DNA from: Candidatus Omnitrophota bacterium | GTDB taxonomy: Bacteria; Omnitrophota; Omnitrophia; Omnitrophales; Omnitrophaceae | Direction of reading: 5' to 3' | NCBI GenBank assembly: GCA_016209715.1 | Contig: JACQVP010000014.1 | Coordinates: 1-58,993, forward strand | Length of the DNA: 58,993 bases | Shown here: piece after piece, positions 1 through 58,993 of the stretch | Numbering within the stretch: position 1 is the stretch's first letter | Layout: each line of letters starts with the position of its first letter | Notes under the pieces: model-generated | The model's database searches: none | What the model saw: the letters and a program-made list of their open reading frames with translations, nothing else | Told to the model about the DNA's origin: nothing | Position numbers and translations under genes: made by a program

Positions 1-43
1 GCTGAGGGCTAATGACCAAACTCAAAACTTGTGGTTTTGAGTT
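1..43. repeat. Left copy (cut by the window edge) of a double-hairpin repeat: GCTGAGGGC (1-9) plus the perfect hairpin AACTCAAAAC/TTGTG/GTTTTGAGTT (19-43)
   Basis: Read directly. The blocks GCTGAGGGC, CTCAAAAC and GTTTTGAG recur in the same order on the opposite strand at 1976-2030. Confidence 0.6.
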
Positions 44-54
44 ATTTGACTCAG

Positions 55-435
55 CTACGTAGCTGAGGTGCATGTTTGCGTGAGATCCCGCATGATCGTT
101 TGCATGATCCCTGCGGCCTTGGCTTCGTCAAAATCCTGATGATAAGACTTCTCGGCCCCGAATCTTGAAAGGTCATAATGAAAATCCGGCCGGAGCCTTT
201 CTTTCGCCAGGCATTGACGGGCGCATTGCAACGAACAGCCGTCGATTGCGATCAGTATACCAGCCTCCCTGGCTTGGCGGACAAAGGACCGGATGCCGGC
301 GCCGATGCCGGCGATGCATGACATTTCCGCGACCTGCTGCCGGTCCAATTGAACGGCGATCCAGTTGGCCATTTGCGCGGCCGAAGAACATCCGGAGCAG
401 GAATAAAGGACCTTTTTCAGTTCGGCTGAAGGCAA
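55..435 (-). CDS. DGC-domain putative zinc-binding protein
   Basis: N-terminal YSCSGCSSAAQ Cys cluster and the AIDGCSLQCA (DGC) motif. The ORF-track start codon is TTG, so the start is uncertain. Confidence 0.6.
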   Translation of the reverse strand: MPSAELKKVLYSCSGCSSAAQMANWIAVQLDRQQVAEMSCIAGIGAGIRSFVRQAREAGILIAIDGCSLQCARQCLAKERLRPDFHYDLSRFGAEKSYHQDFDEAKAAGIMQTIMRDLTQTCTSAT

Positions 436-1478
436 GGACGGTGCCCCTCCTCTTTTGTGCGCCGCAGGACTTCGCCGAGCGGGCGGTGATCGAGCAGTTC
501 GAACTGCCCTCCCGGTCCGCTTTCCGTCAGCGTGTAACCGCCGGGCGCCGTCGCCGACCCCGCGCTGAGATGCGTCACGCCGATCCCTTTTTTAAGGACG
601 CTGTCGCGGAATGCCGGCGTTTCGCGGGTGCTGAGGACGATGCCGGCGGACGGCACCGCAAGCCGCGCGAGGACGATGATCCTTTCCAACTGCTCATCCG
701 TGACTTCTTTCCCCTCCCCGGCCGTAGGCCCAAGCCCGTAGGCCGAGCGCAGTCTCGGAAATGAAAACGTGGCCGGAAATTTTCCGTACCGCGTCCGCAA
801 ATCCCGGGCGTGGGCGATCAGCGCGCACAAATCCTCGCGGTAATCGTTCAAGCCGAGAAGGATGCCCAGCCCCACGCGGGATATCCCCGCCTCGAGGGCC
901 CTCTCCATCGCGCCTTTCCGCCATTCGTAATCCTCCTTGGGGCCGTCATGCGCCGCCGCGTATACCTCCCGGTTGTACGTCTCCTGAAAAAGAAGGCATT
1001 GCGAAATGCCGGCCTGCCTGAGAACGCGGTAATCCGGAACGCTCATCGGGGCGACTTCCGCCATCAGATAGAAGGACATTCCCGCCGCGCGCAGGGCCCC
1101 GGCATGCGCCGCGATTTTCGCGGCCCCGGAATGGCCCGGGTGCTCGGCCGCCACCAAAAGCAGGGTTCGGTGCCCCTGTTCCCAGAGAAACCGGGCCTCC
1201 GTCAGAAATTCGTCCGTTTCAAGCGCCCGGCGGCGCAGGGCGCGGTTGCTTCTCCGAAAACCGCAATACGCGCAATCGTTCACGCAGTAGCTGGAAAAAT
1301 ACAACGGCGCGAAAAAAAACAAGCGCCCGCCGAAATGCCCGCGCGTCAGGGCGCAGGCCGTCTCATGGGCCCGCCTCCAGTCCTCCGGCCCGGCCCGTTC
1401 CAAAAACAGGGCGGCCTCCTCCGCCGTCAAACCGGCACCGGCGGCCGCCTTCTCGTGCAGGCTCTCGAGCGATTCCAT
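417..1478 (-). CDS. Radical SAM enzyme of the ThiH/HydG (tyrosine lyase) family
   Basis: YFSSYCVNDCAYCGF CX3CX2C motif, as in ThiH/HydG. The start is trimmed to the ATG at 1478 (MESLESLHEK), 2 nt after the upstream stop. The longer track ORF to 1568 overlaps the hemerythrin gene. Confidence 0.7.
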   Translation of the reverse strand: MESLESLHEKAAAGAGLTAEEAALFLERAGPEDWRRAHETACALTRGHFGGRLFFFAPLYFSSYCVNDCAYCGFRRSNRALRRRALETDEFLTEARFLWEQGHRTLLLVAAEHPGHSGAAKIAAHAGALRAAGMSFYLMAEVAPMSVPDYRVLRQAGISQCLLFQETYNREVYAAAHDGPKEDYEWRKGAMERALEAGISRVGLGILLGLNDYREDLCALIAHARDLRTRYGKFPATFSFPRLRSAYGLGPTAGEGKEVTDEQLERIIVLARLAVPSAGIVLSTRETPAFRDSVLKKGIGVTHLSAGSATAPGGYTLTESGPGGQFELLDHRPLGEVLRRTKEEGHRPCLQPN

Positions 1479-1480
1479 CC

Positions 1481-1960
1481 TCAATGGCCGCAGCAGCCGG
1501 AATGGGAGCCGCCCGAAACCGGTTCGGACATTTTGCGAAACACGACCTCCCTTTCCTCGGGACCGCAAAGAGAATCGATCAGCGGATACAGGATTTGTTC
1601 TTCTTTGCCGTTGTGGGCCGTGAGGACCGAGATCAGGAGGTCCTCCTCCGCGTCGCTCCCGGCGTCCCCGGCGGCGATCCGGTCCTGGATCTTGCCGAGC
1701 ACGGCCTTGATTTGCACGTGTTCGCTCCGCATCACCTCCGTGGGGCCGGCCCCCTGCATCCCCGTCTTTTCCTCGAAGAGGGGGAACAGAATCTCCTCCT
1801 CCCAGACGATGTGCCGTTCCAGGCCGCTCTTGAATTCCGAAAAAAACTTGCCGGCCCGTTCAAAGTCAACGTGCTTGTATTTTTTGAACTGCTTCATGAG
1901 CTCGTCCAGCCGGTCATGATCGGCGCCGTAAAACGAAGTGATGTTTCTACCCGATGTCAT
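1481..1960 (-). CDS. Hemerythrin (HHE cation-binding) domain protein with a C-terminal Cys/His tail
   Basis: H/E-rich helices (HIVWEEEILFP, RSEHVQI, AHNGKEEQILYP), a C-terminal HSGCCGH tail and a GGGAGGAGA RBS before the ATG at 1960. Confidence 0.7.
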   Translation of the reverse strand: MTSGRNITSFYGADHDRLDELMKQFKKYKHVDFERAGKFFSEFKSGLERHIVWEEEILFPLFEEKTGMQGAGPTEVMRSEHVQIKAVLGKIQDRIAAGDAGSDAEEDLLISVLTAHNGKEEQILYPLIDSLCGPEEREVVFRKMSEPVSGGSHSGCCGH

Positions 1961-1975
1961 ATTTCTCCTCCCGAT

Positions 1976-2030
1976 AGCTCAAAACATCCAGTTTTGAGCT
2001 GCTTATCGCCCTCAGCCACGGGGCTGAGGG
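1976..2030. repeat. Right, inverted copy of the double-hairpin repeat: hairpin AGCTCAAAAC/ATCCA/GTTTTGAGCT (1976-2000) plus hairpin CCCTCAGCC/ACGG/GGCTGAGGG (2009-2030)
   Basis: Read directly. The reverse complement aligns with 1-43 (GCTGAGGGC..CTCAAAAC-N5-GTTTTGAG). The second hairpin overlaps the mobA stop. Confidence 0.6.
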
Positions 2031-2605
2031 TCCAGTTTATTGAATCGTTCCAAATCCCGTTTTTCGTTTACGTTAAAAAATGCCGTTTCTCCGGACCCGA
2101 AGAAGTCGAGGACCTCCAGTCCGGGCAGGTCCCGCAAAAAGCTTTCCATAGACAACTGATTGTCGCGCAGGCACGCCTCGATCCTGTCCTTGAGCGAGGC
2201 CGCGTAAATCCCGGGAAACGGGTGCCGATACCGGCGCTCCGGCGCGGCAATGACAGCCGCGCGAGAACCGTTCTTCGCGGAAGACAGAAGCGTTTCCAAA
2301 AGCGGCCGCGTGATCCCCGGCATATCGCAGGTGAGCGCCAGAAAGCTCTCTTCCGGATAGCGCAGGCAGGCGGTGTACAACCCGCCGAGCGGCCCCTTGC
2401 CGGGAATCGCGTCGAAATGGACCGGACACTCCAGAAAGGAATAGTCGCGGGCCGGATTGGCAATGATCGAAACAGCGAGGTCCAATTCCCGGAGACGGTT
2501 CAGGATCCGGCCGATCACCGGCGTGTTTCCAATACTGGCCAGGGCCTTGTCTTCTCCGAACCGGCTGCTCAACCCACCCGCGAGAATGATGCCCCGGACG
2601 TTCAT
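2012..2605 (-). CDS. mobA: Molybdenum cofactor guanylyltransferase
   Basis: N-terminal GIILAGGLSSRFGEDKAL nucleotidyltransferase motif, 197 aa, and an ATGA overlap with moaE. Confidence 0.85.
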   Translation of the reverse strand: MNVRGIILAGGLSSRFGEDKALASIGNTPVIGRILNRLRELDLAVSIIANPARDYSFLECPVHFDAIPGKGPLGGLYTACLRYPEESFLALTCDMPGITRPLLETLLSSAKNGSRAAVIAAPERRYRHPFPGIYAASLKDRIEACLRDNQLSMESFLRDLPGLEVLDFFGSGETAFFNVNEKRDLERFNKLDPQPRG

Positions 2606-3024
2606 CTAGCTTCTCCCCGGCAGCACACCCATTCGGCAGCGCCGTCGGCATAAAGTTCATGCTTCCAGATGGGCACGGCGGCCTTGATCTCCTCCAGCAC
2701 GCGGCGGCAGGCAGCAAAGGCTTCCTCGCGATGAGCCGAATAGACGGCGATGGCGACCGCGGCTTCGCCAACCTCCAGCAGGCCGATCCGGTGCAGGACC
2801 CGGATGTCGGAAACGCCGTGGGCCCGCCCGGCCTCCTCAATGATCCGCGCGATTTCTTTCTCCGCCATGGCCTCGTAACACTCGTACCGCAGGGCCGAGA
2901 CCGCTCTTCCCCCGTGCTCGTTGCGTACCAGGCCCACGAACAGAGCGGCCGCGCCGGAGCCGGCATCGCCGCCCGCGAGAAACGTCTCGAGAGGGATGGG
3001 ACTTTTCGTCAGGTGCACGGTCAT
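2602..3024 (-). CDS. moaE: Molybdopterin synthase catalytic subunit
   Basis: 140 aa. Position between moaD and mobA, MoaE-like sequence (VGLVRNEHGGR, AAVPIWKHE) and coupled stops/starts. Confidence 0.8.
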   Translation of the reverse strand: MTVHLTKSPIPLETFLAGGDAGSGAAALFVGLVRNEHGGRAVSALRYECYEAMAEKEIARIIEEAGRAHGVSDIRVLHRIGLLEVGEAAVAIAVYSAHREEAFAACRRVLEEIKAAVPIWKHELYADGAAEWVCCRGEAR

Positions 3025-3263
3025 CCTCCCGCCACCGGCGGCATCAACGCGATATCGTCCCCTTCCCGCAGACGGTAAGGATGGGGAACGTAGTGTTCAT
3101 TGACCGCCATCAGCACCGGGAATCCCGGCGGCAAGGCCCGCGAAAAGCCGCAAACCCGCTGCAGCAATTCTCCGGCGGTGGCCCCATCGGAAATCTCCAT
3201 CACGCAAGACTCGGTCCCGAAAAAATTCCTGAGCTGAGCAAAAAAACTGACTTTTATCTTCAT
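3021..3263 (-). CDS. moaD: Molybdopterin synthase sulfur-carrier subunit
   Basis: 80-aa ubiquitin-like protein ending in PPVAGG (C-terminal GG). ATGA overlaps on both sides. Confidence 0.8.
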   Translation of the reverse strand: MKIKVSFFAQLRNFFGTESCVMEISDGATAGELLQRVCGFSRALPPGFPVLMAVNEHYVPHPYRLREGDDIALMPPVAGG

Positions 3264-4480
3264 GACCGTCCTCCTTGTAATCCCGGAATCAAATCCACGC
3301 GAAAATTCCCCGCCCGTCCGTTTGCCCGCGGCGGGACCCGGATCAAGGCTTGCGTCCCGGCGAGCGACGAGAGCATGTGCGAGCCCTGCTTCGAAAGAGG
3401 CTTGGCCCAGGCCGAGCCGTTTTTCGCCGTCACGCGGCTTCTGACGAATAGAAAGCGGGCGGCGGAACGAACTCCGCCGCGGACGGCAAGCGTCCGGCTG
3501 GGCAAAGCAAAATCCTTGCGCCCCGCCATCTTTCTCAGCGCGGGGAGCGCGTATTCATAGAAACAGGCAAACACGGCGCCGGGATTTCCCGGCAGGCCGA
3601 AAACCAGTCGCCGGCCGGCCCGGCCGAAATACAGCGGCTTGCCGGGCTTTTGATTCACCTTCCAGAAAATGGTCCGGACGCCCGAGCGCGCCAAAACTGA
3701 TTTGGCAAAATCATAGTCCCCTGCCGAAACGCCCCCCGTGAGCAAAAGGATATCACCGGCCTTGAGCGCGGCCCGGACCGCTCTCTCCAAAGAGCGCGGG
3801 CGGTCCGCCGCCCGTTTCAAGACCCGGAATGGAAATCCGGCATCCTTCAGGGCCGCCGCGAGCATTCCCCCGTTGGAATCGTAAACCCGGCCGGGTTTGA
3901 GTCCGGTTCCCGGCTCCGCGAGTTCATCGCCCGTCGTCAAAATCGCGACCCGGGGCTTCAGAAACACCGGGACCCGCGTCAAACCCAGGGAGGCCAAAAG
4001 CCCCACCGCGCCCGGATTGATCACCGCGCCCCGGCGGAGAACGACGCGCCCCTTCCGGATTTCCTCGCCCCGGCGGCGCACATGATTTCCCCACGGCACC
4101 GGCGCGCGCAAGCATAAGAAGCCGTCTGCCTCTCCGGCGTCTTCAAACGCCAGGACCGCATCGGCTCCGCGCGGAATCTTCGCACCGGTCATGATCCGGC
4201 AGGCCGTCCCCCTGTTCAAGGCGCAGGCGCGGGTCTCGCCCGCCCGCAAACTACCCGACAATGCCAGGCGCACCGGCAGGCCGGCCGAGGCGCGCCGCGT
4301 GTCCCGCGAGCGCAGGGCGAAACCGTCCATCGCCGAATTATCGAAAAGGGGAAATTCCACCGGTGAGGCGATGTCGTCGGCCAAAACGCATCCGAGCGCT
4401 CCGGCCAGCGCGATCCGGCCCTTTCGCGGGGCCGGGACATTCGTGCGAACCAATTTTTCCGCTTGCGCGACCGTGATCAT
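3260..4480 (-). CDS. moeA: Molybdopterin molybdotransferase
   Basis: MoeA-like sequence (SAMDGFAL, LLLTGGVSAGDYDF, FGLPGNPGA). The start is trimmed to the ATG at 4480 (MITVAQAEKL), which forms an ATGA overlap with the upstream gene. The 524-aa track ORF carries a spurious Arg/Gly-rich extension. Confidence 0.85.
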   Translation of the reverse strand: MITVAQAEKLVRTNVPAPRKGRIALAGALGCVLADDIASPVEFPLFDNSAMDGFALRSRDTRRASAGLPVRLALSGSLRAGETRACALNRGTACRIMTGAKIPRGADAVLAFEDAGEADGFLCLRAPVPWGNHVRRRGEEIRKGRVVLRRGAVINPGAVGLLASLGLTRVPVFLKPRVAILTTGDELAEPGTGLKPGRVYDSNGGMLAAALKDAGFPFRVLKRAADRPRSLERAVRAALKAGDILLLTGGVSAGDYDFAKSVLARSGVRTIFWKVNQKPGKPLYFGRAGRRLVFGLPGNPGAVFACFYEYALPALRKMAGRKDFALPSRTLAVRGGVRSAARFLFVRSRVTAKNGSAWAKPLSKQGSHMLSSLAGTQALIRVPPRANGRAGNFRVDLIPGLQGGRS

Positions 4481-5226
4481 AATCCCCTCAAAAGAAGTTT
4501 GACCGAAACGAAAATCACCAACCCCGCGAGAAGGCGCGTCAGCAAGGGTTTGGGCACCGGGCCGGCGCCCAGGCGCGAACCGGCAAGTCCCCCGAAAAAC
4601 ACCGACGCGGCGAGCGCGGCGAGTCCGCTGAAATCCGCCTGCCCTTTGCCCAATTGGCCCGCCAGTCCCGCGGCCGAATTGAGCGTGATGAATAGACTCG
4701 CGGCGCAGGCCGCCTGCTTCGCGTCCGCCCATTTCATGAGAAGTAAAAACGGGCTCAAAAAAACGCCGCCGCCGATGCCCACGAGCCCGGAAAGGAAACC
4801 GAAAGAACCTCCCGCCGCGAGACCTGCCGCCCATCTCATTCGCGCGCTCAAAGGGGCCGCCCCTTCCGCCGGCTTTTCATTCAGCATCATCCGCACGCCC
4901 GCGGCGAAAAGGGAGAGGCCCAGGAGCACCGTAAACAATTCCCGGCCGACGGAAATGCGCCCTCCCGCGTAAGCCAGAGGCACCGACAAAACTAAAAAAG
5001 GAAATATCAGAGAGGGAACGAAATGGCCTTGCCGGCGGTAATTGAAGAACCCGGTCCCCGCGACCACCAGATTGCAAACCAGCGCCAAGGCCGGGACGGA
5101 CTGATAGGAAAGGCCGGCCAGCACCAGAACGGCAAGGTAGGAAGATCCGCCGCCAAAGCCCACCATCGAATAGAAGAAGGCGATCCAGAAAAAAACCAGC
5201 GGGACCCATCCCGGAAGCGGATCCAT
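4477..5226 (-). CDS. TSUP (TauE/SafE) family membrane permease
   Basis: About 250 aa of very hydrophobic sequence with 7-8 helices and repeated GxGGG motifs (VGFGGGSS, VGIGGGVF). The first ATG is at 5226; the track starts at a TTG at 5229. Confidence 0.7.
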   Translation of the reverse strand: MDPLPGWVPLVFFWIAFFYSMVGFGGGSSYLAVLVLAGLSYQSVPALALVCNLVVAGTGFFNYRRQGHFVPSLIFPFLVLSVPLAYAGGRISVGRELFTVLLGLSLFAAGVRMMLNEKPAEGAAPLSARMRWAAGLAAGGSFGFLSGLVGIGGGVFLSPFLLLMKWADAKQAACAASLFITLNSAAGLAGQLGKGQADFSGLAALAASVFFGGLAGSRLGAGPVPKPLLTRLLAGLVIFVSVKLLLRGL

Positions 5227-6128
5227 CAATGCCCGCCTCCTTCCATCATCTGATACGTATGCAGGACGGCCGGAAAGACCGCGGCCAGCGATTCGCGGAC
5301 GCCGTTCGACGAGCCCGGGAGATTGAGAATGATTGTCCGGCCTTTTTGCGCCGCCACGCCCCTCGAAAGCATGGCGTAGGGCGTGCGGCGCTGTCCGTAG
5401 GCCCGGGCCGATTCCGCGATCCCCGGGATTTCGCGGTCCATGATTTCCCGCGTGGCTTCGACGGTCACGTCCCGGGGCCCGAGCCCGGTGCCGCCCGTGG
5501 TCACGATGAGATCATCCCCCCTCCCGCACCATTCCGCGAGGCGCTCCCGGATCTTTTCCTTGTCGTCCGGGAGCACCGCGTAATCCGGCCGTATCCCGAA
5601 GCTTTCGAGCTTTTCCACGATGATCTTCCCTGATTTATCCTGCCGCTTCCCCTGAAAGGTCCCGTCCGAAGTGACCAGGACCGAGGCGCGGAACCCGCGG
5701 GGCAGCACCTCGCGGTAATCGCTCTTCCCACCTTTTTTCGAGACGAGCCGCGTAGCGGTAATCTCCAGGCCGTCATCCACGGGTTTCAGCATGTCATAAA
5801 TGGTGAGCGCGGCGACCGAGGCGGCCGTGAGGGCCTCCATTTCGAGGCCCGTTTTCGCGACGGCTTCGACCACGGCGGTGACGGACACCGAATCCGGGCC
5901 GGTCTCAAAATCGACGGCGATAAAATCAATGGGCACGGGATGGCAATACGGGATGAGCTCCGAGGTCTTTTTCGCGGCCGAAATCCCGGCCACGCGCGCC
6001 ACCGCCAGGACGTCTTTTTTGGGCAGATCGTTCGCGGCAAGCCGAGCCAAAGTTTCCGGCCGGGCGCGAACGACGCTCCGGGCCTCCGCCCGCCTCAAGG
6101 TCTCGATTTTTCCGGTCACCGATTTCAT
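5226..6128 (-). CDS. moaC: Bifunctional MoaC (cyclic pyranopterin monophosphate synthase) / MogA-MoaB-like protein
   Basis: The N-terminal half carries ELIPYCHPVPI (MoaC signature). The C-terminal half carries LIVTTGGTGLGPRDVTVEA (MogA/MoaB signature). Confidence 0.85.
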   Translation of the reverse strand: MKSVTGKIETLRRAEARSVVRARPETLARLAANDLPKKDVLAVARVAGISAAKKTSELIPYCHPVPIDFIAVDFETGPDSVSVTAVVEAVAKTGLEMEALTAASVAALTIYDMLKPVDDGLEITATRLVSKKGGKSDYREVLPRGFRASVLVTSDGTFQGKRQDKSGKIIVEKLESFGIRPDYAVLPDDKEKIRERLAEWCGRGDDLIVTTGGTGLGPRDVTVEATREIMDREIPGIAESARAYGQRRTPYAMLSRGVAAQKGRTIILNLPGSSNGVRESLAAVFPAVLHTYQMMEGGGH

Positions 6129-6129
6129 T

Positions 6130-7143
6130 TCAGCCTCCCACCTTATGGATCAAGGGATATTCTCCGGCCGCCACGCCGAAGCGGGAATCCGCGCGGTACG
6201 GGTTCCCCCGGAACTCGTTTCCCTTCGGCTTCATCTTCACGGCCAGGCGCAGGGCCGCGCGAATCTCCTCGTCCGGGGCCCCCGCTCTCAGCAAATGCCC
6301 CACGGCGTATTCCTCTTCCGAGAAAAGACAGGGCCGGATCTTGCCGTCAGCCGTCATGCGGACGCGCGAGCAACGGTCGCAGAAGGATTCCGTGAGCGAG
6401 GCGATAAATCCGATTTTCCCCGCCCCTCCGCGGATGCGGAACACCCGCGCGGTATCGTCCTCGCCGCCGACCTCCTCGACCAGATCAAAATGCCGGTCCA
6501 TGAGGGCCCGGACTTCGGAGATCGGCAGAAAATATTCGGGACTCCAGTTTTCGCCGCACAACGGCATGAATTCGAGGAACCTGACCTCCAGGGCGTTCCC
6601 CTCGGCCAGGCGCCCCATCCCGAGGAGTTCATCCTCGTTCAGGCCGCGGAGGGCCACCGCGTTGATCTTCACCGGGAACCCCGCCCGAAGGGCCGACAGC
6701 GCCGCCCCCAGCACCGCTCCGGAATTTCGCGAGCCCGTGATCCGGCGGAACCGCTCCGGATCGATACTGTCCAAGCTGATGTTGATGCGGTCCAAGCCGG
6801 CCTCGCGCAGGGGCTTGAGAAAGAGCTCCAGCCGGCTTCCGTTCGTGGTGATCGAGAGGTCGCGGATCCCGTCAATTTGCTTGAGGGCCCGCACGATCTC
6901 GACGATGTCGGGCCTCAGCAAAGGCTCACCGCCCGTCAAGCGGACCTTTTCGATGCCGAGTCCCGCCGCGAGAGCCACGAACCTGGCGATTTCATCCAGC
7001 TTCAGATAACGCCCGGACGGAGAAGACAGAATGCCCCCGGAAGGCAGGCAGTAGACGCATTTAAAATTGCAGGCTTCGGTCAGGGAAATCCGGAGATAAG
7101 AGATGCGGCGTCCGAAAGAATCGATCAAGAAATCTTGTTTCAT
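6130..7143 (-). CDS. moaA: GTP 3',8-cyclase
   Basis: LTEACNFKCVYC radical SAM motif, C-terminal auxiliary cluster CDRCSRVRMTADGKIRPCLF and a terminal GG. The start is trimmed to the ATG at 7143 (MKQDFLIDSFGRR) behind a GGAAAGGAG RBS. Confidence 0.9.
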   Translation of the reverse strand: MKQDFLIDSFGRRISYLRISLTEACNFKCVYCLPSGGILSSPSGRYLKLDEIARFVALAAGLGIEKVRLTGGEPLLRPDIVEIVRALKQIDGIRDLSITTNGSRLELFLKPLREAGLDRINISLDSIDPERFRRITGSRNSGAVLGAALSALRAGFPVKINAVALRGLNEDELLGMGRLAEGNALEVRFLEFMPLCGENWSPEYFLPISEVRALMDRHFDLVEEVGGEDDTARVFRIRGGAGKIGFIASLTESFCDRCSRVRMTADGKIRPCLFSEEEYAVGHLLRAGAPDEEIRAALRLAVKMKPKGNEFRGNPYRADSRFGVAAGEYPLIHKVGG

Positions 7144-7149
7144 TTTTCT

Positions 7150-7270
7150 CCTTTCCAATTCCGCGAGCCGCCATCCCGGGCGGCGTCGCATCGGGAGGCG
7201 CCGCCGTTTCCCGCGGCGCCCTCGTCCCGTCATCCGTGGCATGAAGCTTTAGGACGTCCGGGATCGGAGT
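7150..7270 (-). ncRNA. Candidate Moco (moaA-motif) riboswitch in the moaA leader
   Basis: The minus-strand leader reads ACUCCGAUCC...GGCGCCGC-GGGAAACG-GCGGCGCC-UCCCGA...GGAAAGGAG-AUG. CUCCGA, GGAAAC and GCCUCCC blocks and a moaA-proximal position fit my memory of the motif. No covariance-model check was done. Confidence 0.4.
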
Positions 7271-7282
7271 TCAACTGTGCCA

Positions 7283-7325
7283 AGGATATCCCATGGCGGA
7301 GAGTGCGTCTGTGATGCAAATCACA
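7283..7325 (-). promoter_or_regulatory. CRP-type operator TGTGATTTGCATCACA (7310-7325), then 21 nt, then the -10-like TATCCT (7283-7288); putative moa operon promoter
   Basis: A perfect TGTGA-N6-TCACA palindrome followed by GACG, with the same geometry as three other sites in the window. Confidence 0.5.
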
Positions 7326-7327
7326 CC

Positions 7328-7672
7328 TCAAACGGAAGGAATCATTCGGACGGCAGGACGGTCGTTTACAGTACGGCAGGCCGTTTCGCATTGGGCGCAG
7401 CCGTTGCACAACTGCGCCGCCAGGACGGGTTTGGCATCGATCATGCGGAGGGCCTGGTCCCGGAGGGGGCAGGCCAGATAGCATTGCTGGCAATCCATCC
7501 CGCCCCAGGCCAGGCATTGAGCCACTTCCAGCCGGGCCTTGAGGACCCCGGCCCCGGGAGGCGAGGCGGGCGCCAAAAATCCTTGTCCCAAAGCGCGCAA
7601 TCCGTGCGCCAGAGAGCCGGGCAAGCGCTTCAGGAAATTTCTTCGGGCCTCGACTGGTAGATCCCGTAACAT
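7328..7672 (-). CDS. NapF-like ferredoxin with a vestigial Tat motif (two Cys clusters)
   Basis: ARRNFLKRL twin-arginine motif followed by a weakly hydrophobic segment. Clusters CX8CX2CX3CP and CNGCAQCETAC. ATG at 7672 behind GGAGG; the track start at 7702 is a GTG. Confidence 0.6.
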   Translation of the reverse strand: MLRDLPVEARRNFLKRLPGSLAHGLRALGQGFLAPASPPGAGVLKARLEVAQCLAWGGMDCQQCYLACPLRDQALRMIDAKPVLAAQLCNGCAQCETACRTVNDRPAVRMIPSV

Positions 7673-8565
7673 TGTTCGCAGACCTCCATTTCCGGATTCC
7701 ACTCCCGGTGCTCCGAGCGGATTCTCTGATGAACGGCCTCAGAACGAACAGGCCTCACGGCGGGGCGGAAGCCGGGGAAGCCGCACAGGGAGCAGCGAAA
7801 CCATCCCTCTTCCTTGGCGGCCAAATAATTCCTGGATCGGCGGCCGGCCGCAAGATCGATGAGCTCAGACTGAGTCCAGGCCCGGCCGTCTTCCATTTCT
7901 TTTGAAATTTCAAGCCGCGTCTCCTCCGTCCAAAACGGAAACGCCATCTCCAAGGCGCGTTCGCGACGGCCGTAAAATTCCTCCGCCATCAAATGCCCTT
8001 TCTTCCGCAGCCTGACGGCGGTGTAAAGCGACCAGAGAAACGAGAATCGTTCACGAATGACCTCGTTCTCGGCCTCGCTCCCCCCGCCCAGGGCGGGGGC
8101 CGGCGAATACCGGAAACCGGGATCCAGCATGTCCGCGAGCTGGGTCAGCTCATGTCTCAGGAAAAAATCGATGTCCCCGCGGTCCGGCGAGGTCAACAAA
8201 CTTACCCGGACGGCGATCAGCGCCGTCTTGAAAGGGCCCTCCGCATAAATCTCACCGCGTTCCTCCTTGCGCGTGAACGCGCGCCGGATGACAAAACGGA
8301 GGTGCGGCGATTGAAAGGCGCGGAATTCCAGGATGCGGTCGCGGAAGATCGAAGACATCCCGAGGCGGTCGAACCAGCGGCGGTTGAGCGTTTCGAAGGA
8401 ACCGTTGTCCGCGCCCGCGGCGGTTTCGTAGAGGTGTTCCCGCTCCCGGTAAAATTCCTCCGCGATGTCAGACCGCCCGCCGTCCCTCAGGTTTCTGACC
8501 GCAAAAAAGACGGATTCCTCGACGAGCGAGGACTCATATTCAATCTTTATTTGCGAAGCGAGCAT
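7630..8565 (-). CDS. Hypothetical 311-aa protein with a C-terminal Cys4 (CSLC...CEQC) ribbon, inside the NXR-like operon
   Basis: Long ORF with charged, non-repetitive composition. The start is trimmed to the ATG at 8565 (MLASQIKIEY). I recognise no family. Confidence 0.55.
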   Translation of the reverse strand: MLASQIKIEYESSLVEESVFFAVRNLRDGGRSDIAEEFYREREHLYETAAGADNGSFETLNRRWFDRLGMSSIFRDRILEFRAFQSPHLRFVIRRAFTRKEERGEIYAEGPFKTALIAVRVSLLTSPDRGDIDFFLRHELTQLADMLDPGFRYSPAPALGGGSEAENEVIRERFSFLWSLYTAVRLRKKGHLMAEEFYGRRERALEMAFPFWTEETRLEISKEMEDGRAWTQSELIDLAAGRRSRNYLAAKEEGWFRCSLCGFPGFRPAVRPVRSEAVHQRIRSEHREWNPEMEVCEQCYGIYQSRPEEIS

Positions 8566-9302
8566 GACACGCACCCCGCTTCCTCGGATTCCTGGACCAT
8601 CCGGACCGGGAGGTCCGGCCTTCCGGACTCGACACCCATGATGCGGCAATCCCAGGAGGCGAACGCCGCCGCCGCGCGGGCCGCGTCGGCGAGGAAGGTT
8701 TTCCCGGCCCGTTTTTCGAGCCGCGAAGCAAACGCCGGCAGCCAACGGCCCAAGTGGTCGGCCGCGAAACGCCCCGCCGCCCGGGCGCATATTTCCGCCT
8801 TCTCGGGGCCGTGATGGGCGAGCGCATACGCCTGCTTATACAGCAGGAAATACAGGAACTCGCATTCCACGGAAACATGGTCGGGCCTTTCCCGCGAACG
8901 CCCGTTCAATCGCAAACCGAAGGCCTGATAGAAGGAGCTGATGTCCGCGAGCTCCTGCGGCTGGCGATGGCTGTGCTCTTCCCCGTATTCAAGCTCGTAA
9001 GCGGGGACCTTGGCGTAGGCCGTGAACCCGAAACAATGCTCATATTGCCCGCACCAATCCTCGAGCGAAAGGCGGCCGGTCTTCCGGAACAGGTCCCCGA
9101 CGTTTTTCCTGACGCCGGATGCACCGGCCATTTTGAGAGAATGCAGCGCCTGGGACCAGGAACGGCGGTTTTCGGCGAAAAATTCCCGCACGCCTTTCTC
9201 GGCCGGATGGCGGAAGGCGAAGGCCAGCATTTGGTAGAAGTAACTCCTGCCGAATAGCCGGTCGAGCTCAGATGCTGTTTTGGTGGATGTCGGGTCGGAC
9301 AT
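8547..9302 (-). CDS. TorD/NarJ/DmsD-family redox-enzyme maturation chaperone
   Basis: ERPDHVSVECEFL (E-P-x-D-H signature), aromatic-rich helices and a position after the beta subunit. Confidence 0.8.
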   Translation of the reverse strand: MSDPTSTKTASELDRLFGRSYFYQMLAFAFRHPAEKGVREFFAENRRSWSQALHSLKMAGASGVRKNVGDLFRKTGRLSLEDWCGQYEHCFGFTAYAKVPAYELEYGEEHSHRQPQELADISSFYQAFGLRLNGRSRERPDHVSVECEFLYFLLYKQAYALAHHGPEKAEICARAAGRFAADHLGRWLPAFASRLEKRAGKTFLADAARAAAAFASWDCRIMGVESGRPDLPVRMVQESEEAGCVSCSLRK

Positions 9303-10506
9303 AAAACGGCTCCTCCACTTTCGTGCTCACGATCTTGCGGCCGTCCCGGTCGAAGCCGTTGATGGTGTCGTCGTAGAGCGCGAAGGGTTTCCCCTGGATT
9401 TCGGTCTCATAAATTTTCGGGCCGGGCTCGATCTGGTACCGGAAAATGATCTGATTCGTCTTCCGGAACATCTGCAGGACGGCCAGAAGCTCGCGATCGG
9501 GGTTCCGATAGGCCTCGATGGCATGGTCCACGCCGGGGCCGAACATTTGCTTCAGGAAGTCGCGGGAGACCCAGCGCGGCGGAATGTAATAGCCGTTGGG
9601 CTCGGTGCCGAACTGAGGATAGAGCGGCAGCGCGACCTTGGCCACTTTGACCAGATAATAAATGGGATTGTAACGGTCCTCGGCCCATTGCCCATCGGAA
9701 GCGATCTGGACCAGCCCCTGGAGCCGGATCTGTCCGATGCAGGCGGCCATGCAGCGCGTTTCCATGGGCCGGCCCTGGGTCTCCGGGTCCTTCCCTTCGA
9801 TCCGGGGATAACAGCCGATGCACTTTTCCGTCACCCGCGTGCTGGGCCGGTACATGGCTTTTTTATACGGGCAGGCCTCCACGCATTTGCGATAGCCGCG
9901 GCAGCGCGATTGGTCCACCAGCACGATGCCGTCTTCCGGCCGTTTGTAGATGGCGTTCCGCGGACAGGCAGCCAGGCAGGCCGGATAGGTGCAATGATTG
10001 CAAAGGCGAGCGAGATAAAAGAACCAGGTCTTGTGCTCCGGTAAACTCGTGCCGTCGTCGACGTAGGAGCCTTCTTTCCCCTTCGGGCCCACGGCCGTGT
10101 CTTCATAGATATTCGGAAACCGCCATTCTTCGTCCGTCGGGAGGTATCCCAAGACTCGCTGGGGCTCGGCGCCGGCCTTGGTTTTCGCCGCCTCGAAAAT
10201 CGTCTTCCCGTCGAAGACGTCCCCTTTCCATTTTTGGGCGCCGGGATTGGTTTCCTCGAGCAGTTTCAGGAGCTTGACGTCCCAGAACTGCGGATAACCG
10301 CCGTAGGGTTTCGTCTCCACATTGTTCCACCACATGTATTCCTGCCCCTTGGAGAACGTCCAGGTGGATTTGCAAGCCATGGTGCAAGTTTGACAGCCGA
10401 TGCACCGGTTCAGATTGAAGACAAAGGCGAATTGACGGTCGGGATGATGCTCCTCGTGGGGGTATTCCATCTTCCGGTTGATCTGCCAATTGAAGACCTG
10501 GCTCAT
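9268..10506 (-). CDS. Type II DMSO-reductase beta (NxrB/NarH-like) Fe-S subunit
   Basis: Four Cys groups: CIGCQTCTMAC, CNHCTYPACLAACP, CRGYRKCVEACP and CIGCYPR...CMAAC. The start is trimmed to the ATG at 10506 (MSQVFNWQINR), which overlaps the upstream stop. Confidence 0.9.
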   Translation of the reverse strand: MSQVFNWQINRKMEYPHEEHHPDRQFAFVFNLNRCIGCQTCTMACKSTWTFSKGQEYMWWNNVETKPYGGYPQFWDVKLLKLLEETNPGAQKWKGDVFDGKTIFEAAKTKAGAEPQRVLGYLPTDEEWRFPNIYEDTAVGPKGKEGSYVDDGTSLPEHKTWFFYLARLCNHCTYPACLAACPRNAIYKRPEDGIVLVDQSRCRGYRKCVEACPYKKAMYRPSTRVTEKCIGCYPRIEGKDPETQGRPMETRCMAACIGQIRLQGLVQIASDGQWAEDRYNPIYYLVKVAKVALPLYPQFGTEPNGYYIPPRWVSRDFLKQMFGPGVDHAIEAYRNPDRELLAVLQMFRKTNQIIFRYQIEPGPKIYETEIQGKPFALYDDTINGFDRDGRKIVSTKVEEPFYVRPDIHQNSI

Positions 10507-10772
10507 GACGCCCTTCTCCCCCGCCATTTGGCCCCGGCCTCTTCGATGACCGAGCGCACAAACGCGTCTCCTTTTTGCTTCCACACCCGGTACGGGCCGA
10601 CGTAAAGCGGGTTCCGGAACAGATTCAAAAGGGCGTCCTCCCCCCAGCCGTCACGCGCGAATTCCTCCGCGAAACAAAGCGCCATGTCGCGCACTTCCGC
10701 CTCCGACTGCGCAGGCAGTTCGATCCCCACCATTTCCATCGGGTCTTCCGGGTCCATTTCGTGTTTCGGCAT
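10503..10772 (-). CDS. Hypothetical 89-aa acidic protein between the alpha and beta genes
   Basis: ATG at 10772 preceded by AGGAGG. Its stop overlaps the beta start (ATGA). Sequence begins MPKHEMDPEDPMEMVGIELP...; no family recognised. Confidence 0.5.
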   Translation of the reverse strand: MPKHEMDPEDPMEMVGIELPAQSEAEVRDMALCFAEEFARDGWGEDALLNLFRNPLYVGPYRVWKQKGDAFVRSVIEEAGAKWRGRRAS

Positions 10773-10780
10773 GTTGCCTC

Positions 10781-13700
10781 CTACCCCTTGAAATAACCGC
10801 CGCTCAAATACTGTTTCATGACTTCGCTCTCGTTGGCGGGCGTGAATCCCGTAGTGGCCGGGGCCCACACGCCCTTGCCGTCCAGGCCGCCGTCCTCGGC
10901 CTTGGTCACGCGCACCAGAGTTTCCTTCGGCACGGTGTTGACCGCATGGTTGTCCGCCTCGCCGCCAAAGATGAAGGACATGAACACCTTGGCCTTGTGG
11001 AACAACGTGTCCGTCTGGTGCATCGGCATGTGCCAATTTCGCGTCACGCTTTGCTGGGAGCCGTACCGGAAATTGGCCTGATAGGCGCCGCCTTCCGACA
11101 ACGCGCGCTTGTCCGGCCGCGACTCGTGCGCCTTCACCGATTTTTCCGTGGCGATATAAGTTCCGTGTTTCATCATCACCACGTTATAAGGAAAGGCCGG
11201 GTTGAATTTGACGCGCAACATCAGGCGCGCGACTTTGTAAAATGGATCGTCGGGCCGGGCGCCGACATAGGGCCGGTCCGCCGGGTTGGCGTCCACGTAG
11301 ACGTAATCGCCGTCGTTGATGCCGAGCTCCTTGGCCGCCTGAGGGTTCATGTGCACCTGCTGTTCGCCGACTCCCGGGGTGCGCTTGTCCATGCGGTAAG
11401 GATCGCCGAAGTTGGAGTCCCAAATCTGGTGCCAGTCCACATTGCTCCAGAGCGAATGGACCCGGTGCCGGCTCTTCGGCGTGAGACAGTAGAAGCGAAA
11501 CCCTTTTTCCCACAGGAAATTCTGCGTCTGCTTCACCTCCGCCCAAGGCATCCGGATGTTGCGCACGGAGCGGTCGTCCCAATGTTCCGCCGCGGGCGCG
11601 ATGCCGTAATCATTGGGCCGGACGTAGGGATTGGAGCTCACGATGACGTTGGGCAGATACGGCGTGGCCTCGGGCCCTTCCCGGTGCACGATGAAATTCT
11701 CTCCGTATTCGATGGCCTCGGCCACGTCGGTGTAGGCGTGGAGACGCCCGGTGTCGGTGTGGAACGGCTCTCCCGCGTGCACCTGCTCCCAGAAGGGGAC
11801 GCGCGGATAGGTCCGGAAGAGCATCAGGGCCCCGCCCGGAGGACCGTATTTTCCGCTCATGATGTCCGGGAGCTTGTAGCCTGCGGTGGTGGTGGAGGTT
11901 TCCAGCAGGCGCTGGATATAGACCTCCCGGTTTCCCTCCAGCGCGAATTTCCAGTAATCGCGGAAGCGTGCGTCTCCGGTCAGTTCCCCGAGCTTTTCGG
12001 CGATCCCGGCCAGGATCATGATGTCGTCCCGGCTGTCGAACACCGGCGGGATCCCTCCCTTCCAAATCTGCAGAAAAGGATTGGAGCAGGAGGCGGTGAC
12101 CTCCAGCCCCTCGAATTCCAGCCAGCTGTTGGCGGGAAGCGCCAGGTCCGCGTATTCGATCGAGGCCGTCATCTGGATGTCGATGGAGACGATCATTTCC
12201 ACGTTGGGATTGACGTTCTTCAGCATCTCGTAGGCGTGCTTGGCGTTGTTCAGCAAGTTCACGTTGGTGAACATCATCACTTTGGTAGGGCTCGGCATGT
12301 GCGTGGCGCCGGTGAACACTTTGCGGCCGTCCTTCGGCGTGTCCACGATGAGCGGCCGGTCCCCGTGGTTCCAGTAGGCCGGCTCCTCGTCTTTGAAATA
12401 AACTTTGGCGTGCACGTCTTTGCCCGGCGCGGCCGGATCGAGGTTCGGATGGAACGGGTCTTCACCCACCCAGCCTTTGAACCCGTACCCGGTCCAGGGC
12501 GAACCCTGGAACAGGGCCGCTTTATAATTTCCGGCCCAGGTGTGGCAGCCCGAACCCGGCTTGCCGATGTTGCCCGTGAGCATGAGCGGCAGGTAGGCCG
12601 CGCGGTTCATTTCCGTGGCGTGGAAGTAATGATTGATCCCCTCGCCCTGGTGGATGGCCGCCGGCTTGATCGTCGCCAGGTCCTTGGCCAATTGCTCGAT
12701 CATCTCCCTCGGCGCCCGGGTCATTTCCACCACCGAGTCGAGGTCGTAATCCCGGAGATGGATCCGGTAAAGCGAGAAGAGGGTCATCACTTCGATTTCC
12801 CGCCCGTCCACAGTGCGGACTTTAAACGTCCCTTCCAGGGCCGGCCGGATATTTTTCCGGGCCAGCGCCGGACCGAGATCGTCGCGGGTGAGCGCGGCCG
12901 GCTGATTCCCGGCCTCGTCCCAGATCACGAAGTCGCCGATCTTGGCGTATTGTTCGTCCGTCAATCCCTGGTACTTGAAACTCGGCCCGTCTTTTTTGAG
13001 GCCCGGCCGGTAATCGGCGAAGATTTCGGCGGCGCGCAGGCGGCGCAGGTTGTCGGTCCTCACCAATAGGGGGAAATCCGTGAACTGGAGGACAAAATCT
13101 TTGTCGTACCAGCCGTTGTCCACCATGAGGCGCGTGATGCCCAGGAAGAGCGCCGTGTCCGAGGCGGGACGGATCGGGATCCAGTAATCCGACTTCGTCG
13201 CCGGGGGACTGTATTCGGGCGTGATGGTGACCAGTTTCGCCCCGCGCTCCATGCATTCGATGAACCAATGACTGTCCGTGAGCTTGTTCTCGACTAGGTT
13301 CTTCCCGTCCTGGATGATCAGCTTGCTCGACCGCAAGTCGTTGAAATCGCAATCCGAAGCCTGCAGGCCGTGGACCCAGGGATGCCCGGGGGCCTGGTCG
13401 CCGTGCCAGGTGTAGTTGGACCAAATCCTGCCGGCCTTGGCTTGATCGGGCCCGACGCCTCTCAAATGAGCGTCGAGAAGGGCCATGGTGTTCGACAACC
13501 GGTACATCCCGTATTTTCCGAAGACACCGAGCAGGCCCATCCCGCCGCGCATCTTGATCGTCCGGACCCCCGCGCCTTCCATCGGCGCGAGCATTTCTTC
13601 CGGATATCCCTCGGCCAGGAGTTTTTTCTTTCCTTCCTCTCCGCTGTACCGTTTGCCGACGGCCATCAGGCCTTTGGCGACGTAGCCCAGCGCCTGATCC

Positions 13701-14218
13701 CAGGAAACCTTCTCGAATTGGTCGGTCCCGCGGGAATCGAATTTGTATTTGGTCTTGTTTTGCGCCGTGAGCTCGGGGAACCCGTCTTCGGCCCACTGGC
13801 GCCAGCCGCGCCGGACGATGGGATATTTCAACCGGTAAGGACCGTAAAGAAGGCGATGAAACGTGAAACCTTTGGCGCATTGCCGGGGATTCCAGTTGGA
13901 CGTGGCCTTGTTACCGTAGAGGTCGCTGTAGGTCTCGTAATCGTACTGGGAACCGAGGCGCACCACGACGCCGTTGCGAACGTAGGCCTTGGCGCGGCAG
14001 GCGTGCGTGTCATTGGGAGAGCAGACCCAGGAGAAAGTGCTGTCGTACCGGTACTGATCGCGGTAGATCTGCTCCCAGTCCCGGTCCGGGTAATGAGCGA
14101 GAGGGTTGGCAATTTCCTCGACCGGCTCGAGGGCCCAAAGCGAATCTTTCATCGCCAGAGCCATGCCGGCCGCCGTGAGTCCGGAAAGTTTCAAGAAGTT
14201 ACGCCGAGTCAGTTTCAT
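10781..14218 (-). CDS. Tat-exported molybdopterin alpha subunit of a periplasmic NXR/NarG-like type II DMSO reductase
   Basis: MKLTRRNFLKLSGLTAAGMALA Tat signal. The mature protein is about 1145 aa. The FS0-type motif VCSPNDTHACRAKAYVRNG is C-x3-D-x3-C when aligned to NarG H-x3-C-x3-C. Beta, gamma and chaperone genes are adjacent. The start is trimmed to the ATG at 14218. Confidence 0.9.
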   Translation of the reverse strand: MKLTRRNFLKLSGLTAAGMALAMKDSLWALEPVEEIANPLAHYPDRDWEQIYRDQYRYDSTFSWVCSPNDTHACRAKAYVRNGVVVRLGSQYDYETYSDLYGNKATSNWNPRQCAKGFTFHRLLYGPYRLKYPIVRRGWRQWAEDGFPELTAQNKTKYKFDSRGTDQFEKVSWDQALGYVAKGLMAVGKRYSGEEGKKKLLAEGYPEEMLAPMEGAGVRTIKMRGGMGLLGVFGKYGMYRLSNTMALLDAHLRGVGPDQAKAGRIWSNYTWHGDQAPGHPWVHGLQASDCDFNDLRSSKLIIQDGKNLVENKLTDSHWFIECMERGAKLVTITPEYSPPATKSDYWIPIRPASDTALFLGITRLMVDNGWYDKDFVLQFTDFPLLVRTDNLRRLRAAEIFADYRPGLKKDGPSFKYQGLTDEQYAKIGDFVIWDEAGNQPAALTRDDLGPALARKNIRPALEGTFKVRTVDGREIEVMTLFSLYRIHLRDYDLDSVVEMTRAPREMIEQLAKDLATIKPAAIHQGEGINHYFHATEMNRAAYLPLMLTGNIGKPGSGCHTWAGNYKAALFQGSPWTGYGFKGWVGEDPFHPNLDPAAPGKDVHAKVYFKDEEPAYWNHGDRPLIVDTPKDGRKVFTGATHMPSPTKVMMFTNVNLLNNAKHAYEMLKNVNPNVEMIVSIDIQMTASIEYADLALPANSWLEFEGLEVTASCSNPFLQIWKGGIPPVFDSRDDIMILAGIAEKLGELTGDARFRDYWKFALEGNREVYIQRLLETSTTTAGYKLPDIMSGKYGPPGGALMLFRTYPRVPFWEQVHAGEPFHTDTGRLHAYTDVAEAIEYGENFIVHREGPEATPYLPNVIVSSNPYVRPNDYGIAPAAEHWDDRSVRNIRMPWAEVKQTQNFLWEKGFRFYCLTPKSRHRVHSLWSNVDWHQIWDSNFGDPYRMDKRTPGVGEQQVHMNPQAAKELGINDGDYVYVDANPADRPYVGARPDDPFYKVARLMLRVKFNPAFPYNVVMMKHGTYIATEKSVKAHESRPDKRALSEGGAYQANFRYGSQQSVTRNWHMPMHQTDTLFHKAKVFMSFIFGGEADNHAVNTVPKETLVRVTKAEDGGLDGKGVWAPATTGFTPANESEVMKQYLSGGYFKG

Positions 14219-14220
14219 GG

Positions 14221-15891
14221 TCACTCCAGCTTGAGTTCGTTCCATATGGAAACCATCTTTTGTCCGTTCCGGTCTCTGTTTTCCCCGTCCCAGACCGCGA
14301 AAGCCGCCTGGACGGGCTCTCCTTTTTTAAACGTCAGGCGCTCCGCGTCCTCCGGGCGCAGCTTGCGCCGGAAAACAACGCGCCATTTGCCGTCCTGCCA
14401 GAAGCCGCGCACCTCCACCGCTTCAGTCTTGGGAAACATCGTGGTGAAGGTGCCGATCCCGCGCGCCATCCCCTCTTCGGCGGAAGCCCGCAGGGGATTT
14501 GAAACCGGGTTGCCGGCCCCCCAACCGGTCATGCGCTCCGGATCATGCCGGGCGGTTTGGGACCGGACCGCTTCAAAGCTCGCCCCATGCGCGTAATCCG
14601 CGTCCTCCGGATAATAATCGATGCCGGTCTCGGGATATCGCGAATCGATGTCTTTCCAGCCCTCGCGGTCCTCCTGCCAGGCGGCTTTCCAATGCCAGAA
14701 GAGAACGTCTTGGGCGGCGCTTCCCATGGCGAAGAGCGGCGGATCGGATTCGGCGGAAAACTGGATCGCCGCGCCGTCGGAAAAATCCTGCGGCGCCGCC
14801 ACGGAACGGTTGGGCACGGGGTCCGGCCATTCGAGATGGATCCCGATATTTTTCCCATCGTGCGCGGCGCGCACCTCGACCGCTTCCGCGCGTTCATTTC
14901 GCCACCAGAGCGGCGTGAGCGGGACGCGGACCGGCTCGATCTTGAGCCAGGCCGCGGCCAGAGGGTCGATCTCCACGCCTCCGCGGAGGCGCTTGGCGCG
15001 GAGAGTCATCCGCTCCAACTGGGCCCGGCCTTCGGCCCCTTCGGCCGGCAAAGTCTGGACGTAATGAATCAAGTCCCAGATCTGCTCATCCGTGAAAACG
15101 CCTTGATAGCCCGGCATGGGAGAGCCCGGGAGGCCGGCCAGGACGCGGTAATACAATTCGCGGGACGACGAATCCGCTTTGAAAACGCCGGCCGTGAGGT
15201 CCCGGGGTTTTACCGGAACGCCCTGGCTGTCGATCATTCGCTGCTGGCCGTCGCCTTTTCCTTCCAGCCCGTGGCAGGGCGCGCAGGCCTTGACGAAAAG
15301 TTCACGCCCCTGGGCGAGACCCGCCGGGTCCGCGGACGTTTCGGCCGGCACCGCGATCACGGCCGCTGGATCGACCTCCTTCCGCATCATCTTCTCGAGC
15401 ACGGCCCAGGGAATTTCAGTCTTCAGCATCTCGTCCGTCAATTCCCCCTTCCCGAGATAGGCACGGGTCTCCGCCAGGGTCCGCACGTAATAGACGAGCG
15501 CCCAGCGCTGATTTTCGCTCAAGTGCTTCCAGGCCGGCATGGAGGAGCCGGGCATGCCCCGGCTGATGCTTTTGAAGAGATCCTCGTCGGTGGCGGTCAT
15601 GTCGGTCGTCGATATCAGGCGGAATTCGTCGCGGGAAAAATTGCGCGGCTTGGGATACAGGAGATACGACGCCGGACCGTCTCCTTCGCCTTTCAGCCCG
15701 TGGCAGGTCGTGCATTGCTTGAGATAAAGGTCGCGCCCCAACCGGTAAAGTTCCGGGCTAGGGACGGGTTTCACGGCGGCCTCCCGGGCGTCTATCGGCT
15801 GCCAGAACGCGAACACCGCGACGAGGACGGCAATCCCCGTGGCTGAAGCGACGGCCTTCAGAATGTCGAACCGGTCGGCGGGGTCGCTCAT
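14221..15891 (-). CDS. Membrane-anchored gamma subunit: dihaem cytochrome c fused to an EB_dh (NxrC/EbdC-like) domain
   Basis: N-terminal TM (ILKAVASATGIAVLVAVFAFW), CTTCH and CAPCH motifs each followed by a Met-containing loop, and a C-terminal half resembling NxrC/EbdC haem-b domains. Lies immediately upstream of alpha. Confidence 0.75.
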   Translation of the reverse strand: MSDPADRFDILKAVASATGIAVLVAVFAFWQPIDAREAAVKPVPSPELYRLGRDLYLKQCTTCHGLKGEGDGPASYLLYPKPRNFSRDEFRLISTTDMTATDEDLFKSISRGMPGSSMPAWKHLSENQRWALVYYVRTLAETRAYLGKGELTDEMLKTEIPWAVLEKMMRKEVDPAAVIAVPAETSADPAGLAQGRELFVKACAPCHGLEGKGDGQQRMIDSQGVPVKPRDLTAGVFKADSSSRELYYRVLAGLPGSPMPGYQGVFTDEQIWDLIHYVQTLPAEGAEGRAQLERMTLRAKRLRGGVEIDPLAAAWLKIEPVRVPLTPLWWRNERAEAVEVRAAHDGKNIGIHLEWPDPVPNRSVAAPQDFSDGAAIQFSAESDPPLFAMGSAAQDVLFWHWKAAWQEDREGWKDIDSRYPETGIDYYPEDADYAHGASFEAVRSQTARHDPERMTGWGAGNPVSNPLRASAEEGMARGIGTFTTMFPKTEAVEVRGFWQDGKWRVVFRRKLRPEDAERLTFKKGEPVQAAFAVWDGENRDRNGQKMVSIWNELKLE

Positions 15892-16049
15892 TTTTTGTCG
15901 TCCGCCCCCCCTCCGGCGGTCCGGCCCTTTTTGAATTCGCGAATCCCCTCGCCAAACGACCGCGCCATTTCCGGGATGCGCTTGGCTCCGAACAACAGCA
16001 ACAGCACTGCCAAAATCAATGCCAATTCCAACGGCCCGGGCAAATTCAT
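15888..16049 (-). CDS. tatA: Twin-arginine translocase subunit TatA/E (53 aa, below the ORF-track cutoff)
   Basis: My translation is MNLPGPLELALILAVLLLLFGAKRIPEMARSFGEGIREFKKGRTAGGGRDDKK. It has the canonical FG-x-KR-(I/L)PE hinge and ATGA overlaps with both neighbours. Confidence 0.85.
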   Translation of the reverse strand: MNLPGPLELALILAVLLLLFGAKRIPEMARSFGEGIREFKKGRTAGGGADDKK

Positions 16050-16606
16050 TTTCTTTTCCCTCCTTCCGCCGCCCTGATTTTTCGCACCAGGATCTTCTTC
16101 TCTTCCGGGTTCAGGTCACGGCTGATAGTCTTGTAGACGCTCACGTTTTCGTTATAAAGGTGATGCCGCAGCAGATAAATAAGATAGGTCCCCGTTTCCT
16201 GCATTTTTTCCAGGGACAGCAATCGTTTGCCGGCGTCATTCTCGCGGTCGACCGCCCGCAGGCTCGCGTTGAATTCGATCAAGGTCTTCTCGAAATCCGC
16301 GTGCTCCGAGCGGAGCAGGCGGATGACGGATTCCATCTTCGGTACGTGCTTTTCCAGAAACGGAAAAATGACCGTCTCTTCCAGGCGCGCGTGATGCCGC
16401 ATCACCCGGTTAAAAAAGAGCCGCAGGCGGTTGGCCTCCTTGAGATTCTTCCCGAGCGAGAGCTTCCCCTCGTATCGGATGTTGGTCAAGACGTCGGAAA
16501 GCTTTTCCGTCTCCCGGAAGCTTTCTTCATGCTCGGCCTCGAGCTCGTTCAGGCAATCGCTGAATTTGGGGGCCCGAATATTTTTAGCGATCATCTCTTT
16601 TTTCAT
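16046..16606 (-). CDS. Hemerythrin (HHE) domain protein, first gene of the NXR-like operon
   Basis: RHHARLEETVIFPFLEKH and LLRSEHADFEK His/Glu motifs; 186 aa. Confidence 0.65.
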   Translation of the reverse strand: MKKEMIAKNIRAPKFSDCLNELEAEHEESFRETEKLSDVLTNIRYEGKLSLGKNLKEANRLRLFFNRVMRHHARLEETVIFPFLEKHVPKMESVIRLLRSEHADFEKTLIEFNASLRAVDRENDAGKRLLSLEKMQETGTYLIYLLRHHLYNENVSVYKTISRDLNPEEKKILVRKIRAAEGGKRK

Positions 16607-16616
16607 TTCCGGCCAA

Positions 16617-16659
16617 ATGGTAACCCCGCTCGCGGCGGCCGTCTGTGATGTTCGTCACG
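16617..16659 (-). promoter_or_regulatory. CRP-type operator CGTGACGAACATCACA (16644-16659), then 21 nt, then the -10-like TACCAT (16617-16622); putative NXR-like operon promoter
   Basis: Read directly. Followed by GACG like the other sites. The predicted TSS is only about 4 nt before the ATG at 16606. Confidence 0.5.
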
Positions 16660-17656
16660 GCGCGAGCGAATCCGTGAGGCGTTCGGCGGCGCGCTCTCCG
16701 CTCATGACGCAGCTGAACACGCTCACCCCGTCGTAAGCATTGCCGGCCAGGGCGAGCCCGCGCCAGGGGCGCAACAAGTTCTCGATCCGGCGCTTCCAAA
16801 AGGAATGCCCCGGCCCGTACCGGGGCACGGCCCGCCGGTGGCGACGGAGGCAATAAAAATCAGGCGATTCGCGAAGGCCGCATTTGCGGGCCAAGCGGGC
16901 CTGCATTCGGCGAACAATCGCCTCATCCGTCAAGGGCGAAGACTCTTCATCCCAGGAAAGCATCACCCGGACGAGACGCCGGTCCGGCGGCGCGTGTTCG
17001 GGAAATTTTTGCGCTCCCGCCAGGCCCTCCCGGAATCGGATCCGAGCCGGCACGGACAAGCCGGGCCGTGCGGGATAGCCCATATACAGGGAAATCACCG
17101 AACAGTAGGACAGCTCGCTCAGCGCCTGAGACAAACGCGGGGCCCAGGATGCGAGCAGCGCCGCCGCGGCGGGGGCCGGGACGGCGAGGCAAACGCCGTC
17201 GGCTTCGAGGAGGCTCAAGTCGTCGAGCAACACATACCATTTCCCCCGGATCCCCTGCCAAACCCGGACGGCCCGGCCCGTCTTGCGGCAGCCCGGCGGC
17301 AGGGCTTGAAAATACGCCGTGGGCAAACTTCCGAGCCCCCGCCGGAAAGAGAACACCGGACGTTTAAAAAAAGGAAATCGAAAGCCGGGCCCGAAGGCAC
17401 AGAGGATATCAGCGGCCAACCCGGCGCTTTCCCAATAGCCCGCGGGCCAGGGCTTGAGCGCGGAGAGCGCGTCCGGACCGTGCTCTAAAAGGGCTCCCTC
17501 CCGGGCTTCGGTTTCGATCAAACCGCCGAGCCGCGGCTGCGCCTCGATCAGCACCAGCTCGACCGCGAGCGAACGCTCTTGCGAGAGCCGGGCGATCCGG
17601 CGCGCCGCGCTCAACCCCGCGATCCCGCCGCCGACAACGATCAGGGTGCGACGCAT
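16655..17656 (-). CDS. FAD-dependent oxidoreductase, short protoporphyrinogen/amine-oxidase-like protein
   Basis: N-terminal LIVVGGGIAGLSAARR dinucleotide fold. At 333 aa it is shorter than typical HemY. Confidence 0.55.
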   Translation of the reverse strand: MRRTLIVVGGGIAGLSAARRIARLSQERSLAVELVLIEAQPRLGGLIETEAREGALLEHGPDALSALKPWPAGYWESAGLAADILCAFGPGFRFPFFKRPVFSFRRGLGSLPTAYFQALPPGCRKTGRAVRVWQGIRGKWYVLLDDLSLLEADGVCLAVPAPAAAALLASWAPRLSQALSELSYCSVISLYMGYPARPGLSVPARIRFREGLAGAQKFPEHAPPDRRLVRVMLSWDEESSPLTDEAIVRRMQARLARKCGLRESPDFYCLRRHRRAVPRYGPGHSFWKRRIENLLRPWRGLALAGNAYDGVSVFSCVMSGERAAERLTDSLAP

Positions 17657-18777
17657 GAGCCCAAATAGTCGCCGGGGTGCGGTTCCCTGAGACCGAGGTC
17701 CGGGAAGCGCCGAAAAAAATTTTCATGAAAGAGATAATCGAGGCCTTCGTTGGACGGCGGCGAAAATCCCATGACCTCTTTCCACACCGTCTTGTTCTCC
17801 ATGCAGAAATAGATGAGGACTTCCTTCCAGCGCGAACGCAGGCCGGAATAAATGCCGCGGTAAATGGCCGTCCGGACCGGACGGAAATAACGGAGCTTGC
17901 CGTCCGTCCCGCGCACCATTTCGGCGGACGTGATGCGGGTGCGCGGAAACCGCCTTTCGATGACCGGCTTGAGCGGGGGCGGGAAACGCAGGCTTCCCAG
18001 ACTGATCCAGGCCACGTCTTCCTCATTCACGGCGGAAAACAGCTCCCGGATCAATCCCGCGTATTCCTCTTCCCATCCCGGAAAATCAAGCAACGGATCG
18101 AAATGAAACCCCAGCCGGTATCCCTTGGCCGCGGCGCGGGCCGCCGCCTCCAGCCTTTCCCGGACGGGGGCCGTCTTGTGCTCCTCCGTCTCCACGATGC
18201 GAGCGGGGTTCAGGGACCAGGAGACCACCACATTTCTCGTCGCGATCGGCGGCAGATGCCCCACGAAATCCGTCTTCGTCTTAAACTCGAGGATGACCGG
18301 ACGGGTCTTCGCGGCCTGGATCAGGGCGGTGTTGAATCCGGTCAAGGGATCGAGCGCCAAGGAGTCCGTCAGTTCCCCGGTGCCGATCCGCAACATCCGG
18401 CCCGGCAGGCGCTCGATCAACCGGTCCAACTCCTCCGGAATGATTTCCAAATTGGCGTAGAGCGTCAGGGCCGTCTGGTTGAGATAACCTTGCAGAATGC
18501 AATACGTGCAATCCCAGGGACAATTCGCCTGAATGTTGAGCACCCAATAATTGCAACAGAGGTAGGAAGCATCGGTGCCCGGGCAGGGTTTCAGGAACGG
18601 GCCTTTGAAGCGAGTGATCCAGAGCGACCGCTTCCCCTCGGCGGGAGAAAGCGCCCGAGCGGCGAGTGCGGTCTCGTCCGTGAATTCGAAAGGGATCCCG
18701 CGCAATTTGTTCAGGACCCGCGTCGCGAGCGGCGTCTCGCGAACGTCGGAATCGACGTAAATTTTATCGATCTTCAT
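17641..18777 (-). CDS. Spore-photoproduct-lyase-family radical SAM protein
   Basis: CPWDCTYC cluster motif. GYRLGFHFDPL and RRFPRTRI blocks resemble SplB (GYKLGFVVAPI, RYPKTRL). Confidence 0.6.
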   Translation of the reverse strand: MKIDKIYVDSDVRETPLATRVLNKLRGIPFEFTDETALAARALSPAEGKRSLWITRFKGPFLKPCPGTDASYLCCNYWVLNIQANCPWDCTYCILQGYLNQTALTLYANLEIIPEELDRLIERLPGRMLRIGTGELTDSLALDPLTGFNTALIQAAKTRPVILEFKTKTDFVGHLPPIATRNVVVSWSLNPARIVETEEHKTAPVRERLEAAARAAAKGYRLGFHFDPLLDFPGWEEEYAGLIRELFSAVNEEDVAWISLGSLRFPPPLKPVIERRFPRTRITSAEMVRGTDGKLRYFRPVRTAIYRGIYSGLRSRWKEVLIYFCMENKTVWKEVMGFSPPSNEGLDYLFHENFFRRFPDLGLREPHPGDYLGSCVAP

Positions 18778-19751
18778 CGTCCGAATTCGAAGCCTTCGGC
18801 GCGCAGGTCCTCGAAGTCACTTTCCAGAGCATTCCCGGGCGTCGTTAGAAGGTCCCCCACGATCAAACCGTTCACCCCCGCGCGCAGGGCCTCTCTCTGC
18901 CATCCGCCGAGTTGCAGCCGCCGCCCTCCCGCCAAACGGAGAGGCGAACCGGGCAGGATCAGACGGAACACCGCCACGGTTTTCAACACCTCGATCGGAT
19001 CGAGCAAGGGCTGGTTCTCGAGCGGCGTGCCGGGGCGCGGATCGAGCAGATTGATGGGCACGCATTCGGGGGCGTAGGTCCGGATCTCAAAGGCCGCATC
19101 CACCCGGTCCTCTCGCGTCTCTCCCATTCCCAAGAGCACCCCGCAGCAGAGTTCGAGGCCGGCCGCCCGCGCCGCGCCGAGAGTGGCCACGCGGTCCTCG
19201 AAGCTATGCGTGGTCGCAATCCGCTCATAAAATGAGGACGATGTTTGAATGTTGTGATTGATGCGGCGGATCCCGGCCTCTTTAAGGCGCCGGGCCCGGA
19301 CAAAATCGAGAAAACCGACGGAAGCGTCCAAATGGAGGGTGACGGCGCGCCGGACGGCGGCGATTATTTCAAGGAGTTTGCCGAATTCCGCGTCGGTAAG
19401 CTTCCCTCCGGAAGTGACGATGCAAAACTCGTCGCAGCCGCGGTCTTCGGCCTGCTTCGCCTTCTCCAGCACGGCCGCTATTTCCAGAAGCGGATATCGC
19501 GGGATCCCGGTCTTGTAGCGGACCGACTGCGCGCAAAAAGCGCAATCTTCGGCGCAGAGGCCGCTTTTGGCATTCACGATCGAGCACAACCCGGCCCTCC
19601 GGCCTTGAAATTTTCTCGTGACGGCGACGGCGAATTCGAAAAGGCGGCTGATTTCGGAAGGATTTTCCAGGCGGAGCAATCCCAGATAGGAGTCACGGGA
19701 AAGGAGCTTGCCGTCAAGGGCCTGACGCCCCACCCAATCGACCGATTGCAT
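18774..19751 (-). CDS. bioB: Biotin-synthase-like radical SAM enzyme
   Basis: SGLCAEDCAFCAQS, INHNIQTS, CCGVLLGMGE, VPINLLDPRPGTPL and RLAGGR blocks parallel BioB. Confidence 0.7.
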   Translation of the reverse strand: MQSVDWVGRQALDGKLLSRDSYLGLLRLENPSEISRLFEFAVAVTRKFQGRRAGLCSIVNAKSGLCAEDCAFCAQSVRYKTGIPRYPLLEIAAVLEKAKQAEDRGCDEFCIVTSGGKLTDAEFGKLLEIIAAVRRAVTLHLDASVGFLDFVRARRLKEAGIRRINHNIQTSSSFYERIATTHSFEDRVATLGAARAAGLELCCGVLLGMGETREDRVDAAFEIRTYAPECVPINLLDPRPGTPLENQPLLDPIEVLKTVAVFRLILPGSPLRLAGGRRLQLGGWQREALRAGVNGLIVGDLLTTPGNALESDFEDLRAEGFEFGR

Positions 19752-19756
19752 ACTCC

Positions 19757-19799
19757 TATATAGCCAAAGGCTGGCAAATCGTCTGTGACGGCAGTCACA
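19757..19799 (-). promoter_or_regulatory. CRP-type operator TGTGACTGCCGTCACA (19784-19799), then 21 nt, then the -10 TATATA (19757-19762); putative bioB-like operon promoter
   Basis: A perfect TGTGA-N6-TCACA followed by GACG. The hexamer ends 5 nt before the bioB ATG, so the mRNA may be leaderless. Confidence 0.55.
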
Positions 19800-19804
19800 A
19801 GGAC

Positions 19805-20485
19805 TTAGGAGAGGAGGTCGCGGAGGCCTTTTTCGTCGAGAATGGCGATGGACTTGGGCAGGATATCGATCAGCTTCGCGCGCTTCAGCTGATAAAGGTA
19901 ACGGGCGACCGTCTCGCGCGAGGTGCCGATGCGCTGGGCGAGTTCTTCCCGCGTGAAATTGACGCTCAACACGTCTTTTACGTCTTTTTTCGAGCCGGGC
20001 GCGGCCTGAGCGGAACGCATGTCCAGCAGGAACTTGGCCAGCCGCTTTTTGACGTCCTTCAGCGAAACCTCCTCGATGAGAGAGGTGAAACAGCGGAGGC
20101 GGTCGGCGAACAGGCGATTGAGGGTGCGGGCGAGTTTATGGTTGTTTTGCACCATCCTCACATAATCGTCGCGGGACAAGAAAAGAACTTTGCAGTCGGT
20201 CATGGCTTCGGCCGAAGCGGAGCAAAACCAGGTAAAAGAACCCGGATTGCAGGCGCAGGTGTCTCCCGGGCCCAGCATCTCCAGGATCTGTTCGCGGCCG
20301 GAGGACGCCGTGCGGTAAAGCTTGACCCGTCCGGAGTGGACGAAGAACACCCTCTCGCACAAATTACCTTCATGAAAAAGCAGGTCGCCTTTGGCGAACG
20401 ACTTCTCGCGCATGACCTGCTTGATCGTGCCAACTTCGCTCTCCGACAGGCCTTGGAAGAACGGGATACCTTTGGGGATCTCCAT
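19805..20485 (-). CDS. Crp/Fnr-family transcription regulator with a CRP-like recognition helix
   Basis: cNMP-binding-like N-terminal half and a C-terminal HTH, ELAQRIGTSRETVARYL (RE-x3-R as in CRP RETVGR). No FNR-type N-terminal Cys cluster. Contains an internal CAC...C group (DTCACNPGSFTWFC). Confidence 0.85.
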   Translation of the reverse strand: MEIPKGIPFFQGLSESEVGTIKQVMREKSFAKGDLLFHEGNLCERVFFVHSGRVKLYRTASSGREQILEMLGPGDTCACNPGSFTWFCSASAEAMTDCKVLFLSRDDYVRMVQNNHKLARTLNRLFADRLRCFTSLIEEVSLKDVKKRLAKFLLDMRSAQAAPGSKKDVKDVLSVNFTREELAQRIGTSRETVARYLYQLKRAKLIDILPKSIAILDEKGLRDLLS

Positions 20486-20526
20486 GCCAACTCTATCTTG
20501 TCAGAGGCGGCCTAAAAGTTCAAGGC

Positions 20527-21336
20527 TTAAGAATAAGCGTGGAGAGAAGCCAGCCAGAAATTGACGCCGAAATAGGTAAACATCACCAGAAAGAAACCGA
20601 AAAACGCGAGCACGGCAAAGCCCCGGCCGGATCCGTTTTCCATCGACCGCACATGATGAAGGGCCCCATACAAGGCCCAGGTGATGAAGGCCCAGGTTTC
20701 CTTGGGATCCCAGTTCCAATAGCGACCCCAGGAAGCGTTGGCCCAGACAGCGCCGGTGGAAATGCCCAGCGTCAAAAAAGCGAATCCGACCGCGATGAGC
20801 CTCGCCATCAGTCGGTCCAAATACTCCAGCCGGCCTTCGATCTCGCCGCGTTTTTCCGGCCGGGAGACAAATTTCCTCGCCGCGTCCAGGAATAAATAGA
20901 TGCCGGCCGTGCCGAATGCCACGGCAAAAGAGGCGTAGCCGAGGATGGCCGCCGTAACATGGAAGAGCAGCCAATTGCTTTTCAAGGCCGGCAGAAGGGG
21001 CTCAATATCGGATGACAAGAGCGAGCACAATCCGAGCAGGACGGCGGCCGTCAGACCGGCGAACCCCCCTACGGAAAGCGCCCGGAATTTCGGGAAGGTG
21101 GTCCAGTAAATGGCCATCATGAGAAAACCGAGCAAAATCAGGGTTTCGTAAGTATTGGACCATGGGAGATGGCCCGCCTGGACCCCGCGGATGGCGATCA
21201 CGGAGCCGTGAAAAGCAAGCAGCCCGAGACCCATCGAGATTGCGGACCAAAACCAAATCCTCCCTCCGGAAACGGCTGCGGAAAAGGATACCAGGGCAAA
21301 GAGAAGATAACATAACATCAAAATGCCGATGATCAT
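20527..21336 (-). CDS. ccsA: Cytochrome c biogenesis (System II) haem-handling protein
   Basis: WGRYWNWDPKETWAFITW tryptophan-rich haem motif and polytopic sequence. The start is trimmed to the ATG at 21336 (an ATGA overlap). Confidence 0.85.
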   Translation of the reverse strand: MIIGILMLCYLLFALVSFSAAVSGGRIWFWSAISMGLGLLAFHGSVIAIRGVQAGHLPWSNTYETLILLGFLMMAIYWTTFPKFRALSVGGFAGLTAAVLLGLCSLLSSDIEPLLPALKSNWLLFHVTAAILGYASFAVAFGTAGIYLFLDAARKFVSRPEKRGEIEGRLEYLDRLMARLIAVGFAFLTLGISTGAVWANASWGRYWNWDPKETWAFITWALYGALHHVRSMENGSGRGFAVLAFFGFFLVMFTYFGVNFWLASLHAYS

Positions 21337-22637
21337 CTCACACCGCCCCCCTTCACAACCGGTTCCAGTTCCCTCAGTATGATCCCGGCTTCGTATTTCA
21401 AGCCCGCGGGATCTTTGACGCAGGCGCCTGAACATTCATAGGAGCTCTCTTCCCCGCGCCGCTCGGGAACAAAAGAAATCCGTATGCCCCGCGGGATGAC
21501 AAAGGCACTCAGAAAGGCACCCAGGATCATGACCACAAAGCCCGCATAGGCAAGCGGCCAGCCCGGATCATAGCTCACTTTCATCCCGGAAGAGTAAATC
21601 TTCCGGATCCTCCCGATGGCAAAGGCCCATTCTGCGGGACCAGCGCCCTGATGCAAAAATAGATCGGAGAATACCCAAATCTGCTTCTCGGGGGTATCGG
21701 GCGAGGTGGAAGTATACAAAAACAAGGAGACCGCGGGATTGCGGAAATAGGGAGAACGGCTCGCCGCTTTTCCGCCTTGAACGATGACAAAATCCGGAAC
21801 GATCTCACCCGCCTCGACCGTGTAAGGCAGCCCCGCGAGTCCTGATTTTTTACCCGGCGCGAGGGTGATTTCACCGAAGGGTTTGCCGTTTTTATAGACC
21901 CGGAGAACTACCTCCCGGATCTTCACGCTGTAACGCATCTGAAAAACCCGCACTCCCCCTATCTGCAGGGGGCCGTTCACACTCAAGTCATGGTGCTCGA
22001 TCCGTCCCTTCCGGTCCTGAACCAGTAAACGGCTCACGTAAGACGCGACATTGCCCGTCGCGTCCAGCATCACGCTGAATTTCTCCAATTTGATTTTGGC
22101 ACCTCCCCGCGCAAGCAAGGTCGTGGCGCCTTCTTGCAATTCGATGTCCCGGACGTCCGCGAACGAATAAGTCAAAAGCCCCGCGAGAAGGGCAACCACC
22201 AGTCCAGCATGGACCAGGAAACTGCCCCAAATGCCGTCCAAATCCTTAACGCCGGTAAAAGAGAACCGCAATTTCTCCATTTTCGCGATCACGCGGTATC
22301 TCTTCGACCTCAGGACCGATGAAATCCGATCCTGATACTCCTGCAGATCTGAAAATGGGATCCTGGCGGGTCGGAAATCTTGAAGGCGCGTCTCCCGCCC
22401 CGCGGTGGTAATCTCATCCGCGGCCGCCATCCGGAACAAATCGATCCCCTTGCGGACTGTGTGCGACACCGCGAAGACTCCCAGGAGTCCCAAAAAAGCG
22501 ACAAACGGCTTCGCCGCAAACAGGGCACTGGGATTTTTCAAAAAAGGGAGGGTACTTTCAGGAATGGTGCCGAACGCGGCCGCGGCGCAGATCAAAACGA
22601 TCAAAACATTGACAAAGCGCAGAATAGAAGTAGTCAC
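21333..22637 (-). CDS. ccsB: Cytochrome c biogenesis protein ResB/CcsB
   Basis: N-terminal TM helices, a large soluble domain, a C-terminal TM and translational coupling to ccsA. GTG start. Confidence 0.7.
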   Translation of the reverse strand: MTTSILRFVNVLIVLICAAAAFGTIPESTLPFLKNPSALFAAKPFVAFLGLLGVFAVSHTVRKGIDLFRMAAADEITTAGRETRLQDFRPARIPFSDLQEYQDRISSVLRSKRYRVIAKMEKLRFSFTGVKDLDGIWGSFLVHAGLVVALLAGLLTYSFADVRDIELQEGATTLLARGGAKIKLEKFSVMLDATGNVASYVSRLLVQDRKGRIEHHDLSVNGPLQIGGVRVFQMRYSVKIREVVLRVYKNGKPFGEITLAPGKKSGLAGLPYTVEAGEIVPDFVIVQGGKAASRSPYFRNPAVSLFLYTSTSPDTPEKQIWVFSDLFLHQGAGPAEWAFAIGRIRKIYSSGMKVSYDPGWPLAYAGFVVMILGAFLSAFVIPRGIRISFVPERRGEESSYECSGACVKDPAGLKYEAGIILRELEPVVKGGGVR

Positions 22638-22666
22638 TGAGGCCCATATTATTGGGGAACGAAGGA

Positions 22667-24817
22667 TTATTCAAACGCTTTCTTAAATCCGACGGTCACG
22701 CCCTGGCCAAAATACTCGTCGTTGTAACCGCTGAAACCTCGGCCGTCGTAGAATTTGAATATCTGGTAGCGGGCCTCGAAGGAGCAGGTCTTGCTGATAT
22801 CGTACTGGATCCCCGCGGTCACCTCATTCATGGTGTTCCGATTATCGCCGAGGGAATCCGTCAATTGATACCCCGTGGACAGCACGCTCTTCTTGGTCAG
22901 ACGATAATTCAGATTGGAAACCAGATAATATACGTCTCCGTTAAAATCGTAAGCGCCTGTGCCGCCCGACCAATTGCTCCTTCCGGTAGCGTCCGTCGGC
23001 GTATCCACGCGGTAATAATCGTACATTCCGGCGAAATACCCGAATAAATTCCGGATCACCGGTCCCGAGAAAGCCATCGAAAAGCGATCCCGGTCCAAAT
23101 TCTGCTGCTGATCTCCGACTTTGGGAAATTCAATATTGTCCATGATCCATTGGTATTTCAAGGTCGAGATCCACGCCGCCGGCAGTTTCACGTCTAAGTT
23201 CGCAGTGATTTCCTGCACCATCCGCTCCTGATCGCCCAGATAACCGGGATAATATCGAGGCAACGTGTCCGACCGGGTGTTGTACTGACGCTCTCTCTGC
23301 TGCCATTTGTACTGCAGATTCGCCTTCATCCTCGAATTCAACCTCTGGGCTATCTTCACTTTCGGCACGTAGTCCAGATAAGTGACATTGGTTTCATAAC
23401 TCAGTTCGGGCGCTCCGGATCCCCAACCCGCATCCGTGAAGATTTCATGATTGCGCGCGTCAAATGTTTCTTTCCAATTCAAACGCCGCTGCTCGAGATC
23501 AATGCCCGCGTAAGCGGTAGTCCCTTGACGCCGGTACGTGACCGACAACGCTTCCCCAAACCAGCCTTCGCTCAAATTGGTATCGGAGGACCGGAGGTTA
23601 TTGATCCCGCCCGCGATCAACGTGCCATGATTGTCCGTCACGGCATGCTCGCCGCGAAATCCGAACCGCATATCGAGACCCTTCCGCCGCAGAAAATCCA
23701 GCATGGCGCTTCCCGCGCTCACGGTATTGCTGACCCTCCAGTTGTCGACATCCGGGCTCCAATAAATATTGGGATTGGCCAGATTCGGCCGGACCTCGCT
23801 GCGGACACTGTCATTCCGGAGAAAATTGAAGAAATAGCCCCCGTGCACGTAAACATCGTCGGACCAGAAGCTGTCGTACTTCGTTTGGAGTTTGATATCG
23901 TGAAATTGGTAGCGGTCGATATAGTCGCGCTTCTGAGCAAGGACTCCATTCGTGTATCTCGTCGAATCGGTAAACTGGCCGTCTTGATAGGCTTCATATG
24001 AAATCAGCGGCTCAATATTGTGTTTCTCGGCAACCTTCATCGGAAGACTGAGAGTGAATTTGTTGCTCACTCCATCCACCTGCCGTCTCATTGAAATAGA
24101 GCGCAGAGACGGCAATCCCGTGCGCGTGGCCACGTCCCCCTTGAGCAGGGTCTCCCTGCCTTCGCGAGTCCATAAGCCGTATTTAAAAATCAGTTTTGAT
24201 GTTTCCGATACCGGATACCCCAATTCCACATCGACATTTCCGCGGTCCGTATAAAGATCCTCGTCCGTCCAATCTCCGAACTCATCTGGCAGACGATACT
24301 GAGATGGATCCCACGGCTTGTCTTCCGTGCCATTCCAATATTTTCTAAACCGCTTCCATCTTGCATCCAGATAATAACCGCCCTCTTTTGAAACGCGCAT
24401 GTCAGCCAAATAGCTGTAATTGACGAGGGCCTTCCCCTTGAACTCCGTGGTGATGTCGCCGGAAGCATCCTTAAAATACAAGCCCCTTACCCCGCCCGTC
24501 GTCTGGTCATCCGTATACCAGTCTTCCCGAAACCGGCCTCTATCGCCTTTCACGTAGTAATGAGTGATCGAAGGTGCGACCACAAAAAGATCCGGGCTCG
24601 CCCCCGGAAAATCACCGAAGTATTTCTCCTTTAGATTCTGTGTCGCCTGCGCGGAACTCGGAGCAGCATTTTGCGCAGAAGGCTGCGGCTGGCTTTCTGT
24701 TATTTCTTTGGTCTCGGAAATCGCAATCTCGTCGGCATTAGCATTCAAGGAGGCGAAACACAAAATCCCGACCGTCAGGAGAACCGCCCCAAAGCCACCG
24801 CGGAGATGGATTCTCAT
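22667..24817 (-). CDS. Outer-membrane beta-barrel protein (MtrB/PioB-like porin of a porin-cytochrome pair)
   Basis: Signal peptide ending SLNANA-DE and 716 aa with alternating aromatic/polar strands (YxY, FxF) throughout. The start overlaps the stop of the cytochrome gene (ATGA). Confidence 0.65.
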   Translation of the reverse strand: MRIHLRGGFGAVLLTVGILCFASLNANADEIAISETKEITESQPQPSAQNAAPSSAQATQNLKEKYFGDFPGASPDLFVVAPSITHYYVKGDRGRFREDWYTDDQTTGGVRGLYFKDASGDITTEFKGKALVNYSYLADMRVSKEGGYYLDARWKRFRKYWNGTEDKPWDPSQYRLPDEFGDWTDEDLYTDRGNVDVELGYPVSETSKLIFKYGLWTREGRETLLKGDVATRTGLPSLRSISMRRQVDGVSNKFTLSLPMKVAEKHNIEPLISYEAYQDGQFTDSTRYTNGVLAQKRDYIDRYQFHDIKLQTKYDSFWSDDVYVHGGYFFNFLRNDSVRSEVRPNLANPNIYWSPDVDNWRVSNTVSAGSAMLDFLRRKGLDMRFGFRGEHAVTDNHGTLIAGGINNLRSSDTNLSEGWFGEALSVTYRRQGTTAYAGIDLEQRRLNWKETFDARNHEIFTDAGWGSGAPELSYETNVTYLDYVPKVKIAQRLNSRMKANLQYKWQQRERQYNTRSDTLPRYYPGYLGDQERMVQEITANLDVKLPAAWISTLKYQWIMDNIEFPKVGDQQQNLDRDRFSMAFSGPVIRNLFGYFAGMYDYYRVDTPTDATGRSNWSGGTGAYDFNGDVYYLVSNLNYRLTKKSVLSTGYQLTDSLGDNRNTMNEVTAGIQYDISKTCSFEARYQIFKFYDGRGFSGYNDEYFGQGVTVGFKKAFE

Positions 24818-25590
24818 CGGTTGAATGTCCTCCAGGTATTGGATCCATGCGGTGAACGGTGATGATCCACGCAGTTTTCACCGGGGCCAATGAAGTAATT
24901 TCCGCCGCCCGCGCCGTGCGGCACGCCGCCGATATTACCAGCCTGATTATTGGTATTGGGCTCCCAGTGGCATCGCAGACAGAGCGCATTGTCGTCCGCG
25001 ACGAGCAATTTTGCATAAACGCCGCCGTGGGGTTCATGGCAAACCTGACAGCCGTCCCGCATCGCGTCGTGCTCGAAGACAAACGGCCCTTTGTATTCCT
25101 TATGGCATTTAAAGCATTTTTCGCTGGATCGTTCCAAATCGGTGACGGAATGTGATGCCCGGTCGGCGTTATGCATGCCATGGCAGTCCATGCACGCCAT
25201 TTGCCCTTCCGTCACGGGATGATGAAATTGAAGTTGAAACTGAGCCTTTTTGTCCAGATGGCAGGCGAAACAACGCTCCGTATCATAGCGTATGATCTTT
25301 GTTTTATCTCCGCTGCCGTCCACATGCAGACTTCCGGGACCGTGGCAGGATTCACAGGCCTCCCCGGTGATTTTCTCTCCCTCTTCTAAACTAGTCCCGA
25401 AATGGGATTCCAAGCGGTGCCGCTTCACGACGTCCTCATGGCAAGCGGCGCAGGTTTCCATTCCGACGTATTCGGCCCCCGGTATCGTATGCTGCTCAAG
25501 AGCATTGCGGATTTCTTCATAGTCCCGGCAGGAGGAAATATAAAATGCTGTGAGTGCAAAAATTGGGAGCAACAGGTAACGAAGTTTCAT
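24814..25590 (-). CDS. Heptahaem c-type cytochrome lipoprotein
   Basis: Lipobox FYISSC. Seven CXXCH motifs (CAACH, CESCH, CFACH, CMDCH, CFKCH, CQVCH, CLRCH) with paired CXXCH-x-PH spacing, plus a terminal CVDHH. Confidence 0.85.
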   Translation of the reverse strand: MKLRYLLLPIFALTAFYISSCRDYEEIRNALEQHTIPGAEYVGMETCAACHEDVVKRHRLESHFGTSLEEGEKITGEACESCHGPGSLHVDGSGDKTKIIRYDTERCFACHLDKKAQFQLQFHHPVTEGQMACMDCHGMHNADRASHSVTDLERSSEKCFKCHKEYKGPFVFEHDAMRDGCQVCHEPHGGVYAKLLVADDNALCLRCHWEPNTNNQAGNIGGVPHGAGGGNYFIGPGENCVDHHRSPHGSNTWRTFNR

Positions 25591-25605
25591 AATCGCATTT
25601 TAATA

Positions 25606-25621
25606 GGCCAGAATCGTGCCA
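25606..25621 (-). promoter_or_regulatory. Sigma54 (-24/-12) promoter TGGCACGATTCTGGCC
   Basis: The minus strand reads GTTGGCACGATTCTGGCCTA. TGGCACG is perfect, the GG-N10-GC spacing is correct, and it lies about 15-30 nt upstream of the cytochrome ATG in the 48-nt gap after the NtrC-type regulator gene. Confidence 0.6.
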
Positions 25622-25638
25622 ACTTCATGAAGGGGAAA

Positions 25639-27096
25639 TTACTGTTCAGAGTTCTGAGATTGGGTGTTTTGGCTCAAGTCGGCTGGATCTTCCGTGTCAT
25701 TCAACCCATATTTTCCCATTTTATACCGCAAAGCGTCCCGGCCAATGCCCAGCATGCGTGCGGCCTTGGACTGATTCCCCGATGCCGCTTCCAGCGTCTG
25801 GATCACAAGCTGTTTTTCGATTTCATCCAGCGGAACGGACAAGAGACAGGTGGGCAATTTATTGGAGGGCTTGCCGGAAGACGGCGCGCTTCCTTCCGAC
25901 TTGTAATCCTTCAGCACACAGCCGCAATCGATCTCCGCCGGAAGATGATGGGTCCGGATGAGGGTTTCTTCATTCAGGATCATCGCCCTTTCGATGATGT
26001 TTTTGAGCTCCCTCACGTTCCCGGGCCATTTATAATTCAGGAGCATTTCCAGCGCGTCCGGCGCGATGCCGGAAATCGATTTTTTGAATTCCCGGTTGAA
26101 GTGGGCAAGGAAATAGCCCGCTAATGCCGGGATGTCCTCTTTCCGCTCACGCAGCGGATGAAGATAAATAGGCACGACGTTCAGCCGATAGTAAAGGTCT
26201 TCCCGAAAGCGCCCCTCCCGGACTTCCACCTTCACGTCTTTGTTCGTCGCCGCGAGGATCCTCACGTCGGCCTCAAGTTCCTTGACCCCGCCGATCTTGC
26301 GGAATTTTTTCTGATCGATGAGATGGAGAAGTTTTGCCTGGAGCTCCTTCGGCATATCGCCGATCTCGTCCAGGAAAAGGGTTCCTCCCTGCGCTTCTTC
26401 AACCAGCCCTTTTTTAGACTGACGCGCGTCCGTGAAAGCGCCCTTTTCATACCCAAACAATTCGCTCTCGAGAAGGGTCGCCGGAAGCGCGGCGCAATTC
26501 ACGGCGATGAAGGGACGCGCCGCCCGGCGGCCCCCATAATGGATCACACGGGCGAGCAGGTCCTTGCCCGTGCCGCTGGCGCCCTCGAGAAGCACGGTGG
26601 ACGCCTCCGAAAGACATATCTGCCTCACCAAATCGAGCACCCGTTTCATGAAAACACTTTCGGCTACGATATTGGACCAATCATATTTTCCACGTTCGAT
26701 GGACTCCCACTCATGGATCTTTTTCCGCAATTTCCTTCTCTCAATCGCTTTTTCGATATTGAGCTTGAGTTCGTCAAATTGAAACGGCTTGTGCAGATAA
26801 GTGAACGCCCCTGCCTGCATGCATTCGACCGCGCTCCGGATGTCATCATTCGCGGTGATGACCAGGACGGAGACCAAAGGATCCCGCTTCATCATTTCCA
26901 TCAGAACATCCTTCCCGTTTCCGTCCGGGAGGCGCAAGTCCAGGATGACCACGTCGACCACGTCCTCTTCAAAGAGCCGCAATCCCGCGCCGGCCTTCGT
27001 GGCCGTAGCGACTTCATACCCTTCGCGCGTCAAATCTTTTTCCAACGACCAGCAAATCAATTTTTCATCATCCACGATCAATATTTTGGCCTTCAT
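25639..27096 (-). CDS. Sigma54-dependent response regulator (REC + AAA+ + Fis-type HTH)
   Basis: ILIVDDE...DLRLPDG receiver, GASGTGKD Walker A, GAFTDA sigma54-contact loop and a C-terminal QSKAARMLGIGRDALRYKM HTH. Confidence 0.9.
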   Translation of the reverse strand: MKAKILIVDDEKLICWSLEKDLTREGYEVATATKAGAGLRLFEEDVVDVVILDLRLPDGNGKDVLMEMMKRDPLVSVLVITANDDIRSAVECMQAGAFTYLHKPFQFDELKLNIEKAIERRKLRKKIHEWESIERGKYDWSNIVAESVFMKRVLDLVRQICLSEASTVLLEGASGTGKDLLARVIHYGGRRAARPFIAVNCAALPATLLESELFGYEKGAFTDARQSKKGLVEEAQGGTLFLDEIGDMPKELQAKLLHLIDQKKFRKIGGVKELEADVRILAATNKDVKVEVREGRFREDLYYRLNVVPIYLHPLRERKEDIPALAGYFLAHFNREFKKSISGIAPDALEMLLNYKWPGNVRELKNIIERAMILNEETLIRTHHLPAEIDCGCVLKDYKSEGSAPSSGKPSNKLPTCLLSVPLDEIEKQLVIQTLEAASGNQSKAARMLGIGRDALRYKMGKYGLNDTEDPADLSQNTQSQNSEQ

Positions 27097-28634
27097 CCCA
27101 TCCTCCCCGCCTCCACAGAGGCCTCGTCCACCGCAGACTCCGCCGCGGCCGGCAAAATGATGCTTAAAATCGTTCCCTTCCCGGGAAGGCTTCGTGCCCG
27201 GATCGAGCCGTGGTGGGCCTCGATGATCCCCTTGGAAACCGACAGCCCCAATCCTGTTCCGTCCGCGCGCGTAGTGAAAAAAGGTTCAAAGATGGAGGCC
27301 AAGACGTCTGCGTCCATTCCCAAGCCGGTGTCCTCCACTTCGGTGAGAACTCCGTCCGGGACGGGCTCGATGCGAACGCTCAAAACGCCGCCTTCCGGCA
27401 TGGCGTTTGCGGAATTTAAGAACAAGTTCAGAAAGACCTGCTCCAACTGCCCTTCGTCCCCGCACACGGCCAATCCCGGGGATTTCGCCGTCACCTGAAA
27501 GCGGATGTTCCGCGACCTGAGAAAATGCTCCGCCAAATGAAATGCCTGCTGGACCGGGTCGGCGAGCGGGCACCGATCAAAAGAGGGCGGCTTTTGCCGC
27601 GCGTACCTCAAAAGATTATGAAGGGTCTTTTCGATGCGCCCAACCTGCATGATGAGCTCCGTAAAAATTTCGGGGTCCTGCCCGGGCTGAAGCTCGCTCT
27701 TGAGCGCATGGAGCGTCGAACTCATCGCGGCCAGCGGATTTTTAATTTCATGCGAAATATTGGAAATGAATTGCCCGAGAGAAGCCAGACGGTTTGAATG
27801 TGCAAGTTCGCGGCGGTGCTGTTCGGCAATTTTCTGCTGGGCCCGGCGAAAGCCGCGGATCATGGCGTTGAAGCTTTCTGAAAGGCGTTTCAAATCCGCA
27901 TCGCCCCGGATAGAAATCTTGGCATCGAGTTGCCCGCGCTGCGCTTTCTCCATCTCCGATATCAGCTGCCGAATGGGTTTGCGCACAATGGTCCGGACGA
28001 CCCACCGGATGAGGACCGCACTCAGCAGGATGATGCCGCCCGCGGCGATAATCATGAAGAGCCGGTTTTCGGCGAAGCGTTTGAAGATCGGCGCCAGGGA
28101 GACGTGAAGCTCGATCCCTCCCAACGCGGCCCCGGGGACAACGTCATGGCAGCGCATGCAGGCGGCCCGGCTGTGCACGGGATGCACGATCCGGAGGGTC
28201 CCCTTCGCACCCTTCTCCTGGAAGTGGATCACGCCTTGGTCGCGCGTAAAACGGTCCGCATCGGTCGTCGTCAAATCGACTGCCTGGTCGATTTTACGAG
28301 GGACCGTTGAAAAACGAATAATCCCTTTCGCATTGAAGATGTTGATCTCCGCGAGACCCAGACGATCTTTTTCGCTCCCGATCACCTGCTGCAATTGTGC
28401 CGGGTCGAACGTTTCGTTCATCATGGTCTCGATCAGCTTTCCCTTAAGGTACTGCGCCTGGTAGAGGGACGTCGTCACCAGCGTTTCGGCGATCCGCTTG
28501 GAAGCCCCTTTCATCAAAGCGAAGGCGCCGATCCCCACGATGAGACACACCACGGCGCCGACGGTCAGGACGAGTTTCACGGTCAGGGATTGAAACAGGA
28601 TCCTTTCCAAAAAGCCGGCCCTCCTAGTTCCCAT
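27093..28634 (-). CDS. Sensor histidine kinase with a periplasmic CXXCH (haem c) domain, HAMP, HisKA and HATPase
   Basis: Two TMs flank an approximately 150-aa loop containing CMRCH. H-box NISHEIKNPL; N/G boxes LNSANAM and DTGLGM...GTGLGLS. Confidence 0.85.
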   Translation of the reverse strand: MGTRRAGFLERILFQSLTVKLVLTVGAVVCLIVGIGAFALMKGASKRIAETLVTTSLYQAQYLKGKLIETMMNETFDPAQLQQVIGSEKDRLGLAEINIFNAKGIIRFSTVPRKIDQAVDLTTTDADRFTRDQGVIHFQEKGAKGTLRIVHPVHSRAACMRCHDVVPGAALGGIELHVSLAPIFKRFAENRLFMIIAAGGIILLSAVLIRWVVRTIVRKPIRQLISEMEKAQRGQLDAKISIRGDADLKRLSESFNAMIRGFRRAQQKIAEQHRRELAHSNRLASLGQFISNISHEIKNPLAAMSSTLHALKSELQPGQDPEIFTELIMQVGRIEKTLHNLLRYARQKPPSFDRCPLADPVQQAFHLAEHFLRSRNIRFQVTAKSPGLAVCGDEGQLEQVFLNLFLNSANAMPEGGVLSVRIEPVPDGVLTEVEDTGLGMDADVLASIFEPFFTTRADGTGLGLSVSKGIIEAHHGSIRARSLPGKGTILSIILPAAAESAVDEASVEAGRMG

Positions 28635-30531
28635 TTTCGCCGTGCCCTTCCGGGGACTTTCCCGTGAACATGCTCCAATTCATGGGGTAATTTTCGGGGT
28701 CGAACATCGCAAAATAAAAATGCCAGATCACGATGGCCAGCGTCGCCAGCACGGCTTCGTAAAAATGGACGATGGTCGCGACGTCGAGCGCCCATTTGGG
28801 GAAATACCGCATCGCGAAATTCTCATAGACCAGCATCAGCCCGGTGACGGCCATGACCACGGAGCCCCAGACCAGCGCCCAGTATTCGAGCTTTTCCACG
28901 TAGTTGTATCGCGCCAAGACGGGTTTCTCCGGCGTCAGGCCGAGATTGTGCTTCTGCATGCGCCAGAAATCGGAGAAATCCTTCGCCGCGGGGAGCAGCG
29001 CCCGGAACTGGCCGCGCCCGCGTTTGGTGAAAGCGAGGTAGCCCAGGTGGAAGGCGCCCACGGCCATGAACAACTTGGCCGCCAGGCGGTGCACGATCCC
29101 GCGCCAATCGGCCTGCGTCCCGAAGAAGGTGAAAGGCGCGGCCCACCAGGCGTCCGGATATTTGAGGGCGAAACCGGAATAGGCGAGCAGGATGAAAGAA
29201 ACGGCCAGGAGCAGGTGCTGGATCCGCTCGCTCAGCGTGAACCGGGTGTGCCGCCCTTTTTGCTTGGCCCGGGCGTAATGCTCGCGGAGTTTGCGCGCGA
29301 AATCAAGGGCGTTGTGCACGATCATCCCCCCGATCACCAGCAGAATGAGCCAGACATAAAAGACCCCCACGAAGTAGACCACCTGATCGCGGAGACTGGA
29401 AGGCGCGATGTGGATCGAGCCCTTGGCCAATTGATCGCTCACGTTCGGGTGGCAGCGCCCGCAGGTTTGGGGAAGGTTTTTCTTGTTGACCGAAGAGGCC
29501 GGGTCGCTCGAAGGCAGGATGTCGTGGGCGCCGTGACAGCTGGCGCAATTCGCCACCGTGGTGCGCCCGAACTTGCTCGCCAGCCCGTGATAACTTTCCA
29601 GATAAGTTTTCACCCGGTCGGCGGGCAGGCGGTATTTGGTGACGACCTTCTCGGCGGCATGGCAGTGGCCGCAGGTCTTTTCGGACACCGCGGTGGTGTA
29701 GACCGTCGAGGCCGGGTCTTTGTGCGAAAGGATGTTGTGCTCGCCGTGGCAATCGGTGCAGACGGGCACTTCCATCTTGCCCGCCAGGGCGGCGCGGCCG
29801 TGGATGCTCCGCTCGTAAGTCCGCAGCACGTTCTCGTGGCACTTGCCGCAGGTGCCGGGCACGTGCTTTTTGAAAATTTTCGATTCGGGATTGGTCGGCG
29901 CGTGCAGGTCGTGCGAACCGTGGCAATCGTTGCAGACGGCCGCGGAAAGGTTCTTCTTCTCCAAGAGCGCCTTGCCGTGCACCGTGTCGGCGTACGAATG
30001 AAGGGGTTGTTTCTCCAGCAGGGAATACCTCGCCATCATCTTCTCGTTCTCGTGGCAGACGGCGCAGGTCTGCGGGATGTTCAACCGGTGGATCGGGGAA
30101 AGGGGATCCCGCGCGCTGCGAATGGTGTGTGTGTCGCCGTGGCAATTGAGACAGCTCGCCGCGGGGACCCCGCTCTTGAGCGCCTTGCCGTGGTCGGAGG
30201 CGCCGTAAATCTCGGCCTCGACGCGGTGGCAGACCGCGCAATCGACCTGTTTCAGGCTTTCCGGGTGGGGCAATTCTTTGATGTCGCTGTGGCAGGAAGT
30301 GCACAAATTGCTCCCGTGCGCGGTGGTCTCGAAATCCTCGAGCTTGAACGTGTCGTGGCAGGCGAGGCAGTCTTCGTTGGCGATGGTTTCAGCCGCTGCC
30401 GGCTCGTCCAGCGGCGCGGGGGCAGGTTCCTCGGCGCAAGCCAGCGCCGCCCAGAGGCAGATCGCGAGCGCGATCAGGATCAGGACGAGATCCAGCTTTA
30501 CGCGATTTCCCCCGAATGGCAATCGAAACAA
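28624..30531 (-). CDS. CbcL-like fusion: periplasmic 11-haem cytochrome c plus a 5-TM b-type cytochrome (FdnI/HydC-like) domain
   Basis: Signal peptide, 11 CXXCH motifs, then His-bearing TM helices (IQHLLLAVSF, IVHRLAAKLF, VATIVHFYEAV). TTG start at 30531 or 30522. Confidence 0.8.
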   Translation of the reverse strand: MFRLPFGGNRVKLDLVLILIALAICLWAALACAEEPAPAPLDEPAAAETIANEDCLACHDTFKLEDFETTAHGSNLCTSCHSDIKELPHPESLKQVDCAVCHRVEAEIYGASDHGKALKSGVPAASCLNCHGDTHTIRSARDPLSPIHRLNIPQTCAVCHENEKMMARYSLLEKQPLHSYADTVHGKALLEKKNLSAAVCNDCHGSHDLHAPTNPESKIFKKHVPGTCGKCHENVLRTYERSIHGRAALAGKMEVPVCTDCHGEHNILSHKDPASTVYTTAVSEKTCGHCHAAEKVVTKYRLPADRVKTYLESYHGLASKFGRTTVANCASCHGAHDILPSSDPASSVNKKNLPQTCGRCHPNVSDQLAKGSIHIAPSSLRDQVVYFVGVFYVWLILLVIGGMIVHNALDFARKLREHYARAKQKGRHTRFTLSERIQHLLLAVSFILLAYSGFALKYPDAWWAAPFTFFGTQADWRGIVHRLAAKLFMAVGAFHLGYLAFTKRGRGQFRALLPAAKDFSDFWRMQKHNLGLTPEKPVLARYNYVEKLEYWALVWGSVVMAVTGLMLVYENFAMRYFPKWALDVATIVHFYEAVLATLAIVIWHFYFAMFDPENYPMNWSMFTGKSPEGHGENGN

Positions 30532-32009
30532 TTCATCTCCTTCCAGGCTTCGCCCACGTCTTCATCGGGATGCTTGAACTCGAGCCCACCCGTGTTGCTT
30601 TCGATCGCCCCCGGCTTTCCCTGCTCCATGATGATGTGGCAGGAGTTGCAATCGTTGGTGAGGATCTCGCCTCCCGCGGTTTTATGTTTGTTGTCGTGGC
30701 ACCGGAAACATCCCGGCGCGTCTTTGTGCCCGATGTTCTCCGGATAGGCCTTCCAGGAAACCTTCATCTCGGGGAAAAAGTTGCTTTTGTAAATCTTGAC
30801 CACGGTGTTAACGCTCCTGGCTAAACTGTCCTTTTTCTCCTTCAGCACCGCGGGGTACTCCGATTCATAAAAGGCCTTCAACGATTCCCGGATCCCGGCC
30901 GCGGCTTCCTTCTCGCTGGCGTATTCGCCGACCAGGGCCTTCACCGCCTCCCGCTTTATATAAGGAAGCTCGCGGTCAATCTCCCCCACCGAAAGGGCTT
31001 CGTTGACCGCGTCCACCGGCGTCCGGAAATTGTGGCTGGGCCGGTTGTGGCAGTCCATGCAATCCATGCGCCGTATCTCGCCCGGGGGCGGCGAAGCCGC
31101 GGAAAACCCCGATTCTTCGTCCACGTAGACACGCTCCTTCCCTTCCGGGTCGATGATTTTGACCCAGGGGATCACGTGGCGCTCTTCGTCGGTGGCGATG
31201 TAATAAACTTTATTTTTGATGTTCATGTGCCAATGGATGCCCTCTTTTTTGCCGAACTTGCGGGTCCCCCCGCCCACGAACAGGAGCATCCGCGTGCGCC
31301 ATTCAGTGTTGGCCTCATCGGGCAGGAAATACTGCTTGTCCTGTTCCACGGCGCCGAAAAACTGCTGCGGCCAATGGCACCGCTCGCAAGTCTCCTGTGC
31401 CGGACGCAGGTGTTTGATGGGCGTTTCAATAGGCTTGGAATATTTTTTCATGACCACCGAATACACCTGGTAGGCCCCTGAAAATTTGGAGCGGACATAC
31501 CACGCCGCGCCCGGCCCGATGTGACATTCCACGCATTTGACCCGCGCGTGCGGCGAATTGTGATAGGCGGTAAATTCCGGCTTCATCACCTCGTGGCAAA
31601 CGCGGCCGCAGAACGTTTGCGACTCCGTGAATTCGTAAGAACGAAACAGGCCAAACACGGTGAAAAGCCCGAACAGGGTGGTCACCCCGATCGTGGTGAA
31701 GGCCCATTTTTGATGGGTCGGATTGTTGAAGTCGATCGCGGGAAAGCGCCGGACGGTGCCGTGTTTGAGCCGCGCGGCCCGCTCCCGAAGGGCCCCCACG
31801 GGGATCAGGATCAAACTCAAGGTCAAGAAGGCCGGCGCCAGAAAATAAGTGATAATCCCGATGTAAGGATTGATCTCCTTCGACCAGATGTCCAGGAAGG
31901 ACAGGAACAGGATCACCGTGAAGAAGATGACGGACAGTATCCCCCCGATGACGCTGATCCAATTCTGGAAATAGGAGTCCTTTTTATTCGGGTTATTCGG
32001 GTCCATCAT
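30498..32009 (-). CDS. ImcH-like inner-membrane multihaem cytochrome (NapC/NirT-related)
   Basis: Three N-terminal TM helices; CGRVCH (CX3CH) plus six CXXCH motifs (CVECH, CERCH, CMDCH, CFRCH, CNSCH, CFDCH). ATG at 32009 behind AGAGGGA; the track start at 32012 is a TTG. Confidence 0.7.
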   Translation of the reverse strand: MMDPNNPNKKDSYFQNWISVIGGILSVIFFTVILFLSFLDIWSKEINPYIGIITYFLAPAFLTLSLILIPVGALRERAARLKHGTVRRFPAIDFNNPTHQKWAFTTIGVTTLFGLFTVFGLFRSYEFTESQTFCGRVCHEVMKPEFTAYHNSPHARVKCVECHIGPGAAWYVRSKFSGAYQVYSVVMKKYSKPIETPIKHLRPAQETCERCHWPQQFFGAVEQDKQYFLPDEANTEWRTRMLLFVGGGTRKFGKKEGIHWHMNIKNKVYYIATDEERHVIPWVKIIDPEGKERVYVDEESGFSAASPPPGEIRRMDCMDCHNRPSHNFRTPVDAVNEALSVGEIDRELPYIKREAVKALVGEYASEKEAAAGIRESLKAFYESEYPAVLKEKKDSLARSVNTVVKIYKSNFFPEMKVSWKAYPENIGHKDAPGCFRCHDNKHKTAGGEILTNDCNSCHIIMEQGKPGAIESNTGGLEFKHPDEDVGEAWKEMNCFDCHSGEIA

Positions 32010-32031
32010 CAAAGTCCCTCTTAGCTGTGCA

Positions 32032-32074
32032 AGAGTACCGTATATATACTCAGCCGAAAGTGATCGGCATCACA
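32032..32074 (-). promoter_or_regulatory. CRP-type operator TGTGATGCCGATCACT (32059-32074), then 21 nt, then the -10-like TACTCT (32032-32037); putative imcH-cbcL operon promoter
   Basis: Read directly, with the same 21-nt geometry as the other three sites. A TATATATA run at 32041-32048 is an alternative -10. Confidence 0.5.
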
Positions 32075-32082
32075 AAGGGTCC

Positions 32083-32130
32083 AAAAAAAAAGGCTGCCCG
32101 TCACCTCCTCTGAACCCATGACGGACAGCC
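32083..32130 (-). terminator. Rho-independent terminator after the tetrahaem cytochrome gene
   Basis: Minus strand GGCTGTCCGTCA-15 nt loop-TGACGGGCAGCC (12-bp stem, one G-U pair) followed by a run of 9 T. Confidence 0.75.
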
Positions 32131-32156
32131 CGGCGGCTCAATCAGCCACCTAATAC

Positions 32157-32687
32157 TTATTTATTTGGAACCGGGTGCTTAATCTTCTCCCACCGTTCCG
32201 CAAAATTGAACGGCCTGAAATTCGGGTTTTCTTCGTTATGGCATTTCACGCAAGTCGCTTCGGTGGGAATCTCCATTCCCGCCTTCATCGCCGCGTCCCG
32301 ATTTTCCATAATGCTCTTCTTGGCATAGTCTTTCCCCGCACCGTGGCAAGACTCGCAGGAAACGCCTTCCTCGACCGGCACTTTTTGTGTAACTTTTTGC
32401 TCTGTAAGACCATACGCTGTCGCATGGCATTTCAAGCATTTGCCGCTCGTCGTGGGATCTTCAATTCCCAGCTTGGCTGCGGTTTCCTTGGCAGCCGGTG
32501 TCGTAAGTGTTTGGTAGGCTTTGGAATGTGCGGATTCCTGCCAAATCCTCAGCTGTTCGCCCTGTTCCGGTTTCTTGTGGCACATTGAACACATCTTCAC
32601 CCCTGTGTATTCATGAGCGGCCAGTGCCGCGTCCAAGGGGGCCAGCAGATTCACTGCCAAAAACATCATGATCCATTTCTTCATCAC
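32157..32687 (-). CDS. Periplasmic tetrahaem c-type cytochrome
   Basis: Signal peptide ending LDAALA-AH and four CXXCH motifs (CSMCH, CLKCH, CESCH, CVKCH). The track start is a GTG at 32687; the first ATG is at 32684. Confidence 0.85.
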   Translation of the reverse strand: MMKKWIMMFLAVNLLAPLDAALAAHEYTGVKMCSMCHKKPEQGEQLRIWQESAHSKAYQTLTTPAAKETAAKLGIEDPTTSGKCLKCHATAYGLTEQKVTQKVPVEEGVSCESCHGAGKDYAKKSIMENRDAAMKAGMEIPTEATCVKCHNEENPNFRPFNFAERWEKIKHPVPNK

Positions 32688-33069
32688 CCATCACCCCTTT
32701 CCTCTGGCATCTTAAATTTCTACTAATACAATCTTGATGCCAAGATCAAACCGTTATTACGAATTATTGCTCTCTCCTAAGTCATATTTCAGAAATGAGT
32801 TATACTATCGGCCCGCGCCGGCAGATTTGACCCCGCCAGCGCCTTGCGTCATTTCACTCAATGGCCTTTAAAGGGCTGCGTCAGAATCCCTAAGGATCGT
32901 TATTGTTTCTGTAATAATGGCTAATTTTGCTGCTTTCTGATTAATCTTAAAGGCAACTGGCTCGACAGGAATCATGATGCGATCTCTGTGCGGAGTTGGG
33001 TCTTCCGATCTTTGACCGCGCTGATGTCAAAAATTTCAAAACATCTCTTCCGTTGCGGATTTTTCTGAA

Positions 33070-33075
33070 TATAAT
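33070..33075 (+). promoter_or_regulatory. Perfect TATAAT hexamer about 95 nt upstream of the giant ORF (no convincing -35)
   Basis: Read directly in the AT-rich intergenic region. A TG lies 2 nt upstream (not canonical extended -10 spacing). Confidence 0.3.
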
Positions 33076-33170
33076 ATTCCCCTACCAGCCCAAAAGTCGC
33101 CGGGGTATCAGCAGCAATCAATGAATCAAATTGCCATCAAACAAGAGAAACGTGTCATCTCAAATTTTGG

Positions 33171-36100
33171 ATGGAAAAAAAACCTATGCGATTGAATTTC
33201 CACTTTCATAAGTCGCATAGTGTTAGACGGGTCCTCCTCCTCTCTTTCTTCTTTCTTCTTCCTTTCTCTTCCCTGAATTCATACGCCGCCGATTCCTTTC
33301 ACGTTCTCGACGCGGCCGACCGCGGCGCCGAGGCCTCCGAACCGGGCCGGGCCTCCACGCTGGCCGGTTACGACGAGACCCGCAAACAGGACGTGATCGA
33401 ACTAAACTATTCCCTTCCCGCGAATGGAACGGCGAGTTTTTGGGCCAAGAATTTTCCGGCCGGCCTGGAGCCGGAGTCCGTCGGGACGGTCGAGATCTCC
33501 GTGAAAACGGCCGATGCCGCGGAGCAGGAGCAAATTTCCGTCACCCTGGATCTAAACGGAAGCGCCGGGACACAGAGCTTCCCCATCGAACTGAAGACCG
33601 GCTGGACGAGCAGGACGGAAATCATTGATTGGCCGACCCTCGGCAAATTGGAGGAATTGAGACTCGACCTGAAGGCCGCGGCGCCCGCGGAAGGAACACT
33701 TACTTTTACGATCTCTTTCAAACCGGCGCCGGCCCCGGCACCAGCCGCGCCCGCGGTGGAAGTCACGGCGCCGGCCAGCTCCGCTCCTGAGCCGGCGGCA
33801 GAGCCTGAGACCGAGGACGCCGAGGCCCCGGCGCCCAAGCCGGAAGTGGTCCCGGCCGCGTGGACGCTCTTCGACGCCGGTCAGCGCGGAGTGGACATGA
33901 GCGGGAACGCCGCCGGCGGGATCATGCCGACTTTTGACGAGGCCGCCAACAAGGACGTCCTCGAGTTTGACTACACCCTTTCCGAAGGCGACTCCATCAA
34001 AGTCTGGGCCCGGGAGTTCCCTTCGACTCTTTCGAGCGCCACCGCCAACGCCTCTAAAATCAGCGTCCGGGTGATCGAGCCCGGCCAGGCAGAAACGATC
34101 TCGGCCTCGCTCGAAATCCAAGGCAGCGCGGGGGCTCAATCCGTCCCGCTCATTTTGAAATCGGGCTGGAATTCGTCGTTGAACGCCGTGAACTGGGACG
34201 AGACCGGCGATTTACGCGAAGCGGCTCTAGCTTTGGCGCCGGCGCCGGGACAAAAGTCGGCTAAGGGGACGCTCAACGTGGCCGTGGATTTCGTCCGACT
34301 GGCCGACTTGAACCTGCTCCGCTCCTCCGGCCAAACAGCCGCCTGTTCCCTTTTCGACGCGGGTGAAAAGGGCGTCTTCAACATCGGTTCCTCCAAAGGG
34401 CTCATCACCGGCGCCTTCAATGAGCAATTGGGCAAAGACGTGTGGGCCTTCGAGTATTCTTTGCCCGACGCCTCGGTGGTCGGCATCTGGACCAAGAGTT
34501 ACCCCGCCGACCTCAATGCCGCGGCGGCGGACGCGGTCCGGGTCGGGGTCCAGGTCCCCGACTCCAATCAATTGACGCAGGTTTCGGTCAAACTGGAAAT
34601 CAAAGGAGAGAGCGGCATGCAGACCATCCCTCTTTCCCTGAAACCCGGGTACAACTCCGTCGCCGAGCGCATCAACTGGGGGACCATCGGGGCCTTGACG
34701 GAAGTCGTGTTCGTGGTGAGCCCGATGGCCGTGGGGCCGCTCGTGGTGAGCCCCGTCGGCCTGAGCCCGATGGAAAACAAGGAACCCATCAACGGCACCC
34801 TGTACTTCGATCTTGAATTCGGCCGCCTCAGCTTCATGCAAAAGAATGCCACGCTGATCAAGGTGGCCCTGATCTTGTTGGTCGGTCTTCTGGCCTCGCT
34901 CGGCACGTTTGTCGCGAGCCGGACCTTCCGGCGCGAGACCGCACGCGCCACCGCCCCGGAAGAAAACACCGGTCGCAGCCCGGCCGGCAGGGACTTTTTT
35001 TACGGCGCCATGGCCGTTCTCATCGCCGGAGTCGCGATCTACATCTATTCTCTGAATTCGATCAGCCCCCTCGACGGAGCCTTTCATCTCGGTTTCGCCG
35101 GAGTGGCCCTGACGGGGATCGTCATTTCCGCGCTCCTGAAAAAGCATCTCACGGGCGAATGCCTTTCGGCCGGCGAAGTCTTCCAGAATTTCACGGCGTG
35201 CGGCCTCCTGGCCATCGCCACGAGCAAGCAGGAAATCCTCCAGGCGCCCTCCAGTTGGGTTCAGATCTTTCAATTCAGCGGCATGGTGGCCGCGGTCACG
35301 TTTTCCATCTATCAATTTTCGAACGCGCGTTCCCTGGCTGTTTCCCGGCGCCATCTGGGCCCGGTCAGCTGCGCCCTCATCGTGGGCACCCCCTATTTGT
35401 TCAACTGGCTGCTGCTGGTCGAAAACGCTAATTTCCTGCAAACCCTGATCAACGCCCTCACCGTGCACCTGCTGGCCGCCTGGCCCCCGGTCCTGGAATT
35501 CCTGGGCCGGCTTTTGGTCATCTTTCTCTTCAACGAAGCGGTGACGAACGGCATCAGCCTCTCCACCAAAGGCCGCCTGCTCAAATCCGGACTGGCCCAT
35601 GCCGTTATTTTCGGCGTTTCGGCCGGCGTCGTGGTTTCGCCTTACATCGCCGACCTCGGGTCCCTGCCCGCGGTGGGAGCTCTGGCCGCGCCGCTGCGCG
35701 CCCTCGTCGCCATCCTGACCACCGTGCTTTCGTTCGCCGGACTCTGGGGCGAGGTGTATCTCCTCACGGGAATTTCCCTCGACGGCGGCCACAGCAAGGC
35801 CCCCTCCCAGGAAAGCATCCTGAATCACGTCAATATCGGCGTGCGTAAAGGCATGGCTTACAGCGGCATCCTCACCGCCATCTTGTATGTGCTCTTCATC
35901 GTTTTCGACGCGCGCGCGGCACAGGCGTTCATGGCGCGCTTTCCGCTGCCCATCGGCATCCTCGCCGGGGGGCTCATTTTTCCGTTCGTGAAGACCATCA
36001 TCGAGACCTTCGACGGAAGCCTTCCCTTTTTCGAGCGCACCCGTTTCAGCTACCGCGACCCGGTGCTCTATTTCCGCGGCGCGATCGTCGGCTTCGGTTT

Positions 36101-39100
36101 CGCGCACATGATCGCGCACGGCCTGTTCGCGGCGGGCATGCAAGAGCGGATCGGATTCGGCCTCGTGATCGGGCTGGCCGCCTCGGGCGGAGTCAGCTTC
36201 CTGAGAGACGTATTTTACGGATTCCGCGGCCAGGGCGGGGTTCAGAGCTGGCGGCTTTATCTGGTGGATTCCCTGCTCGGGGCCTTCGTGGGGTGCGCGG
36301 TGGCCTTCTACCTCGATGCCCGCCAGGTCCCGGTCATCCTGGAAAAATTCAAGCTTTACACCTCCGCCGGTTTCGACGCGGTCGATTACATCACTTACCC
36401 GCTCTTGAACAAATGGGGCCGCATCGACCTCGGCACTTACGCGGGCGGCGTGAAACTTTTGTACACCGAATCTCTCGCCGGCGTCATCAATTGGTCCATC
36501 GCGGCCTGGCTCTTCGCCATCAACAAAGTCTTCATGCAGGCCTTTTTCGACAAGGACAAGACCCCCATCAAGTTTTTCTTCTCCAAGGAAGGCTTCGCCA
36601 CCCTCATCGAGCACATGATCTACGTCCTCCGGTGGGGGCTCTGGATGTCCCCGATCATTTTCACTTTCCTCCGGATGATGCCCGAGGCCACCTGGTACAA
36701 CCAGGACGGCGCGATCCGCACCGTGTTCGCGATTTATCAAAACGCCACCCTGTCTCCGGAGGCCTTCCAGCAGTGGAGCCTTCAGGTTTTCGTGTACATC
36801 CTGGCCTTCGACTTCTTCCGCATCCTGATCTGGATGGACCACATGGGCCTGCGCGTGGCCACGCTCGTCAATTTGAGCTTCCTCGGGATGGACAAGCTGG
36901 ACGAAAAGATTTCCCGCTTCATCGGCCCGGCCGCGGCGCAACGTTATATCCCCGAAGGCGTGAAACGCTTCACCACGTGGGCGCCCCTGCTGATCCCGTT
37001 CTATCTCCCCCGCGGCGACGATTGGAACTATGTCTGGAACACCGCCGAGGCCATGCAAAACGCCGGGCGCGGCCGCGGCTTGGTTTCCTTCCTCCAATCT
37101 CTCTCGCTTCCGCAAATGGCGCTCTTGATCGCCTGCGCCGTCGCGGTCGCCACCGCCGTTTCTTATGCCGCGCGCGAACTGAGCCGCCGGGCGAGAAAGC
37201 GGCGCCTGGCCACGTTCGAGCTGGAGAACCGCGAATATCGCGTCGTGGTGAAGGAAAACGGCGAGGCCTACAGCGAGGTGCTCTCCAAGGAATTTTTTGA
37301 CCTCACCCGCCGCGCTTACGACCTGATCGATCCCTGCGGGCGCATTCTCTTCCTTCTGGACACCAAGGAAGCCCCCCGCGCGCCCCGCCGCTTTTGGCCG
37401 GTCGTCGGCAATTTTCCGCGGGACATGTTCGACGCCTCGCAAATCGAGAAGGGCGACGGCACCGTCAAATTCACGAACGAGAATCACGGCGTGCGAACCA
37501 CTGTGGAAATGAGACTCCCGGACCTCGACAGCACCGCGGAGGTCTGGACGGTCACCGTTGAAAACATGACCGCAAAACAGCGCGAGTTGAAAATGGTCCC
37601 TTATCTCGAGTGGGTCCTGAACGGATGGATCCACGACCGGTTTCACACGCAGTACGCGCGGCTGTATCCCGAGATGGAATACAAGGCCGGCGCGAACGCG
37701 ATCCTGACCTGGCAGAAGGCCACCAAATCCATGGGCTTCCTGGCCTCCGATGTCGCCCCGCAGGGGTTCCTCTCTTCCCGCATGGATTTCATCGGCCGGG
37801 CGCAGAGCATCTGGGCGCCCCGGATCTTCGACACGCTCGCGTTTTCGGAAGCGCGCGACACGGCCGGCTACCCGACGTTCGATCCCATCGGCAGCCTCCT
37901 GATCCATTTGACCCTGCAGCCGAAATCTTCGAAGACCGTGCGCTTCATCGTCGGACACGCCAAAAACAAAGACGCGGCGCTGGGCCTGATCCGTAAGTAC
38001 CTCAATCCGGTCCCGGCCGAGACGGCGCCTTCCGGTCCCGCCAAGAAGAAATATCCCCTGATCGGGCACGGCGAAATCTTGCCGGGCACGCCGCAGCCGT
38101 ATTCGGAATTCATCGACGAGGGCCGGAAATTGCTCGTCCGCACGCCTTTCACCACCCGGCCGTACGACCACGCGCTCTCCAACGCCATCCACTCGGTGAT
38201 GGTCACCAATCGCGGCCTGCACACGTCCTGCAACGGCAATTCGCAGCAAAACCGCCTCACGCCGGACTGGCCGGACACGGTGACGAAGGAAATCCCGACG
38301 GAAGCCATTTATCTGCATGACCCGGAGACGCGGGAATGGTTTTCCCCGACCTACCATCCCCTGAACAAACCCAACGCGCAGTTCGAGTCCGAGTTCGGCG
38401 TCGACGGAACCGCCATTTTCCGCATGACCGAGGGCTCCCTGTCGACGCGCCTCACCGTGTTCGTGCCGGTGGACGACCCGGCCGGCGTCTATTATTTGAC
38501 CGTGAAAAACAATTCCGACCGCTCCCGCAGGCTCCGGGTGTCGCCTTATTTCCAAATGGTCCTCTCCTTTCAACCGGAGCGCTCGGGGACACTCAGCGTG
38601 AAACACGACCGCGACACCAACGCCCTCTTCTTCGAAAACCCGCGCAACATGTTCCGCACGGGATGGGCCTTTGCCTCCATGTCGCTCCCGGCCGAGCAGG
38701 TGGAGACCAAGCGGGGCCGCTATTTCGGTTCGGACCGCGGCACCATCCATCCTTTCCTGGTGGAGCAGGGCCGCCCGGACGAGACCCAACTGTGGGACGA
38801 CCGCCAGGTGGCCGCCTTTGTCGGGACCTTGGAAGTCCCCGCGCGCGGGGAGGCTTCGGTCGCTGTGGTCCTGGGGCAGACGGACCGGCGAGACGAGGCG
38901 CAGAAATTGGTCCGCAAGTACAAAGACCTCGAGACCGCCAAGACCGCGCTGGCCCAGACCCAGCAATGGTGGCTCAATCTGATGAACACGGCGCAAGTGG
39001 AGACCAACCGTCCCGAATTCGACCGCCTGCTTCACTGGCTCAAGTACCAGGCCCTCGCCGAGCGCATCTGGGCCCGCCGCGGGTTTTACCAAACGAGCGG

Positions 39101-40481
39101 CGCCTTCGGGTTCCGCGACCAGCTGCAGGACACGGTCAACATGATCTGGGTGGACCCTTCCCTGGCCCGCAAACAAATCATTCTCCATGCCTCCCAGCAA
39201 TTCGTCGAGGGAGACGTCTTTCACTGGTTCTTCACCCTGACGGACGGGCGCACGGCCTTCTCGTGCCGCTCCCATGCCTCGGACAATCCCGTGTGGCTGC
39301 CGTGGGCCGTGGTCGAATACGTGCGCGGCACCGGCGATTATTCGGTCCTGGACGAAATGGCCTCTTACGTCGTTTCCGAATTTCCCTTTGCGCCCCTTCC
39401 CAAAAACAAGCAGGGCTGGGGCCATTTATACCACCGTTCCACCCGCGCCGATTCCATTTACCGGCACTGCATGAAATCCATCGACCTGGTCCTCAACCAT
39501 CGCATGGGCAAGCACGGCCTCCCGCTGATCCAGACCGGCGACTGGAACGACGGCCTGGACGAGATCGGCAGCGAAGGCCACGGCGAAAGCGTCTGGCTCG
39601 GGTTCTTCCTCTACTACATCTTGAAGCACATCCTCCCCGTCATCGAAGTGAAGGAAGGCGGGGCCAGGAAGGAGCATTACACCCGCAGGATGAAAGACCT
39701 CGGCGCCGCGCTCGAACGCACCTGGCGGGGAGACCGTTACCTGCGCGCCATCCACGACGACGGGACGGAAATCGGGGTCAAGGACAGCGGCGTCTGGGAA
39801 ATCGACGCCCTCACCGCGGCGTGGGCAGTGATCTCGGGCCTCAATCTCGAACGCGGCCTCATCGTTTTCAACACCGCTTTGCATGTGCTCGAGAAGGAGA
39901 ACGCGGTCCTGCTCGGCTGGCCGGCGCTCCGGGAGGACACCAAGCCTTATTTGGGCCGCAGCAGCAAATATCCGGAAGGGGTCCGCGAGAACGGCATGTA
40001 CTGCCACGGCGTGCAATGGCTCGTGCGCGCGGCCCGAATCCTGGCCGAAGAATTCGACAAGGACGGGGACCGGGCCAAGGCCGACGAATACCGCGAAACG
40101 GCCTACCGCCTGTGGCTGAAGGTCTCCGCCATTCCGCACACCGAAGGAAAGGAAATTGAAATCTACGGCGGACAGCCCAACAAGCAGTCGGCGGACATCC
40201 TCACCAACTTCGACCAGGGCCGCATGATTTGGCACGGTTACACGGGCGCGGCCGGCTGGATGCTGCGCCAGGCGTTCGAAGGAGTGGTCGGCGCCGCCTT
40301 GTCCAAGAACCACCTCATCCCGCCCAAGGACCTGGACAAAAATCGCGGAAACTTGAAAGTGAACCGCGTGCACCGTGATCTCGACGTCCTGAAATCCGCC
40401 GGGAACGCGTTCAAACGTTCGTCGAAAGTACAAGTCGAGCCGCCGGCATGGGCGGCAGACAGCCATTCTAAAAGGAGGTAA
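33171..40481 (+). CDS. 2436-aa membrane protein: signal peptide, three beta-sandwich-like repeats, about 20 TM helices and a tandem GH94-like (cyclic-glucan-synthase C-terminal-like) phosphorylase region
   Basis: Uninterrupted ORF. Repeats at about aa 42-183, 229-376 and 391-553. Hydrophobic block at aa 560-1335. GH94-type blocks: TRPYDHALSN...NGNSQQNRLTPDW, FGFRDQLQD and QTGDWNDGLDE. An alternative ATG at 33186 has a better GGATGGA spacer. Confidence 0.85.
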   Translation: MEKKPMRLNFHFHKSHSVRRVLLLSFFFLLPFSSLNSYAADSFHVLDAADRGAEASEPGRASTLAGYDETRKQDVIELNYSLPANGTASFWAKNFPAGLEPESVGTVEISVKTADAAEQEQISVTLDLNGSAGTQSFPIELKTGWTSRTEIIDWPTLGKLEELRLDLKAAAPAEGTLTFTISFKPAPAPAPAAPAVEVTAPASSAPEPAAEPETEDAEAPAPKPEVVPAAWTLFDAGQRGVDMSGNAAGGIMPTFDEAANKDVLEFDYTLSEGDSIKVWAREFPSTLSSATANASKISVRVIEPGQAETISASLEIQGSAGAQSVPLILKSGWNSSLNAVNWDETGDLREAALALAPAPGQKSAKGTLNVAVDFVRLADLNLLRSSGQTAACSLFDAGEKGVFNIGSSKGLITGAFNEQLGKDVWAFEYSLPDASVVGIWTKSYPADLNAAAADAVRVGVQVPDSNQLTQVSVKLEIKGESGMQTIPLSLKPGYNSVAERINWGTIGALTEVVFVVSPMAVGPLVVSPVGLSPMENKEPINGTLYFDLEFGRLSFMQKNATLIKVALILLVGLLASLGTFVASRTFRRETARATAPEENTGRSPAGRDFFYGAMAVLIAGVAIYIYSLNSISPLDGAFHLGFAGVALTGIVISALLKKHLTGECLSAGEVFQNFTACGLLAIATSKQEILQAPSSWVQIFQFSGMVAAVTFSIYQFSNARSLAVSRRHLGPVSCALIVGTPYLFNWLLLVENANFLQTLINALTVHLLAAWPPVLEFLGRLLVIFLFNEAVTNGISLSTKGRLLKSGLAHAVIFGVSAGVVVSPYIADLGSLPAVGALAAPLRALVAILTTVLSFAGLWGEVYLLTGISLDGGHSKAPSQESILNHVNIGVRKGMAYSGILTAILYVLFIVFDARAAQAFMARFPLPIGILAGGLIFPFVKTIIETFDGSLPFFERTRFSYRDPVLYFRGAIVGFGFAHMIAHGLFAAGMQERIGFGLVIGLAASGGVSFLRDVFYGFRGQGGVQSWRLYLVDSLLGAFVGCAVAFYLDARQVPVILEKFKLYTSAGFDAVDYITYPLLNKWGRIDLGTYAGGVKLLYTESLAGVINWSIAAWLFAINKVFMQAFFDKDKTPIKFFFSKEGFATLIEHMIYVLRWGLWMSPIIFTFLRMMPEATWYNQDGAIRTVFAIYQNATLSPEAFQQWSLQVFVYILAFDFFRILIWMDHMGLRVATLVNLSFLGMDKLDEKISRFIGPAAAQRYIPEGVKRFTTWAPLLIPFYLPRGDDWNYVWNTAEAMQNAGRGRGLVSFLQSLSLPQMALLIACAVAVATAVSYAARELSRRARKRRLATFELENREYRVVVKENGEAYSEVLSKEFFDLTRRAYDLIDPCGRILFLLDTKEAPRAPRRFWPVVGNFPRDMFDASQIEKGDGTVKFTNENHGVRTTVEMRLPDLDSTAEVWTVTVENMTAKQRELKMVPYLEWVLNGWIHDRFHTQYARLYPEMEYKAGANAILTWQKATKSMGFLASDVAPQGFLSSRMDFIGRAQSIWAPRIFDTLAFSEARDTAGYPTFDPIGSLLIHLTLQPKSSKTVRFIVGHAKNKDAALGLIRKYLNPVPAETAPSGPAKKKYPLIGHGEILPGTPQPYSEFIDEGRKLLVRTPFTTRPYDHALSNAIHSVMVTNRGLHTSCNGNSQQNRLTPDWPDTVTKEIPTEAIYLHDPETREWFSPTYHPLNKPNAQFESEFGVDGTAIFRMTEGSLSTRLTVFVPVDDPAGVYYLTVKNNSDRSRRLRVSPYFQMVLSFQPERSGTLSVKHDRDTNALFFENPRNMFRTGWAFASMSLPAEQVETKRGRYFGSDRGTIHPFLVEQGRPDETQLWDDRQVAAFVGTLEVPARGEASVAVVLGQTDRRDEAQKLVRKYKDLETAKTALAQTQQWWLNLMNTAQVETNRPEFDRLLHWLKYQALAERIWARRGFYQTSGAFGFRDQLQDTVNMIWVDPSLARKQIILHASQQFVEGDVFHWFFTLTDGRTAFSCRSHASDNPVWLPWAVVEYVRGTGDYSVLDEMASYVVSEFPFAPLPKNKQGWGHLYHRSTRADSIYRHCMKSIDLVLNHRMGKHGLPLIQTGDWNDGLDEIGSEGHGESVWLGFFLYYILKHILPVIEVKEGGARKEHYTRRMKDLGAALERTWRGDRYLRAIHDDGTEIGVKDSGVWEIDALTAAWAVISGLNLERGLIVFNTALHVLEKENAVLLGWPALREDTKPYLGRSSKYPEGVRENGMYCHGVQWLVRAARILAEEFDKDGDRAKADEYRETAYRLWLKVSAIPHTEGKEIEIYGGQPNKQSADILTNFDQGRMIWHGYTGAAGWMLRQAFEGVVGAALSKNHLIPPKDLDKNRGNLKVNRVHRDLDVLKSAGNAFKRSSKVQVEPPAWAADSHSKRR

Positions 40482-40489
40482 GTTTACAC

Positions 40490-40711
40490 ATGAAGACGTT
40501 GAGGAATACCGGGTCGGCCGCGCTTTTGGCCTTGGGGCTGGCCGTTTTCGCGGGGGGAACCGCCGAAGCCAACCACCACCTGGAATGCTGCAAGTATGAA
40601 GGCAAGAAATCTCTCACCCAGAGAGAGCTTCCGGAAGCCCAGAACGAGATCGTGATGATGCGCGTCCAACAAATGGAACGGGCGCAAAAGGAAGCCGGCG
40701 CCGCGCTTTAA
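40490..40711 (+). CDS. Small secreted protein (73 aa) with an HHLECC motif
   Basis: GGAGG 12 nt upstream of the ATG (inside the end of the giant ORF) and a signal peptide ending GTAEA-NHH. Its stop overlaps the convergent stop of the Ehr small-subunit gene. Confidence 0.45.
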   Translation: MKTLRNTGSAALLALGLAVFAGGTAEANHHLECCKYEGKKSLTQRELPEAQNEIVMMRVQQMERAQKEAGAAL

Positions 40712-41616
40712 TTCCCCGGCGCTCCGGCTTTGCCGAGCGCCACGAAGATCCCGTACAGAATCGCCTCCGGACGGGGCGGACAGCCCGGAATATAAACGTC
40801 GACCGGCACCGCCTGGTCCACCCCTCCCGAGACCGCGTAACTGCCCCGGAAGATCCCCCCGCTCACGGCACAACCCCCGCAAGCCACCACTGATTTAGGA
40901 GAAGGCATCGCCGCGTAAGTCTTCACCAGCGCCAGTTCCATCTGGCGGGTCACCGGCCCCGTCACGAGCAGCAGGTCCGCGTGCCGGGGCGAGGCCACGA
41001 AGTGGATTCCGTATCGTTCGGCATCATAAAGCGGGGTTGACAGATTGGTGATTTCCACTTCGCAGCCGTTGCAGGAGCCCGCGTCGACCTCGCGGACATG
41101 CAGCGACCGGCCGAAGAGCGCGCCGATCTTGTCTTTGAGCTTCCTCCCCAGGTCCTCGAGCGGGAGTCTGTCGGCAAAGTCTCCCTGCTCGTAATTCGGA
41201 TGGCGCGCACGCGCCGCCGCCGGCGGAAAATTCTTTTCCGGAGCTACGAACCGGGGGTCCTTAACGGTCTCGGACAGCCGGAACTCGAATGGCCGCGCGA
41301 GCGCGTCGCGGGAAGGCGCCGCCAGTTCAAATTTCCCCCGGAAGGAAATGGCCTCGTACGGGCAGGCCGGTCCGCAAAGACCGCAAAAGATGCAGTCGCC
41401 GTAATCCAGGACCAGCGTCCGGCGGTTCTCCTTCTGATCGTCCGAGACCGAAAGCGCGTCCGTGGGGCACGCCGCGACGCATTGGCCGCAGCCCGTGCAT
41501 TTGGCGGCGTCGATCTCAGGAGCCCCCGCGAAGCCTAACGGCGCCTCCGTCTGTCCCGGACAATACGAGGGCGCGGGCCTCCCGCTCTGGAAATTTTTTT
41601 TCAGGATCCTCAGCAT
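40708..41616 (-). CDS. Fused 2x[4Fe-4S] ferredoxin (HyfH/NuoI-like) and NuoB/HycG-like small subunit
   Basis: N-terminal CTGCGQCVAACP and CIFCGLCGPACP. C-terminal GSCNGCEVEI, ACGGCAVSGG and IPGCPPRPE (N2/proximal cluster ligands). Confidence 0.85.
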   Translation of the reverse strand: MLRILKKNFQSGRPAPSYCPGQTEAPLGFAGAPEIDAAKCTGCGQCVAACPTDALSVSDDQKENRRTLVLDYGDCIFCGLCGPACPYEAISFRGKFELAAPSRDALARPFEFRLSETVKDPRFVAPEKNFPPAAARARHPNYEQGDFADRLPLEDLGRKLKDKIGALFGRSLHVREVDAGSCNGCEVEITNLSTPLYDAERYGIHFVASPRHADLLLVTGPVTRQMELALVKTYAAMPSPKSVVACGGCAVSGGIFRGSYAVSGGVDQAVPVDVYIPGCPPRPEAILYGIFVALGKAGAPGN

Positions 41617-41634
41617 CGGATTCTATCTCCCCGT

Positions 41635-43212
41635 TCAGCGGTCATTGCCGGAATACGAAAGGTTCAGGCTCTTGTTGATCACCGGAAAGTCCGGCACGAT
41701 GTTCTCGAGAACCGCGTACTCGATAAGCGGCCAATTGGCGAAAGAGGGCGATTGAATCTTCCAGCGGCTGATCTTGCCCTCCCGGTCCGTCGAAAGCCAA
41801 TGGAAGCACTCGCCCCGCGGCGACTCGACCCCTCCCAGGGCATGAGCCATCGGCGCCAAAGGCCGCGGTACGGCCAGGCAGGGCCCCGGCGCGAGACCCG
41901 CGGCGACTTCGTGGATGAGCTTGAAGCTCTCGTAGATTTCCTGGATCCTGACTTTAAGCCGGGACTCGACGTCACCTTCCGCGAACACGGGCACCATGAA
42001 AAAGAGCTGTGAGTAGACGCCGTACGGATGATCGCGCCGGAGGTCGCGATCGACGCCCGAGGCCCGCGCCGCGGGGCCTGTGCCGCCGAGCGCTTCGGCG
42101 ATTTCCCTGCGGATGATCCCCGTTTCCTCCACCCGGTCGAGAAAGGAACTCGAATTCCAGATGATGTGGACGATCTGCTCGAAATCTTTCTTGATGGCTT
42201 CCGTTTCCCGGAGCAGATGATCCAAGGCGCCGGCCGCGAAGTCCTTGTGCACGCCCCCCGGTACGATCATGGACCGCAGGAGCCGCTGTCCCGTGAGCCT
42301 TTCGTTGAGCCGCAGGAGCCGCTCCTTGACCGCCGCCAACTGGGCCGCTCCGAAGCTGAAGGCCACGTCGAGAACGACGCCCGAAATATCGGCGACGTGG
42401 TTGTAAAGCCTTTCCAGTTCGAGCAAGATGACCCGCAGGCGGAGCGCCCGTTCGGGCACCGTCGTCCCGCTGAGAGCTTCCAGCGCCTGCGCGCAAGCCG
42501 CCGCATGCGACACCGAATTGTCGCCGGAGACCCTTTCGGCGAGGCATAGAATTTCCCGCGGGCTTTTTCCCTCGCCCAGTTTTTCGATCCCTTTGTGGGT
42601 GTAAAAAAGGCGGATCTCGAGCTTCAGGATGCTTTCCCCCGCCGATGAAAACCGGAAATGGCCCGGCTCGATCACCCCCGCGTGAACGGGCCCCACGGGG
42701 ATTTCGAAGACGCCGGCGCCTTCCACCCGCTCGAACGGGTAATCGCCCTGGCGGCGCGGGACTTTTACGCCGTTGGGGAAATCCTTGCGGAGCGGATATT
42801 GGCCGGCGGGCCAGTCCTCGTGCAAAACCAGACGCCGGGGATCCGGGTGACCGGACGGTTTGAGCCCGAACAAATCCTGGATCTCGCGCTCCTGCCAATT
42901 GGCCTGGGGATACAACGACACGACGGAGGGAAAGGAAGCCTCCGTTTCCCCCGCCTGCACCGCCAGGGCCAGGAACCGGTCTTCGCGCGGATGGGCGAAC
43001 GCATAACGCAGGCGGAAGCCCCCTCCCGACTTCCGTTCGTCAAATCCGGCCAGGAATAGAAAGCGCATCTCGAGGACGCGGGCCATGAATTCCGCCGCCG
43101 CGGGCAGGACTTCCGGCGCAACCGAGACCGATGTCAGACGGCCGGTCTCGGCGCGTTCGCCGTACACGGACTTGCCAAACTGTTGCTTCAAACGTTCGAT
43201 CTCAGGGGTCAT
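41635..43212 (-). CDS. NuoC-NuoD / HycE-like large subunit lacking all NiFe-binding cysteines (Ehr type)
   Basis: NWQEREIQDLFG (NuoC), then GPVHAGVIEPGHFRF and FYTHKGIEK (HycE/EchE-like). The L1 position reads ERVSGDNSVSH instead of R-x-C-G-x-C-x3-H. The C-terminus reads NLSYSGNDR-stop instead of D-P-C-x2-C-x2-R. The start is trimmed to the ATG at 43212. Confidence 0.85.
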   Translation of the reverse strand: MTPEIERLKQQFGKSVYGERAETGRLTSVSVAPEVLPAAAEFMARVLEMRFLFLAGFDERKSGGGFRLRYAFAHPREDRFLALAVQAGETEASFPSVVSLYPQANWQEREIQDLFGLKPSGHPDPRRLVLHEDWPAGQYPLRKDFPNGVKVPRRQGDYPFERVEGAGVFEIPVGPVHAGVIEPGHFRFSSAGESILKLEIRLFYTHKGIEKLGEGKSPREILCLAERVSGDNSVSHAAACAQALEALSGTTVPERALRLRVILLELERLYNHVADISGVVLDVAFSFGAAQLAAVKERLLRLNERLTGQRLLRSMIVPGGVHKDFAAGALDHLLRETEAIKKDFEQIVHIIWNSSSFLDRVEETGIIRREIAEALGGTGPAARASGVDRDLRRDHPYGVYSQLFFMVPVFAEGDVESRLKVRIQEIYESFKLIHEVAAGLAPGPCLAVPRPLAPMAHALGGVESPRGECFHWLSTDREGKISRWKIQSPSFANWPLIEYAVLENIVPDFPVINKSLNLSYSGNDR

Positions 43213-44678
43213 CCGCCCGCTCCTTCCACCACCCGCACGGCGCCGTGCAAGAGGTCCTGAAACGGCCCCGGAATATAAATCCCCAGGGACACGATCAAGA
43301 AGAGCCCGATCCAGAGCACTCCGTCCATCCAGCCGTTCCTGGAAGGATGCGGCTCCCGCACCCGCTCGCCCAGCGCCATTTCGCTCAGATGCCTCACAAA
43401 GCCGGCGAAGATCAGCACCAGCAGCGCGATGACGGCCGCCGTCGCCCCGAAATGCCGGCTGGCGAAACCGCCGCTCAGGATGGAAAATTCGCTGACGAAG
43501 ACACTGAAAGGCGGAAGGCCCGCAATGGCGAGGATCCCGGCAAAAAAGACGGTCCCCAGGAACGGGCTGGTCTTCAGGAGCCCCCGCACGCCGCGGATTT
43601 CCTTGGTGCGAAAGTGGTGCAGGATATGGCCGCAGCTGAAAAACAAGAGCGACTTGGTGAAGGCGTGATTGACGATGTGAAGCAGCGCGCCGTAGACCCC
43701 GAAAAACGACCCAAAACCGATCCCCGCCGCGGTGAGCCCCATGTGCTCGACGCTGGAGTAAGCCAGCAGTCTCTTGTAATCGCCCTGCACGAGAATGAAG
43801 GGACAGGCCACCGCCACCGACAGCACGCCGAAGAAGATCAGCAAGCCGTCCGAGAACCCCCCTCCGACCGCCGCCCGCGTCAGAATATGGAAACGGATGA
43901 TGCCCGAAATCGAACAGCTCAAGAGCACGCCCGAAAGGAGCGCGCTCACGGGGCTCGGCGCCTGGCTGTGCGCGTCCGGCAGCCAGGAGTGGAACGGGGC
44001 GAGCCCGGCCTTGGTCCCGTAACCGGCCAGGATGAATACGAACGCGAGTTTCATGATTTGGGGGTCCAGGGTCGCGGCCCGGGACAAAAGCACGGACCAG
44101 TGAAGGAGGTCCTGGCCTTCCCCGCCCCCGCCCGAAGTGGCCGAATAGTAGACCAGGATGATGCCGAAGAGCGCCAGCGCAATGCCGACGGTGCACAGAA
44201 TCAAATACTTCCAGGCCGCTTCGATGGAGCTTTTCTTGTCATCCACGTTGACGAGAAAAGCGGAGGCGAGCGTGGTCCCTTCGATCGCGATCCACATGAT
44301 CCCCAGATTATTGGACAAGACGACGAGCAGCATGCTCAGCAGAAAGAGATGGAAGAAAATGGCGTATCGCTTCAATTTTACGAGAGGGATCGCCAGGTCG
44401 CTTTCCCCAAAAAGATAGCCTGCCGCGTAAACGGCCGACAACAATCCCACGGTCGCGATCAAGAAAACAAACACCGCCGCCAGCGGGTCCAGCAGGATAT
44501 TGCCGCCGAACTCAAAACGCGGCCCCGTCCCCGCCGTCCGGAACACCAGGGCCCAGGCGCATCCGGCCAGCAGGGCCGCGCCGGAGACAAAGACCCATTG
44601 CAGAAATCTCTTCGCCGGCGACAGCACGGCCAGGAGGCCCGAAATCAGAGGGATCACGAGCAGGCAGGCGATTGTCAT
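43209..44678 (-). CDS. NuoM/N (HyfF/HycC)-like antiporter-type membrane subunit
   Basis: 489 aa, about 14 TM helices, and a Mrp/Nuo antiporter-like block FHSWLPDAHSQAPSPVSALLSG. Confidence 0.85.
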   Translation of the reverse strand: MTIACLLVIPLISGLLAVLSPAKRFLQWVFVSGAALLAGCAWALVFRTAGTGPRFEFGGNILLDPLAAVFVFLIATVGLLSAVYAAGYLFGESDLAIPLVKLKRYAIFFHLFLLSMLLVVLSNNLGIMWIAIEGTTLASAFLVNVDDKKSSIEAAWKYLILCTVGIALALFGIILVYYSATSGGGGEGQDLLHWSVLLSRAATLDPQIMKLAFVFILAGYGTKAGLAPFHSWLPDAHSQAPSPVSALLSGVLLSCSISGIIRFHILTRAAVGGGFSDGLLIFFGVLSVAVACPFILVQGDYKRLLAYSSVEHMGLTAAGIGFGSFFGVYGALLHIVNHAFTKSLLFFSCGHILHHFRTKEIRGVRGLLKTSPFLGTVFFAGILAIAGLPPFSVFVSEFSILSGGFASRHFGATAAVIALLVLIFAGFVRHLSEMALGERVREPHPSRNGWMDGVLWIGLFLIVSLGIYIPGPFQDLLHGAVRVVEGAGG

Positions 44679-44679
44679 A

Positions 44680-45342
44680 TCATCCTTTTAACATCGTCAA
44701 TTGATCCATGTCGAGGCCCTCGAAAGCTCCGCGGATCTTAAAGACAAAGACCCCCATGATGATGGCCCCCACCAGAACGTCGAAAAAGATCCCGATTTCA
44801 ACGAGGAGGGGCATCCCGAACGTGGTGGTGACGCCGAGCAGGAAAAGGCCGTTTTCGATCAGGAGAAGCCCCAGCACCTGGGTCAGCGCCTTCTTGCGCG
44901 TGGTCATCATGAACATGCCCAGGAACAGCGTGGCCACCGCAATGGAGACAAACTCCTGGGACAGCGGGGGCTTGATCGCGCGCAGGTTCCCGACCCCGTA
45001 AAACGAGATGAACACGAGGAGCGTCGAAAAAATGAGCGAAAGCGGGATGTTGAGGTAAGTCTCCACATCCCGGCGGATGCCGAGCCGGCGGATCATGCGG
45101 TAAAAGATCTGGGGGATCACGATGGTTTTCAGGACCAGGGTCAGAACGGCCGCGATCAGGACATGAGGAACGCGATGATAGAGGGCGGTGCCGGTGGTGA
45201 TGAGCGCGAGCAGGAACGAATGCAGCGCGTAAAAACGGATGCAGGCGAACAGTTGCGGCGAAACGATGAGCGCCAGCGAAGTCACGAGAAGGAGCATGGC
45301 CACGAAATGCAAGGCCGGCAGCATCCAGGCGGCGCCGGTCAT
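44680..45342 (-). CDS. HyfE/NuoK-like small membrane subunit
   Basis: About 220 aa and 6-7 TM helices. The start is trimmed to the ATG at 45342 (ATGA overlap). The position matches hyfE in hyf-type operons. Confidence 0.6.
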   Translation of the reverse strand: MTGAAWMLPALHFVAMLLLVTSLALIVSPQLFACIRFYALHSFLLALITTGTALYHRVPHVLIAAVLTLVLKTIVIPQIFYRMIRRLGIRRDVETYLNIPLSLIFSTLLVFISFYGVGNLRAIKPPLSQEFVSIAVATLFLGMFMMTTRKKALTQVLGLLLIENGLFLLGVTTTFGMPLLVEIGIFFDVLVGAIIMGVFVFKIRGAFEGLDMDQLTMLKG

Positions 45343-46286
45343 TGCCAGCTTCCCATCATGAGCTGTCCCAGCATCGAAAGGATCGCCAGCGCGTAGGCCA
45401 CCCCGAGCAGGTCCGGGACCCGGAACAGGCGGAGTTTGGCGCAGTGGATCTCGATCCAGCCGACGAGGAGCGCCAGCGAAAGGACTTTGGCGGCGAAGAT
45501 CAGCACCGCCAAGAGCGCCGCCGCCGGCGAAGCGACGCTGAGCGCCGGTGAAGGGATAAAGAAATTCGCCAGAAGCGTCAGGAAAATCAGCTGTTTGATC
45601 TGGTGCGCCCATTCAATCAGCGCGAGATATGGGCCGGAATATTCCAGGACCATGGCCTCATGGATCATGGTGAGTTCCAGATGGGTGGAGGGGTTGTCAA
45701 CCGGAATGCGGCCGCTCTCGGCGATCGCCACGATGAGCATCGCCCCAAAGGCCGGGACCATGAAATAAAGTCCGTCCAGGGGGGCTTCCGCGCTCAGCCG
45801 CGAGGCCATGCCCGAAAGAGACAGCGTCTGCGTGCGGTAAGCCAGCGCAAACAACGTCAGCAAAAAGGCCGGCTCAGCCAGCGAACCCAGGGTCATTTCC
45901 CGGCTGGAACCCATCCCCCCGAATGTCGTCCCGGTGTCGAGAGCCGCCAGCGCGAGAAAAAACTTGCCCAAGGCCAGGAAATAAACGAATACCACGAGGT
46001 CCCCCAGGAACCCAAACAACGGCTCCGCCCCAATGGCGGGAATCATCCACGCCGCGATGACGGTAGAGCAGAAAAGCACGATGGGCATGGCATGAAAAAT
46101 CCACGAGGCCTGGTCCGAAATGACCATGTTTTTACGGAACAATTTGCCGAGATCCGCGTAGGCTTGAACAAGCGACGGCCCCCGCCGGTTTTGCGAGGCG
46201 GCCTTCATTTTCTTGATGAACCAGCCCGAGGCGGGCGCGACCGCCAGGAGGACCAGCCCTTGGAGCAGCGATCCGGCCAGGTTCAT
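45339..46286 (-). CDS. NuoH/HycD-like membrane subunit
   Basis: 315 aa and polytopic. RGPSLVQAYADLGKLFRK and EGESELVAG-like (ESGRIPVDNP..E) blocks are typical of HycD/NuoH. Confidence 0.8.
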   Translation of the reverse strand: MNLAGSLLQGLVLLAVAPASGWFIKKMKAASQNRRGPSLVQAYADLGKLFRKNMVISDQASWIFHAMPIVLFCSTVIAAWMIPAIGAEPLFGFLGDLVVFVYFLALGKFFLALAALDTGTTFGGMGSSREMTLGSLAEPAFLLTLFALAYRTQTLSLSGMASRLSAEAPLDGLYFMVPAFGAMLIVAIAESGRIPVDNPSTHLELTMIHEAMVLEYSGPYLALIEWAHQIKQLIFLTLLANFFIPSPALSVASPAAALLAVLIFAAKVLSLALLVGWIEIHCAKLRLFRVPDLLGVAYALAILSMLGQLMMGSWQ

Positions 46287-48304
46287 AGAAGCCTCACCAC
46301 CAGGACCAGAATGATCGTGGTCAGAAGAATGTAACTCAGATAGAGCTGGATGTGCCCCGTCTGGATTTGCCTGGCCTTTTCCGAGAGGCCGATGATCCAG
46401 CGCGCCAGCGGGCGGTAAAGGACCTCTTCAAACAACGGACGGATCCTCGACTCAAACCGCTGGGCGGTGCGCAGGAGGACGTGGCCTTCATCTTCGACCT
46501 CGACCCGGCGCAGGGGCTGATAAAGAAAAGAAAAGATCCTCCGCAGGGGCTTCGAGTAGCCGGTCGCCGAATACTGCATGCGGTCGGTGATCCGCGAAAA
46601 ACCGCAATCCCAATTGGGTCCGGTCCGCACTTTGAGCTGTTTCAATCTCAGGCGCCGCCAGATCCAAAGGGAGATCGGAAGAACGGCCAAAAGCCCCAAC
46701 CCGGCGGCGGGCATAAAGCGGCCCATCTCGGCCGGTCCGGACACGCAAACGGATTGTCCGGAAGGCAGAAAATCGGCCGGTGCGCCTTCCAAGAGGTCCG
46801 CCGCAACCCGGCTCAGGATCCCCGCTGTCCAGCCTGCACCGGCGGACAAAAGAACGCATCCCGCGGAAAGAACGGCCATGGCCGCTTTCATCCAGCCGTC
46901 CGATTCCCGGGCCTGGGCCGCCTCGGAAGAGCGCGGACTTCCCAGAAAAGTGATGCCGAAGGCCTTGACGAAACACATCGCGGCCAGCGCTCCGGCAAAC
47001 CCGAAAAGTGAAGCCAGGATCGGAAAGAAGAAGCGAGCCGCCAGTCCTTGGAACTGCATGCCCGCGAACAAAGCAATCAAAGTCATCCATTCGCTCACGA
47101 AACCGTTTAGCGGCGGAAGGGCGGAAATCGCGACGCAGCCCGTCAGAAAAAAAGCCGCCGTCGCGGGCATTCGGTGGATCAGTCCGCCCAACCGCTCCAT
47201 GTCCCGGCAATGGACGGCCGAAAAAACTGAGCCCGCGCCCAAAAACAAAAGCCCTTTGAAGAAGGCGTGATTGACCGAGTGGAACAGCGCGGCGATGAGC
47301 GCAAAGCCCGCCCAGGCCGTCCGGCCCGAGGCGGCGAAAAACAACGAGGATCCGATCCCCAGGAAAACAATGCCCATATTTTCGATGCTGCTGTAAGCCA
47401 ACAGGCGCTTGAGATCATGCTCCATGAGCGCGTAGAGGATGCCGATCAGCGCCGATAAAATGCCGGCGCAAAGAATCACTCCGCCCCACCAGGCCTCGAT
47501 CTCCCCTAAAAATTGAAAAAGGAAGCGCAACAGCGCGTAAATCGCGGTCTTGATCATCACGCCTGACATCAGGGCCGAGGCGTGACTGGGCGCCTGCGTA
47601 TGCGCTTCCGGAAGCCAAATGTGCAGCGGAATCATTCCGGCCTTTGTCCCAAGCCCAATCAGGGCGCAGACAAAAACAGCGTTTTTCCAGGCCGGGGCCA
47701 GGGCGGACGCGCTCGCCTGAAAGTCCCGGAACTCAAAGCTCCCGGCGTTCAGAAACAGGGCCAAAAAGGCGATCATGAGAAAAGCGGTCCCCAGGTGCGT
47801 CATCACAAAATATAAGAGGCCCGCCCGGCGGGACTCCTTCTGCTCATGCTCCATGACGACGAACATATAAGAGGTCAACGCCATCACTTCCCAGCTGAGC
47901 AGGAAATAAAAGGCATTGGCAGCCGTGATCACGAGCGCCATGCTGCAAATGAAACTGTTATAGACAAATCCCAAGAAACGCGCGTCCCGATGATGATCTT
48001 TGAGGTAACCGACCGCATAAATGGAAACGGCGGCCGATAGAGCCGACAGGATGAACAGAAACACGGCCGACAGCCGGTCGAGGCGGAGGGTCAGGTTCCC
48101 GAACACGCCTTCCCCCGGGAAAACCCATTCGAACGGAATTCCGCTCGCGAAAACGAAAAGGGCGCAGGCCAGGCCGAGCATGGAACCGATGCCCGCCGCG
48201 AGGTGGCTGGCGGCCGAGGCCAAGCGCGTGTTCTTTCCGGAGAGCGCCGGAATGAGCGCCCCGAAGATATAAAATATGAATTGCAGTAAAAACAGGGTTT
48301 TCAT
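46283..48304 (-). CDS. NuoL (HyfB)-like antiporter-type membrane subunit
   Basis: 673 aa with LHIWLPEAHTQAPSHASALMSG and AYSSIENMG blocks. The start is trimmed to the ATG at 48304 (ATGA overlap). Confidence 0.85.
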   Translation of the reverse strand: MKTLFLLQFIFYIFGALIPALSGKNTRLASAASHLAAGIGSMLGLACALFVFASGIPFEWVFPGEGVFGNLTLRLDRLSAVFLFILSALSAAVSIYAVGYLKDHHRDARFLGFVYNSFICSMALVITAANAFYFLLSWEVMALTSYMFVVMEHEQKESRRAGLLYFVMTHLGTAFLMIAFLALFLNAGSFEFRDFQASASALAPAWKNAVFVCALIGLGTKAGMIPLHIWLPEAHTQAPSHASALMSGVMIKTAIYALLRFLFQFLGEIEAWWGGVILCAGILSALIGILYALMEHDLKRLLAYSSIENMGIVFLGIGSSLFFAASGRTAWAGFALIAALFHSVNHAFFKGLLFLGAGSVFSAVHCRDMERLGGLIHRMPATAAFFLTGCVAISALPPLNGFVSEWMTLIALFAGMQFQGLAARFFFPILASLFGFAGALAAMCFVKAFGITFLGSPRSSEAAQARESDGWMKAAMAVLSAGCVLLSAGAGWTAGILSRVAADLLEGAPADFLPSGQSVCVSGPAEMGRFMPAAGLGLLAVLPISLWIWRRLRLKQLKVRTGPNWDCGFSRITDRMQYSATGYSKPLRRIFSFLYQPLRRVEVEDEGHVLLRTAQRFESRIRPLFEEVLYRPLARWIIGLSEKARQIQTGHIQLYLSYILLTTIILVLVVRLL

Positions 48305-49026
48305 TTCACCACCAGGACCGGACAGGCCGCCTCCTCGGCAATGGTGTCGCAGAGCGCCCGAAAACGATGATCCCTCCAGTGATGGGTCTCGCTCGACCCC
48401 ATGATCAGCATGTCCGCGGATGATTCGCGGCACGCCGCCTGAAGGGTTTGCCTCGGTTCGCCGCAAAGGATGCGGTATCGGGCCCTGACTTTCAGCCGGT
48501 GGAATAAATACTCCGCCCGGGCCTGGGCCATCCGGAGGGCCGGCGAGGAAGCGGAGCCCACCGTCACGACCTCGACTGGGGAGCGGCCGCGCTTGCCCAG
48601 CAAGGCCGCCAAGCCGAGGGCCTTTTCGTTGAAACGGCCGCCGATGCAGGCCAGCACGATGTTGCGGATCTCCCGGTCGAAATGACCGGGGATCGCCAAG
48701 ACCGGACAGGGCGCCTCCTTCAAGGCCGTCCTGACGAAGGTTCGCACATTCCCTTCTTTCAGCAGCGCCACATAGTCGTGTCCGCTCTGGAACGACCGCA
48801 GGAGAGCGGGAAACGAATCTTCATAAACGCACTTTTCCCACCGGAACGAACCGTGGTCCGCTTCTTCATTCAGAAAGCGCGAATAAAAATCAATTTTGCT
48901 CGGCCGGTCTTTGAGCCACTCGCCGGAAACCCACCACCGCAGTTCCGCGCCGATCGCTTCCGCGATTTCAATGGAAGCCCGCAGGAATCCCGTGTGACAT
49001 CCGTCCGTGGGGAGAAAAATGGCCAT
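48301..49026 (-). CDS. Universal stress protein (tandem USP-like)
   Basis: C-terminal ADMLIMGSSETHHW...ACPVLVVK USP signature. The start is ambiguous: ATG at 49026 with AGGAGA, or ATG at 49071 without an RBS. Confidence 0.65.
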   Translation of the reverse strand: MAIFLPTDGCHTGFLRASIEIAEAIGAELRWWVSGEWLKDRPSKIDFYSRFLNEEADHGSFRWEKCVYEDSFPALLRSFQSGHDYVALLKEGNVRTFVRTALKEAPCPVLAIPGHFDREIRNIVLACIGGRFNEKALGLAALLGKRGRSPVEVVTVGSASSPALRMAQARAEYLFHRLKVRARYRILCGEPRQTLQAACRESSADMLIMGSSETHHWRDHRFRALCDTIAEEAACPVLVVK

Positions 49027-49078
49027 GTTCTCCTGCGCTTTCTTATGGCTATTCCTGGTTGGGGCGGGCATGGCGGGA

Positions 49079-50251
49079 TCAGGTGGAAAGATGGGCGGGA
49101 ACGCGAGCCCGGCCCTCATCTGCGGACGGCAATAACGTGACCTCTTCGGCTTCGCCTTGCAGGAACCGCTCCGTTTCCAGCCGCGCCTGGGCATCGTCCA
49201 TTTGCCGAGGGGGATGCTTCATATAATAGGCCGATACGCCCTCCAAGGGCCCGCGGAGGCCCCGCTGCCGTGCGATCTTCAGACAGCGGATTGCGTCGAT
49301 GACGATCCCGGCGGAGTTGGGAGAATCCTCGACGGAAAGCCGCAGTTCGATGCTGACGGGAGCTCCCGAGAATCCGCGGCCTTCCATGCGCACGAAACAA
49401 AGCTTATTGTCTTTCTGCCAAGGGACATAATCGGAAGGGCCGATGTGGATATCCTCGTCGGGGAGCCTTTCCGGCAATTGCGATTGCACAGCTTCGGTCT
49501 TGGATATTTTCTTACTCTTCAGACGATCCCGGTTGAGCATGTTCAGGAAGTCGGTGTTGCCGCCCGTGTTGAGCTGGTAAGTCCGGTCCAATTTCACTCC
49601 CCGGTCCACAAAAAGCTTGGTCAGGACGCGGTGCACGATCGTGGCGCCGAGCTGCGATTTGATGTCGTCGCCGATCAGCGGAATGCCTTTCGTCCGGAAG
49701 CGCTCGGCCCAGACGGGATTGCTGGCCACGAAAACAGGCATGCAATTGACCAGGCTCACACCGGCCTCCAGACAGGCCTCCGCGTAAAAGGCGGTGGCCA
49801 TTTCGGAGCCAACCGGCAGATAATTCAACAGGATTTCCGTCTTGGTTTCCCGAAGCCGGCGGACCAGTTGGGCTAATTCAAGGGGTTTCTGCCCCGCCAG
49901 CACGAAGCGACGGGATTCCGGATAATCGTTCATGTGCGCGGACAGGCCGTCCAGCGGATTGCCCATCTCCACCGTCACTCCCTTATCCACGGCAGGATAG
50001 AGCCGCATAGCGCAATTGGGCTCGGCAAATAGTGCCTCTCCCACGGGACGGCCGACCTTGCGCCGGTCAATGTCAACGGCCAGAACCGTTTCAATCTCTC
50101 CCGGAGCGAAACCTCCGATTTCCGGATGCATCAATCCCGGGACCTTCTCCGGAATTCCCCCCTTGAACAAGTCCCGGTAAAGGGCGATGCCCTGCAACAA
50201 GGAGCTGGCGCAATTCCCCACTCCCACGACGGCGATTCTGATCCTAGGCAT
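49079..50251 (-). CDS. ino1: myo-Inositol-1-phosphate synthase
   Basis: IRIAVVGVGNCASSLLQG N-terminal fold and LNRDRLKSKKISKTEAV, typical of archaeal/bacterial MIPS. Confidence 0.8.
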   Translation of the reverse strand: MPRIRIAVVGVGNCASSLLQGIALYRDLFKGGIPEKVPGLMHPEIGGFAPGEIETVLAVDIDRRKVGRPVGEALFAEPNCAMRLYPAVDKGVTVEMGNPLDGLSAHMNDYPESRRFVLAGQKPLELAQLVRRLRETKTEILLNYLPVGSEMATAFYAEACLEAGVSLVNCMPVFVASNPVWAERFRTKGIPLIGDDIKSQLGATIVHRVLTKLFVDRGVKLDRTYQLNTGGNTDFLNMLNRDRLKSKKISKTEAVQSQLPERLPDEDIHIGPSDYVPWQKDNKLCFVRMEGRGFSGAPVSIELRLSVEDSPNSAGIVIDAIRCLKIARQRGLRGPLEGVSAYYMKHPPRQMDDAQARLETERFLQGEAEEVTLLPSADEGRARVPAHLST

Positions 50252-51671
50252 GCATTCCCTCTCTCATTCTTCTTTGGGCCACGCCGGTTTTGTACGCGGC
50301 CTTGGCCACGCCGTCCGCGACCGCAGCGACGACTCGCGGATCGAAAATGCTCGGAATGATGTATTCCTCGCTCAGCTGTTCGGGAGAGATGAGACCGGCG
50401 AGCGCGTTTGCCGCCGCGACTTTCATTTCCTCGTTGATAGCCTTGGCGCGGACATTTAACGCGCCCCGAAAAATGCCGGGGAAGGCAAGGGCATTGTTGA
50501 TCTGGTTGGGAAAATCCGAGCGGCCCGTGGCAAAAATACGGCAGGCCTTGAGGGCCTCGAAGGGATCGACCTCGGGGTCCGGATTGGCCATCGCGAAAAC
50601 GATCCGGTCCTTTTTCATCCACCGCAGGTCCGAAACGTCGAGCAGGTTCGCGGCCGACACTCCGATGAACACGTCCGCCCCGCGCAGGGCCTCCTTCAAG
50701 GTCATCATCGGCTCGGCGCTCCGTTCGTGCAGATCCAGACGGCTGCGCAATTCCCGCTTGTCGCCGGCGAGCACCACGCCGCGCCGGCCGCATCCCAGGA
50801 GATGGCGAGCGCCTGCGGCGAGCAGTATCTGACAGCAGGCCGTGCCCGCCGCGCCCAGTCCGCTCACCACAATCCGGACTTTGGAAATTTCCTTCCCCAG
50901 GATCTTCAGCGCGTTCTTCAGAGCGGCCAGGACCACTACGGCCGTGCCATGCTGATCATCGTGCATGACCGGAATGTCGAGCGTCTTCTTCAGACGCTCC
51001 TCGATCTCGAAACAACGGGGAGCGCTGATGTCCTCCAGGTTGATCCCCCCGAAGGCGGGAGCGATGTTCTGGACAGTCTTGACGATTTCGTCAACGTCCT
51101 GCGTCGCCAGACAGACCGGCCAGGCGTCGATCCCGGCGAATTCCTTGAATATCATGGCCTTGCCTTCCATGACCGGCATGGCGGCCGCCGGCCCCAAATT
51201 GCCCAATCCCAGAATCGCCGAGCCGTCGGTGATTACGGCAACACTATTGCCTTTCACGGTGAGCGCGTAAACCTTGCTGGGCTCTTCGGATATGGCTCGC
51301 GAAACGCGGGCCACCCCCGGCGTGTAGGCCATGGAAAGCTGATTGCGGGTTTTCAGAGGGAACTTGCTGTGGACTTGGATCTTGCCTCCCAAATGCATTA
51401 GGAAAATACGGTCGGATACGGAGATGACCCGGATCGAAGAGACATTTTTAAGCCCGGCGACGACACGCTCCCCGTCTTCCTCGTCCGCCACGTCAAATGT
51501 GATATCCCGCACAATTTTCGACTTGGTGACCTCGACAATATCCACCGCCCCGAGGTTCGCCCCTTCCTGGGCCAGGGCCACTGCCACTTGGGCAAACACG
51601 CCGGGCTTATTGTCCAGCTCCAGGCGCGCCGTGAGGCGGTAATTAGAATAAGGGCCGTCGTCGCGGGTCAT
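50244..51671 (-). CDS. NAD(P)-dependent malic enzyme with an N-terminal ACT-like domain
   Basis: PVMEGKAMIFKEFAGID, VMHDDQHGTAVV and VSGLGAAGTAC blocks. Confidence 0.9.
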   Translation of the reverse strand: MTRDDGPYSNYRLTARLELDNKPGVFAQVAVALAQEGANLGAVDIVEVTKSKIVRDITFDVADEEDGERVVAGLKNVSSIRVISVSDRIFLMHLGGKIQVHSKFPLKTRNQLSMAYTPGVARVSRAISEEPSKVYALTVKGNSVAVITDGSAILGLGNLGPAAAMPVMEGKAMIFKEFAGIDAWPVCLATQDVDEIVKTVQNIAPAFGGINLEDISAPRCFEIEERLKKTLDIPVMHDDQHGTAVVVLAALKNALKILGKEISKVRIVVSGLGAAGTACCQILLAAGARHLLGCGRRGVVLAGDKRELRSRLDLHERSAEPMMTLKEALRGADVFIGVSAANLLDVSDLRWMKKDRIVFAMANPDPEVDPFEALKACRIFATGRSDFPNQINNALAFPGIFRGALNVRAKAINEEMKVAAANALAGLISPEQLSEEYIIPSIFDPRVVAAVADGVAKAAYKTGVAQRRMREGMHA

Positions 51672-51707
51672 GATAGTCTCATCTATTCAAATATGGCAAT
51701 ATTGTCA

Positions 51708-51736
51708 TATATAGAACACAAAAAAATAGCTGTCAA
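51708..51736 (-). promoter_or_regulatory. Near-consensus sigma70 promoter TTGACA-17 nt-TATATA upstream of the malic enzyme gene
   Basis: Read directly on the minus strand: TTGACAGCTATTTTTTTGTGTTCTATATA. It lies about 37 nt before the ATG at 51671. Confidence 0.6.
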
Positions 51737-51739
51737 CGT

Positions 51740-52084
51740 TTATTCCTTCCCCAAGCTCTCCAGCAGTTTTTCGCTCTTCCTCAATTTTTTCCGTAAAATC
51801 TCGGCGATGGGCCGCAAGACCTTGAAAATGTCGTGATCATGAATGCCGTAAAAAACGGTCGTCTTTTCCTGCCGGGCGCTCAAAATGCCGAGTTCGCGCA
51901 GGGTGGCCAAATGGCGGGAAAGATTCGATTGTTCGACGCCGAGGGCGCTCACGATCTTGCCCACGCTGGCTTCCCCGTCCTTGAGGTATTCGATGACCTG
52001 CAAACGGACGGGGTGTCCGAGGACCTTCAGAAAATCGGCCTTGATCTTGAAGATCATGTCCTGCATTTGTCTTTTCTCGTGCAT
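51740..52084 (-). CDS. ArsR/SmtB-family transcriptional regulator
   Basis: LGHPVRLQVIEYLKDGEASVGKIVSALGVEQSNLSRHL winged HTH. The start is trimmed to the ATG at 52084; the longer track ORF runs into the tRNA. Confidence 0.8.
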   Translation of the reverse strand: MHEKRQMQDMIFKIKADFLKVLGHPVRLQVIEYLKDGEASVGKIVSALGVEQSNLSRHLATLRELGILSARQEKTTVFYGIHDHDIFKVLRPIAEILRKKLRKSEKLLESLGKE

Positions 52085-52097
52085 ATGGCCTCCCAAA

Positions 52098-52172
52098 TCG
52101 GGGCGAGAGGATTCGAACCTCCGACATCTTGCTCCCAAAGCAAGCGCTCTAGCCAGGCTGAGCTACGCCCCG
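52098..52172 (-). tRNA. tRNA-Pro (anticodon UGG)
   Basis: The minus strand CGGGGCGTAGCTCAGCCTGGCTAGAGCGCTTGCTTTGGGAGCAAGATGTCGGAGGTTCGAATCCTCTCGCCCCGA folds as a cloverleaf with anticodon loop TTTGGGA, GTTCGAATC T-loop and no encoded CCA. Confidence 0.9.
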
Positions 52173-52297
52173 TCATTCCCTGTGCCTTGCGGGCACGCCC
52201 CGCTTGCAGCCGCGATTTTAACGAACCGGCCGCGGCCCGTCAATGCCCTAAGTTTGACACCGGTCGGTATTTATGATAGAGATATGCCCTCATTGAC

Positions 52298-52834
52298 ATG
52301 TTCAATACCCTGCGGAAGCATTCCAAAACCGTCATCTGGCTCATCATCATCGCCTTCATCTTGTGGGGGGCTTCCAGCCTGCTCGTGAGCCAGAACCGCA
52401 GCACGAGTTATGCCGGCGAAGTCTTCGGCCGCAAGGTTTCGTACAAAGAATATAACGATATTTCGAAAATGCTGAGCGTCTTCAAGCCCCCGCTCGAGAC
52501 GTCGCAGACCGGAACGGCCTCGGACGACGAGATTTGGCTTTACATCGCCCTCAAGCGGGAGGCCGAACAAACTAAAATTCCGGCGGACGATGAGTCCGTG
52601 AGGCTCGAAATCCAGAAGATGTTCGGGATGAATGAACTCTTCGATCCTCGCCGGTACGAAGAATGGGTGCGGGACGTGCTCAAAGAAAACCCCCGCAATT
52701 TCGAAGAGCTGGTCCGGACCCAAATCCGGATCCGTAAACTGATCCAGTCCGTGGCGCCTCAAAACGCCGAAAATCCCGCTTTTCAGGAATGGGTCACCGC
52801 GCTCTTGCGGCGCGCCAGGATCAAAAAGTACTGA
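52298..52834 (+). CDS. SurA-N/PpiD-like membrane-anchored chaperone fragment
   Basis: MFNTLRKHSKTVIWLIIIAFILWG N-terminal anchor typical of PpiD-like proteins; 178 aa and no PPIase domain. Confidence 0.5.
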   Translation: MFNTLRKHSKTVIWLIIIAFILWGASSLLVSQNRSTSYAGEVFGRKVSYKEYNDISKMLSVFKPPLETSQTGTASDDEIWLYIALKREAEQTKIPADDESVRLEIQKMFGMNELFDPRRYEEWVRDVLKENPRNFEELVRTQIRIRKLIQSVAPQNAENPAFQEWVTALLRRARIKKY

Positions 52835-53290
52835 TCACTTCTTTCCCAAAAGGGCCTTCACTTCCTGCATGAAGTGGTTCAGGTCCTTGAATTCGCGATA
52901 GACCGATGCGAACCGCACGTAGGCCACCTGGTCGATCCTGGACAGTTTCTCCATGATAAACTCCCCGATTTCCGCCGAGCGAATTTCCCTCAAATCCTTT
53001 TCATCGAGGAGCTTCTCGAGGTCGTCGGCAATGGATTGCTGCTGTTCGATGGAGACCGGCCTTTTTTCGCAGGCCTTCATGATGCCCTGCAGGGCCTTGT
53101 TGCGCTCATAAGGCTCCCGCCTCTGGTCTTTTTTGACCACCAGAAGCGGAATTTCCTCGACCTTCTCGTAGGTGGTGAAACGGCGTCCGCAGGGGTCGCA
53201 TTGGCGGCGCCGGCGGATCACCGCCCCCTCGTTCGAGGCGCGGGAATCGATGACTTTGGTGTCTTCAAACTTGCAATAAGGGCAGCGCAT
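52835..53290 (-). CDS. nrdR: Transcriptional repressor NrdR
   Basis: MRCPYCKFEDTKVIDSR...CDPCGRRFTTYE zinc ribbon plus an ATP-cone. Confidence 0.9.
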   Translation of the reverse strand: MRCPYCKFEDTKVIDSRASNEGAVIRRRRQCDPCGRRFTTYEKVEEIPLLVVKKDQRREPYERNKALQGIMKACEKRPVSIEQQQSIADDLEKLLDEKDLREIRSAEIGEFIMEKLSRIDQVAYVRFASVYREFKDLNHFMQEVKALLGKK

Positions 53291-53951
53291 GTTGGAGAAT
53301 CGCTTTCTTCAGTCTTTGGGCGGAGGCATACGGGTCATCGCATCTGAACACGGCGCGGACCACGGCGACGCGCCGGGCGCCCGCCTCCAGAACCTGAGGC
53401 AAGTTGTCCGCGTCGATGCCTCCGATGGCGACGAAAGGTACTTTGATTTTACGCGATACTTCGCGCACGAGGTCCAGGCCCACGGGTTCGTATGACGGCT
53501 TGGTGGGCGTCGAAAAAACCGGCCCCACACCGATGTAATCCGCTCCTTCTTCGGCCGCCCGCAGCGCCTGTCCCAAGCTGTGGGTCGATTTGCCGATGAT
53601 CTTCGACCGGTCCCGGAGGATCTTGCGGGCCACGGCAACGGGCAAATCATCCTGTCCCAGATGGACGCCGTCCGCGCCCAGGGCGATCGCGAGATCGAGG
53701 CGGTCGTTGACGATGAAAATTCGCCGGTGCTTTGCCGTCAAGCGCCGCAATTTCGACCCCACGCGCAGGAGCTCCGCGTCGCTCAATGATTTCGAGCGGA
53801 GCTGCAGGACATCGACCCCGCCCCGGAGGGCCTTTTCCGCCCGCGCAAGAAAACCCGCGTCCGGTTCGCGGAGGTCCGTGACGGCGTACAGTCTAAAATT
53901 TTTCAGCAAACCTTTTTTCCAGCTCATAAAGGGAAAAACGCAAGTTTTCAA
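53265..53951 (-). CDS. thiE: Thiamine-phosphate synthase
   Basis: RLYAVTD, VLQLRSK, IVNDRLDLA, GVHLGQDD and VAIGGI blocks. Confidence 0.85.
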   Translation of the reverse strand: MKTCVFPFMSWKKGLLKNFRLYAVTDLREPDAGFLARAEKALRGGVDVLQLRSKSLSDAELLRVGSKLRRLTAKHRRIFIVNDRLDLAIALGADGVHLGQDDLPVAVARKILRDRSKIIGKSTHSLGQALRAAEEGADYIGVGPVFSTPTKPSYEPVGLDLVREVSRKIKVPFVAIGGIDADNLPQVLEAGARRVAVVRAVFRCDDPYASAQRLKKAILQHALPLLQV

Positions 53952-54306
53952 ACTCGGACGCCCGGGCAGGATAAACCGCGCGCGTCACTTCTTCCAGCAC
54001 CCGGACCGCCTCCTGGGCGCGCTTGACGTTCGCCTCGAAAATATCCGGAGCGCCGGGCCGTTTCTTGTCATTCAGGCTTCGCTCGCGGCCCACGTCGCGC
54101 GCCGTGTCCCGCGCGGCCACTATCTTAGCATAGGGAACGGGCAGGCCTAAAAGGATTCGCGTGAGCCGGTGGCGCAGTTGCTTGGCCCGGAGAGTGCCGC
54201 GGGAATCGTTGAAGGCGAATCTCAGGATGTCCTCGCAGACGCGAAGGGCCTCCTTGGCGCGGTTATAATTGGAATCCATGATCCGCAAATAGGCCTTGCG
54301 CCACAT
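53893..54306 (-). CDS. ThiE-associated N-terminal-domain-like protein (free-standing)
   Basis: RIMDSNYNRAKEALRVCEDILRF resembles the LDANLNRAREGLRV domain that is fused to ThiE in other bacteria (from memory). It overlaps the thiE start in another frame. Confidence 0.45.
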   Translation of the reverse strand: MWRKAYLRIMDSNYNRAKEALRVCEDILRFAFNDSRGTLRAKQLRHRLTRILLGLPVPYAKIVAARDTARDVGRERSLNDKKRPGAPDIFEANVKRAQEAVRVLEEVTRAVYPARASEFENLRFSLYELEKRFAEKF

Positions 54307-54779
54307 CACCGGGCCCGCGACTTCTGGAGGATCCCGGTGGTGGAACGCCCCGGCCGGAGCGGGATGCGGACGACCTTGCCGCCGTAGGACTCCACGAAGG
54401 TCCGTCCCACGATGTCCTCGAGCCGGTAATCCGCCCCTTTGACCAGCGCGTCCGGACGGATGCGCCGGATGAGTTTGAGCGGGGTCGCGTCGCCGAAGAG
54501 CGTGACCGCGTCCACGCTGCAAAGCTCGCTCAGAATCTCGGCGCGGTCGCTCTGGCTGTTCACGGGGCGCCCTTTGCCTTTCAAGGCCCGCACCGAACGG
54601 TCGGTATTCATCCCGACCACGAGCAGGTCGCCGAATTTTTTCGCTTTGCGGAGGTAGTCGACGTGCCCGTAATGGAGGATATCGAAACAGCCGTTGGTGA
54701 AAACGATCTTCTTCCCCGCCCGGCGGGCTTTCTGGACGAAAGCCAGCAACGCGGCCGGAGATTTCACTTTGGGGTTCAT
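54306..54779 (-). CDS. D-beta-D-heptose 1-phosphate adenylyltransferase (RfaE domain II)
   Basis: IVFTNGCFDILHYGHVDYL cytidylyltransferase HxGH motif. The start is trimmed to the ATG at 54779. Confidence 0.85.
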   Translation of the reverse strand: MNPKVKSPAALLAFVQKARRAGKKIVFTNGCFDILHYGHVDYLRKAKKFGDLLVVGMNTDRSVRALKGKGRPVNSQSDRAEILSELCSVDAVTLFGDATPLKLIRRIRPDALVKGADYRLEDIVGRTFVESYGGKVVRIPLRPGRSTTGILQKSRAR

Positions 54780-55342
54780 CAGCCGGCGGGGGATTCGTCG
54801 ATCATCTCGCACAAGGCGTGCAACGCCACGAGATGGACTTCCTGGATGTGGCTGGTGACGTCGGAAGGGACGCAAAAACAGTGGTCCGCAAGCTCTTTCA
54901 AGGCTCCGCCTTTGGCGCCCGTGAAACCGATGGTCGTCACCCCGGCGCGGCGGGCCTCCCGGCACGCCTCGAGGCAGTTCTTGGAATTGCCGCTGGTCGA
55001 AAGAAGAAAGAGGACATCGCCGGCCTCTCCCAGGGCCTCGACCTGACGGGCAAAAACGCGGTCGTAGGAATAGTCGTTGGCGATGGAGGTCAGAATGGAA
55101 GTGTCGGTGGTGAAGGAAATGGCGGCCAGACCTTTCCTTTCCTTCTTGAAACGGCCCACGAATTCGGCCGCGATGTGCTGAGCTTCGGCCGCGCTCCCGC
55201 CGTTTCCGCAAAACAGGATCTTTTTACCGGCCTTGAGGGCCTGGGAGCATATCCCGGCAAATTGCGCGATCTGGTCCTGGCACTTCCGGTTCCGGGCGGT
55301 CTCTTCGAGTACGGTCAAGGCCCCTTGTAAGATAGGGTTCAT
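54779..55342 (-). CDS. gmhA: Phosphoheptose isomerase (SIS domain)
   Basis: ILFCGNGGSAAEAQHIAAEF and LLSTSGNSKN blocks. Confidence 0.85.
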   Translation of the reverse strand: MNPILQGALTVLEETARNRKCQDQIAQFAGICSQALKAGKKILFCGNGGSAAEAQHIAAEFVGRFKKERKGLAAISFTTDTSILTSIANDYSYDRVFARQVEALGEAGDVLFLLSTSGNSKNCLEACREARRAGVTTIGFTGAKGGALKELADHCFCVPSDVTSHIQEVHLVALHALCEMIDESPAG

Positions 55343-56370
55343 CCAAAAAAGACCTTGGCCATCTCGTACATTTCCTTCGGCACGAGCTTCAGCGCGCCCA
55401 CCGCATTGGCCAAGTCCACAGAGACGATGTTGTTGCCCTGCAGGCTCACCATTTGGCCGAACCTTCCCTCTTTCACCAGATCCACCGCCTTGACGCCGAA
55501 TCGGGTGCCCAGGATACGGTCAAACGCCGTGGGGCTGCCGCCGCGCTGGATGTGCCCCAAGACGGTGACGCGCGTTTCGTAACCGGTTTTCTTCTCGATC
55601 AATTTCGCCAGCGCGCTGCCGATCCCGCCCAGTTTGACATGCCCGAACTCGTCGAGCTTCTCTTCCTGCGTGATTTCCTGCTCGGAGAGTTTGGCGCCCT
55701 CGGCCACCGCGACGATACTGAACGTCTTGCCGCGCTCGTGGCGCTTCTTGATGAGCGCGCAGACCTCGTTCAAGTCGATGGGAAATTCCGGAATCAGGAT
55801 GATGTCCGCGCCGCCGGCCAGCCCGGACTGCAAAGCGATCCATCCGGCGTGCCGTCCCATGATCTCGACCACGATCACGCGGTTGTGGGATTCCGCCGTG
55901 GTGTGCAAGCGGTCGATGCATTCGGTGGCGATGTTCAAGGCGGTGTCAAAACCGAAAGTGAAGTCCGTGCAGGAAAGATCGTTGTCGATGGTCTTCGGGA
56001 TCCCGATCACCTTGACGCCTTCTTTGTAAAGTTTGGAAGCCACGCCCAGCGTGTCCTCTCCGCCCACCGCGATCAGGGCGTGGAGGTCATTGACGGCGAT
56101 GGTCTGCTTGACTTTTTCGACGTCGCCCTGCTTCTTGTAAGGGTTCGTGCGGGAAGTCCCGAGGATCGTTCCGCCGCGCGGCAGGATCCCCGACACGGCC
56201 TTCGAATCCAGCACCACCCGGTCATTGTCGACGAGCCCCTTCCAGCCGTTCCGGAAACCGAGGACCTGCCAGTTCTCGAGGATGGCCTTTTTCACGACCG
56301 CGCGGATCACGGGGTTCAAACCGGGGCAATCGCCTCCTCCCGTCATGATACCTATTTTAGGATTAGACAT
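55339..56370 (-). CDS. pfk: 6-phosphofructokinase (ATP- or PPi-dependent; GGEDT / PKTIDND variant)
   Basis: IGIMTGGGDCPGLN, AVGGEDTLGVA, IGIPKTIDNDL and MGRHAGW. The Lys in PKTIDND leaves the phosphoryl donor ambiguous. Confidence 0.9.
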   Translation of the reverse strand: MSNPKIGIMTGGGDCPGLNPVIRAVVKKAILENWQVLGFRNGWKGLVDNDRVVLDSKAVSGILPRGGTILGTSRTNPYKKQGDVEKVKQTIAVNDLHALIAVGGEDTLGVASKLYKEGVKVIGIPKTIDNDLSCTDFTFGFDTALNIATECIDRLHTTAESHNRVIVVEIMGRHAGWIALQSGLAGGADIILIPEFPIDLNEVCALIKKRHERGKTFSIVAVAEGAKLSEQEITQEEKLDEFGHVKLGGIGSALAKLIEKKTGYETRVTVLGHIQRGGSPTAFDRILGTRFGVKAVDLVKEGRFGQMVSLQGNNIVSVDLANAVGALKLVPKEMYEMAKVFFG

Positions 56371-56427
56371 TTTTCCTTCTTCCTTCCCTTCTTTGTCAAT
56401 GAACTCAAATCAGGTTAACGCCATCCA

Positions 56428-57015
56428 CTACAAAACCGCTTTCGAGGAAGAAACCGCCGGCGGTGAAACGAGTTCGTCTTCCACTTTGTGTTCTTCCACT
56501 TTCACGACCTCCGCCTTGATCTCGATCGGATATTCCATTCCGAGCACCCGCGCCAGTTTCTGACGGATATCGTCCTGGACTTCGCGGACCAGGTCCGGAA
56601 TGTTGAGCGCGGACCAGAGGGTCAAGCGGATCACGATCTCGAGTTCGCCGTCCTGCAAACGGCGCTTGATCTTGCAGTCTTTGATCACCAAAAATTTCTT
56701 GAGGGCCTTCCGGACGATGTCCTCGATGGCGTCCAGAGACACGGTGATGCGGCCGAGCTCGCTCTGGAAGACGACGGAATCTTCCGCCCGGTTCCGCGCG
56801 ATCAGCATCTTGGCGAATACCAGCCCCACGGTGATAAAAAGAAATCCGGTGACCAGGATCTGCATCGAGTCCCAAAAACCGGCATACATTTGGTCAATGG
56901 CCAGATAAACGTCTTCGACGGGCACGATCCGGAGGGCCATGATCACCAGCAGGCTTCCCACCGTCAAATAGACCAGGACCGAAAAAGCGTACACAAAGAA
57001 TTGGACAACTTTCAT
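56428..57015 (-). CDS. AmaP/Asp23-like membrane-anchored stress protein
   Basis: Two N-terminal TM helices followed by an Asp23-like soluble part (GRITVSLDAIEDIVRKA...ELEIVIRL). Family assignment is from memory. Confidence 0.45.
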   Translation of the reverse strand: MKVVQFFVYAFSVLVYLTVGSLLVIMALRIVPVEDVYLAIDQMYAGFWDSMQILVTGFLFITVGLVFAKMLIARNRAEDSVVFQSELGRITVSLDAIEDIVRKALKKFLVIKDCKIKRRLQDGELEIVIRLTLWSALNIPDLVREVQDDIRQKLARVLGMEYPIEIKAEVVKVEEHKVEDELVSPPAVSSSKAVL

Positions 57016-57019
57016 AAGG

Positions 57020-58378
57020 TTACTCCTCTTCGACTTTGCCGGTTTGAAACAGCTTGTCGATAAAAAGGGTCGTGTTTTTTCCTTTGAGAAACGCGGGATT
57101 CGTCATGATCCTCTTGTGCAAAGGAATAGTGGTCTTGACCGGGCTGATCTCGGTCTCGTCCAAGACGCGCTGCATCGTGGCGATGGCCTCCTGCCGGTTA
57201 CGGCCCCAGGTGATCATCTTGGCGATCATGGAATCGTAAAACGGCGGGATCTCATAGCCCGCGTAGGCGTGGGAATCCACCCGGACATGGGGGCCGGCGC
57301 CGAAGGTGATCTTATCGATCCGGCCCGGAGATGGCATGAAATTGTTGTCGGGATCTTCGGCGTTGATGCGGCATTCGATGGCCGCGCCGTTGCACTTCAC
57401 GGTGTCCTGGGTCACGGACAACTTTTCCCCCTGCGCGATCCGAATTTGTTCTTTCACGATGTCCACACCCGTCACGATTTCGGTCACGGGATGCTCCACC
57501 TGCAGTCGGGTGTTCATTTCCATAAAATAGAACCTTTCTTCATCATCGACCAGAAATTCCACCGTGCCGACGTTTTCATAGTTGACGGCCTTGGCCGCCC
57601 GCACCGCCGCTTCTCCCATTTTGCGGCGCAATTTCTCCGAAATCATCGCCGGGGCTTCCTCCAGGAGCTTCTGATGCCGCCGCTGGATCGAGCAATCGCG
57701 CTCGCCCAAATGGATCACGTGTCCGAAAGAGTCCGCCATGATCTGGACTTCGATGTGGCGGGGCCCTTTCACGTACTTTTCCATGTACACTTCCGGGTTC
57801 CCGAAAGCCGCGTCGGCCTCCGTGCGGGCGGTCAAAAACGCGCTGACCAAAGTCCCGTCGTTATGGGCGATCTTCATTCCCTTTCCGCCGCCGCCGGCCT
57901 TGGCCTTGATGATGACCGGATAAGTGAGCTTTTTCGCCACACGGAGCGCTTCTTCCTGGTCCTTCAGGACCCCCTTGCTTCCCGGGATCAAAGGCAAACC
58001 CGCTTTCCTCATGGTGTCCCGGGCCAGGGATTTGTCGCCCATCAGCCGGATCGCCTCGGGTTTCGGCCCGATGAATTTGATTTCGCAAGACTCGCAGATT
58101 TCCGCAAAATGGGGATTCTCGGCCAGGAACCCGAACCCCGGATGGATGGCCTCGACGTCCGCGATCTCGGCGGCGCTGATGATGCTCGGAATATTCAAAT
58201 AGCTGTCGGCCGATCTGGCCTCGCCGATGCAAATGGCATCGTTTGCCAATTTTACATGCAGCGAATCGCGGTCGGCCTTGGAATAGACCGCGATGGTCTG
58301 GATGCCCAATTCCTTGCAGGCCCGGATGATCCTGACCGCAATTTCGCCGCGGTTGGCGATTAAAATCTTGCTAAACAA
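57020..58378 (-). CDS. accC: Acetyl-CoA carboxylase biotin carboxylase subunit
   Basis: [33 protein letters not shown] and [14 protein letters not shown]. Confidence 0.95.
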
Positions 58379-58381
58379 CGG

Positions 58382-58840
58382 TCAGGATTTCTCGATTTTG
58401 AACAAAGGTTGATCGAACTCAATGGGTTGGCCGTTCGTCACCAGGATGTCCACGACTTTCCCGTTGATTTCCGATTTGATCTCGTTCATGAGCTTCATGG
58501 CCTCAATGATGCAGAGAACGTCGCCTTCCTTAACCACATGCCCTTTGGTCACATAGGGATCCTGGTCCGGGGCGGGGGCGCCGTAAAACGTGCCCACCAT
58601 GGGAGAGCGCACGAAAACAATACGATCATTGCCGGCTTCCTGCCGGGGAAGCGCTCCGGCGCCTGTTTCAGGCGCGGAAACGGCGGGTATGAAGCGGGCG
58701 TGGGAGATCTCTTCCTTGGGGGCGTAACCGGCGGTATCCTTTTTCAAGCGGATGCGTTCGCCTTCCTTTTCAATCTCCAGCTCGACCAGGTCGTGCTCTT
58801 TCATGAGATTGATCATTTCTTTCAACTCTTTTAGATGCAT
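58382..58840 (-). CDS. accB: Biotin carboxyl carrier protein
   Basis: CIIEAMKLMNEI biotinylation motif and a Pro/Ala linker. Confidence 0.9.
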   Translation of the reverse strand: MHLKELKEMINLMKEHDLVELEIEKEGERIRLKKDTAGYAPKEEISHARFIPAVSAPETGAGALPRQEAGNDRIVFVRSPMVGTFYGAPAPDQDPYVTKGHVVKEGDVLCIIEAMKLMNEIKSEINGKVVDILVTNGQPIEFDQPLFKIEKS

Positions 58841-58870
58841 ATTATTAGATCCTGTGTGGAAATTCCTGTA

Positions 58871-58899
58871 ATTCTACCGGAAAGCAAAATGGCTGTCAA
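58871..58899 (-). promoter_or_regulatory. Near-consensus sigma70 promoter TTGACA-17 nt-TAGAAT upstream of accB
   Basis: Read directly on the minus strand: TTGACAGCCATTTTGCTTTCCGGTAGAAT. It lies about 30 nt before the ATG at 58840. Confidence 0.6.
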
Positions 58900-58993
58900 T
58901 CAAAGAAGGGGGTTTTTATTTACAAGTCTTTACAAATCAGATATTTATGACGATTTTGACCGGATTACTCCTGCCAATGCCTTCAACCCCAGC

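Follow-up and report, generated by a model that had tools for sequence, protein, structure and literature searches.

The window analysed here is a stretch of 58,993 nt (contig JACQVP010000014.1) from a MAG of the phylum Omnitrophota (1.37 Mb, 115 contigs, 69% complete). The locus has its closest named relative in Candidatus Omnitrophus fodinae SCGC AAA011-A17. The genes around the element described below all lie on the minus strand. The relevant features are:

19805..20485, minus strand: Crp/Fnr-family regulator (cNMP_binding and HTH_Crp_2 domains), 41 nt after ccsA
20527..21336, minus strand: CcsA (PF01578, E = 9.5e-47)
21333..22637, minus strand: ResB/CcsB, System II cytochrome c maturation (PF05140, E = 4.7e-30)
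22667..24817, minus strand: porin-like outer-membrane protein, 716 aa, with a signal peptide
24814..25590, minus strand: multihaem lipoprotein cytochrome, 258 aa, with seven CXXCH motifs and the lipobox ISSC, related to MtrA/DmsE
25593..25596, minus strand: predicted transcription start, from promoter geometry
25610-25607, minus strand: −12 box TGGC, from the sequence read
25621-25616, minus strand: −24 box TGGCAC, from the sequence read
25606..25621, minus strand: probable σ54 promoter core TGGCACGATTCTGGCC, −26 to −11, from the motif read, the PSSM score and conservation at eight loci
25639..27096, minus strand: response-regulator bacterial enhancer-binding protein (bEBP), 485 aa (Response_reg; Sigma54_activat, PF00158, E = 4e-66; Fis-type HTH_8)
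27093..28634, minus strand: histidine kinase (HAMP, HisKA, HATPase)
28624..30531, minus strand: multihaem and cytochrome b protein, upstream of the kinase
30498..32012, minus strand: NapC/NirT-like membrane cytochrome
32727..32742, minus strand: second σ54-like site TGGCATCAAGATTGTA, 11.7 bits, 39 nt before a tetrahaem cytochrome gene (32157..32687)

The lipoprotein cytochrome scores 148 bits against the DmsE-family model, below the 192-bit cut-off, and the 716-residue porin-like protein has no match in Pfam or NCBIfam. For ccsA the longest ORF extends to 21435, and the ATG at 21336 is the probable start, as judged from the translation. The putative unit is compact: ATGA overlaps link the cytochrome gene to the porin-like gene (24814-24817) and resB to ccsA (21333-21336), and a 29-nt gap precedes resB. 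Genes that overlap or nearly abut in this way support the preliminary description, in which the promoter drives the cytochrome, porin and ccs genes. The Crp/Fnr gene is possibly the last gene of the unit, and no convincing terminator was found before it. Upstream, the kinase gene overlaps the start of the regulator gene by 4 nt, and the kinase has a CMRCH motif in its periplasmic loop. For the haem-sensing role that the preliminary description gives to the kinase, this motif is the only feature seen.

The C-terminus of the window cytochrome (24814-24870) reads NCVDHH, with His replacing the second Cys where a paralogue on contig C68 has a CX4CH haem site. The window cytochrome probably carries either seven haems or eight, the last of them attached by only one thioether.

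Positions 25606..25621 read GGCCAGAATCGTGCCA on the plus strand and TGGCACGATTCTGGCC (TGGCACG-ATTC-TGGC) on the minus strand (25621..25606). The minus strand has GG at 25620/25619 and GC at 25608/25607, the exact GG-N10-GC spacing. The site falls within the 48-nt gap 25591..25638, with the regulator stop codon on one side and the cytochrome ATG (25590) on the other, and its 16-mer ends 15 nt from the ATG (13 bp if counted from the 18-mer). The earlier claim of a GG-N10-GC motif in this gap is thus upheld by the sequence, the motif being that of the minus strand. The −24 half matches TGGCACG perfectly; the −12 half, TGGCC, departs from the consensus at −14 (G) and at −11 (C). Neither a σ70-like promoter nor a terminator was found in the 48-nt gap, and no Rfam family or stable RNA fold was detected in or around it (fold z = +0.44). 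Without a terminator between the regulator and cytochrome genes, the promoter would be internal to a possible read-through unit.

We scored the site on a PSSM built from 29 intergenic ChIP-supported Salmonella σ54 sites (Table 3 of PMC3844500), which themselves range from 15.3 to 22.3 bits. Matrix scoring, proposed in the preliminary description as a check, gave a divided answer. On the Salmonella-derived matrix the match is weak: it scores 10.6 bits, less than any training site. In its context it is significant: when the 100 nt preceding the gene were shuffled, p was 0.003 for a site at least as good at any position and 3e-4 for one at the observed distance from the ATG. The main defect is the G at −14, where T occurs in 29/29 sites of the Salmonella set, followed by the C at −11. 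Across the MAG, 53 sites score at least 10.6 bits (12 intergenic, 41 inside ORFs). Counted against the consensus, the site matches 10 of 12 positions; 55 sites of the 1.37-Mb MAG reach this count, and 8 of the 55 lie outside long ORFs. Six of the seven orthologous sites described below score 13.0-17.9 bits on the same matrix and the seventh (G015) scores 11.8, so the present site is the weakest of the eight orthologous promoters. The score by itself is marginal and cannot carry the claim of a promoter.

The search for cytochrome homologues took in 96 genomes at the level of the order and 400 at that of the phylum. The lipoprotein-type orthologue occurs at eight loci in seven genomes from five families (the present MAG, G000, included), with protein identities of 43-80%. 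A TGGCAY-N5-NKGN element is found at all eight of these loci, ending 13-15 nt before the ATG, and the DNA flanking the element cannot be aligned among them. The elements and their distances to the start codon are:

G000: TGGCACGATTCTGGCC, 15 nt to the ATG
G001: TGGCACGCCAAATGCA, 13 nt to the ATG
G015: TGGCATGCAACTTGAG, 15 nt to the first in-frame ATG
G014: TGGCATAGTTAATGCA, 13 nt to the ATG
G014, second copy: TGGCATATGTCTTGTA, 14 nt to the ATG
G057: TGGCATGATAATTGAT, 14 nt to the ATG
G058: TGGCACTAATATTGAA, 14 nt to the ATG
G024: TGGCATAAAATTTGAG, 14 nt to the ATG

Shuffled locus by locus, the sequences gave p = 1-5e-4 for a site at the conserved position that scores 10.6 bits or more. An orthologue of the bEBP gene lies directly upstream of the promoter at 7/8 loci. 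In G014 a gap of 633 nt contains the element, and the cytochrome, barrel and ResB genes come after it; because this gap has no operon upstream of it, the element there must be the promoter. The element was also sought at 28 loci of more distant cytochrome homologues outside the order and occurs in none of them, which confines the architecture to the order. With the score marginal, conservation of both motif and position is what, at the level of sequence, decides for a genuine promoter. The central proposal of the preliminary description, a σ54 promoter directly downstream of an NtrC-type regulator, is backed by this eight-locus conservation and by the adjacency of the bEBP gene at seven of the eight.

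The −12 region varies among these loci. We counted σ54-type patterns in five relatives (G014, G015, G024, G057 and G058), with reversed patterns as the control. TGGCAY-N5-TTGAW occurred at 69 sites (reversed control, 14), TGGCAY-N5-TTGCW at 23 (control, 13) and TGGCAY-N5-TTG[GT]W at 63 (control, 42). When 91 TTGA and TTGC sites were viewed in context, 16 TTGA and 7 TTGC sites proved to be intergenic with a correctly placed downstream gene. TTGA sites precede dnaK (in four genomes), a pilin gene and an Hsp20 gene, each with an AAAGGAG-type Shine-Dalgarno sequence. Non-C bases at −12 are thus normal in this Omnitrophota order, and the commonness of TTGA in the lineage explains its presence in four of the orthologous cytochrome promoters. 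Variation of the lineage at −12 does not account for the G at −14 in the present site. In the GC-rich MAG itself the reversed-pattern control was uninformative, with ACGGT twice as common as TGGCA.

The preliminary description had also named the presence of rpoN in the genome as a point to confirm, with its absence as a refutation, and here the MAG did not provide the gene: rpoN was not found in the 69%-complete assembly with PF04552, PF04963 or TIGR02395, or by tblastn using RpoN of two relatives. Nor was it found in the two other genomes of the family (G001 and G002; 64% and 83% complete). Among high-quality genomes of the order, 17/17 encode it, as do all the other carriers of the orthologous site (5/5). 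Taking the stated completeness values of the three family genomes (69, 64 and 83%) as independent, the joint chance of missing rpoN in all of them would be ~0.02. Each of the three encodes four to six strong intact bEBPs, and the MAG keeps five with intact loops. Synteny gave a mixed picture. A gene 74% identical to a neighbour of rpoN in G008 lies at the very end of the 3.6-kb MAG contig C21, a position compatible with the loss of rpoN to an assembly gap. In G011 and G015 another gene is convergent with rpoN; its match on MAG contig C55 (46-48%) has no rpoN beside it. From the 69% completeness, the presence of rpoN in relatives, the intact bEBPs and the series of pilR-like gene, promoter and pilin gene listed below, we judge that the missing rpoN is probably an assembly or binning gap, though three of three family genomes are without it.

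Other σ54-type sites of the MAG occupy sensible places and are followed by ordinary leaders and Shine-Dalgarno sequences:

C106:6288 (region C106:6180-9316), minus strand: TGGCATTGATTTTGTT, in the order pilR-like bEBP gene, site, type IV pilin gene
C111:7887-7902, minus strand: TGGCATTGCATTTGCA, 34 nt upstream of a small P-II-like gene (MKKIECMVHPAHLDRFE...); at 14.5 bits it scores highest among the intergenic sites of the MAG
C68:12147 (module 8760-12162), minus strand: TGGCATTCAACTTGCT, before a small Cys-rich gene and then a paralogous cytochrome-barrel pair
contig C68: TGGCATCCTTTTGGCT, before a stand-alone receiver gene

The C106 pilin is 88% identical to the G015 pilin at its N-terminus, and the C106 site has T at −12. 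Within the window, the tetrahaem cytochrome gene downstream of the site at 32727..32742 is preceded by a strong GAGGAAAGGGG Shine-Dalgarno sequence; sites comparable to this one occur in only 2/13 orthologous loci (G057, TGGCACTATAATTGAA; G058, TGGCATTATTTATGAA).

The paralogous module on C68 encodes a 115-aa Cys-rich protein, a cytochrome 48% identical to that of the window (its CX4CH site is CFSAGCH) and a 691-aa barrel, and it lies directly downstream of NrfH/NrfA-like genes.

The regulator gene next to the promoter encodes an NtrC-type protein with the σ54-contact loop GAFTDA, as first described; its translation and its Pfam domains both agree. The GAFTDA loop is kept in all bEBP orthologues examined (L014, L015, L019, L020, L022, L043 and L044); the remaining four bEBPs encoded by the MAG carry GAFTGA or GSFTGA instead. 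GAFTDA is a documented functional loop variant, found in DVU2106 of Desulfovibrio vulgaris (PMC4641369). The clade of GAFTDA bEBPs may have adapted together with the variable −12 region of the promoters it targets, and the adjacent response-regulator bEBP is the probable cognate activator.

A search for the enhancer of this activator covered inverted repeats (25560-26100), shared dyads and shared 9-mers with one mismatch, in the window and in the relatives, and returned none. The interval 25640-25900, singled out in the preliminary description, held no conserved inverted repeat, and neither did the relatives; the sole candidate there is a weak palindrome at 25875-25898. Recurrent upstream words reflect only coding conservation of the regulator HTH (ALRYK). 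The gap between the regulator and cytochrome genes is 48 nt here versus 110-200 nt in the relatives, and any enhancer here would have to sit inside the regulator gene, as the preliminary description supposed.

In G015 (locus L015) the gap between the two genes contains a perfect 12-nt inverted repeat, TATAGTACCGCA-N21-TGCGGTACTATA, ~45-90 nt upstream of the promoter. None of the other loci has a counterpart; in G015 the repeat might serve as an enhancer or as a terminator.

Promoter geometry predicts transcription to start at 25593-25596, which coincides with the earlier expectation of 25594-25596 as one prediction with another. With C25607 as the −12 base, +1 would be 25595 and the ATG would begin at +6; over the eight loci the ATG falls at +4 to +6. 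An A at −3 from the start codon (25593 here) is invariant (AYY-ATG, 8/8 loci), as is the ATG itself (8/8). Two roles are conceivable for this A: as the first transcribed base, lying 12-14 nt past the −12 base, or as a purine at −3 of the Kozak-like type. A Shine-Dalgarno sequence (GGAG, GAGG or AGGA) is absent between the −12 box and the ATG at all eight loci. Since the ATG follows the 16-mer by only 15 nt, the predicted leader is 3-5 nt long with no Shine-Dalgarno sequence, and translation would be of the leaderless type or otherwise Shine-Dalgarno-independent. All other σ54-linked genes seen in these genomes have leaders of 20-60 nt and a strong Shine-Dalgarno sequence. A crude estimate of Shine-Dalgarno usage (36% vs 23% in the control) is too noisy to gauge how far the organism depends on it.

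The predicted transcript resembles leaderless mRNAs, of which 171 are described in Sinorhizobium meliloti (PMC3616915), in its ATG start at 8/8 loci, in having no Shine-Dalgarno sequence and in a predicted 5' end 3-5 nt from the AUG. It differs in the 3-5 nucleotides predicted ahead of the AUG, whose A is the first base of a truly leaderless mRNA. We found no description of a σ54-dependent leaderless transcript in the literature searched. A fuller proposal, which we put forward tentatively and consider rather doubtful as a whole, is that the mRNA begins 5'-AYY-AUG and is activator-dependent and essentially leaderless, that the short leader acts as a translational insulator, and that these features go together with a lineage-wide shift of the −12 GC to GA or GT and with the clade-specific GAFTDA loop. 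On this proposal the cytochrome gene, having no Shine-Dalgarno sequence, would yield little protein from RNA that reads through from the regulator operon, and the σ54-initiated RNA alone would be productive.

The closest known systems are those of Geobacter sulfurreducens, in which enhancer-binding protein genes lie directly upstream of target promoters at pilR-pilA, dcuB and fdnG (Leang et al. 2009, PMC2725144). The present locus shares with them a response-regulator bEBP gene immediately upstream of, and co-oriented with, a −24/−12 promoter that drives the next gene. The pilR-like gene, promoter and pilin gene on C106 have the layout of the Geobacter PilR/σ54/pilA system, and a link between RpoN and cytochromes of extracellular electron transfer is a further common feature (PMC2725144). 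The Geobacter consensus TTGGCACGGTTTTTGCT has the canonical GC and is followed by ordinary leaders. Here, in contrast, the −12 box is TGGC (TTGA, ATGC or TTGT in relatives), the leader is predicted at 3-5 nt and the search for an enhancer site gave none.

The site is also like enterobacterial σ54 promoters (Samuels et al. 2013, PMC3844500; consensus of Barrios et al. 1999) in its TGGCACG −24 box and GG-N10-GC spacing, and its first 11 nt are identical to those of the Salmonella hydN site TGGCACGATTCGTGTATA. Non-GC −12 boxes are found in Salmonella as well, TTGA in STM0649.S and TTGT in pspA and pspG (PMC3844500). The differences are the G at −14, where Salmonella has T in 29/29 sites, and the distance from promoter to ORF, which is 27-154 bp in Salmonella (PMC3844500) and 13 bp here from the 18-mer. 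As the predicted leader is shorter than any of the Salmonella distances, either the translation mechanism or the transcription start would be unusual.

The downstream genes recall MtrAB/Pcc-type clusters (Shi et al. 2014, PMC4245776) in the succession of a periplasm-facing multihaem cytochrome of the MtrA/DmsE kind and a large porin-like protein. They depart from these clusters in having seven haem motifs rather than ten, in scores below the family cut-offs and in a barrel that matches no family model. The porin-cytochrome clusters of Shewanella and Geobacter are described as being under CRP or TetR-type control, and we found no description in the literature of a dedicated bEBP for them.

We conclude, with a probability of roughly 0.8, that the element is a genuine σ54 (RpoN) −24/−12 promoter for the cytochrome-porin-ccsBA operon. 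RNA polymerase containing σ54 would bind TGGCAC (−24) and TGGC (−12) and stay as a closed complex. The kinase with the CMRCH motif would phosphorylate the adjacent response-regulator bEBP (GAFTDA), which would then remodel the closed complex at 25621..25606, with transcription starting at about 25593-25596. The resulting transcript would cover the heptahaem lipoprotein cytochrome, the porin-like barrel, ccsB/resB, ccsA and possibly the Crp/Fnr gene. Inside a longer imcH-cbcL-kinase-regulator transcript, if there is one, the promoter would provide an internal boost that depends on the signal.

Holoenzyme with σ54 characteristically forms stable closed complexes, and the site might instead serve mainly as a roadblock or insulator, at which such a complex, parked 15 nt ahead of the ATG, would stop read-through from the regulator operon, with the cytochrome made from another start. 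Non-promoter σ54 sites have been discussed (PMC3844500), the gap holds no terminator, and a leader this short sits uneasily with translation, all of which would suit such a role. We nevertheless consider it improbable. Downstream of the site there is neither an alternative promoter nor a Shine-Dalgarno sequence, in G014 nothing lies upstream that would need blocking, and an activator gene adjacent at 7/8 loci is the hallmark of a productive bEBP-dependent promoter. The G014 locus bears equally on the possibility that the GG-N10-GC match arose by chance and that the cytochrome operon is co-transcribed with the kinase and regulator genes from a promoter upstream of imcH, as no upstream operon exists there to supply read-through. 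The marginal PSSM score, the 53 equal or better sites of the MAG with 41 inside ORFs, the gap free of terminators and the failure to find rpoN in the MAG can all be cited for chance. They are opposed by an element that keeps its distance to the ATG at 8/8 loci despite flanks that cannot be aligned and proteins that are 43-80% identical, and we regard a chance match as very improbable.

Least probable of all, in our estimate, is that the element is an operator for another DNA-binding protein, such as the regulator itself or the Crp/Fnr protein, or a signal acting at the RNA level in a read-through mRNA. A Crp/Fnr gene does end the unit, and the TTGA(T) of several orthologous sites resembles an FNR half-site. 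The element is, however, asymmetric, with no second half-site; its invariant part, TGGCAY, is the σ54 −24 box; and the TGGCAY-N5-TTGA form also precedes pilin, dnaK and hsp20 genes in the relatives. Against an RNA signal stand the lack of an Rfam match and of a stable fold.

Read as a σ54 promoter beside its activator, the element is of an ordinary kind, found here in an unstudied phylum. The eight cytochrome promoters, together with those of the pilin and dnaK genes, form a clean set for comparison and indicate that σ54 recognition in this lineage tolerates or prefers a non-C base at −12, and with such tolerance standard PWM scans will under-call promoters of this type there. The 3-5 nt leader, if real, would be an unusual coupling of an enhancer-dependent promoter to leaderless-type translation. 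For a phylum without a cultured member, the locus offers a concrete proposal for the regulatory wiring of extracellular-electron-transfer genes, in which a putatively c-haem-bearing kinase would act through a bEBP and a σ54 promoter on an MtrAB-like conduit and on the genes for its own haem attachment.

Follow-up and report, generated by a model that had tools for sequence, protein, structure and literature searches.

In Geobacter sulfurreducens, published work describes quinol oxidation by the inner-membrane cytochrome ImcH (GSU3259) as electroneutral, with protons released in the periplasm, and places quinol oxidation by the second such cytochrome, CbcL (GSU0274), probably on the cytoplasmic side. 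Both carry electrons away from the quinone pool of the membrane in the direction of the cell's outside. The imcH gene of this organism is monocistronic (PMC4251993) and unlinked to cbcL. A survey of the ImcH family, which already includes homologues from Omnitrophica, found no mtrAB or mtoAB genes beside imcH (Zhong and Shi, 2018; PMC6295460). In the mtoAB-mtoC and mtrABC-mtrH clusters of Gallionella, Dechloromonas and Rhodoferax, as in the CymA-MtrCAB system of Shewanella, a quinone-interacting cytochrome of the inner membrane is encoded together with a large porin and a periplasmic multihaem cytochrome of MtrA type. Here, we describe a cluster of nine genes on the minus strand (~20.5-32.7 kb) of a 58,993-nt stretch of DNA from a Candidatus Omnitrophota bacterium (contig JACQVP010000014.1, hereafter the window), where, unlike in Geobacter, an imcH-type gene overlaps a cbcL-type gene. 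Homology, motifs, ligands, topology and conserved synteny were computed for the cluster. Comparison with GSU3259 and GSU0274 was run via close Desulfuromonadia proxies and a machine-read alignment from a supplement, P0243 (which shares ~80% identity with the ImcH fragment machine-read for G. sulfurreducens) standing for ImcH and P0284 (75% identical to a Desulfuromonas sp. fragment) for CbcL.

Gene 1 (30498-32012, minus strand) may start at TTG 32012 or at ATG 32009, giving 504 or 503 aa, the latter being the length of database entry P0001. The sequence-only reading had ascribed to its product three transmembrane (TM) helices and seven haem motifs, the first of the CX3CH type in a NapC/NirT-like context, and all of this is borne out by motif search, hydropathy (peaks at 19-37, 57-75 and 105-123) and Pfam (NapC/NirT N-terminal homology over residues 102-194). 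The CX3CH motif (CGRVCH) stands at residue 135 and is followed by six CXXCH at 160, 209, 318, 435, 455 and 495. ImcH shares the size of ~500 aa, the three N-terminal helices, the NapC/NirT-like region after TM3 and the same series of motifs in nearly equal positions, the motif His being offset by +3, +3, +3, +6, +6, +6 and +8. The alignment with the Geobacteraceae-type P0243 runs end to end (44% identity over 483 aa, E 1e-143); this value falls inside the 31.5-49% reported for non-Geobacter members of the family (PMC6295460), and proteins named Desulfuromonadaceae or Geobacteraceae share 40-42% identity with gene 1. Haem positions of the surveyed Omnitrophica ImcH proteins match those of gene 1, provided that the survey table counts from zero (PMC6295460), as implied by Pimenta's numbering for six of the seven GSU3259 motifs. 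All 13 axial His published for GSU3259 (137, 152, 161, 210, 256, 258, 316, 321, 423, 433, 453, 474 and 491; bioRxiv supplement) have counterparts (H140, H155, H164, H213, H260, H262, H322, H327, H429, H439, H459, H481 and H499), and so do the distal Gln of haem 1 and the quinol-pocket Glu, Lys and Tyr (Gln179, Glu127, Lys173 and Tyr188 in the same supplement; Q182, E130, K176 and Y191 here). In a 14-sequence alignment across phyla, these ligand and pocket residues are invariant except for E130 and Y191. Judged by sequence, gene 1 is thus a true member of the ImcH family, with every published haem ligand kept, including the unusual Gln.

Gene 2 (28624-30531, minus strand; 635 aa) carries, as had been read from its letters, a signal peptide (hydrophobic segment 15-33, ending in A-C-A), 11 CXXCH motifs (55, 77, 98, 127, 156, 200, 228, 258, 287, 329 and 357) and five TM helices, which in the AF2 model (pLDDT 77.9) appear as long helices at 383-421, 433-457, 476-501, 544-568 and 579-609. 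The top Foldseek match of this model in the PDB is FdnI (1kqf_C, TM 0.67), residues 432-610 both aligning with and modelling onto it, and residues 430-613 match Pfam Ni_hydr_CYTB (57.4 bits, cut-off 30.1). The proposed likeness of the helices to FdnI/HydC cytochromes b by conserved His also stood, as FdnI His18, 57, 155 and 169 align with H439, H481, H589 and H604, which are invariant among 46 homologues; the same alignment contains 11 invariant non-motif His in the haem domain. The protein consequently begins with its signal peptide, continues as a periplasmic domain with 11 haems and a single TM linker, and ends in an FdnI-like dihaem b domain of four helices; the suggested linker role of the additional helix fits both the AF2 model and the FdnI match. 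CbcL has in common with gene 2 the signal peptide and a periplasmic multihaem c domain, with apparently all haems bis-His, which one TM helix joins to a dihaem b domain of the HydC/FdnI kind. The four b-haem His are likewise conserved, and GSU0274 spaces its last four haems alike and at the same 28-residue distance from TM1. Identity to the Desulfuromonadales-type P0284 (33% over 430 aa, E 2e-60, 197 bits) approximates the roughly 35% between CbcL and MtoC/MtrH. The expected match to CbcL therefore holds at the level of family homology but fails in the details of GSU0274, which has nine haems instead of 11 and six TM helices instead of five; CbcL of Desulfuromonadia possesses an additional C-terminal stretch of ~70 aa, made up of a cytoplasmic segment and a last TM helix, that gene 2 lacks. 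Because of the two extra haems and the missing sixth C-terminal helix, gene 2 is best assigned by sequence to the CbcL/MtrH/MtoC family without being an orthologue of Geobacter CbcL; unlike the latter, it falls in the subgroup with 11 or 13 haems that is typically encoded beside imcH.

Gene 1 terminates at TAA 30498-30500, and the only in-frame starts of gene 2 are TTG 30531 and TTG 30522, so that the proposed overlap of 25-34 nt is confirmed, being 34 or 25 nt according to the start chosen. Given this overlap and a Shine-Dalgarno sequence (AAGGAG) 5 nt upstream of TTG 30531, the two genes are apparently translationally coupled. The first gene of the cluster (32157-32687, minus strand) encodes a 176-aa tetrahaem periplasmic cytochrome with four CXXCH (Pfam Cytochrome_C554, E 9.6e-20), a candidate soluble electron carrier, and ~25 of the fetched loci have a c554-like homologue no more than 10 kb from imcH. 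Downstream, a sensor histidine kinase gene (27093-28634, minus strand) overlaps gene 2 by 11 nt; its product has a single haem motif, CMRCH at residue 159, in the periplasmic part between two hydrophobic segments, followed by HAMP, HisKA and HATPase, and weakly resembles the PAS-like haem-c sensor found in MCPs of Geobacter (Pfam PF21563, E 0.0045; PDB 3b42, E 0.27). In loci L001, L020, L034 and L057, too, a kinase with a single CXXCH in its periplasmic part is encoded near imcH. Overlapping the kinase gene by 4 nt is that of a sigma-54-dependent response regulator (25639-27096, minus strand) composed of receiver, AAA+ and Fis HTH domains (Pfam Sigma54_activat, E 4e-66), of which a 65% identical homologue is present in the equivalent cluster of L001; a search for a sigma-54 promoter at the cluster identified none. 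The distal end is formed by genes for System II cytochrome c maturation on the same strand, ResB/Ccs1 (21333-22637; Pfam ResB, E 4.7e-30), also found in the clusters of L001 and L006, and CcsA/ResC (20527-21435; Pfam Cytochrom_C_asm, E 9.5e-47), with homologues in L001, L006 and L038. Altogether, thirty haem motifs are confined to five adjacent genes, a clustering far beyond chance; among all ORFs of the window, no other has at least two CXXCH except the dihaem subunit of a distant Mo-enzyme operon.

Between the regulator and the maturation genes lie two genes, overlapping by 4 nt on the minus strand, for an MtrA/DmsE-like heptahaem cytochrome (24814-25590; 258 aa, seven CXXCH) and a 716-aa protein (22667-24817). 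The former has a lipobox-like ISSC near its N-terminus, as read from the sequence, scores 148 bits with the NCBIfam DmsE-family model, under its cut-off of 192, and matches PDB 6r2q chain A (333 aa; E 2.5e-25), which we take to be MtrA of the Shewanella MtrCAB complex, although the file gives this chain another label. The 716-aa protein has no direct match in Pfam or PDB searches and belongs to a rare family (67 representatives among 1.84 billion proteins), members of which follow an MtrA-like gene beside imcH in L040, L079 and L001. Its homologue P0370 (30% identity, E 3.6e-68) scores above the cut-off of Pfam MtrB_PioB (35.1 against 23 bits), and through this homologue the protein is assigned as a putative outer-membrane protein, a divergent porin related to MtrB/PioB. 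The cluster thereby resembles the mto and mtr systems, with a CbcL-family protein in the place of MtoC or MtrH. It differs from them in the MtrA-type protein, which has seven haems and a lipobox-like N-terminus where theirs has 10 haems; in the porin, since only a homologue reaches the Pfam threshold; in the additional presence of an ImcH-type protein; in the embedded two-component and cytochrome-maturation genes; and in the lack of an MtrC-type surface cytochrome. No extracellular cytochrome of MtrC or OmcS type is encoded in the cluster, and with a surface terminal reductase missing, electron uptake or soluble acceptors would fit equally well.

The co-operonic arrangement of both genes had been implied to be special, which proved true only in comparison with Geobacter. 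Among 80 species-representative genomes of ~20 phyla with ImcH closest to gene 1, a CbcL-type gene directly adjoins imcH in 40 and lies at most 10 kb away in 12 more, the gaps of adjacent pairs being mostly -4 to 160 nt. The conserved pair consists of a 7-haem ImcH and an 11- or 13-haem CbcL-type gene and extends over ~15-20 phyla, so the side-by-side position of imcH and cbcL is the usual arrangement in many bacterial phyla, and the present locus is a good instance of a kind already known rather than of a new one. The best named matches come from Candidatus Omnitrophota. In Omnitrophica RIFCSPLOWO2_12_FULL_44_17 the genes for the c554-like cytochrome, ImcH, CbcL, kinase and sigma-54 regulator are all repeated, along with those for the MtrA-like cytochrome, the large outer-membrane protein, ResB and CcsA; this recurrence in another genome of the phylum agrees with the earlier suggestion of a compact, self-regulated module. 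In L040 and L079, an MtrA-like gene, a porin gene and imcH stand in direct succession. In difference to the published survey (PMC6295460), an MtrA-like/porin pair is nearby or adjacent to imcH in these two loci and here.

The identity of both proteins and their enzymatic partners allow other interpretations. Gene 1 might simply anchor the reduction of nitrite, nitrate or TMAO in the way of NrfH, NapC or CymA, and gene 2 might be a formate-dehydrogenase or hydrogenase cytochrome b fused to cytochromes, as partial matches to Pfam NapC/NirT, NCBIfam NrfH and FdnI models could imply; NrfH (PDB 2j7a) does align with residues 107-230 of gene 1, including the Lys equivalent to its K82. Yet these matches cover sub-domains only and remain far short of the curated cut-offs (NrfH, 52 against 134 bits; formate dehydrogenase gamma, 60 against 116 bits), whereas the full-length matches are relatives of ImcH (410 bits) and CbcL (197 bits), in accordance with the family membership originally proposed. 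No nrfA, napA or hao is located nearby, nor does a torA, fdhA or hydrogenase catalytic gene adjoin the pair. Of the structural prototypes of the two quinone modules, NrfH docks NrfA and is built from a single TM helix with four haems, and FdnI (1kqf chain C) belongs as a subunit of its own to a Mo/FeS enzyme, while the corresponding modules of genes 1 and 2 give electrons to, or take them from, multihaem c domains only. The NrfH/FdnI-type identity of the pair is effectively refuted. It is also quite improbable that the module serves periplasmic respiration through the type II DMSO-reductase-family molybdoenzyme encoded at 7.6-15.9 kb, whether by supplying it with electrons from quinol or by drawing its electrons into the quinone pool. 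The operon is on the same strand, starts ~4.6 kb past the last cluster gene (~12.7 kb from gene 2) and encodes a Mo subunit exported by TAT, an FeS subunit and a chaperone, together with a haem-b gamma subunit that carries two fused cytochrome c domains; since the window shows no membrane anchor belonging to this enzyme, it would have to reach the quinone pool through a cytochrome c. However, five unrelated genes intervene (a Crp/Fnr regulator, biotin-synthase-like, SPL-like radical SAM, amine oxidase and a small ORF), the operon is absent beside imcH-cbcL at other Omnitrophota loci, with Rieske/cytochrome b and NrfD/FeS genes found instead in L001, and such a function would leave the MtrA-like and porin genes without a role.

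The direction of electron flow is subject to two further proposals, both of which we regard as unlikely. In one of them, the ImcH-like and CbcL-like proteins would be two arms of a single redox loop, perhaps in a physical complex, rather than alternative oxidases: the CbcL-like protein would take low-potential periplasmic or extracellular electrons inward through its b haems, reducing menaquinone at the cytoplasmic face with uptake of protons inside, in the fashion of FdnI, and the ImcH-like protein would oxidise menaquinol at the periplasmic face, release protons outside and hand the electrons on to an acceptor of higher potential, periplasmic or extracellular, with a net transfer of 2 H+ for every 2 e- while neither donor nor acceptor lies in the cytoplasm. 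The adjacency of 7-haem ImcH and 11- or 13-haem CbcL genes with very short gaps or overlaps, being more typical of functional partners than of alternatives, argues in its favour, as do the four b-haem ligands in FdnI-like geometry, the opposite sidedness of ImcH and CbcL quinone sites proposed in the literature and the proposed role of CbcL/MtoC homologues as quinone reductases in Fe(II) oxidisers (PMC6295460). Against it, the G. sulfurreducens homologues are independent, alternative quinol oxidases with unlinked genes, imcH of some genomes has no cbcL within 10 kb (e.g., L040, L046, L070 and L078), and no genuine gene fusion turned up, the apparent one in L060 being interrupted by a stop codon. 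Comparably doubtful is an MtoAB-MtoC-like function, with the MtrA-like/porin pair drawing electrons in from extracellular Fe(II), from a mineral that acts like a cathode or from a partner cell, and the CbcL-like protein acting as quinone reductase. MtrA-like and porin genes without an MtrC-type surface cytochrome are reminiscent of mtoAB and pioAB, CbcL homologues (MtoC) occur inside mtoAB clusters of Gallionella and Dechloromonas (PMC6295460), and FdnI-like quinone reduction would conserve energy; but quinol oxidation in metal reducers is the only activity with which ImcH has been connected to date (PMC6295460), and the window contains neither Cyc2 nor carbon-fixation genes nor a high-potential terminal oxidase.

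We favour a reading in which genes 1 and 2 would be the two quinone-pool-facing parts of a cytochrome-only route. The three TM helices of gene 1 would hold an NrfH-like quinol site at the periplasmic face beside haem 1 (CX3CH, His/Gln ligation), from which six more bis-His haems would lead into the periplasm, quinol oxidation being electroneutral with protons released outside. In gene 2, the quinone site of the FdnI-like b domain would lie near the cytoplasmic face, wired by one linker helix across the membrane to the 11-haem periplasmic domain; electron flow would therefore be electrogenic, consuming proton-motive force on quinol oxidation and generating it on quinone reduction. We infer the sidedness of the quinone sites by analogy with NrfH and FdnI structures and published Geobacter work, and likewise the partner proteins and extracellular role of the cluster. 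The c554-like carrier, kinase and regulator, MtrA-like/porin pair and ResB/CcsA would complete the connection. Electrons may pass along it either outward, reducing metals or humics, or inward by uptake, and the cluster probably provides this bacterium with a self-contained route linking its quinone pool to the outer membrane or the surface of the cell.

Nine open reading frames on the minus strand of the window follow one another head to tail from 32687 to 20527, with short or overlapping junctions. Named by predicted family and all read from the minus strand, they comprise a tetrahaem c554-like cytochrome of 176 aa (32157-32687), gene 1 as an ImcH-family cytochrome (30498-32012), gene 2 as a CbcL/MtrH/MtoC-family cytochrome (28624-30531), a histidine kinase (27093-28634), a sigma-54 response regulator (25639-27096), a heptahaem MtrA-like cytochrome of 258 aa (24814-25590), a porin-like protein of 716 aa without Pfam match (22667-24817), ResB (21333-22637) and CcsA (20527-21435). 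The only in-frame starts of gene 2 are TTG at 30531, with AAGGAG 5 nt upstream, and TTG at 30522, and its overlap with gene 1 is therefore either 34 or 25 nt, just as the sequence-only reading had it; a GTG start overlapping the stop codon of gene 1 was ruled out, the codon in question being GTA. Scanning for sigma-54 promoters of the form TGGCAC-N5-TTGCW gave 19 matches against 22 expected by chance, and the candidates at 32727-32742 (upstream of the c554-like gene) and 25606-25621 (upstream of the MtrA-like gene) are imperfect and not kept in related loci; sigma-70 and terminator scans stayed at background level. The kinase carries one CMRCH in its periplasmic loop, and its likeness to the haem-c PAS-like sensor of the Geobacter GSU0935 type (E 0.27) is at most suggestive. 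Kinases with one periplasmic CXXCH lie near imcH in four other loci, whereas the kinases of the Ignavibacteria loci are cytoplasmic.

Outside the cluster the only ORF of the window with at least two CXXCH motifs encodes the dihaem gamma subunit of a predicted periplasmic molybdoenzyme of the type II DMSO reductase family, the operon of which (7630-15891, minus strand) includes an alpha subunit with TAT signal (1154 aa), an FeS beta subunit (438 aa), a NarJ/TorD-like chaperone and this gamma subunit of 556 aa, a fusion of an EB_dh haem-b domain with two class I cytochrome c domains. The enzyme scores below equivalog cut-offs throughout, leaving it Nxr-, Clr-, Ser- or Ebd-like, and the Moco biosynthesis genes MoaA, MoaC/MoaB and MoeA come after the operon at 3260-7242 (minus strand). 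Divergently from the cytochrome cluster runs an ORF of 2436 aa (33171-40481, plus strand) with about three similar N-terminal modules of ~170 aa, a long hydrophobic middle of multi-TM appearance and GH94 supersandwich and catalytic domains in the C-terminal third (1667-2374), which resembles a giant protein of the cyclic beta-1,2-glucan synthase or glycan phosphorylase kind. A membrane module similar to Complex I or group 4 [NiFe]-hydrogenases occupies 40708-48466 (minus strand) and combines a NuoB-like subunit fused to a 2x[4Fe-4S] domain, a NuoH-like subunit, a NuoL-like antiporter subunit and an 853-aa NuoC/NuoD fusion with a match to the N-terminal part of the NiFe-hydrogenase large subunit.

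ImcH was described as a protein with three transmembrane (TM) helices, homology to NapC/NirT and one CX3CH plus six CXXCH motifs (Levar 2014, PMC4251993), and its family, including three Omnitrophica homologues, as spanning 495-519 aa with the same features (Zhong & Shi 2018, PMC6295460). The product of gene 1 (503/504 aa) shows hydropathy peaks at 19-37, 57-75 and 105-123, consistent with three TM segments, for which the positive-inside rule agrees with an N-in, C-out orientation, and has CGRVCH at 135 followed by CXXCH at 160, 209, 318, 435, 455 and 495; the architecture proposed earlier (three helices, seven haem motifs, the first being CX3CH) is thus confirmed. Haem positions listed for the Omnitrophica WOR_2 homologues (135, 159, 208, 317, 434, 454 and 494; Table S3, PMC6295460) agree with these if the table counts from zero. 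The sole Pfam region is PF03264 (NapC/NirT) at residues 102-194 (35.7 bits against a cut-off of 24.1), and the only PDB match is a distant one, NrfH (2j7a_C) aligning with residues 107-230. Among 7,989 homologous proteins at E <= 1e-5 the best named ones (60-66% identity) all belong to Candidatus Omnitrophica/Omnitrophota.

Comparison with the Geobacter sulfurreducens proteins themselves had to go through proxies, since a chimeric query of rebuilt fragments retrieved Desulfuromonadia-type relatives rather than GSU3259 or GSU0274. About 190 residues of GSU3259, rebuilt from the machine-read alignment in the bioRxiv supplement of Pimenta et al., were used as query for Desulfuromonadia-type ImcH, and the rebuilt sequences are ~80% faithful as judged by their best database matches. 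Machine-read alignments in the supplements of PMC9129911 and bioRxiv 10.1101/2023.05.03.539133 proved unreliable: the CbcL one is largely garbled, with identical strings for every species, and the ImcH text is usable, though it drops conserved (shaded) letters. With the Desulfuromonadia-type ImcH P0243, our proxy for GSU3259, gene 1 shares 44% identity over 483 aa (E 1e-143); the value is again 44%, over 196 aa, for the rebuilt GSU3259 fragment, and 40-42% for proteins named Desulfuromonadaceae or Geobacteraceae (42% for P0265, named Geobacteraceae). This 44% falls within the 31.5-49% identity given for ImcH homologues outside the Geobacter clade (PMC6295460). Axial ligands were assigned in GSU3259 to His137, 152, 161, 210, 256, 258, 316, 321, 423, 433, 453, 474, 491 and Gln179, with Glu127, Lys173 and Tyr188 as pocket residues (Pimenta et al., bioRxiv 10.1101/2023.05.03.539133). 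Every one of them has a counterpart in gene 1, namely H140, H155, H164, H213, H260, H262, H322, H327, H429, H439, H459, H481 and H499 for the histidines and Q182, E130, K176 and Y191 for Gln179, Glu127, Lys173 and Tyr188. In an alignment of 14 sequences including Desulfuromonadia-type ImcH these ligand and pocket residues are invariant except E130, the position of which holds Glu or Asp, and Y191, where the residue is aromatic.

Assignment of gene 1 to NrfH, NapC or CymA was tried and rejected: the NrfH model TIGR03153 scores 52.4 bits against a cut-off of 134.2 and TorC 18.8 against 455, and those proteins have one TM helix and 4-5 haems versus three and seven. No nrfA, napA or torA lies in the neighbourhood of gene 1. 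No NCBIfam model rose above cut-off in the search for ImcH and CbcL, and the PDB contains no solved structure of either. With relatives of ImcH matching over the full length and all published ligands present, gene 1 is by homology a member of the ImcH family, in line with the earlier proposal, which had named best matches of NrfH/NapC type as the outcome that would speak against it. On the same grounds of model cut-offs and matches to ImcH and CbcL relatives, a reading of gene 1 and gene 2 as NrfH/NapC or formate dehydrogenase/hydrogenase (Fdh/Hyd) subunits was rejected.

For gene 2, too, the predicted architecture was borne out, with a signal peptide ending in ACA at 31-33, 11 CXXCH motifs and TM segments in the hydropathy profile, which the AF2 model resolves into five long helices. 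Residues 430-613 match PF01292 (Ni_hydr_CYTB) at 57.4 bits against a cut-off of 30.1. The only PDB sequence match is FdnI (1kqf_C), whose H18, H57, H155 and H169 pair in the sequence alignment with H439, H481, H589 and H604 of gene 2, all four invariant in 46 homologues. In the haem domain 11 non-motif histidines, one per haem, are likewise invariant in these 46 sequences, which is consistent with bis-His ligation there. FdnI is also the top Foldseek match of the AF2 model built with the homologue alignment (mean pLDDT 77.9; TM score 0.67 normalised to FdnI, probability 1.00), and cytochrome b of Hydrogenase-1 is among its structural matches as well.

The relation of gene 2 to CbcL proper is looser. 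It is 33% identical over 430 aa (E 2e-60) to P0284, a Desulfuromonadales-type CbcL taken as proxy for GSU0274 and itself 75% identical to a Desulfuromonas sp. fragment; the recovered sequences of this type lack their N-terminal portion but include five haems and the complete membrane region. Gene 2 and CbcL of the GSU0274 type agree in how their last four haems are spaced and in the 28 residues between the final haem and the first TM helix. However, GSU0274 (619 aa) has 9 haems and 6 TM helices (Zhong & Shi 2018, PMC6295460), whereas gene 2 has 11 and five, and it stops ~10 residues past the equivalent of "FPMDFVIFNG", just after the b domain, where CbcL of Desulfuromonadia runs on for ~70 aa with the last TM helix. 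Orthology with Geobacter CbcL is ruled out by these haem and helix counts and by the missing C-terminal extension, and the CbcL/MtrH/MtoC family as delimited (28.6-100% identity, 3-23 haems, some members with five TM helices; PMC6295460) accommodates the differences. Hence the earlier attribution to CbcL holds as far as family membership is concerned (the match to the proxy and the four b-haem histidines) and fails for the GSU0274 type: judged by its sequence, gene 2 is a CbcL/MtrH/MtoC-family member and not the orthologue of Geobacter CbcL.

The earlier proposal had implied that the side-by-side position of the two genes is special. In Omnitrophica RIFCSPLOWO2_12_FULL_44_17 the imcH and cbcL homologues have the consecutive tags A3G33_10520 and 10525, within the same gene set as in the window in slightly different order, and in a KSB1 genome a CbcL-type gene of 953 aa lies just upstream of imcH. 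Scanning one genome per species (GTDB) with the ImcH alignment gave at least 600 matches, the best 80 of which were analysed, the b domain of gene 2 serving as tblastn query for CbcL-type partners. These best 80 come from about 20 phyla, with Omnitrophota, Ignavibacteriota, Bacteroidota, Acidobacteriota, KSB1, Latescibacterota, Verrucomicrobiota, Kiritimatiellales, Gemmatimonadota, Binatia, Zixibacteria, Calditrichota, Planctomycetia and Elusimicrobia among the taxa. Half of the best 80 (40; 35 upstream and 5 downstream) have a CbcL-type gene directly adjoining imcH on the same strand, the downstream cases including three Omnitrophota loci and one of Kiritimatiellales; 12 further loci have one within 10 kb, and in 28, many with flanks below 3 kb, it is absent from the flanks. 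Within the same best 80 the ImcH haem-motif count is always 7, partners with 11 CXXCH motifs occur in 18 loci and partners with 13 in 12, and the gaps between the two genes are mostly -4 to 160 nt. An apparent CbcL-ImcH fusion in one locus (L060) was discarded, the tblastn alignment having crossed a stop codon between separate genes 12 nt apart. Far from being special, such pairing is commonplace among public genomes outside Desulfuromonadia, and since Geobacter imcH is monocistronic (PMC4251993), Geobacter is to be seen as the exception. No explicit statement of imcH-cbcL adjacency was found in the searchable literature, and the Omnitrophica genomes tabulated for ImcH and for CbcL by Zhong & Shi are different ones (PMC6295460).

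Beside imcH of a KSB1 MAG (GCA_030950365.1; L003, 3936-9068) the fused 953-aa CbcL-type protein coexists with a split counterpart made up of a 413-aa multihaem cytochrome and, after it, a 252-aa Ni_hydr_CYTB subunit; one locus thus holds the c and b modules in fused as well as unfused form, together with Rieske/cytochrome b genes and two c554-like cytochromes. The RIFCSPLOWO2_12_FULL_44_17 locus (L001/L002, 1-9965) has directly upstream of imcH-cbcL a trio of cytochrome, FeS (Fer4_11) and NrfD-type genes, as well as a Rieske-cytochrome b pair and a second CbcL-type gene of 930 aa, which brings at least four different quinone-interacting modules together.

The 258-aa cytochrome (24814-25590) aligns with chain A of PDB entry 6r2q (333 aa; E 2.5e-25), which we identify as the MtrA subunit of MtrCAB from Shewanella, the file labelling the chain otherwise. 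It has 7 CXXCH motifs, whereas the decahaem cytochromes MtrA, MtoA and DmsE have ten haems, and scores 148 on TIGR03508 (DmsE family) against a cut-off of 192. Its beginning, MKLRYLLLPIFALTAFYISSC, reads as a lipoprotein signal with the lipobox-like ISSC, so the protein may be membrane-tethered, in distinction to soluble MtrA. The porin-like gene (22667-24817) overlaps it by 4 nt; its 716-aa product has an N-terminal signal-like segment and no Pfam or PDB match, PF11854 included, and the AF2 model computed without alignment is uninformative (pLDDT 31.7). Members of its family are few: 1.84 billion proteins yielded 67 representatives. The Pfam MtrB_PioB threshold of 23 bits is exceeded by one homologue, P0370 (35.1 bits; 30% identity, E 3.6e-68), another, P0391, scores 17.3 on that model, and others touch generic beta-barrel families; the family profile gave only weak OmpA matches in the PDB. 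This profile places the porin family directly after an MtrA-like gene and directly before imcH in one Omnitrophota locus (L040) and one of Planctomycetia (L079), and finds it also in L001/L002 and at the edge of a further compared locus, L038. In these loci the two genes are read, on homology and gene order, as a putative MtrAB/MtoAB-like pair linked to imcH, whereas genes of mtrAB/mtoAB type were absent beside imcH in the 2018 survey (PMC6295460). The direct succession of MtrA-like, porin-family and imcH genes spans 6788-11488 in L040 and 7278-11497 in L079, with no CbcL-type gene within 10 kb, and ImcH thus can apparently couple to the outer-membrane pair without CbcL.

The role ascribed to the ImcH family is that of a menaquinol oxidase required for acceptors above about -0.1 V. 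While homology, ligands, topology and synteny are read directly from the data, for the rest we infer a working model in which gene 1, by analogy with NrfH and G. sulfurreducens ImcH, would take electrons from menaquinol close to haem 1 on the periplasmic side, releasing protons outside and handing the electrons along its seven haems. In gene 2 the quinone site would lie close to the b haem of the cytoplasmic side, as in FdnI and as argued for CbcL, and the protein would carry electrons across the membrane to or from its 11 periplasmic haems. The c554-like tetrahaem protein would be the obvious soluble carrier and the MtrA-like/porin pair the obvious outer-membrane conduit, ResB and CcsA would supply haem attachment for about 30 sites, and the kinase with its regulator plausibly tunes expression to redox state.

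The direction and destination of this flow admit several readings. No surface cytochrome of MtrC or OmcS type occurs among the ORFs of the window, and electron uptake, or the reduction of soluble or humic acceptors, would therefore suit the cluster as well as metal reduction; electron uptake of the MtoAB-MtoC kind, in particular, is equally compatible with the sequence. It is possible, too, that the cluster serves the molybdoenzyme of the type II DMSO reductase family (7630-15891), but the operon of the latter is set apart by unrelated genes and not conserved together with the cytochrome cluster. Retention of the ImcH and CbcL-type pair across phyla would be explained if the two formed one unit, ancestral and still widespread, acting as a cytochrome-only Mitchell redox loop or a physical complex, although we consider this rather improbable. 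In that case electrons from outside the cell would reach menaquinone at the cytoplasmic face through the FdnI-like CbcL arm, and the menaquinol would be re-oxidised at the periplasmic face by the NrfH-like ImcH arm, which would pass the electrons to a better outside acceptor. The unlinked genes of Geobacter and their alternative use would on this view be a derived specialisation, and the cell could, if the loop were real, conserve energy from redox couples that stay outside the cytoplasm.

Taken alone, the locus is of modest significance, being a predicted complete cytochrome route from the quinone pool to the outer membrane built from known families. More weight attaches to the comparative result that outside Desulfuromonadia imcH usually has a CbcL-type gene as its neighbour, as seen in the best 80 of at least 600 matches, and that imcH stands beside an MtrA-like/porin pair in some Omnitrophota and a Planctomycetia genome, an association that the 2018 survey did not find. 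Both the widespread imcH-cbcL pairing and the link of imcH to MtrAB-like genes in Omnitrophota and Planctomycetia deserve follow-up. The pairing calls into question the generality of the two independent, potential-specific quinol oxidases of Geobacter and makes imcH-cbcL a concrete candidate for cooperation.

Follow-up and report, generated by a model that had tools for sequence, protein, structure and literature searches.

The gene and its surroundings

The window analysed here, the whole 58,993-nucleotide stretch of Omnitrophota DNA, carries on its plus strand an open reading frame of 2436 aa (33171..40481), hereafter the giant, which starts with ATG and has full-length homologues at 57-64% identity. 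The exact sequence of its product is not on record in an exact-sequence database look-up. As the earlier note on this DNA had described, the frame is single and uninterrupted amid minus-strand genes, the nearest of which encode a multihaem cytochrome (32157-32687) and a hydrogenase subunit (40708-41616); in Pfam, 20 ORFs neighbouring the giant in the window gave respiratory and redox genes only. A 1732-aa antisense ORF within the gene was dismissed as a shadow ORF. The AT-rich gap of ~480 bp reported upstream measures 483 bp (32688..33170, plus strand), with a GC content of 0.47-0.51 versus 0.60-0.65 in the gene, and is presumed to hold the promoter and 5' UTR. A promoter scan of this leader returned one weak sigma-70-like match (32704-32732), and shuffled sequences gave as many; a terminator scan gave nothing above shuffle level, and no Rfam family of regulatory RNA matched 32688-33170 at E≤1. 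In every checkable detail, the earlier observations on the protein itself also proved true. Its four parts, from the exported N-terminus to the C-terminal enzyme, are described below in the order in which they are encoded, all on the plus strand.

Signal peptide and CBM-like repeats

The N-terminus reads as a Sec-type signal peptide (aa 1-39; 33171..33287), composed of a positively charged n-region (KSHSVRR), a hydrophobic core (VLLLSFFFLLPF) and the segment SSLNSYA|A, with a putative cleavage site at SYA|AD. Homologues carry equivalent A-x-A cleavage sites immediately ahead of a conserved 'SF'. The three imperfect repeats of ~150 aa noticed earlier follow, share 31-34% mutual identity and have 32 invariant columns in their alignment. 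Repeat 1 (aa 40-186; 33288..33728) shares 34% identity with repeat 2 and 31% with repeat 3. Between it and repeat 2 (aa 232-381; 33864..34313) lies a Pro/Ala-rich linker, assigned by reading the sequence (aa 187-231; 33729..33863). The membrane-proximal repeat 3 (aa 385-552; 34323..34826) is the most conserved copy, and its final strand continues directly into the first transmembrane (TM) helix.

The AlphaFold2 model of repeat 3 is all-beta (pLDDT 91.4). When compared with the PDB by Foldseek, its best match was CBM11 (1v0a, E 2.3e-6, TM-score 0.55) at ~7% sequence identity, followed by CBM30, 15, 27, 22 and 28, whereas no Pfam CBM model, CBM_11 included, matched the repeats at E≤10. The structural match agrees with the earlier description of these repeats as carbohydrate-binding-like, and we regard them as predicted CBM11-like beta-jelly-roll modules with a putative role in carbohydrate binding. 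Across the family, the repeats are optional and occur in 0-4 copies, sometimes as a separate adjacent lipoprotein; the membrane-proximal repeat is present in 60 of 70 giants, which carry 1-3 copies, and repeat 1 is missing in most homologues. Wherever it occurs, the CBM-like repeat is fused to the membrane block or encoded beside it.

A polytopic block of unclassified fold

The repeats lead into a polytopic membrane block (aa 552-1345; 34824..37205) that the AlphaFold2 model (pLDDT 91.1, pTM 0.89) builds almost entirely from helices, ~19 of them of membrane length, in agreement with the 18-21 counted from the sequence. The positive-inside rule suggests an N-out/C-in orientation. The largest non-helical element is a hairpin loop of ~29-45 aa (aa 1064-1092), and the earlier assertion that there is no room for a conventional glycosyltransferase domain is borne out, the region being modelled as membrane helices plus this one hairpin. 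Neither GT84, GT2 nor any other family was matched in aa 1-1345 by Pfam and NCBIfam, even at E≤10, and a hidden glycosyltransferase domain was likewise rejected after searches at the same threshold with the whole protein, the isolated block and six diverse family members.

The block has no classified relative in the collections searched. It matches no Pfam or NCBIfam family, and its profile gave zero matches at E≤10 against PDB sequences, the chains of Cgs (the synthase of cyclic beta-1,2-glucan) included. Foldseek of the model against the PDB returned nothing at E≤0.001, with best TM-scores of 0.12-0.14, and nothing among viral structures. The best match, to membrane pyrophosphatase, was non-significant (E 0.06, TM-score 0.12). 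No sequence or fold likeness to the GT2-BcsA type, GT-C, MOP flippases, RND/MMPL, ABC or MFS proteins was detected in Pfam or the PDB, and hhalign of halves and quarters gave no sign of internal duplication or inverted-repeat architecture (all probabilities <1%).

Sequence conservation in the block is high: its identity of 55-67% across Omnitrophota points to strong constraint. In a 45-sequence alignment, the invariant D, H, R, N, Q and Trp residues cluster in a conserved core (aa ~940-1300; 35988..37070), which comprises ETFDGS, R956, R969, R993, D1013, YLD1049xxQ, the NKWGxxDLG hairpin, N1118, R1154-WGLW, TWYNQD1179G, WMD1223-H1224-MGLR1228VATLVN1234 and IPE1262. Ten of the core residues are invariant or nearly invariant Trp, with a Trp density of 4.5% over aa 1027-1290. 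Among 96 long family proteins, WYNQDG is kept in 92 and DHMGLRVATLVN in 89.

A Cgs-type GH94 phosphorylase module

The C-terminal ~1090 aa, called GH94-like from the sequence, are a Cgs-type GH94 phosphorylase, with two GH94_b-supersand domains and one Glyco_hydro_94 domain in Pfam, scoring above the gathering cut-offs (PF06165, 239.5 bits against 23; PF17167, 219.1 bits against 27). The first supersandwich (aa 1346-1645; 37206..38105) matches PF06165 over aa 1351-1595 (E 2.3e-32) and, weakly, Cgs residues 1615-1779; it is the equivalent of the Cgs subdomain GP1 (defined in PMC10901819) and begins ~10 aa past the last TM helix. The second supersandwich (aa 1667-1902; 38169..38876) contains the best PF06165 stretch and aligns to Cgs from residue 2035 onwards. 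The (alpha/alpha)6 catalytic domain (aa 1933-2374; 38967..40292) matches PF17167 with an E-value of 1.2e-64.

FGFRDQLQD and GDWNDG each have their aligned counterpart in Agrobacterium Cgs, and FGFRDQLQD together with VRENGMYCHG aligns to both Cgs and cellobiose phosphorylase; the phosphate-site Arg/His motifs are kept (FGFRDQLQD and RENG..H). Asp2127 of GDWN-D-G (codon 39549..39551) aligns with Cgs D2528 (8rf0), named as the catalytic acid of that enzyme (PMC10901819). The catalytic motifs FRDxxQD, DWND with D2127 and ENG..H are kept in 89-93 of the 96 long family members, DW[NST]D being found in 91. Judged by these conserved motifs, the module appears catalytically intact.

Its closest relative is the phosphorylase (GP) part of Cgs (8rf9 and 8rf0, E 1e-101 to 1e-103; 2.6e-101 and 8.9e-103 for 8rf9), ahead of cellobiose phosphorylases (E 1e-34 to 1e-37) and the marginal LpSOGP (E 0.008). 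Since the Cgs GP is specific for beta-1,2-glucan, the gap between E 1e-103 and 1e-37 argues for beta-1,2-glucan as the most likely substrate, as do the SGL-clan enzymes encoded beside some relatives. The alignment to Cgs spans only the GP1 and GH94 regions, and neither PF10091 nor DUF3131 matched, leaving the giant with no detected cyclase domain in cis.

A conserved family and its genomic context

A profile of the membrane block retrieved 508 protein clusters. The giant is a member of a widespread, conserved family with an invariant core of membrane block plus GH94: in long members the order is always block followed by GH94, and GH94 is present in all 29 block-containing proteins of at least 1400 aa. 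This obligate fusion, with GP1 ~10 aa past the last helix, speaks for one unit, in structure as in function, and against a block that simply anchors the enzyme. Most members belong to Omnitrophota; others come from Planctomycetota, among them the cultured Aquisphaera and Paludisphaera, and from some Proteobacteria. In two cultured planctomycetes, Paludisphaera borealis PX4 (WP_076351704.1) and Aquisphaera giovannonii OJF2 (WP_148599143.1), the orthologues reside on plasmids. Family entries are named 'hypothetical' or 'cyclic beta-1,2-glucan synthetase' in databases.

The earlier note had reasoned that abundant characterised orthologues with the same domain order would make the protein an ordinary Cgs. 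The abundance is there, but none of the orthologues is characterised and none has GT84, so their number does not make the giant a Cgs. For the tripartite architecture, which the earlier reader did not recognise as described, no description was found in the searchable literature either (queries combining GH94, SOGP or Cgs with transmembrane, and Omnitrophota with glucan or phosphorylase). A survey of the GH94 family explicitly left out multidomain sequences (PMC9052796).

The genomic context divides the family. Of 29 fully flanked loci, 11 have the giant's gene on one strand with genes for secreted SGL-clan enzymes: a GH144 protein (XcSGL, 3e-69) and a GH189/193-like protein resembling the Cgs cyclase (1e-41), the start of which overlaps the stop of the giant. 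Further products of this operon are CBM11 proteins, a ROK regulator, a soluble GH94 and a sugar substrate-binding protein (SBP) with two permeases (an ABC importer). SGL-clan enzymes, importer, soluble GH94 and ROK regulator together give the layout of a substrate-regulated utilisation operon. A secreted TPR/YfiO-like protein is encoded directly upstream of the giant, with periplasmic glucanases flanking, so that the operon also resembles the synthase-dependent exopolysaccharide operons bcs, alg and pel. This beta-1,2-glucanase-clan operon occurs in one Omnitrophota subclade. The other 18 loci, all encoding long forms with 2-3 repeats, have no glycan genes nearby and are syntenic with housekeeping genes. 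The window resembles them: a six-frame search of it with an HMM of the relatives' SGL-clan neighbours found none. The Isosphaeraceae orthologues are coupled to a secreted protein of ~700 aa, which shows an hhalign probability of 5% with the Omnitrophota SGL-like neighbours and a marginal match to GH192 EeSGL1 (E 0.001).

A proposed conduit coupled to phosphorolysis

The usual picture of glycoside phosphorylases is one of soluble enzymes in the cytoplasm, and that of bacterial glucan synthases one of dependence on nucleotide sugars (GT2/GT84) or on lipid-linked donors. A conserved family with GH94 permanently fused to a large membrane domain of unclassified fold, and with CBM-like heads outside, fits neither. 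From composition and logic, we infer that the block may be a conduit. Our favoured reading, given a probability of roughly 40%, joins a conduit in the membrane to a beta-1,2-glucan phosphorylase in the cytoplasm, the two probably acting in uptake and phosphorolysis. Taken in either direction, the proposal that the block is a new polysaccharide conduit fused to the phosphorylase, with glucose removed or added at its cytoplasmic mouth while beta-1,2-glucan slides through, has slightly better than even odds, and would represent a class of transport-coupled carbohydrate enzyme without characterised precedent.

In the uptake model, one to three CBM11-like jelly-roll modules would sit on the periplasmic face of the inner membrane, and the Cgs-type GH94 (GP1, supersandwich and barrel) would be tethered ~10 residues below the last helix. 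The Trp-rich, conserved C-terminal third of the block would provide the conduit for a linear beta-glucan, most likely beta-1,2-linked; aromatic-lined paths are typical of glycan channels, for example that of BcsA. The CBM-like heads would catch periplasmic glucan, such as cyclic beta-1,2-glucan opened by an endo-glucanase, and the chain would be threaded to the inside; once its non-reducing end came out on the cytoplasmic side, the GH94 site would act on it there and shorten the chain processively to alpha-glucose-1-phosphate (Glc1P). Cytoplasmic Pi is far above Glc1P, which makes phosphorolysis spontaneous with no extra energy input, and this ratio would supply the pull. Overall, the process would amount to group translocation of a polymer by phosphorolysis, with the catabolic direction favoured.

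The earlier emphasis on export fared less well, the informative context resembling a beta-1,2-glucan utilisation operon and favouring uptake and phosphorolysis. Several observations temper our reading. The conduit is weakened by the lack of a transporter or channel relative in the Foldseek search of the PDB; a second uptake route would be partly redundant in operons that already have an ABC importer and a soluble GH94; and, with 18 of 29 loci in housekeeping synteny without glycan genes, a constitutive envelope function fits at least as well.

The last point bears on the main rival, a nucleotide-sugar-independent synthase-exporter, which we consider somewhat unlikely. Here GH94 would run backwards, with Glc1P supplying the glucose that extends the non-reducing end, and the growing beta-1,2-glucan would be pushed reducing-end first through the block into the periplasm, where the CBM-like heads would guide the chain, as BcsB does with cellulose, and secreted GH189/GH144-like enzymes would trim or cyclise it. 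On this view the giant's system would be analogous to Cgs or OpgH, but split and without GT84, and would make a periplasmic or envelope glucan. GH94 reactions are reversible and are used preparatively for beta-1,2-glucan (PMC12102758). Two of the three Cgs catalytic modules are present in the system of one subclade, the GP within the giant and a Cgs-cyclase-like protein encoded downstream in translational coupling; the TPR/YfiO-like protein and flanking glucanases recall bcs, alg and pel, most loci, including the window, lack catabolic neighbours and show housekeeping-type synteny, conservation of the block throughout a phylum is very strong, and its invariant membrane-embedded D, H and R residues could couple to the proton-motive force. 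Against this, physiological Pi/Glc1P ratios disfavour synthesis, so that an extra driving force and a primer would be needed, and we know of no natural polysaccharide synthase that uses a glycoside phosphorylase. The available context, with its SBP-dependent importer, soluble GH94 and repressor-type ROK regulator, is typical of catabolism.

That no glycan crosses the membrane at all is improbable. The block would in that case be unrelated to glycan passage, serving as a sensor, an anchor or a transporter (of Pi, Glc1P, ions or a small oligosaccharide, for example), and would merely place the phosphorylase at the membrane beside the ABC importer for oligosaccharides that utilisation-type operons already have. 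The sole, faint fold matches are to ion and solute transporters such as membrane pyrophosphatase, but these are non-significant, and the obligate fusion, the direct tethering, the CBM-like domain joined to TM1 and the Trp-rich conserved core would be poorly explained.

We find it similarly improbable that the block is itself a new polymerase or transglycosylase, one that takes glucose from a lipid-linked donor on the periplasmic side, for example, or works on glucan already in the periplasm, while GH94 only trims, measures chain length or scaffolds. This role is the one seen in Cgs, where GP activity is dispensable and GP serves mainly in length control and scaffolding (PMC10901819), and an active site is suggested by the look of the invariant acidic, His and Arg residues in and close to the membrane (D1049, D1179, D1223-H1224, E1262). 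The block shows no sequence or fold likeness to GT-C, GT2, MBOAT or other membrane enzymes, however; the family-wide conservation of the GH94 motifs suggests that their chemistry is central, and a cytoplasmic phosphorylase could not reach a polymer at the periplasmic face unless the chain crossed the membrane.

An ordinary Cgs, finally, as suggested by database names ('cyclic beta-1,2-glucan synthetase', 'glycosyl transferase family 36') and by the closeness of the GH94 module, is refuted by the missing GT84, cyclase in cis and RFL insert, by ~19 TM helices instead of 6 and by a profile of aa 552-1345 that fails to match PDB Cgs chains even at E≤10, the names deriving from the GH94 domain alone.

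Hundreds of database entries bear the name 'cyclic beta-1,2-glucan synthetase' or 'GT36' in error, and the membrane block merits its own domain family. If the block conducts polymer, it would represent a novel route for polysaccharide through a membrane and help to complete the picture of beta-1,2-glucan biology, which is still sparse. Import would be energy-neutral, with the glycosidic bond energy captured as Glc1P; export would be Glc1P-driven and constitute the first natural polysaccharide synthase-exporter using a sugar-1-phosphate rather than a nucleotide sugar. Omnitrophota is a phylum of ultra-small, possibly host-dependent bacteria, and the near-ubiquity of the family within it hints at an envelope role or at feeding on the periplasmic glucans of other bacteria. 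The plasmid-borne orthologues of the cultured P. borealis PX4 and A. giovannonii OJF2 make the question directly testable.

Comparison with known systems

Cgs is the nearest known system. It shares the GP1 and GH94 module with the giant, with FGFRDQLQD identical and the catalytic-acid position kept, and is also an inner-membrane protein with a cytoplasmic phosphorylase, as proposed here; a protein like its cyclase is encoded adjacent to some relatives of the giant, though not in the window. In contrast to the giant, Cgs has a GT84 polymerase between TM helices, a central GH189/GH144-like cyclase in the same polypeptide and a Rossmann-like RFL insert between GP1 and GP2. All soluble domains of Cgs are cytoplasmic and its TM helices number 6, whereas the giant combines ~19 helices of an unrelated, unclassified fold with ~510 exported residues (the CBM-like repeats).

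The soluble GH94 phosphorylases have the supersandwich and (alpha/alpha)6 domains in common with the giant, and SOGP, like it, has the extra N-terminal sandwich (GP1) and no RFL insert. These enzymes catalyse reversible phosphorolysis at the non-reducing end to give Glc1P, and the same chemistry is expected of the giant. Known members are ~800-1100 aa long and none is fused to a membrane domain, unlike the giant. On the outer side, CBM11 of Clostridium thermocellum Lic26A-Cel5E shares its beta-jelly-roll fold with the modelled repeats, at a likeness that is structural rather than sequential and extends to the other CBM families matched.

In concept, BcsA-BcsB and OpgH/OpgG may be regarded as analogues: a cytoplasmic catalytic domain is docked under a polytopic membrane domain, with periplasmic carbohydrate-binding modules anchored by the channel and periplasmic glucanase and TPR partners in the operon. 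They use GT2 and UDP-glucose, however, and no sequence or fold likeness to the giant was detected. With the sugar phosphotransferase system, the giant would share only a logic, in which transport goes together with chemical alteration of the substrate on the cytoplasmic side. The proteins are unrelated, the substrate of the giant would be a polymer and its phosphate would come from Pi rather than PEP, so that the likeness is one of analogy, not homology.

Gene, reading frame and exported head

The gene occupies 33171–40481 on the plus strand of the window and encodes, from an ATG start, a protein of 2436 residues, called here the giant, as are family members with the same membrane domain and phosphorylase. 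The two genes next to it run on the opposite, minus strand: a small multihaem cytochrome gene upstream (32157–32687) and the gene for an Fe-S/NuoB-like subunit of a membrane-bound hydrogenase downstream (40708–41616). The GC content is 0.47–0.51 in the preceding gap of 483 bp versus 0.60–0.65 within the gene, and the uninterrupted frame isolated behind a lower-GC gap, first noticed from the sequence, is real. A 1732-residue ATG-started ORF lying codon-for-codon opposite the gene (34227–39425, minus strand) was rejected as a shadow ORF, which remains open because the sense gene has just 6 TTA/CTA/TCA codons in 2437 (GC3 0.81).

The N-terminus reads as a Sec signal composed of KSHSVRR, VLLLSFFFLLPF and SSLNSYA↓A, and the signals of homologues stop at the matching point, right before the same conserved ‘SF’. 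The three imperfect repeats described in the earlier note are located at residues ~40–186, 232–381 and 385–552, with 31–34% identity, 32 invariant columns when aligned, and a Pro/Ala linker between the first and second. Repeat 3 is predicted to fold as an all-beta sandwich (pLDDT 91.4); its top PDB fold matches are CBM11 structures (1v0a and 6r31, E 2–3e-6, TM 0.55–0.57), followed by CBM30, CBM15, CBM27, CBM22 and CBM28. The label ‘carbohydrate-binding-like’ proposed for the repeats therefore holds at the level of fold but not of sequence, where identity to the fold matches is ~7% and no Pfam CBM model matches in residues 1–1345, even at E ≤ 10. As its last strand leads directly into TM1, repeat 3 must be on the periplasmic face of the membrane domain.

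A membrane block without detectable relatives

The polytopic region (residues 552–1345, hereafter the block) was modelled with AlphaFold2 from a 45-sequence alignment and is nearly all helix (pLDDT 91.1, pTM 0.89). The helix list of the model and the loop charges give ~19 membrane-spanning helices, N-terminus outside and C-terminus inside, an orientation that agrees with the exported repeats. This count falls within the 18–21 helices read from the sequence, and the sole sizeable non-helical element is a conserved periplasmic hairpin, NKWGxxDLG, at residues ~1064–1092. The last helix is followed by RRARKRR and, ~10 residues on, by the first strand of subdomain GP1 of the phosphorylase. Such a structure leaves no space for a soluble domain of more than 250 residues, and Pfam gave zero matches in residues 1–1345 at E ≤ 10; the earlier contention that there is no room for GT84, the polymerase domain of Cgs (the synthase that makes cyclic beta-1,2-glucan), is therefore correct.

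The block is without detectable relatives among characterised proteins, whether in PDB sequences, PDB folds or Pfam. Its profile gave no matches at E ≤ 10 against all PDB sequences, Cgs chains included; Foldseek of the model recovered no known fold from the PDB at E ≤ 0.001; and Pfam searches of six diverse family members left the block unmatched. The best Foldseek match, a membrane pyrophosphatase (E 0.06, TM-score 0.12), was dismissed as noise. A search for internal duplication in the block found none. Conservation peaks at residues ~940–1300, with the elements ETFDGS, R956, R969, R993, D1013, YLD1049xxQ1052, N1118, R1154-WGLW, TWYNQD1179G, WMD1223-H1224-MGLR1228VATLVN1234 and IPE1262; ten invariant or near-invariant tryptophans lie at residues 1082–1289, where the local Trp frequency reaches 4.5%.

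A Cgs-type GH94 module

The C-terminal region was assigned to GH94 by Pfam, with two GH94_b-supersand copies (residues 1351–1595 and 1667–1902) and the catalytic domain (residues 1933–2374), as had been proposed from its motifs; NCBIfam gave zero matches across the giant. When compared with PDB sequences, residues 1648–2413 align with the GH94 portion of Cgs from Agrobacterium (8rf9/8rf0), with E values of 1e-101 to 1e-103, versus 1e-25 to 1e-37 for cellobiose/chitobiose phosphorylases and just 0.008 for LpSOGP, a soluble 1,2-beta-oligoglucan phosphorylase. The first supersandwich weakly matches Cgs residues 1615–1779, which correspond to GP1 in the Cgs structure paper (PMC10901819). In Cgs, a Rossmann-like insert separates GP1 from GP2, whereas the giant lacks the insert. 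The Cgs catalytic acid D2528, located within GDWN-D (PMC10901819), is equivalent by alignment to D2127 in the giant’s QTGDWNDGLDE; FGFRDQLQD is the same in both proteins, and the RENG..H motif is retained. GH94 motifs were found in 89–93 of 96 long family members, most of the exceptions being truncated or else large unrelated ORFs that had entered the set, and on this motif retention the phosphorylase looks catalytically competent throughout the family.

Family distribution and repeat number

Five close homologues with the giant’s domain order emerged from a k-mer-indexed search; one of them is a partial Omnitrophica protein, and two are called ‘cyclic beta-1,2-glucan synthetase’ by JGI. When the block profile was searched exhaustively with HMMER, it returned 508 cluster representatives at E ≤ 1e-3 (214 of these at ≤ 1e-30), and the order block, GP1, GH94 is present in 29/29 matches of at least 1400 residues. 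Scanning one genome per species yielded 80 loci, mostly in Candidatus Omnitrophota and otherwise in Planctomycetota, Auribacterota, Sumerlaeota and Elusimicrobia, nearly all with giant ORFs of 1.8–2.6 kaa. Repeat-less forms of ~1800 residues occur in Beijerinckiaceae, Hyphomicrobiales and Deltaproteobacteria MAGs, annotated as ‘glycosyl transferase family 36’ or ‘GH36-type glycosyl hydrolase domain-containing protein’. Two cultured planctomycetes carry plasmid-borne orthologues, both ‘hypothetical protein’: Aquisphaera giovannonii (WP_148599143.1) and Paludisphaera borealis (WP_076351704.1).

Giants have one repeat in 24 cases, two in 22 and three in 14. At locus L062, on a complete Omnitrophota chromosome (CP070780.1), the sole CBM-like repeat is a separate 246-residue lipoprotein (9279–10019, plus strand) directly 5′ of a repeat-less giant (10034–15511). 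The family’s invariant core therefore consists of the block and GH94; the CBM-like head is an accessory, yet one consistently present with them. Three further loci (L065, L066 and L072) have separate ORFs with 2–4 repeats upstream of the giant; either a separate protein can provide the head domain in trans, or the genes at these four loci are split.

Genomic context of the relatives

Context was analysed in those 29 of the loci L002–L081 that have a complete giant flanked by at least 5 kb on either side. Genes of the SGL clan, the beta-1,2-glucanase-related enzymes, lie near the giant in 11/29, all of whose giants are ≤2286 residues long; none lie near the 18 longer giants, which have 2–3 repeats like that of the window. 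Repeat number and context are thus anticorrelated: giants of ≤2286 residues (0–2 repeats) are flanked by secreted SGL-clan and CBM11 proteins, and the 18 longer ones stand alone. Extra fused heads may substitute for accessory binding proteins.

An informative subclade, including L010, L022, L025, L032, L033, L054, L062 and L074, shares a same-strand operon. It encodes, in order, a sugar-binding SBP; a soluble 790-residue GH94 enzyme (Cgs GP 2e-159, cellobiose phosphorylase 1e-145); a secreted CBM11/30 + GH144 enzyme (XcSGL 8xul 3e-69, CpSGL 9e-39); a TPR/YfiO-like protein; the giant; a secreted CBM11-like protein, whose start in L062 overlaps with the stop of the giant; two ABC permeases; a CBM11 protein; and a ROK protein with an N-terminal HTH. 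L025 and L054 additionally have a histidine kinase and response regulator upstream. The top PDB matches of the CBM11-like protein directly downstream of the giant are the Cgs cyclase region (1.4e-41) and the GH189 transglycosylase domain of TiCGS (8wy1, 4.7e-41). In the published classification, 8XUL is a GH144 beta-1,2-glucanase, 8XUJ belongs to GH192 and 8WY1 to GH189 (PMC12102758); since GH193, which has no solved structure, lies near GH189 (PMC12102758), this neighbour may be a transglycosylase or a glucanase. Together, the operon neighbours suggest that the system acts on beta-1,2-glucan.

On the Aquisphaera and Paludisphaera (Isosphaeraceae) plasmids, a gene for a secreted protein of ~700 residues directly follows the giant (L001, 15903–17981; L085, 12828–14942), overlapping its stop codon in Paludisphaera. 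This protein is unmatched in Pfam and only marginally similar to the SGL clan (E 0.001 to the GH192 beta-1,2-glucanase 8xuj, hhalign probability 5%). In one Beijerinckiaceae genome (L082/L083, 15516–17114), the gene of a 532-residue amine-oxidase-type flavoprotein shares 8 bp with the end of the repeat-less orthologue; the window also has an amine-oxidase-like ORF (16655–17656), distant from the giant.

Neighbourhood of the giant in the window

The giant’s neighbours in the window offer no functional clue, and an HMM of the SGL-clan glucanase neighbours found no match in it. The minus-strand run at 24814–32687 encodes NapC/NirT-like and cytochrome c554/c7-like multihaem c-type cytochromes, a 635-residue multihaem–cytochrome b561 fusion, a 258-residue lipoprotein cytochrome, a ResB-like maturation protein, a sigma-54 NtrC-type histidine kinase/response regulator pair and a 716-residue secreted protein unmatched in Pfam; it resembles a module for electron transfer in the periplasm or outside the cell. 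An alternative-complex-III-like cluster that diverges from the giant on its upstream side in Paludisphaera recalls these cytochromes. Also on the minus strand, an Ech/Mbh/Hyf-type membrane-bound [NiFe] hydrogenase or complex-I-like cluster (40708–48466) contains NuoB-like Fe-S, NuoH-like and antiporter-like subunits and an 853-residue fusion of 30-kDa and 49-kDa/NiFe large-subunit domains, and is followed on the same strand by myo-inositol-1-phosphate synthase adjoining an ACT-domain malic enzyme (49079–51671). The minus-strand cluster at 9268–15891, comprising a TAT-signal molybdopterin oxidoreductase (1154 residues), a 4Fe-4S subunit and a di-haem cytochrome c/ethylbenzene-dehydrogenase-like (EB_dh) subunit, is a type II DMSO-reductase-family respiratory enzyme, with MoeA nearby (3260–4834). 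Phosphofructokinase-like (55339–56370) and biotin carboxylase-like (57020–58378) ORFs were named from their N-terminal sequences alone.

A putative conduit coupled to phosphorolysis

The fusion of the block to GH94 is obligate and tethers the two directly, the phosphorylase is intact and the CBM-like head is periplasmic. Most likely, the block is a conduit through which a glucan chain passes between the GH94 active site and the periplasm. For uptake, the chain would enter via the block and undergo processive phosphorolysis at GH94. This direction is favoured because the sole informative operons resemble utilisation loci under regulation, in which an SBP importer and a soluble GH94 accompany secreted endo-enzymes and a ROK regulator. 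A second argument comes from GH94 equilibria: phosphorolysis is spontaneous at physiological Pi and Glc1P levels, and could therefore itself pull the chain inward. A machine of this kind would be well suited to long linear chains too large for an SBP, such as cyclic beta-1,2-glucans after one endo-cut.

The same operons also supply a Cgs-cyclase-like and a TPR partner, most family members, that of the window included, stand alone in a housekeeping-like context, and the block is very highly conserved. These four features support the main rival, the reverse process, in which Glc1P would drive glucan synthesis and export by an analogue of Cgs, OpgH or BcsAB that lacks GT84, although an extra energy source and a primer would be required. 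In two weaker readings, the block would be a new polymerase or transglycosylase of the membrane in its own right, or an unrelated transporter or anchor.

We put the probability that the giant is a mechanistically new, transport-coupled carbohydrate enzyme at slightly above one half (about 0.55). No description of GH94 fused to a polytopic membrane domain without GT84 was found in the open-access literature, and a broad GH94 survey left out multidomain sequences (PMC9052796). An ordinary Cgs was rejected as a description of the giant, as three of the four defining Cgs features are absent from it; the GH94 chemistry is that of known enzymes, whereas no precedent is known for the membrane domain, the architecture or any coupling of the two.
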